Origin: an uncultured virus (IMG/VR IMGVR_UViG_3300026336_000015)
Lineage: Duplodnaviria > Heunggongvirae > Uroviricota > Caudoviricetes
Direction: 5' to 3' (one strand)
Length of the DNA: 20,000 nt
IMG/VR virus record: IMGVR_UViG_3300026336_000015
Made by a program: the position numbers and the translations under genes. Each line of letters opens with the position of its first letter. Position 1 is the first letter of the stretch. This document shows, piece after piece, positions 1 through 20,000 of the stretch. A model generated the notes under the pieces. The model had not been told where the DNA came from. It worked only from the letters and a program-made list of their open reading frames with translations, and searched no databases.

Positions 1-1547
1 CGCAGAAAGCCCTTGTACAGATGCTTACAAGCCTTGAATCTGGTGGAAAATTGAGTCAGTCACAGATTGAAACATTTTTTGACGGGTTTGGCAAGAACCT
101 TCCTGATGCCATTTCAGAGCAGGTCTCTAAAGCAAAACCTGATGTGCAGAAATCATTGATAACATCAATGGAAAGTCTGTATAGTGGAACTGCCCTGACA
201 AAGTCGCAGGTTCAAAAGATGCTTCCAGAACTCAGTTTGTCCGGATTTACTGGTTTATCACAAGCAATTTCAAAGGTTAGTTCAGGTTCGCAGATGGAAG
301 TGACAAAGCAACTTGTTTCCATGGCAAATGGTGCTAAATTAGGCGAAAAAGATATTCAATCTGTATTTACCAACTTGAATGCTAATGTCCCTAAAAATAT
401 AGCTTCTTTGGTTGCAAACATGAGCAGTTCGGCCGATAAGATAAGCGCAGTGAACTTATTTGGCAAACTTTACACCAATGCGCAACTTGGAGCCGATGAA
501 CTGCGAAGCGCGATGAAATATGATGGAATTACAATTCCAGATGGTCTTGTTTCCGGGCTTGCAACTAAAACTCCGGCAGTCCAGCAAGCTGCTATCAGTC
601 TATTCCAGTCGGTGCAGAGTGGGGCACAAGCGTCTGCTTCTCAAATTAAGTCGTTAACATCCTCGGTTGGACTAAGTTTCTCAGATGGCTTTGTTTCAAG
701 TTTGGCGCAGCAAAAGCCGAATGTGCAGAATCAGGCGATGCAGCTAATTTCTACTGTGGGAAGTGCTGCTGATTCACAACGTCCAGCGCTGATAGCCACC
801 TTGGCAAAAGTGGGTGGTGAACCTGTGCAAAAGATGCTTGCTTCAATGAACATGAAGCTGAGCAGTGATGGAACGCTGGTTTCTACTGCGGGAGGCAAAG
901 CAAATCAGGTAATTAAGACTATGGACGCAAAGACTGCAAGTGCTATTCTGCAGTCACCAAAACTTGCGGATATTCTTAATGCAGCCGAAAAAGCGGCGAA
1001 AGCCAATTCGGATATGCAAAGTTATCTCAGTGCAAATCCATTACATCAAACTGTAAGTGTTGAATACAAGCCTACTTCTACTGAAGTGATTGACGGTAAC
1101 AAATATTCGGTTACGCAGGAAGAAAACGGTCATACCATAGTAAAATATCGGGGGCCAAAAGCTGCCGGAGGAATAGTACAGACGAATGGATTTTATCAGG
1201 TAGCTGAAGAGAACAAGCGTGAAATGATTATCCCATTGCAGACTCATCGTGAACGTGCAATCGGACTTTGGGAGCAGACTGGTCAGGCTCTTGGAGTTGA
1301 CAGGAGCAGTGGAAGCAAAACGTCCTATGCTGCTCCGCATACCTCCTACACTCCTAAATATTCAACATCCAACAATCGCAACTATGACGACCACAGTACC
1401 TATGCACCGCAGTTTATCGCTTCTTTCGGTGGAAATACGCCGAGTAACAGAGATTTGGAGAGGGCGGTTAAAAAATGGATTGCAGAATCTATGCAAGATG
1501 CTATGAACAGTCGCAACCGGCGCAATCCGGCGGATATTGCTGTGTGA
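1..1547 (+). CDS. Phage tail tape measure protein, C-terminal part (5' truncated by window)
   Basis: Frame is open from the window edge (CAG AAA GCC CTT GTA CAG ATG). Ala/Ser/Gln-rich helical sequence with ~48-aa repeats and the typical TMP C-terminal motif AAGGIV...VAEENKREMIIPL. Lies directly upstream of baseplate genes. Confidence 0.85.
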   Translation, partial: QKALVQMLTSLESGGKLSQSQIETFFDGFGKNLPDAISEQVSKAKPDVQKSLITSMESLYSGTALTKSQVQKMLPELSLSGFTGLSQAISKVSSGSQMEVTKQLVSMANGAKLGEKDIQSVFTNLNANVPKNIASLVANMSSSADKISAVNLFGKLYTNAQLGADELRSAMKYDGITIPDGLVSGLATKTPAVQQAAISLFQSVQSGAQASASQIKSLTSSVGLSFSDGFVSSLAQQKPNVQNQAMQLISTVGSAADSQRPALIATLAKVGGEPVQKMLASMNMKLSSDGTLVSTAGGKANQVIKTMDAKTASAILQSPKLADILNAAEKAAKANSDMQSYLSANPLHQTVSVEYKPTSTEVIDGNKYSVTQEENGHTIVKYRGPKAAGGIVQTNGFYQVAEENKREMIIPLQTHRERAIGLWEQTGQALGVDRSSGSKTSYAAPHTSYTPKYSTSNNRNYDDHSTYAPQFIASFGGNTPSNRDLERAVKKWIAESMQDAMNSRNRRNPADIAV

Positions 1548-1558
1548 GGTGATGAATT

Positions 1559-2173
1559 ATGGCAACCCTAGGCGGACTTGAAATTTGGATAGCGGACGAT
1601 GGAGAACAGGCTGAACGTGCAGCGGATGTTACAAGTCACCCAGTAGAGAGCGGCGCAAACATTACAGACAACGTGCGACGTAACGCTACGGTGCTTAATC
1701 TGACTGGGGAAATCGTGGGAACAGATGCTACAGCAAAAATGCAGCGTATTGATGCATGGAAAAATGCAGGCACAATCGTTGCATATCATGGCATCTACAA
1801 CTACAACCGGATGTTGATAACAAAATTTGATACGACTGGCACAAATAAGATTGTAGGTGGGTACAAATTCGATATGACTTTGCAGGAGGTACGCCTTGCG
1901 AAGAGTGCGTATGTGCCAAACAAAGCCACATCATCCCGCAAAAATACTGGGACACAGCAGAAAGTAAGCAACAGTTCCAGCAAAAAAGTGTATTATACCA
2001 CGAAAAACGGTGATACGTTGTGGGGGCTGTTGCAACGCTCCGGCGCGCCGTATAAGCAGTACGGATTTACTCCAAATGATGTTATGAAGAATAATCCACA
2101 GGCTTTTGGCCGGAAAATGGACCCTCGCACTATGAAAAACGGCGTAAAAATTTGGATTGGAAACAGGAAGTGA
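1559..2173 (+). CDS. Distal tail/tube-initiator (Dit-like) baseplate protein with C-terminal LysM domain
   Basis: N-terminal VTSHPVESGANITDNV motif; LysM-like YTTKNGDTLWGL; SD GAGGTG upstream; follows the TMP. Confidence 0.8.
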   Translation: MATLGGLEIWIADDGEQAERAADVTSHPVESGANITDNVRRNATVLNLTGEIVGTDATAKMQRIDAWKNAGTIVAYHGIYNYNRMLITKFDTTGTNKIVGGYKFDMTLQEVRLAKSAYVPNKATSSRKNTGTQQKVSNSSSKKVYYTTKNGDTLWGLLQRSGAPYKQYGFTPNDVMKNNPQAFGRKMDPRTMKNGVKIWIGNRK

Positions 2174-2177
2174 CAGT

Positions 2178-2501
2178 ATGCGTGACCGTATAGAGATTGA
2201 CAAGGACATGATTCCATATCAGTTCGACATTACGCTGGCAGAGCAGCCATTTACAATCTCGGTCGATTACAATTCTGTCGCAGACCTGTTCACTGTCAGC
2301 CTTTATGACAGTACCGGCACTCTATTGTGTGCTGGTGAACCATTGATTTATGGGCAGCCGTTGTTTCAAGATGTGTACCGCTCCGGCAAATTCCCAGCGT
2401 TGGACTTAGTGCCACTGGATGAGTCCGGCCACGATAACGCAGTTACATGGGATAACTTCGGTAAGACCGTATTTCTGACGATTGATGATGAGGGGGACTG
2501 A
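2178..2501 (+). CDS. Small baseplate plug-type protein (DUF6983-like)
   Basis: MRDRIEIDKDMIPYQFDITL...GEPLIYGQPLF; small acidic protein between Dit and hub; ATG 2178 with AGGAAG upstream. Confidence 0.65.
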   Translation: MRDRIEIDKDMIPYQFDITLAEQPFTISVDYNSVADLFTVSLYDSTGTLLCAGEPLIYGQPLFQDVYRSGKFPALDLVPLDESGHDNAVTWDNFGKTVFLTIDDEGD

Positions 2502-2505
2502 TAGG

Positions 2506-3444
2506 ATGGACAGTCAAATTATCAAAAGCACGCATAAAGTCCCGGCAGATAAGCAAAGCAAAATTATTCAGTCGCTTGGACAACTCAGTCAAAAGATTGC
2601 TACTACCCCGGTTACCATTCCACCGGGGCTTTTTCATGCCAGTGCGTGGATTATGTGTGGCGCGGCGAAGGTGGAATACCCTGATTTGGACATTGAATTT
2701 GAGGTACCATTTGACGACAACACAACGGCCAACGAAGCCACGTTTACCATGTACAATCTCAGTACCACTACCCGCAATCAGTTTGTGTTGAATCGGGACA
2801 TTTCCCTTACGGCCGGATACGGTACCGACCGGGGCATTATCTTTGCTGGCATTATTTCTAGTGTCCGCACAACGCATGACGGTGTGGACGTAAAAACCGT
2901 TGTTACCGCGGTGGATAACCCGAAACTGAAAGAACATGATGTCAAAAACATCTCCTTCGCAAAAGGGAGTAAGGCGTCTTATATTTTAAAGTCGCTGCTG
3001 CAAAAGACCGGCCTACCAATCGCAGCCTTTAAAGTTCGCCGTGACCACACGTATAAAGATGCGGTGACGGTGGACGGCGGCCTGATGTCCAGTATCGACC
3101 AGTACGCAAAGGTTTGCGGTGTGTCCACTTACATTCAGCGCGGGAAAATTTATGCAATCGATGTGCGGACTGCCGGCTCCGGCCTGCGCTTTGATATGGA
3201 CATAGATCACGGTCTAATTGGCACGCCGGAATATTTTGAGGATGAAATCAGCGAAACTGCTGACGACCAGACCATTAAGGAGACCCGCAAAGGTTGGAAA
3301 ATCACAAGTCTGCTGGAACATCGTTGCATGACCGGTGCGCTTGTAAACCTCAAGAGTAAAGACGTGACCGGTACATTCCATGTACTGGAGGGTAGACATG
3401 CTTTTAATGGCACAGATTTTACAACAGAAATGACGGTGATTTGA
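2506..3444 (+). CDS. Baseplate hub protein (gp27/GpD-like)
   Basis: DLDIEFEVPFDD...ATFTMYNLS and LTAGYGTDRGIIFAG motifs; size and synteny fit; SD GAGGGGG before ATG 2506. Confidence 0.72.
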   Translation: MDSQIIKSTHKVPADKQSKIIQSLGQLSQKIATTPVTIPPGLFHASAWIMCGAAKVEYPDLDIEFEVPFDDNTTANEATFTMYNLSTTTRNQFVLNRDISLTAGYGTDRGIIFAGIISSVRTTHDGVDVKTVVTAVDNPKLKEHDVKNISFAKGSKASYILKSLLQKTGLPIAAFKVRRDHTYKDAVTVDGGLMSSIDQYAKVCGVSTYIQRGKIYAIDVRTAGSGLRFDMDIDHGLIGTPEYFEDEISETADDQTIKETRKGWKITSLLEHRCMTGALVNLKSKDVTGTFHVLEGRHAFNGTDFTTEMTVI

Positions 3445-3881
3445 TGCAAAGCATGGGTATAGGAGACAGACAGTTAGAACAGGTGCTGCTCCAGCTTCAC
3501 ACAGCATTTTTAGGGCGAGTGGTGTCGTTTAACGAGTCCGCTGGAACGGCGTCCGTGCAACCGTTGACGCTCACGCAACCGGTCGGCGGCAACGCAGTAA
3601 AGCAGCCACTGCTGAAAGACATTCCCGTGCTGGCAAATGCACGGTACCGGTTGAAATATATGAATCCACCATACTGCAAAGCACAGTGCAGCGAGGGCAG
3701 CGTTACCGGAAATCTGACTGCTGAAAAGCACATTACGATGGAACCGTTGGCAACAGGCAACATTGTGCTATGTGTTACCTGCGAGCGCGATATCACCGCG
3801 GCACGGCGTGGGCGGTCAGAAGTGCCTGCACTCGGTCACCATCAGCAGAAAGATTCAATCGTTGTGGGGGTGCTCGCATGA
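3444..3881 (+). CDS. Baseplate spike/puncturing protein (Gp138/GpV N-terminal OB-fold-like)
   Basis: LHTAFLGRVVSF...ASVQPL...LKDIPVL, GNIVLCVTCERDI and HHQQKDSIVVG motifs; TGATG coupling to the hub gene. Confidence 0.7.
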   Translation: MQSMGIGDRQLEQVLLQLHTAFLGRVVSFNESAGTASVQPLTLTQPVGGNAVKQPLLKDIPVLANARYRLKYMNPPYCKAQCSEGSVTGNLTAEKHITMEPLATGNIVLCVTCERDITAARRGRSEVPALGHHQQKDSIVVGVLA

Positions 3882-4225
3882 AAGGATTTGCCTTGGATGA
3901 AAACGGTGATGTAAAAATCGAGCACGGCAGGATTCGGATGATTGACGGAAACGAGCTGCTGCGGCAGACCTGCCAAACTGTGATTGGTACAAACCGCGGC
4001 GAATGGCCATTTAATTTGGAAGAGGGCATCGACTTCGCGCTTCTGCGCGGGAAACAGATTGACTATCAGGCGATTCAGGGCGAATTGCTTTCCGGTCTGC
4101 AGCAGGTGGACGAAAGCTTTCTGATTGATTCTTTCGAGCATGAGATTACCGCCGACCGCAAATTGCATATCCGATTTTCAGCAACCTGCAGTAGTGGAAC
4201 GGTCACAGGAGAAAATCAGTATTAA
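3878..4225 (+). CDS. Sheath initiator / gp25-like baseplate protein (DUF2634-like)
   Basis: MKGFALDENGDV...GTNRGEWPFNLEEGID; ATGA overlap with the spike gene. The real start is 3878, not 3770. Confidence 0.75.
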   Translation: MKGFALDENGDVKIEHGRIRMIDGNELLRQTCQTVIGTNRGEWPFNLEEGIDFALLRGKQIDYQAIQGELLSGLQQVDESFLIDSFEHEITADRKLHIRFSATCSSGTVTGENQY

Positions 4226-4252
4226 AAAATCCTCTCCAAAACGGAGAGGATT
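4224..4252 (-). terminator. Rho-independent terminator of the yefM-yoeB operon
   Basis: 10-bp stem AATCCTCTCC/GGAGAGGATT with a 5-nt loop. The adjacent A-run at 4224-4229 is a U-tract on the minus strand only. Confidence 0.8.
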
Positions 4253-4255
4253 CCA

Positions 4256-4516
4256 TCATTCGTAATGTGTCCACATGCGCAGGATATGAACAGTTTTTTG
4301 CTCTTCGAGCACATCATAAACAAGCCTGTGCTGGATGTTGATTCTTCTGGAGTAAATTCCTTTTAGATTTCCTACCAGTTTTTCATAGGGCGGCGGGTTT
4401 TGGTAAGGGTTTTGCTCCAGAATGTCCACTAATGCTTTCGCCTTTGGAAGCAGATGCGCGGATTTTAGTTTTTCAAAATCTTTGACAGCCTGCTTTGTCA
4501 AAATGATGTTATACAT
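4256..4516 (-). CDS. yoeB: Txe/YoeB family toxin (ribosome-dependent mRNase)
   Basis: 86 aa; PPPYEKLVGNLKGIYSRRINIQHRLVY...RMWTHYE is the YoeB signature; overlaps the antitoxin by 8 nt. Confidence 0.93.
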   Translation of the reverse strand: MYNIILTKQAVKDFEKLKSAHLLPKAKALVDILEQNPYQNPPPYEKLVGNLKGIYSRRINIQHRLVYDVLEEQKTVHILRMWTHYE

Positions 4517-4763
4517 CCCAATTCAAATCCTTTGCGTTTGTGCCCGCTTGGAGCGGTTCCTTCTGTCCAGCGAGGATACTGTCTGTCATGCCGGGAATGT
4601 TGGACAAATACAACGTTTCCGCAATAGCGTTCCAATCTTCTTCTGAAAGCAAAATTGCGTTGGAAGTTTTGCCTGTGATTTTCACAGGCTCATGGGTTTC
4701 CTGTGTGCGGCTGATTAGGTTATACAAATCTTTCCGTGCATTTGTGACGTTGATGTTTTCCAT
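4509..4763 (-). CDS. yefM: Phd/YefM family antitoxin
   Basis: 84 aa; NVTNARKDLYNLI...HEPVKITGK..NAILLSEEDWNAIAETLYL; SD AAGGAGGG. Confidence 0.93.
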   Translation of the reverse strand: MENINVTNARKDLYNLISRTQETHEPVKITGKTSNAILLSEEDWNAIAETLYLSNIPGMTDSILAGQKEPLQAGTNAKDLNWDV

Positions 4764-4787
4764 AACTGTTCCCTCCTTTATAAAGCC

Positions 4788-4816
4788 ATTATAGCGTACG
4801 CTTTTGCGTATGTCAA
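4788..4816 (-). promoter_or_regulatory. Consensus sigma-A promoter of yefM-yoeB with palindromic operator in the spacer
   Basis: Minus strand TTGACA-17 nt-TATAAT (-35 at 4811-4816, -10 at 4788-4793). Palindrome AGCGTACGCT (4793-4802) overlaps the -10/spacer. Confidence 0.88.
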
Positions 4817-4902
4817 GGAAAAGTTCGTAATTCCGTACGTCCGTACGTCATAGTGTATGTAATCCTACGTTAAATAGTCAATTTTTAGAAAGTGGTGATG
4901 CC

Positions 4903-6075
4903 ATGACGGTACTTACAGAAAAAGGTTTTCAGCGTCCACTTTACGCTGAACTTGTGGCGCAGGCAGAAGCCAGAGCAAAGGTGCTATTTGGTGATGATAT
5001 CGAAACAGACGAAAAAACGCCACTCGGCAAGTTTATCCGGTTGGGCGCGCAGGACATTGCAGAAGCCTATGAAGAATTGGAAAGTGTGTACAACAGTATC
5101 TTTCCCAATACCGCCCGCGGTGCTAGCCTTGACCGTGTGACGGTAACGGCCGGCGTATTCCGAAACCCCGCCATTCCGGCAGAACAGCAAGTAGAATTTA
5201 CCGGCACACCCGGTTATTCAATTCCGGCCGGCTTCCTCGTTTCCGGCAACAGTGTGGAATTCCACACAGAACAGATTGTGACGCTTGGGGAAGATGGAAA
5301 AGCTGCTGCAACTGTGTACGCGACAGAAGCAGGGGAAACCGGGAATGTGCCGGTTGGCGCTATCACTGAAATTGTGAACCCGGATGCAGAAGTCGACAGC
5401 GTGAAGCATACAGCACTTTTGCTGGCCGGACAAGATGAAGAAGTGGATCCTGCATTACGCAGCCGCTATCATGCCGCAGTACTCGGTTCCGGCAGTACAA
5501 CGGCAGATGCAATCCGTGCAGCAGTACTGCGGGTAACCAGTGTGCGAAGCTGTACAGTGATTGAAAATTCCAGTAACGTTACAGATTCCGGTGGCCGTCC
5601 GGGCGGCAGCTTTGAGTGTATTGTTTTTGCCCCTGATTCCCTGAATGATGCAGTCGCACAGGCAATTTTCAATTCCAAGCCGGTTGGCATCAAAGCTTTT
5701 GGTACAACCGAAGTGCAAATAAAGGATAGCAGTGGATACAAGCAGTCAATCTGCTTCACTCATGTTTCCAATAAACTGATTTACGCAAAGGTATCTGTCC
5801 TTACAGACGAAGAATTTCCGGCAGACGGTGAAACACAAATTAAAACGGCATTGTCCAAAACCGTTGGAACTCTCGGAAATGGTGATGATGTCATTTTGAC
5901 GCGTTTATACAGCCCATTGATGGCTATTTCAGGTGTGAAGGACGTTACGCTACTGCAGCTTTCGGCAGATGGAAAGGCCTATACAGCGACTAATATATCA
6001 TGTACGCCTATGCAGGTAGCTGTTTTGCCAACTGATAATGTTACCGTGGAGGTGAGCGCTTATGCCGACCAGTGA
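4903..6075 (+). CDS. Baseplate J / gp47 family wedge protein
   Basis: MTVLTEKGFQRPLYAEL, TARGASLDRV, AGETGNVPVGAITEI, GQDEEVDPALRSRY and KPVGIKAFG motifs; 390 aa. Confidence 0.92.
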   Translation: MTVLTEKGFQRPLYAELVAQAEARAKVLFGDDIETDEKTPLGKFIRLGAQDIAEAYEELESVYNSIFPNTARGASLDRVTVTAGVFRNPAIPAEQQVEFTGTPGYSIPAGFLVSGNSVEFHTEQIVTLGEDGKAAATVYATEAGETGNVPVGAITEIVNPDAEVDSVKHTALLLAGQDEEVDPALRSRYHAAVLGSGSTTADAIRAAVLRVTSVRSCTVIENSSNVTDSGGRPGGSFECIVFAPDSLNDAVAQAIFNSKPVGIKAFGTTEVQIKDSSGYKQSICFTHVSNKLIYAKVSVLTDEEFPADGETQIKTALSKTVGTLGNGDDVILTRLYSPLMAISGVKDVTLLQLSADGKAYTATNISCTPMQVAVLPTDNVTVEVSAYADQ

Positions 6076-7156
6076 CTTAATTCGCAGTTTACCGGATGCC
6101 TACAGCAAGGGCACCAACAGCAATAACTATAAGTTACTGGCACTGCATGGTGAAGCAGTGGACTCGTTTAGGCAGGACATTAAAAATGTTATGTCTTCAC
6201 AAGACCTTCAAACTGCCACCGGCTATTCTCTCGATTTATATGGTGCAGAGGTAGAACAGCCCCGCGGCAAAGCAAACGATGCACTTTATCGGGTATTGAT
6301 TCAGCAGAAGATGGCGCGTGATCGCGGTATTGGTACATGGGACAGCGTATCAAGTGGCATCCGAAACGTTTTGAACTGCTCTGATTCTGATTTTTGCATC
6401 CATGATAGCACTATTAACCGCAAGGTTGTGTTCAGAGTTGTAAACAGTCAGGTACTTGAAAAATCGCCATTAACGGAAGAACAGGTAAAAAAAGTAATCA
6501 ATCAGTTGCTTCCAGCAACAGTAAAATTTGTTGTTGTCGTACCTTACCCAGGAAGTAGCACTTTTGAAATTCATTTTGTTCCGGTACGACTTTCCATACA
6601 CAGCCGCATGAACATTTGGATGATTGATTCTGTCCGCTTGAATGGAGTAAAAAGGCTTGACGGGACATGGACGCTGAATCAGGAAGTACGCAATCATTTT
6701 ATTTTATCTTTATTAAGAATCTCCAGCAGAAAAAGATACAGCCCGACTTTTGTAACCAATGCCCAATATAAGTCGTATGGTTCTGTTCAAGTTATTTCGA
6801 TTCCAAACGGAGTAGAGATTTTTAGCCATCAAGAGGTTAAAAAGTTTAGTTGCCCAGTTCGATTCACTAGCAGGACCGGGCAGCCTTTCAAGGCAGTTGC
6901 GACGGAAAAAGCCCTTTTTTTGTCGCATGAAAATTGGAATAAATCGTCAAAAACAACACCTGAAATTCGCACCTGTACAAAAACGAACCTTACAATGGCG
7001 TGTACAAAATTCGCAGCTCATAGTAAGCAACCAGTTACTATTGAAGAAAAGACAATCAAAAAAACGACAAATCCTGTCTGGACATTAAACGGCGCGTATC
7101 TTATGAATGGTACGCGCCGTTTTAATGCTGGGCAGGTTGTTGAGGAGGTTTTATAA
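6062..7156 (+). CDS. Baseplate wedge I / DUF2612-like protein with extended C-terminus
   Basis: LPDAY...ATGYSLDLYG...RGKANDALYRVLI motif directly after J (14-nt overlap). The C-terminal half carries two LNG/LDG-W-LN motifs. Confidence 0.7.
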   Translation: MPTSDLIRSLPDAYSKGTNSNNYKLLALHGEAVDSFRQDIKNVMSSQDLQTATGYSLDLYGAEVEQPRGKANDALYRVLIQQKMARDRGIGTWDSVSSGIRNVLNCSDSDFCIHDSTINRKVVFRVVNSQVLEKSPLTEEQVKKVINQLLPATVKFVVVVPYPGSSTFEIHFVPVRLSIHSRMNIWMIDSVRLNGVKRLDGTWTLNQEVRNHFILSLLRISSRKRYSPTFVTNAQYKSYGSVQVISIPNGVEIFSHQEVKKFSCPVRFTSRTGQPFKAVATEKALFLSHENWNKSSKTTPEIRTCTKTNLTMACTKFAAHSKQPVTIEEKTIKKTTNPVWTLNGAYLMNGTRRFNAGQVVEEVL

Positions 7157-7546
7157 ATGGCAAGTCAAAACAATGTACTTACGACTGCTTTGCGAGTGCG
7201 CATGGCACAGTTGCTGGCAGGTAAAATTTCCACTATACCGAAGGTAAAATACATGGCTTTCGGGTCCGGTGGATTGGGAACAGACGGAAATCCAAAGCAA
7301 CCGAGCGGCACTGCTACTGCACTTGAAGTTGAGGAAAAGAGATATGAAGTTGGTGAACCAATTTTCCCGGTTGACACTACGGCACGTTTTTCCGCTACCA
7401 TTCCAGAGGCTGACCTTGCAGGCAAAAAGCTGAGTGAGGTTGGCCTTTTTTCGGAAGATAATGTGTTGTACGCGATTCGCAACATGTCACCGAAGCAGAA
7501 AGACAGTGATGAGGAACTGGAATTCACACATGACCTTGAATTTTGA
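7157..7546 (+). CDS. Tail collar/fibre-attachment protein (stand-alone DUF3751-like domain)
   Basis: KYMAFGSGG...TALEVE...LSEVGLF.EDNVLYAIR...K.KDSD.E..F resembles the N-terminal collar domain of myophage tail fibres. Confidence 0.7.
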   Translation: MASQNNVLTTALRVRMAQLLAGKISTIPKVKYMAFGSGGLGTDGNPKQPSGTATALEVEEKRYEVGEPIFPVDTTARFSATIPEADLAGKKLSEVGLFSEDNVLYAIRNMSPKQKDSDEELEFTHDLEF

Positions 7547-7560
7547 CGGAGGTGTGATTG

Positions 7561-7983
7561 ATGGCAAACAGACCGAATTATACGTTGGATGAAAACCCAA
7601 CGTATACCGAAGAAATCCCAGCACTGCAAAATGACGACCCTGCCAGCGCCAGTGATACTTTTAACCCGCTGATTACAAAGATTCTAAACAATCAGAAGGC
7701 AAACCATCAATTGGCACAGAAGGCTAATGACAATGCCGGCGAAGCAGGGCAGGTAGCTGGAAAAGCAATCCCACTGGCACAGAAAGGCGTTGCAAATGGC
7801 GTACCGTCGTTGGATAGTTCTGGCAAAATACCAAAAGCTCAGCTGCCTACTGTCGGCGGCTATGTGCGTCAGTCTTCAGCTCCGAGTGACAGCAGTTTGC
7901 TTTGGATTGACTCTGGCGACAGCAACAAGATGAAATACTACAACGGCAGTTCTTGGGTGCCGGTGCCGGCAACATGGGGGTGA
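7561..7983 (+). CDS. Short tail-fibre-related protein
   Basis: N-terminal DPASASDTFNPLITKILNN fibre-anchor-like motif; KGVANGVPSLDSSGKIPKAQLP and LWID...KYYNGSSW motifs recur in tail fibres; SD GGAGGTG. Confidence 0.65.
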   Translation: MANRPNYTLDENPTYTEEIPALQNDDPASASDTFNPLITKILNNQKANHQLAQKANDNAGEAGQVAGKAIPLAQKGVANGVPSLDSSGKIPKAQLPTVGGYVRQSSAPSDSSLLWIDSGDSNKMKYYNGSSWVPVPATWG

Positions 7984-7987
7984 TTTT

Positions 7988-8695
7988 ATGATGACAGCAA
8001 GCCAGCTTGTCACGCTGAAAACAAACGTTGACAAGGAAATGAAGCGCCGCTGCTACAACGGCAGTATGACCGCCTATGCTGGCAGCAGTTACGCATTTCA
8101 AACTGCTCCTGCGGCAGGCGGAGTGATAAAAGCTCAGCAGGGCAATGCCGTGATTCAGCCGCTCAATGCGGTCAATCCAATCAGTGGGCTTTCGACTGCC
8201 GCCGCCGGGGAAGTTATTCCCACGACCTTTGACAATGACAAACTCGCGAAAGTAGTCAATGACCTGTCCAACCTGACGACGACCACATCAAACCCCGGCT
8301 GCGCAGCATCCTGCTCCGGCCTGTGTCACACGCAGTGTAGTACCTCATGTACTGGATGCAGTGGGTGTTCCTCGTGCTCATCCTGTACCGGCACATGTTC
8401 AGCGTGCTCTAATGGATGCAGCACGTGTACTAGCTGCACCAATTCCTGTGCGACCGGTTGCGCAAATACTTGTGCTACAGTATGTGACAATGGGTGTAGA
8501 GGATGTTCTGGAAGTTGCACAGGCGGATGCTATGGCACGTGCTGGGATACTTGTTCAGGCTGCGGTGGCTGTACGGGTTCACAAAATACTAGTCCTGGTT
8601 CGGGGTGTGGGAATTATTGTAATGGAACTTGTTCTAGTAGTTGCGGGTCTTGCACTGGTTGTTCGGGTTCTCATACAGTACATGATGCACATTGA
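7988..8695 (+). CDS. Cys-rich CxxC/CxxxC-repeat protein; putative radical SAM modification target
   Basis: ~104-aa non-repetitive N-domain, then 32 Cys spaced almost always every 3-4 residues (Cys105 onward, nt 8300-8695) among Ser/Thr/Gly/Asn; adjacent to an rSAM/SPASM gene. Confidence 0.85.
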   Translation: MMTASQLVTLKTNVDKEMKRRCYNGSMTAYAGSSYAFQTAPAAGGVIKAQQGNAVIQPLNAVNPISGLSTAAAGEVIPTTFDNDKLAKVVNDLSNLTTTTSNPGCAASCSGLCHTQCSTSCTGCSGCSSCSSCTGTCSACSNGCSTCTSCTNSCATGCANTCATVCDNGCRGCSGSCTGGCYGTCWDTCSGCGGCTGSQNTSPGSGCGNYCNGTCSSSCGSCTGCSGSHTVHDAH

Positions 8696-8711
8696 CTTTT
8701 TAGGAGGCAAA

Positions 8712-9023
8712 ATGATTAAAATTAAAATATCGAAAGAATTATCGGACTACATCGAAAGCTTACAGTTCGAGGTCAACCGGACAAAAGAAATAGTGGCGTT
8801 TATGCTGAGCAGCCCCGGCTATGATACTCACACGAACACATTTGCACAGTGGGAAAAAGATAACCAGGAAGCATATGCAAAACTGTGCCTTGCAAAAAAC
8901 AAGTTGGAGCACGAGGTTATTCCGAAACTGCTGCCGAAGGACACAGGAGCAGTTCGCTCTTGGAGTCTGGATTTTTACACACATGAAGTAATAGTGGAGG
9001 TAGCGGATGCGCAGAAGGATTGA
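8712..9023 (+). CDS. CXXX-repeat peptide modification system accessory protein (TIGR04116-like)
   Basis: ATG 8712 with SD AGGAGG; 103 aa, helical, ending WSLDFYTHEVIV. This resembles the W-x-[IL]-D-F-x-T-x-E C-terminus I recall for that family. Overlaps the rSAM gene by 17 nt. Confidence 0.68.
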   Translation: MIKIKISKELSDYIESLQFEVNRTKEIVAFMLSSPGYDTHTNTFAQWEKDNQEAYAKLCLAKNKLEHEVIPKLLPKDTGAVRSWSLDFYTHEVIVEVADAQKD

Positions 9024-10323
9024 AGAATATCCGGATATGCTTGCAAGACTTTTCCCACAGCCTTATGACGGCAACCCAGCAGACAAACACCTTGCCCGCA
9101 CGATTACCTTTCAGGTAACGGATGCCTGCAACCTGTGCTGCAGCTATTGTTATCAGATACATAAGCAGCACCATGTGATGGATTTTGATACGGCAAAGGC
9201 TTTTATCGACCTGCTGCTGGATGATAATAACCCGTACATCAACACCAAAAACAGTCCCGGTGTCATTATCGAGTTCATCGGCGGCGAGCCGTTCCTTGCC
9301 ATTGATGTAATTGACAAGATTACAGATTACTTTATCGACCAGATGATTCGCCGCCGCCATCCGTGGGCAAAGCGGTTCATGATTTCTATCTGTTCAAACG
9401 GTGTGCTGTACTTTGAACCGAAGGTACAGGCGTACCTGAAAAAGCACCTGAGCCACCTGAGTTTCAGCGTCAGCATTGACGGCAACAAGCAGCTGCACGA
9501 TTCCTGCCGTGTGTTCCCTGATGGCAGCGGAAGTTATGATAAAGCAATTCAGGCGGTGCAGCATTTCCGCACCGAGCTCCACAGTGACATGGGCAGCAAA
9601 ATGACGTTGGCTCCGGCCAATATCCGCTATACTTGCGATGCAGTAAAAAATCTGATTGCGCTCGATTACAATCAGATTTTTTTAAACTGCGTCTATGAAA
9701 AAGGCTGGACGGTAGAACACGCGAAAATCCTGTACCAACAGCTGAAGCAGCTTTCTGATTATCTGCTGGACAACGATTTGGAAGATGAAATCTACCTGTC
9801 CATATTCGAGGAGTTTATCGGGCACCAGATGGCGCCAGACGATAACGACAACTGGTGCGGCGGTACCGGGTACATGATTGCAGTGGACTATAAGGGCGAT
9901 ATTTTCCCCTGCCTGCGGTACATGGAAAGCAGCTTGGGCGAGGGTGTGCCGCCGGTCATTATCGGCAATGTGCAGGACGGTATTATGGCGACGCCCGGCC
10001 AGTGCGACTGCGTGCGCTGCATGAAATGCATTACCCGCCGCAGTCAGAGCACGGATGAGTGCTTTAACTGCCCGATTGCGCAGGGGTGTGCTTGGTGCAG
10101 CGCCTACAATTATCAGGAGTTTGGCACCATGAATCACAGGGCAACGTACATTTGCGAGATGCACAAGGCGAGAGTGTTGGCAAATGTGTATTTCTGGAAC
10201 AAAAAGTACCGGAAGCACGGAGAAAACAAGGTATTCCACAACAATGTCCCGGAAGCGTGGGGACTGCGGATTATCGATAAAAATGAGCTGGATATGCTCA
10301 ATAATCTTTCAAAGGAGTCTTGA
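9007..10323 (+). CDS. Radical SAM/SPASM peptide maturase, CXXX-repeat target family (TIGR04115-like)
   Basis: CNLCCSYC (CxxxCxxC), FIGGEP, SVSIDG; SPASM region CGGTG...VDYKGDIFPCLRY...CFNCPIAQGCAWC...C; SD GGAGG. Confidence 0.9.
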   Translation: MRRRIEEYPDMLARLFPQPYDGNPADKHLARTITFQVTDACNLCCSYCYQIHKQHHVMDFDTAKAFIDLLLDDNNPYINTKNSPGVIIEFIGGEPFLAIDVIDKITDYFIDQMIRRRHPWAKRFMISICSNGVLYFEPKVQAYLKKHLSHLSFSVSIDGNKQLHDSCRVFPDGSGSYDKAIQAVQHFRTELHSDMGSKMTLAPANIRYTCDAVKNLIALDYNQIFLNCVYEKGWTVEHAKILYQQLKQLSDYLLDNDLEDEIYLSIFEEFIGHQMAPDDNDNWCGGTGYMIAVDYKGDIFPCLRYMESSLGEGVPPVIIGNVQDGIMATPGQCDCVRCMKCITRRSQSTDECFNCPIAQGCAWCSAYNYQEFGTMNHRATYICEMHKARVLANVYFWNKKYRKHGENKVFHNNVPEAWGLRIIDKNELDMLNNLSKES

Positions 10324-10325
10324 AA

Positions 10326-10640
10326 ATGGCAGAAATCAAGTATGTAAAGTTTGCAGACGCGGCAGTTATCGAAGCAACGCAGGTCTCGGAAAGCATTACT
10401 GATATGAATGGAACCAAGACAGATCAGTTACTTATTCAGATTGACACTGACAGCACAGAAAACCAGACTGCTGAACTGCAGACAAAAATTACAGATGCCG
10501 GCCTGAAAGATGTCAACATTTTTGCTGACAAGGAGTGCACCAATAAAATCTTTGCTGGTGGTGCTTACAAATCTGTCCTCAGCATCACTGCGACAGTGCG
10601 TGCCTGCGGGTTGCTGTACAGCGTATCGCTGTCGAAGTAA
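10326..10640 (+). CDS. Hypothetical protein (104 aa)
   Basis: SD AAGGAG 8 nt before ATG 10326; packed between the rSAM stop and the lysin; no motif recognised. Confidence 0.7.
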   Translation: MAEIKYVKFADAAVIEATQVSESITDMNGTKTDQLLIQIDTDSTENQTAELQTKITDAGLKDVNIFADKECTNKIFAGGAYKSVLSITATVRACGLLYSVSLSK

Positions 10641-10652
10641 GGCGGTGTGAAT

Positions 10653-11837
10653 ATGAGTTACAAAGGAATTGACGTCAGTTACTGCAACGGCCGTGTGGAC
10701 TGGGCGAAAGCCAAAGCTGCCGGTTTGCAGTTTGCCGTCCTCCAACTGGGGTATGGCAGCGACAGCACATCACAGGACGACGTACAGTTTGCGCGTAATG
10801 TAAGTGAGTGTGAGCGCCTCGGGATTCCCTGGGGCGCTTATTTATATAGCTACGCGCAGACAGTGAGCGGCGCGCAGAGTGAACTGCAGCATATGCTCCG
10901 GCTGCTGCGCGGCCATCATCCACAGTACCCGGTGTTTATTGACATGGAGGACGCAGACGGATACAAGGCAAAGCACGGCGGCATCCCATCCAGAGAAACC
11001 AATACAGCAATCATCAAGGCTGTGTGCAGCGGCCTGCAAAATGCTGGATACAAGGCAGGCTATTACGTCAATAAGGACTGGTACGAGAACAGAATTTCCC
11101 CGGCGCAGCTGTCGGCATATGAATTTTGGTATGCACGGCCGGGTGTGTCTGCACCGGACAAGTACTGCGATATTTGGCAGTCAGAGTTTGGTGAGGATTC
11201 CGGCAAGTGGCCGGGAGCAAACATTCCCGGCAAGGGCTGTGACACGAATGTGTGCTATACCAATTATGGTGTAAACAGCAATGGCACACCCGCTGTCCGG
11301 ACGCTGCCGGCACTTGCACCGGCCGGGGCAGCATTTGTCAGTGACACCAATACCGCCGTACCGCTCAAACACGGACAGTCCTACACGGTTAAGGTTACCT
11401 GTTCGGCCGGTCGGCCGTCGCTGGCAGCAGGCACCGGCGGCACGGTAAACATCACATATCAGAATTGCAGTGGGAATAACTACTGCTTCAAACTGACTGC
11501 AACCGGAAAAGTGGGAGCTGAAACCGGCATCTACATTAACGGTCACAAGCCGTCTACTATGGTGGTGCGAATTGTCACCGCCTGCAGCAGTGATACGACC
11601 GTCAACCTGTCCCGCAAGGTGGGGGAGTGTTACACGGTCGGGCTTACCAGCCCCACGAAGCCAACCGTCACAGCCGGAACCGGCGGAATTGTAACGATTG
11701 CCGGTGTGTACGCGGATGGATCCGGCAAGTGGCTGTGTCCGATTGTGGCTGTGCATCCGGGTGCCACGGGAATCTACACCGAAGTTGCAGGTGAAGGAAG
11801 TCCGGTGAAGCGTTTTGAATTTGCGGTCACTGAGTAA
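10653..11837 (+). CDS. Endolysin: GH25 muramidase plus two ~83-aa C-terminal repeat domains
   Basis: KGIDVSYCNGRVDW, GAYLYSYA and FIDMED (DxE catalytic) motifs; tandem SDT...YTV...AGTGG...TGIY repeats. Confidence 0.9.
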   Translation: MSYKGIDVSYCNGRVDWAKAKAAGLQFAVLQLGYGSDSTSQDDVQFARNVSECERLGIPWGAYLYSYAQTVSGAQSELQHMLRLLRGHHPQYPVFIDMEDADGYKAKHGGIPSRETNTAIIKAVCSGLQNAGYKAGYYVNKDWYENRISPAQLSAYEFWYARPGVSAPDKYCDIWQSEFGEDSGKWPGANIPGKGCDTNVCYTNYGVNSNGTPAVRTLPALAPAGAAFVSDTNTAVPLKHGQSYTVKVTCSAGRPSLAAGTGGTVNITYQNCSGNNYCFKLTATGKVGAETGIYINGHKPSTMVVRIVTACSSDTTVNLSRKVGECYTVGLTSPTKPTVTAGTGGIVTIAGVYADGSGKWLCPIVAVHPGATGIYTEVAGEGSPVKRFEFAVTE

Positions 11838-11850
11838 AGGAAGGGAGGAA

Positions 11851-12294
11851 ATGAAAAATGTAGCAGATACATATAATGCGCTCGTGGGCGGGGTGATTGC
11901 ATTCTTTACCATGATTTTCGGCGAGCATTGGATTTTGTTCGCCGCTTTTTTGTTCCTGAATGTGATTGACTGGCTGTCCGGATGGTCGAAAGCCCGCAGG
12001 GTGCACAAGGAAAGCAGCAGCGTTGGCCTGAAAGGAATCGTCAAAAAGGTTTGGTACTGGGTAATCATTGCGATTGCCTTTATCCTTCCGGCGGCGCTCA
12101 TGGAAGCTGGCAGCGTGATTGGCGTCGATTTGTCAATTACCCGATTCCTCGGCTGGCTGACGTTGGCAATGCTCCTAGTGAACGAGGTCCGCAGTATCAT
12201 TGAAAACCTTGTATGTCTTGATATCCCAGTGCCGGAGGTACTGATTAAGGGGCTTGCAATCACTGACAAAATTTTGCAGGACACACAGAAATAA
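11851..12294 (+). CDS. Holin, phage holin family 4 type
   Basis: Three hydrophobic segments; IDWLSGWSKA...SSSVGLKGIVKK...NEVRSIIENL...IPVP..L motif; SD GGGAGG. Confidence 0.9.
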   Translation: MKNVADTYNALVGGVIAFFTMIFGEHWILFAAFLFLNVIDWLSGWSKARRVHKESSSVGLKGIVKKVWYWVIIAIAFILPAALMEAGSVIGVDLSITRFLGWLTLAMLLVNEVRSIIENLVCLDIPVPEVLIKGLAITDKILQDTQK

Positions 12295-12321
12295 AATCAA
12301 CAAAAAATGGAGGTACTTATT

Positions 12322-12801
12322 ATGGAACTTACAGTAGCAGTAATCATTTTCGCAGGTACAGCAATTATTTTCGGTGTCGGTTTTTGCATTGAAAAGGCAA
12401 AAAACGTAGGCAAAGGGAAACAGGTAGCTGAGGGTTTTGACAAAGCAGAAAAGGTTGTTGATGCTGTTGATGCGGCGGCAAATATTGCAGCGACCGTGGC
12501 GCCCAGTCCGGTTACGTCTACGTTCAAAGGCATTGCCGACCGCGCGGACGTTTCGACCAAAGCTGCAGAGCAACTGTATTTGAACGGCAGCATTACTGCA
12601 GATCAGCGCAAGGAGGAAGCAAAAACAATTTTAAAGCAGGCTCTTGGATTGGATGGCATTGCCTATGAAGGTGATGTATCTGAGCTTGGCAACAAAGCAA
12701 TTGAAGCCGCCGTTTATGCGTTGGACAAGACCGGCACGAAAAAGGCTGCCAATACAATAGAGACAGCACAGACCACTAAACCAGCAACGCAGACCGCATA
12801 A
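12322..12801 (+). CDS. Second holin-like protein (LL-H family-like)
   Basis: Single N-terminal TM, then AAEQLY...RKEEA...GI...IEAAVY motifs typical of LL-H holins; SD GGAGGT before ATG 12322. Confidence 0.62.
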   Translation: MELTVAVIIFAGTAIIFGVGFCIEKAKNVGKGKQVAEGFDKAEKVVDAVDAAANIAATVAPSPVTSTFKGIADRADVSTKAAEQLYLNGSITADQRKEEAKTILKQALGLDGIAYEGDVSELGNKAIEAAVYALDKTGTKKAANTIETAQTTKPATQTA

Positions 12802-12824
12802 TTGAGAATTTGAATGTATAAAGC

Positions 12825-12869
12825 AACGACCCTGACTTCACCATTACGGTGAAGTCAGGGTCGTTTTTT
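12825..12869 (+). terminator. Late-operon rho-independent terminator
   Basis: Perfect 18-bp stem AACGACCCTGACTTCACC/GGTGAAGTCAGGGTCGTT, 5-nt loop and T-tract, right after the lysis genes. Confidence 0.9.
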
Positions 12870-12927
12870 GTTATAAACATACTGGAAAATTCAGAGGACA
12901 GGGGAGGCGGCTCAGTTTGCTCATAAA

Positions 12928-13515
12928 CTAACAGTTTACAATCTTACATTCGATATACTTGTGCAGTATTGGTGAGGATAATACTTGAAGCCTAGTATTA
13001 GGGCAAAAAATGACTTCATTTTCATGCATATCGGAAATCAAGTCAACATATACGCATGGTGTACCTTTAGAAACATATATTTTCAATACCCTATAATAAT
13101 TCTGAGTGTAACTGTGACCCAGCACTGTGCTTGGAGTTAGCGTTGTACTGAGAAATGCTTTGTCATAAATTATACTGCCTTTTCTGATTATGTGAATGCC
13201 GCTCCACCTTTTCATTTTCCTAAATATAGGTTTATTCACATATCTATAAACAATAATATTTTGAGTACATGGATGCCTTCCAATTTCATTTATTACCAGC
13301 GAAATAGTGTTTTTAGTATTTGATCTTATATCGTTTTTTTGAAATCCTAAAAGATTATTATATATATAGTGAATACCTTGAGTATAATATCTAAAAAAGC
13401 ATCCCACAGGTTTGGATGGTCGAATGTTCTAGTTTTGCATTTTTAGCAGCCAGTTGCCAAAATTTTTCTTACCCCATTCTGCGGCTTCTTTATCAGAAAA
13501 ATCTCTATAGCACAT
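12928..13515 (-). pseudogene. C3/VIP2-like (R-S-E class) ADP-ribosyltransferase with in-frame TAG at codon 29
   Basis: ATG 13515 with SD AGGAGG reads MCYRDFSDKEAAEWGKKNFGNW...QN*NIRPSKPVGCFF, in frame with the listed 159-aa ORF. Motifs IVYRY, FLSTT and ENEVIF. Stop at 13429-13431. Confidence 0.78.
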
Positions 13516-13533
13516 GCAAACCTCCTGAAATCA

Positions 13534-13563
13534 ATTCTATTTCGCAATATTAGAATATGTCCA
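13534..13563 (-). promoter_or_regulatory. Putative sigma-A promoter of the ART gene
   Basis: Minus strand TGGACA-18 nt-TAGAAT just upstream of the AGGAGG SD. Confidence 0.55.
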
Positions 13564-13681
13564 GCCACAAAATACTACGAAGTTTGGAAATACTCTGACC
13601 CGCCCATTATTGCTATGACAGGCTCGTCCTCAATATCAAAAATAAAATGCAGCGAGTCTCCGCAGAGTTTAAACATTAAAT

Positions 13682-15289
13682 TTACCCAAGCAAATATTCG
13701 CAAACAGCGGCTACAGCAGCATTTTTTATTTGTCTTGCTCGAACATCAGCAATATACCGAGCTTCTTTTAATTTGCTTTCTTGAATGTCGATTAAATCGC
13801 CAATAGTTTGTATATTAAGTTCATGAAGTTTGCCCTTTTGCCAAGAGGTCAAATCAAGCGTATCAATGCTTTTTCCAAATTGTTTCATTATTGTTGCATT
13901 TCCTGTAGGATCTATTACTGTTCCTTTGAGAGAATTAAATGAAGAATAGTTACTTCCGTATTCGGTCATTTTTTTAATGCTCAAACGTTTTGCAATGGAA
14001 TATGCAGTTGTTGTGGGAACTGATTCTTTTGCGAATAAGCATCCTTCGTTGACTTCATAGCGTGAACCTATTTCGCTACGGGTTGCTCTTATGCCCGAAG
14101 AATGCTCACTTATAATTCCCGTGTATTCTAATAAACGCAATGCCTCTTTTACCTCTTGGGGTGCATTCCTATGGACCCAGAAAAAAGAACTTGTAGCTCC
14201 CATGTTTTCTTTTTGTGCGGTTGCTTTATCATTTTTTGATTTAATTTCTGGTATGACTTCTGTTTCAATAAAGTCTCGTCCCCAGTCAATAAGTTTCGCA
14301 TACCCAGGATATTTATCAGATAAATTAGAGTGCTCAGCCCAAAGAGATCCTGTATAATACTCACGAATTACTTTGTTAATTGCAAAAGAATCCAGTTTCC
14401 CTGCCATTTCCACAGTTTTGAGCAAATGCCTTGGGTTTCCTCCAGAGGCATATGCAAGAATTGAAAAGTTTTGCCCACGTTTTGATAAAGTTGCTGATAA
14501 GGTACTATCTTTTGCCTGCCGTAGTACCATTCCTTTCATCATTTCAACGTAGTTAGCATCAGTAGTTGATCGATTTAGGGTAATTCGTACAGCGTCATGA
14601 AGTGGTTCAAAAGTATCTCCATATACAGTAACCCCAGGATACACCGCAGCGTTACATTTTATATAAGGAGATCGTAGGTCTCTAAACAGTGTAAAAAATT
14701 CTCTTTGCTGTTGTGGATAAAATACATGTGCAGCCTCATCTATAAAAAGAACAATTCGTTTAATATCAAGTTCTTCACACAAATCCTGAACAACATTGAT
14801 AAAAGTATCTAATGATGGAACTCTTGAATCATCGATTATTGTTCCAGGAGTTTTCCACGATGACTCAAAAAGTTCTGTTACTTCTTCTAATTCGGATTTT
14901 TCTGGCTTTACGGTCGCTCCAAGCAATAATCCCAAACTATAATTAATAGTAGCAAGTTTCCCACGTTTTCTTAAGGCTCGTTGCAATTCTGAGCAAATTT
15001 TTGAAAGCATCCATGATTGAAATTGATTGGTATTTCCTGATTGAAGAAGAGCTGCCTTACGAAAAGTAATAAAGACAGGAAGAATTTTATTAGTGTCAAA
15101 GCTGTCATCTAGTTGTGATTCGGCGACACGAAATAAAAATGACTTTCCAACGCCACGGCTACCAACCAGCAGGATTGGCGTTTTAGATTTCAGTTTACAA
15201 ATTATTTCTTCATCAGCAGGTGTTCCTACAAATAAATCTTTTATTTGTTCAGAATCCATTTCTTCTGTCCGATATATAAATTCACCCAT
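13682..15289 (-). CDS. P-loop ATPase (ORC/CDC6/STAND-like) with C-terminal RNA-polymerase alpha-CTD-like/HhH domain; candidate defence protein
   Basis: Walker A GSRGVGKS, Walker B LFIDEA, GGNPR sensor-like motif. C-terminus IDTLDLT...LHELNIQTIGDL...IADVRARQI resembles alpha-CTD. Confidence 0.75.
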   Translation of the reverse strand: MGEFIYRTEEMDSEQIKDLFVGTPADEEIICKLKSKTPILLVGSRGVGKSFLFRVAESQLDDSFDTNKILPVFITFRKAALLQSGNTNQFQSWMLSKICSELQRALRKRGKLATINYSLGLLLGATVKPEKSELEEVTELFESSWKTPGTIIDDSRVPSLDTFINVVQDLCEELDIKRIVLFIDEAAHVFYPQQQREFFTLFRDLRSPYIKCNAAVYPGVTVYGDTFEPLHDAVRITLNRSTTDANYVEMMKGMVLRQAKDSTLSATLSKRGQNFSILAYASGGNPRHLLKTVEMAGKLDSFAINKVIREYYTGSLWAEHSNLSDKYPGYAKLIDWGRDFIETEVIPEIKSKNDKATAQKENMGATSSFFWVHRNAPQEVKEALRLLEYTGIISEHSSGIRATRSEIGSRYEVNEGCLFAKESVPTTTAYSIAKRLSIKKMTEYGSNYSSFNSLKGTVIDPTGNATIMKQFGKSIDTLDLTSWQKGKLHELNIQTIGDLIDIQESKLKEARYIADVRARQIKNAAVAAVCEYLLG

Positions 15290-15294
15290 AGATG

Positions 15295-16011
15295 TCAGTC
15301 TCCATTTCTGCCATATAGTAATTGAATTTCTGGTAACATTCCTATGTTATGCATTATCGCATTTTCTAATGTCGGTAACAAGTCTTCACGAATAATTAAT
15401 TCTTTGAATCGAATAACAAGGGCTATGGATAATAAATAGGAGATGCTTTGAAAGCCGGAGGTGTATTTCCTTAACATATCTTGACTAAACTCGTTTTGGC
15501 CCGGCAGACAGTTTAACTTGCTGTAATTACCATGTATGTACTCGGAACATTCTCGATACACATTACTTGTAATGCTGTTTAGCTCTGCACTTCGATCTTC
15601 AAATTCTGGAGCATATGCACGGATAAAAGATTTACTAAAGATACCAGTATTGCTGTCAGTGATAGTTGCCCACTTCATGTCTTCATGTCCAGATTTCCAT
15701 CGTCTAAAGTAGAAGTCATTTGAGGACATATGAATACCATATAAACAGTGTTCCAAACATAACCGTAAAGAAATCATTGAATGTTTATACAATCCCTGGC
15801 AGCAAAACAGGTTTGCTGTTGCGCATTCATTCAAAGAGGAAAATAATAGTATTGATTGCGGAATATCTTTGAGACAAGTTACCCATGTCCTAAAGTCATT
15901 CACAAATAGGAAACATTGATTTAAACTTTTTGCCTGGGGAGACCTCCATGTTGCGGATATTTGTGTTTTCATCCCTTCTAAAATTGCAAATTGCTCTTCT
16001 TCGTTATTCAC
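15295..16011 (-). CDS. Helical HEPN-like protein; candidate effector/partner of the ATPase
   Basis: 238 aa; GLYKHSMISLRLCLE and VYRECSEYIHG motifs reminiscent of HEPN-like families; stop 5 nt before the ATPase ATG; GTG start uncertain. Confidence 0.55.
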   Translation of the reverse strand: MNNEEEQFAILEGMKTQISATWRSPQAKSLNQCFLFVNDFRTWVTCLKDIPQSILLFSSLNECATANLFCCQGLYKHSMISLRLCLEHCLYGIHMSSNDFYFRRWKSGHEDMKWATITDSNTGIFSKSFIRAYAPEFEDRSAELNSITSNVYRECSEYIHGNYSKLNCLPGQNEFSQDMLRKYTSGFQSISYLLSIALVIRFKELIIREDLLPTLENAIMHNIGMLPEIQLLYGRNGD

Positions 16012-16573
16012 TATTTACACTTTCCTTCATTAATAATAATCTGTCAAAATTTGAGTCAAATTACTCCTTTGAACTTCGTATAATTGCTGAGCTGATGTGA
16101 AAACACAAAAATTTTCAAGGCAGTGATGCGTTATCCCATAAAAGAACGGAAATTTTAATATGATTGGTGATAATGTTTTACTTTTCATCAGTAAATAGCA
16201 TTAAAATGGAGATTCAAAAAATAAGTACTTTATTTTCACATAGCCTGTGCTATAATTTACATCTGACTAGTAAGTTCATTATGCAAAATTGAAATACTTA
16301 TGGTCCTCAGTGTTTTAGCAAATAGCCGAAAATACTTTACAACAATAAACCATTATTTACATTTTACCACTGGAAATTGTTTCTTTCAACTTTTTATTAT
16401 ATTACGGAGTTTGCATTGGCTGACAGTACCTCGATAAAAGTGGTAGCCAGTGACTTGCCATTTATTGCACCAGTAAAGCACACCGGATATCCGGTTGGGG
16501 CAGTAGATTATTGGAACATTGCAAAGGCAGCCGAAATACGCGAACGTACAAAGATCAAACTCAAATGATAAAT

Positions 16574-16619
16574 GTCTCTGACTTCTCACTCATAAGGTGA
16601 GAGGTCAGGGACGCTTTTT
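16574..16619 (+). terminator. Rho-independent terminator
   Basis: 17-bp stem with three G-U pairs, loop CATAA, followed by GCTTTTT. Confidence 0.75.
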
Positions 16620-16631
16620 GTATGTATATAA

Positions 16632-16663
16632 TTGTAAATTTCACCAAACTGTGATATTATAAT
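16632..16663 (+). promoter_or_regulatory. Putative sigma-A promoter for 16698-18398
   Basis: TTGTAA-17 nt-TATTAT with a TGn extension, plus an overlapping TATAAT at 16658-16663. Confidence 0.5.
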
Positions 16664-16697
16664 TTCAATTACTAATTGTTTTAAGAAGGAAAAGAGA

Positions 16698-17333
16698 ATG
16701 GAAGCTATAATTGCAGCTATAATTGCAGCGGTAGTCTCTTGCACAATAGCCTTAGTTTCGAATCACATAATTGCGCGGGGTCAAAAAATTCAGACAAATG
16801 AATTTTATGTGCAACTCAACAAGCAGCAAGAGCAGTTTGAAACACAGCTCAAAATGCAACAGACACAGCATATTGAATCTATAAGAGAACAAGTACGCCC
16901 GTTCTTTTGCATAAAATCAATTAGGGCGGTATATGAAGATAAATCTCTAGTATTTACAATGGTTTTTAAAAATGTTGGAAACGGAGTGGCGATAAATATT
17001 GTGGAAGTCTACCCATATAAAGAGAAGGTAGGATGTATGTATTCTCATAAATATGGGGACAAAATAATACATTATGATTGTTATTTACCAATCGATTATG
17101 AATCAAACTGTGCACCAATTAATGAAACATGTCAAGTTGAAATTATCCAAAAGGAAAAAACAATTTTTTCAAATATTAATACTGATCAAATTAAATTCGG
17201 ACTGGTTTTTCAAGATATAGAAGGTAATGAATATCAGCAAAAGTTTAGTTTCTATTTTAACGATAAAGCCTGTGATGGAAAAGAAATGAAGTTTTATAGG
17301 GTATATAATTACATACCACAACTACGCCAATGA
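16698..17333 (+). CDS. Hypothetical membrane-anchored protein
   Basis: N-terminal hydrophobic helix, Gln-rich coiled segment, then RPFF...FKNVGNGVAINI beta-rich domain; SD AAGGA; AT-rich. Confidence 0.75.
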   Translation: MEAIIAAIIAAVVSCTIALVSNHIIARGQKIQTNEFYVQLNKQQEQFETQLKMQQTQHIESIREQVRPFFCIKSIRAVYEDKSLVFTMVFKNVGNGVAINIVEVYPYKEKVGCMYSHKYGDKIIHYDCYLPIDYESNCAPINETCQVEIIQKEKTIFSNINTDQIKFGLVFQDIEGNEYQQKFSFYFNDKACDGKEMKFYRVYNYIPQLRQ

Positions 17334-17492
17334 AAGAAAATTTTAAACGTTCCTTTTCACCAATAAGTGGATATTGGTTTACAGTTCCAATCATCATGTA
17401 AATGTCCGTATAGTTCAAGCAAATATTTCTACTTCATAAATTTCGAAACGCGACGGTATACATCATTTGTTTTCATGGTTAGAGGTGTTAAT

Positions 17493-18398
17493 ATGGCCAA
17501 TAGAATTCCCGAATGGAAAGAAGAATATGATGATATTATTTTAAATCATCCAGAGCATATAGGAAAGGCTATAGAATTAAAGAACAAAAATATGCCTCAG
17601 CACTTATATAAATATTATTCAATTAGTAAAGAAAATGACTATTGGAAGAAGCCACTACAAGAAAAATTAATATATCTTTCACGACCACAAGAATTTAATG
17701 ACCCTTATGATTGCTCTATAAAAATCGACAATGACGAAGTAATGAAAAATACGGATAGGTTTGCCTGCGAAAAATTACTCAAAGATTTTGTAAAACATCC
17801 TTCTGCTGTAGAGAAAAACAGAATAAAATTCGCCAATAATCCATTTGAAGCATTAATTACGGATCTAAAGAGACGAGGGACTATTTCTCAAAAAGTTGAC
17901 GAAAAAGAAGTTTCAAAAATTAACAAAGAAAGAGAAATGAATTTTTCGGAATTTTCCAAAGATTATATCAGGGTGGCATGCTTTTGTGAGAAAAATAATC
18001 CTCTCCTAATGTGGAGCCATTATGCACATAATCATGAGGGGTTTTGTATAGACTGCAGTTTCAACGAGCCACTATGTGCAAGCATCTATCCTGTTACATA
18101 TTCAAACATAAGGCGAGATTACACAGAAAGTGTAAAAAGTAGTACAAAAGAATGGACATACGGTAGCTTTTTGTGTAAAGCAGAAGATTGGAGTTATGAA
18201 AGGGAATGGCGTGTGATTTCACCTTATAGGAAAATTCCATATTTCGAAAGTTCGCAATGCATAAGAGCTATTTATTTGGGTGCAAAAATTTCTCAAGAAA
18301 ATGAAGGAAAAATCATGGAACTTTCCGGAGATATTCCAGTTTACAAAATGCAACTTGCCAAGGATACATATAATCTGTATCCAGTAAGAATTAAGTAA
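17493..18398 (+). CDS. DUF2971 domain protein
   Basis: LYKYY, FNDPYDC, CFCE...LMWSHYA..HEGFCI, K..DWSYEREWR and IYLG motifs; SD GAGGTG before ATG 17493. Confidence 0.85.
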   Translation: MANRIPEWKEEYDDIILNHPEHIGKAIELKNKNMPQHLYKYYSISKENDYWKKPLQEKLIYLSRPQEFNDPYDCSIKIDNDEVMKNTDRFACEKLLKDFVKHPSAVEKNRIKFANNPFEALITDLKRRGTISQKVDEKEVSKINKEREMNFSEFSKDYIRVACFCEKNNPLLMWSHYAHNHEGFCIDCSFNEPLCASIYPVTYSNIRRDYTESVKSSTKEWTYGSFLCKAEDWSYEREWRVISPYRKIPYFESSQCIRAIYLGAKISQENEGKIMELSGDIPVYKMQLAKDTYNLYPVRIK

Positions 18399-18480
18399 TT
18401 ACTTGTTAAGTAATTATATTCCGAAATGTGGATTAAAGCAGCGGAAATCGGTTATGCTCTTACACAAGGAGTAAGAGCAT

Positions 18481-18657
18481 ATGATAAAAATTTTACTGTC
18501 CCGCAAGCTGGGCGAGCTTCGCTGGACACAGGCCGACCTTGCGCGAGCGACCGGCATTCGAGCAGCAACCATCAATGCACTGTATAATGAAGTGGCAGAC
18601 CGGGTTAACCTGGACCACCTTAGCAAGATTTGTGAATTAGTGAATATTGTGACCTAA
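18481..18657 (+). CDS. Xre/Cro-C1 HTH regulator, probably C-terminally truncated (58 aa; absent from ORF track)
   Basis: MIKILLSRKLGELRWTQADLARATGIRAATINALYNEVADRVNLDHLSKICELVNIVT*; SD AAGGAG at 18466-18471. Confidence 0.8.
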   Translation: MIKILLSRKLGELRWTQADLARATGIRAATINALYNEVADRVNLDHLSKICELVNIVT

Positions 18658-18790
18658 GGTCCAAATAAAGTTTTACCATTGGAAGCAAAATAGAGAAGTG
18701 AAATATAAATTAAAATTGCTCCTAGCTTTTCACGCGGGTTTCAGGGGCACTTGTCAATTACCTGTTTTTAATTGCATATAAAAGAAACAT

Positions 18791-18837
18791 AAAAACATCC
18801 CTCGCTTTAACCGTTGCCGGAAAAAGTGGGGGATGTT
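18791..18837. terminator. Probable terminator hairpin downstream of the S53 gene
   Basis: Imperfect inverted repeat AACATCCCTCGCTTT/AAAGTGGGGGATGTT with a flanking A-run (U-tract on the minus strand). Confidence 0.5.
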
Positions 18838-18860
18838 AAGTTCTAAAAAGATATGTAAGA

Positions 18861-20000
18861 TTAGAGTAGTGGTAGTAATTTATCCGCTTTTGGGCTACCT
18901 AATCCCGTAACAAAATCGTACCCTTGTGACGCATTGTTCCCATTGGAGCCGGAAACGACATCATAAAATGCATTTTGGGGATTTGTATAAGATGTTCCAC
19001 CTGCCAGTTTATAAAGAACCTGATTTGCACCGCTAAGTGCAGAATAATTATCACCATCCGCAATTAGGCCAGCCCAAGCTGGTGCCGAAAGACTTGTACC
19101 TCCTACTTCGGACCATCCACTTGAACCATTATAATCAATGCTGCTGTAAACAGCTACTCCTGTATTGGGATCGGCATCAAAGGAAACATCCGGTGTTCCA
19201 CGCATTCCATTGCTGGATATTCTCATGTTCGTTTGCCATGCTGGCTCATTGATATACTGACTAATATCACCGCCAGAAAGGTTCCATGCAGTTTCACTTG
19301 TACGATGATTAGAGGAATCCAATTTTAATGTTGTTCCTCCCACTGCAACTACTTTTGAAGAAGTAGCTGGCCAGGATGACTGTGCACCATCATCACCTGC
19401 TGATGCGAGATATACGACCCCAGAGTGTGAAAAATTAGAATCCAGTGAACTTTCTCGCCGTGATTCATTACCACCCCAACTCATTGAAACAACCTGTGCC
19501 GAATGGTTATTGGCATACTGGATAGCATTTAATAAATCTTGTGTTGAAGCAGATTTTGCAGCAATCACTAGCAAATTCGCATCAGGTGCCATAGCATGTG
19601 CCCATTCCACATCCAAGGCCGTTTCCAAGGCCCATCCACCGTCAGTGCTTGTTGGTTTTCCCTGTGGGTATGAAACACTGATATTCTTTGGTGCACTCAA
19701 TCCAAACCTTTGATCAAAGACGTTCAAATCATTTTCGATATTACTGTCCCCATAGGCATCCACGATCGCAATCGTTTCGCCTGCTCCACGCTTAGATTGG
19801 GCATTAACTCCATAAGCGGTACGAAGCTGTTCTGGGGAATATCCATTCACATATGTAGCTGTCGGGCGAGTTTTCACTTTTAGCATGGAATGCATTGTTC
19901 CATCCAAAGTTCCATGTGCATAGCCAGCCGTTGTAGAACCCACTAAAACCGCTACACTTAGAACGAAAGTCGCCAAGGATTTCAGTTGTTTGTTTCTCAA
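18861..20000 (-). CDS. Secreted S53 (sedolisin/kumamolisin) family serine protease
   Basis: Signal-peptide-like N-terminus; ETALDVEW (Glu/Asp), SAGDDG (oxyanion Asp), GGTSLSAP (Ser) and GYDFVTGLGSP Ca-site. The start lies at the window edge, so it is unverified. Confidence 0.9.
   Translation of the reverse strand: MRNKQLKSLATFVLSVAVLVGSTTAGYAHGTLDGTMHSMLKVKTRPTATYVNGYSPEQLRTAYGVNAQSKRGAGETIAIVDAYGDSNIENDLNVFDQRFGLSAPKNISVSYPQGKPTSTDGGWALETALDVEWAHAMAPDANLLVIAAKSASTQDLLNAIQYANNHSAQVVSMSWGGNESRRESSLDSNFSHSGVVYLASAGDDGAQSSWPATSSKVVAVGGTTLKLDSSNHRTSETAWNLSGGDISQYINEPAWQTNMRISSNGMRGTPDVSFDADPNTGVAVYSSIDYNGSSGWSEVGGTSLSAPAWAGLIADGDNYSALSGANQVLYKLAGGTSYTNPQNAFYDVVSGSNGNNASQGYDFVTGLGSPKADKLLPLL

Follow-up and report, generated by a model that had tools for sequence, protein, structure and literature searches.

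The window, by which we mean the whole stretch of 20,000 nucleotides analyzed here, carries four ORFs on the + strand between positions 7988 and 10640. All four are intact, have ribosome-binding sites, and are closely spaced in the same orientation. They encode a cysteine-rich protein referred to here as the target (235 aa, 7988..8695), an accessory protein (103 aa, 8712..9023), a radical SAM/SPASM maturase (438 aa, 9007..10323), and a 104-aa protein (10326..10640). As the preliminary description had noted, this cassette lies between short tail-fiber genes on its 5' side and a GH25 endolysin gene on its 3' side, all on the + strand. The first of the upstream genes (7157..7546, 129 aa) resembles the N-terminus of a tail-collar fiber, with a weak match to PF12571 (22.1 bits, GA 23) and matches to phrog_5417 (E 2.5e-15) and phrog_1780, a tail collar fiber family (E 1.8e-8). 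The second (7558..7983, 141 aa) encodes a short fiber or minor-tail protein matching phrog_1446, 3493, 7389, and 14726 of the tail category. The endolysin gene (10653..11837; PF01183, 65.4 bits; phrog_291, E 7.7e-38) is followed on the same strand by genes for a holin (11815-12294) and a holin-like protein (12307-12801), with matches to phrog_199 (E 3.3e-17) and PF09682 (25.7 bits). Directly after this last + strand gene, a strong intrinsic-terminator-like hairpin (12825-12865, + strand; 18-bp stem, 10 GC pairs, T-run) closes the string of late genes. The fiber/lysis boundary at which the cassette lies is a common slot for cargo genes. Past the baseplate genes, the tail module of the window has no further candidate for a receptor-binding gene that is large or variable.

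The cassette is tightly packed. The fiber gene ends at 7983, leaving 4 nt before the target start at 7988; 16 nt separate the target end (8695) from the accessory start (8712), 2 nt separate the maturase gene from the 104-aa gene, and 12 nt separate the latter from the endolysin ATG (10653). The target gene lies 311 nt upstream of the maturase gene. Overlaps and gaps had been put at 16 nt or less, which is right for the gaps (2-16 nt) and slightly too low for the overlap between the accessory and maturase genes, which is 17 nt. A consensus scan found no promoter-like site on the + strand from 2985 to 11239 and no strong terminator inside the cassette, only short stems at chance level. The GC content of the cassette (0.47-0.51) is like that of the late genes and unlike that of the AT-rich stretch at 12.9-18.5 kb. 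In contrast, a Phd/YoeB toxin-antitoxin pair on the minus strand (4256-4763) is served by a 12-of-12 promoter of its own (4816-4788), in line with its earlier description as a self-contained moron. Since the cassette has no internal promoter or terminator, its sequence fits the earlier proposal that it belongs to the late operon.

The maturase matches the NCBIfam model TIGR04115 along the entire model (463.7 bits, cut-off 350, E 5.3e-139, model positions 1-359 of 359). By this HMM search the enzyme is a full member of the CXXX-repeat radical SAM/SPASM maturases, the class to which it had been assigned from the sequence. It also matches phrog_1802 (243.8 bits). The three cysteines of the CX3CX2C radical SAM cluster motif (C41, C45, and C48; 9127..9150, + strand) and seven cysteines of the SPASM region (C284, C302, C352, C355, C361, C364, and C383; 9856..10155, + strand) were invariant in an alignment of 57 sequences, and all are present in the window enzyme. 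In two relatives the enzyme is interrupted by inteins, at the equivalents of C284 and C364. Inteins tend to persist in genes that a phage cannot lose. The next-best families are those of PapB (173.5 bits), the SCIFF maturase (110.1 bits), and QhpD (105.5 bits), and a relationship to the anaerobic sulfatase maturase can also be detected (66.3 bits). Among solved structures, CteB (5wgg) comes closest (E 1.8e-20). In the literature searched, we found no characterized member of TIGR04115.

The target protein can be divided into an N-domain and a cysteine ladder. The N-domain (aa 1-104; 7988..8299, + strand), which is conserved and found specifically in the phage type, is predicted to be helical, with AF2 pLDDT above 90 over residues 1-100. 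It gave no convincing match in the PDB. Its HMM matches in 100 of 163 loci, and the domain forms 572 clusters at 50% identity among 1.84 billion representatives. It is followed by a junction motif, C-x3-C-[ST]-G-[LM]-C-x3-C (8300..8338, + strand), in which C105, C109, G111, C113, and C117 were invariant in an alignment of 53 sequences; the motif was present in all 48 of 48 diverse phage-type targets. The ladder itself (C105 to C225; 8300..8662, + strand), recognized by cysteine spacing, composition, and alignment of 11 close relatives, has a cysteine at every third or fourth residue and is rich in glycine, serine, and threonine. Asp and Glu are scarce (D is 2.5% of residues). In the run of 26 cysteines at residues 105-195, 60% of the spacings are i+4 and 40% are i+3, far beyond chance; the corresponding values for phage-type ladders overall are 77% and 22%. 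The AF2 pLDDT of the ladder is about 40, so no rod structure is predicted. No tandem repeat was found in the DNA of the ladder.

The window target has no Pfam, NCBIfam, or PHROG match of its own, while its relatives match phrog_6085 and TIGR04114/PF27846. It had been paired with TIGR04114; the protein gave no hit to that model, to which the homologue in locus L001 scores 21.3 bits (cut-off 20), and the precomputed annotation of the close homologues P0002-P0004 and P0010 contains PF27846 (tSAM_targ_Cxxx_rpt). Among the 11 close relatives aligned, the middle of the ladder (aa 126-200) is hypervariable and its C-terminal module is conserved. In loci whose maturases are 92-97% identical to that of the window, the ladder middle is 45-71% identical and the upstream fiber protein (7558-7983) is 48-69% identical. 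At the sequence level, this variation in the ladder and the upstream fiber resembles that of host-range determinants. Across loci, targets span 141-827 aa, and in some of them additional domains precede the N-domain, follow the ladder, or lie between the two. In L083 the ladder is joined to two ALK_LTK_GRD domains, a domain type shared by a paralogue in the upstream fiber region; another ladder is fused to a host-range/adsorption-type module (P0100; phrog_5499, E 2.5e-14; phrog_1330, tail, E 7.8e-12), and a third to a C-terminal globular part of about 180 aa (P0038). The window target itself has no detectable similarity to known fiber or adsorption domains.

The accessory gene is preceded by AGGAGG 5 nt upstream of its start. 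Throughout the phage-type loci, the start of the maturase gene coincides with the end of an ORF of about 100 aa. By hhalign profile-profile comparison the window accessory aligned with TIGR04116 (94.8%, E 5e-8, 91 columns), and both share a C-terminal W-x-[LI]-[DN]-F motif. The TIGR04116 HMM (cut-off 50 bits) did not match it even at E 10, only one of 39 phage-type accessories matched that HMM (at E 0.046), and jackhmmer started from a true TIGR04116 member recruited no phage-type accessory. The accessory is thus a distant homologue of TIGR04116 by profile-profile comparison only; the TIGR04116 partner named in the preliminary description stands at that level and is not recovered by HMM search. 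The AF2 model of the accessory (pLDDT 93.7) predicts a strand, two long helices, and a beta-hairpin, and fold searches with it, which bear on a possible RRE-like role, gave no specific match. One natural fusion of target and helper was found (P0014). The 104-aa protein, counted from its ATG (an in-frame TTG lies at 10320), had no match in any profile library searched. Homologues directly after the maturase gene were found only in the window and in L004, L037, L040, L041, and L084, with weak matches in L095 and L057; the protein is 77-95% identical in close relatives. The fourth gene is, on this distribution, limited to one clade and outside the module core. The cassette had been presented as a unit of four genes; its conserved core consists of enzyme, target, and accessory.

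We surveyed homologous loci for the pairing of enzyme and ladder and for a link to tail genes. The TIGR04115 family was found in at least 248 viral contigs and in more than 547 stretches of genome contigs. The censuses, in which annotation was transferred within BLAST clusters and ORFs were called greedily, covered the best 80 of 248 viral loci and the best 80 of at least 547 genome loci. A co-oriented ladder ORF lay within about 2 kb of the enzyme in 76 of these 80 best viral loci. In 27 of 28 representative viral loci, judged by reading annotations, a co-oriented gene no more than 5.5 kb away matched a tail or virion-structural protein; in one of them (L077) the structural match is to the Pfam Peptidase_G2 IMC domain and not to a PHROG. 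Most of the 28 loci have a baseplate J or fiber gene directly upstream. The backbones carrying the module include myovirus-type and siphovirus-type (TMP-Dit) ones, and in L001, L082, and L009 more fiber or tail genes follow downstream of the module. In GTDB genomes, homologues of phage tail or lysis genes were found within 7 kb in 23 of 25 loci of the N-domain type (the phage type), as opposed to 0 of 46 loci of the classical type described below, which favors the tail-locus link of homologous cassettes that had been named as a test. Prophages with the module also occur in cultured strains, for example Eubacterium pyruvativorans i6 (L089) and Desnuesiella massiliensis mt10 (L094). The module is carried by phages of anaerobic Bacillota and, judged from these gene neighborhoods, lies beside tail and fiber genes in many unrelated backbones. 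A check of RNA runs for the module returned short contigs only.

Haft and Basu reportedly defined the CXXX-repeat peptide modification system in 2011 by bioinformatic means. Its NCBIfam components are the maturase TIGR04115, the targets TIGR04114, TIGR04117, and PF27846, the associated protein TIGR04116, and the maturase TIGR04119. The window module is like this system in that its enzyme scores above the family cut-off, its target contains a ladder of the same composition, and its helper is distantly related to TIGR04116. It differs from the classical Bacteroidales type, which has an exported target together with TIGR04119 and TIGR04116. A TIGR04119-like ORF was found in 47 loci, classical or untyped, but in no phage-type locus and not in the window. 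The classical target has a TAT-type signal peptide, whereas the phage-type target has instead the N-domain of about 104 aa and the invariant junction motif. The phage type also differs in having the helper directly upstream of the enzyme and in sitting in phage tail modules. In a quick tree, the phage-type enzymes fell outside the classical clade (100% SH-aLRT, branch length 1.31).

PapB, the ranthipeptide/freyrasin maturase, and CteB, the SCIFF maturase, install Cys thioethers within repeated short motifs. PapB is the best-scoring characterized family and CteB the closest solved structure, but the window enzyme scores below the cut-offs of both the PapB family (NF047865, cut-off 340) and the SCIFF maturase (TIGR03974, cut-off 425). 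Membership of the PapB family was rejected on this score and on the scarcity in the ladder of the acidic residues that Cys-X3-Asp/Glu acceptor motifs call for. PapB and CteB act on short, leader-bearing peptides, whereas the targets of the module are much larger proteins. The alignment to CteB starts at CteB residue 91, so the window enzyme lacks the N-terminal region of about 90 residues, which we take to be the peptide-recognition (RRE) domain. With such large targets and an enzyme lacking this region, a classical leader-core RiPP was rejected as well. No protease or exporter gene was found in the module of the window. The label "RiPP-type" used in the preliminary description is loose, since the targets are proteins of several hundred residues in some loci and can be fused to large domains. 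The SPASM enzyme QhpD, of the QhpD/QhpC pair, installs Cys-to-Asp/Glu thioethers in a subunit of quinohemoprotein amine dehydrogenase. Here the likeness is an analogy in working, in that the cross-linked protein stays a structural part of a larger assembly and is not a small secreted peptide. The window enzyme is not a member of this family (TIGR03906, cut-off 453), and QhpD acts at three sites, whereas dozens would be modified in the ladder, where acidic acceptors are scarce. This scarcity of Asp and Glu means that the acceptor chemistry of PapB and QhpD cannot be the main reaction. The isopeptide chainmail of the HK97 capsid is an autocatalytic covalent stabilization of a phage particle. The covalent cross-links proposed here would likewise strengthen a virion component, but HK97 cross-linking is self-catalyzed and in the capsid, whereas here, before assembly or in the course of it, a separate O2-sensitive enzyme that consumes SAM would modify a tail appendage. 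In the literature searched we found no characterized phage system of this kind, as had been stated earlier, and no description of radical SAM maturation linked to virion assembly.

We propose that the radical SAM enzyme and its helper probably staple, chemically, a part of the host-recognition fiber of the phage. In the explanation we favor, with somewhat better than even confidence, three genes at the tail-fiber/lysis end of the late operon form a maturation module that staples the ladder into a fiber rod, the fourth gene being clade-specific. Late in infection, in the anoxic and reducing cytoplasm, helper and enzyme would introduce numerous covalent links into the ladder, most likely thioethers from cysteine sulfur to carbon, as in the nearest characterized enzymes. 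Cross-linking would convert the otherwise structureless ladder to a rigid, reduction-proof rod, which would form the distal shaft or tip of the tail fiber. The hypervariable non-cysteine positions, or the adsorption modules fused to the ladder in relatives, would touch the host surface. The N-domain would be kept in the mature protein as an anchor or oligomerization part and may also dock the enzyme. Against this stands that modifying one protein chain would take dozens of radical SAM turnovers, a slow process. A more tentative proposal, to which we give less than even weight, is that these rods, stapled at every third or fourth residue, are a new protein material in the fibers of phages of strict anaerobes, on which rapidly evolving free side chains retarget the phage. 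Such a rod would withstand the reducing cytoplasm and the gut, in which disulfides are of no use.

A different reading, which we consider rather unlikely, is that the modified cysteine-rich protein functions outside the particle, for example as an antimicrobial or in signaling, metal binding, or counter-defense, that it is released at lysis or acts inside the cell, and that the late operon provides only timing. The enzyme family belongs among peptide maturases, the window module lies at a frequent site for cargo genes, and the window target is unlike known fiber domains. In addition, the Bacteroidales sister system exports its product through TAT-type signals and has no phage linkage (0/46), so the ancestral product was not part of a virion. 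Such a product is hard to reconcile with the finding that neither the window module nor its immediate neighborhood encodes a signal peptide, a protease, or an exporter, with targets of up to 827 aa fused to adsorption-type or fiber-region domains, and with modules lying between fiber genes (L001, L082, and L009). The linkage to tail genes across unrelated backbones also speaks against it, as does the lack of a promoter or terminator of the module's own, unlike the toxin-antitoxin pair of the window.

It is improbable, in our assessment, that the ladder, with or without metal or an Fe-S cluster, is a discarded assembly factor or scaffold for the upstream fiber, or that another tail protein is the substrate of the enzyme. 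Genes just downstream of fiber genes often encode fiber chaperones, the window target is small, and its cysteine-rich composition could bind metals; yet neither a hypervariable middle nor fusion to adsorption-type modules is expected in a chaperone. Since TIGR04115 enzymes are accompanied by ladder proteins outside phages as well, the ladder is the likeliest substrate. A similarly small chance is given to a fiber role with another chemistry, for example the oxidation of cysteines to formylglycine-type residues known from anaerobic sulfatase maturases, or the formation of C-S or C-C links of another kind. The few acidic acceptors, the detectable relationship to the anaerobic sulfatase maturase, and the lack of a characterized TIGR04115 member in the literature searched would allow this, but the closest-scoring families and the closest structure (PapB, SCIFF/CteB, and QhpD) are all Cys-thioether formers. 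That the module is a decaying remnant, non-functional in this phage, appears very improbable: maturase ORFs are split in some relatives (L023, L044, and L050), but in the window all four ORFs are intact with ribosome-binding sites, every invariant catalytic cysteine is kept, and the enzyme is highly conserved in close relatives.

The bioinformatically defined CXXX-repeat kind of system was already known; what is new is a phage-type variant of it. If the stapled-fiber explanation is true, radical SAM peptide-maturation chemistry would be tied to virion assembly, and on the more tentative proposal this phage would be the first case of a virus particle cross-linked covalently by an enzyme, here a radical SAM enzyme. 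The ladder might also appeal to protein engineers as a redox-proof rod whose staples are put in by an enzyme. Because strains in culture carry prophages with the module, the explanation can be tested directly. The receptor-binding proteins of phages of gut anaerobes such as Oscillospiraceae and Lachnospiraceae are poorly known, and the ladder would provide a compact, hypervariable host-range determinant in phages of these and related gut anaerobes. It would also give the whole uncharacterized TIGR04115 family its first biological role.

The window is taken from a 40.5-kb IMG/VR virus record with an estimated completeness of 73%, of which it covers bases 210-20209 on the minus strand. The + strand of the window bears a late module of the contractile-tail type, in which the end of the tape measure gene is followed by a LysM/XkdP-like protein, a baseplate hub, a gp25-like wedge, baseplate J (4903-6075), a second baseplate protein (6062-7156), a 129-aa tail-collar-fibre-like protein (7157-7546) and a 141-aa short fibre or minor-tail protein (7558-7983). 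Next come the ladder target (7988-8695), named for its run of cysteines at every third or fourth residue, an accessory protein (8712-9023), a radical SAM/SPASM enzyme (9007-10323) and a 104-aa protein (10326-10640). A GH25 endolysin, a holin and a holin-like gene lie 3' of these four genes, also on the + strand. The preliminary description had presented the four genes as a cassette with overlaps or gaps of 16 nt or less; the layout is as claimed, with gaps of 4, 16, 2 and 12 nt, but the one overlap is 17 nt long. Each of the four genes is preceded by a Shine-Dalgarno sequence, and the GC content of the module equals that of the late genes. A consensus scan found zero promoter-like sites on the + strand from 2985 to 11239 and placed the first strong terminator at 12825-12865, immediately 3' of the last late gene.

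Amid the baseplate genes, the minus strand encodes an antitoxin of the Phd/YefM type (4509-4763) and a toxin of the YoeB/ParE type (4256-4516), with a 12-of-12 sigma-70-like promoter at 4816-4788 (minus strand). The segment 4256-4816 (-) looks like a self-contained toxin-antitoxin insert. The contrast previously drawn between this pair and the module is real, since Phd/YoeB has its own perfect promoter whereas the module has no internal promoter or strong terminator.

An AT-rich stretch (GC 0.30-0.39) opens just beyond the late-operon terminator with a 159-aa ORF (12928-13407, -) that has an ADP-ribosyltransferase exoenzyme domain (PF03496, 45.2 bits). The AT-rich region at 13682-20000 also encodes an ORC/CDC6-like AAA protein (13682-15289, -), two uncharacterised proteins of 238 aa (15295-16011, -) and 211 aa, a DUF2971 protein (17367-18398, +; phrog_1762) and a subtilase (18861-20000, -), and might represent an island of defence or cargo genes at the phage end. 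In a check for expression of the window, eight RNA runs matched, with shares of at most 0.23 and all as contigs; in four of them the pieces were at most 547 nt, too short for level, strand or timing, and uncovered parts are uninformative.

We then surveyed the neighbourhoods of related enzymes. Scanning viral contigs with the enzyme alone gave zero matches; an alignment of three enzymes recovered 248 contigs with a relative, of which the best 80 were kept. A co-oriented ladder ORF was located within ~2 kb of the enzyme in 76 of these best 80 of 248 loci, and the other four loci were truncated or split. The viral enzymes formed 30 groups at 85% identity, including the window group and two phage-record groups. 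The flanks of one locus per group were annotated with PHROGs, transferred inside BLAST clusters, and locus L077 was decided by a Pfam scan. Among the non-window, non-classical representatives, we read 27 of 28 as having a same-strand tail or virion-structural match no more than 5.5 kb away; locus L037 was the exception. Baseplate J and a directly adjoining fibre gene usually lay upstream, and lysis genes or further fibre genes downstream. The module was found in both myovirus-type and siphovirus-type (tape measure-Dit) backbones. In the commonest viral group (22 loci), represented by locus L060, a reverse transcriptase (11792-13069; phrog_1423, E 3.1e-76) was located ~3.5 kb downstream of the radical SAM gene, with two large uncharacterised proteins between them. 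The arrangement could reflect a diversity-generating retroelement that targets a neighbouring fibre gene.

Because tail genes are abundant in viral contigs anyway, bacterial genomes provide the cleaner test of linkage. We examined the best 80 of at least 547 GTDB loci. Phage tail or lysis homologues were found within 7 kb in 23 of the 25 loci whose target carries the N-domain described below, and the other two were on contigs of only 2.4 and 3.4 kb. By contrast, none of the 46 classical-type loci, with a Bacteroidales-type exported target, had such neighbours within 7 kb. A link of homologous cassettes to tail loci, the check proposed in the preliminary description, is borne out for the N-domain type. 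Classical loci were distinguished by a TAT-type signal on the target and by a TIGR04119-like and/or TIGR04116-like gene adjoining the enzyme, and a quick maximum-likelihood tree separated their enzymes from the phage type as a single clade with strong support and a long branch. Three classical-type loci had a composite ORF of ~700-730 aa, with the TIGR04115 enzyme and a TIGR04119-like SPASM maturase fused in a single chain (L111, 6953-9073; L119, 1166-3328; L156, 209-2407).

The enzyme of the window scored 463.7 bits against TIGR04115 (cut-off 350). Its scores for the PapB, SCIFF, QhpD and anaerobic sulfatase maturase families lay far under the cut-offs, and it was therefore excluded from all four. 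The CX3CX2C motif and the seven SPASM cysteines were invariant in an alignment of 57 relatives. CteB is the nearest solved structure, and since the alignment starts at CteB residue 91, the enzyme lacks the CteB N-terminal region. In two relative loci, intein-like insertions interrupted the radical SAM gene exactly at SPASM cysteines: L057 (4825-7212) had ~320 aa, bearing a LAGLIDADG-type motif, at the C284 equivalent, and L093 (7001-8710) had ~130 aa at the C364 equivalent. From general knowledge of inteins, this placement suggests that the enzyme is important to the phage.

The target begins with an N-domain of ~104 residues, predicted to be helical (pLDDT >90), and the ladder extends to C225. 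Searched alone, the target had zero matches in NCBIfam, Pfam and PHROGs, even at E 10. For the N-domain, no PDB match reached E 0.001 with Foldseek; the top VIA wide match (Z 5.3, rmsd 3.9, 80 aligned) was at noise level for helical models, all matches in the ESM Atlas were under threshold, and the only three in BFVD were uncharacterised virome homologues. The junction between N-domain and ladder, C-x3-C-[ST]-G-[LM]-C-x3-C, was invariant in 53 aligned sequences and found in 48/48 diverse relatives. Phage-type ladders consist largely of C (27%), G (23%), S (18%) and T (11%). Tandem Repeats Finder detected zero DNA-level repeats in the ladder gene, so recent slippage does not account for the ladder length variation.

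A profile of the N-domain matched 572 clusters among 1.84 billion representatives. The best 150 of these comprised 95 with a clear ladder, 37 fragments and 18 others; the last included five short ladders, at least four out-of-frame ladder readings and at least two assembly chimeras, the rest being ambiguous. As no recurrent alternative partner domain was found among these best 150 of 572, the N-domain is tied to the ladder. In locus L036, the radical SAM gene was flanked by two ladder proteins (6287-6997 and 8301-9068) whose non-ladder domain is C-terminal, not N-terminal, and is missed by the N-domain HMM.

The predicted fold of the accessory protein combines one strand with two long helices and a beta-hairpin (pLDDT 93.7). 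It had zero matches in NCBIfam, Pfam and PHROGs when searched alone, even at E 10, and fold searches, which bear on a possible RRE-like role, returned generic helical-hairpin matches only (best Z 7.5, rmsd 3.1, 69 aligned). The TIGR04116 partner named in the preliminary description was recovered as a distant homologue by hhalign profile-profile comparison (94.8%, E 5e-8), but the HMM itself does not detect the accessory. A jackhmmer search started with a genuine TIGR04116 member failed to bring in the phage accessories; hhalign alone linked them. One N-domain relative, P0014, is a natural fusion of a target (N-domain and 30-Cys ladder) with a TIGR04116-like accessory in one 334-aa protein. In several lineages, the ladder gene and the accessory were separated by the gene for an additional protein of 171-203 aa (L001, 7107-7715; L054, 6072-6629; L034, 6119-6676; L045, 6165-6680; L082, 6080-6691). 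It matches no library and may be a further system component in those lineages. The 104-aa protein had zero matches in NCBIfam, Pfam and PHROGs, even at E 10, and none usable in the ESM Atlas. Its homologues were found directly 3' of the enzyme only within the window's own clade. The target, accessory and enzyme hold together as a unit; the fourth gene of the proposed cassette does not belong to the core and is treated here as an associated gene.

The relatives of the target are modular in the manner of fibres. P0038 has a globular part C-terminal to the N-domain and ladder, and P0100 carries a host-range/adsorption-type module between them (phrog_5499, E 2.5e-14; phrog_1330, E 7.8e-12; weak CBM_4_9). 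In locus L083, the ladder is joined to two ALK_LTK_GRD domains that also occur in the preceding fibre-region protein, and several loci encode a second, pure-ladder protein. The N-domain might instead be a cleaved leader. This is less likely, given the module that separates the two in P0100 and the extra domains ahead of the N-domain in P0076 and P0124.

Variation among close relatives also bears on a fibre role for the target. Residues 1-125 were nearly invariant and the C-terminal module was conserved, while residues 126-200 varied in sequence and length, with the cysteines alone kept. In four metagenome loci with enzymes 92-97% identical to that of the window, the ladder middle was 45-71% identical, the upstream 141-aa fibre was 48-69% identical and the lysin was swappable. 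Such a mosaic of ladder, fibre and lysin is what one would expect of host-range determinants. Among the remaining tail-module genes of the window, none was a large or variable candidate for receptor binding.

The analysis shows which genes the module contains, the family membership, the conservation of catalytic residues, the strict pairing of enzyme, helper and ladder, and the linkage to tail modules. In the mechanism that we propose, the enzyme and its helper would modify the ladder late in infection, inside the anoxic cytoplasm. The ladder would thereby gain multiple covalent cross-links; analogy with PapB, CteB and QhpD makes thioethers the likeliest kind, although acidic residues are too rare in the ladder for PapB/QhpD-type links. 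The product would be a stiff fibre segment kept in the virion. The N-domain may act as a docking handle, as an anchor or as both. The enzyme family, the target repeat and the bacterial gene cluster are already known as bioinformatic definitions. The literature surveyed, which did not include the family's defining paper, describes no phage version, tail-fibre link or biochemistry of the family. What is new is that the target has an architecture of its own, the gene set differs and the biological setting is a new one, in which, as we cautiously favour from the sequence comparisons, the target would be an enzyme-stapled part of the tail fibre.
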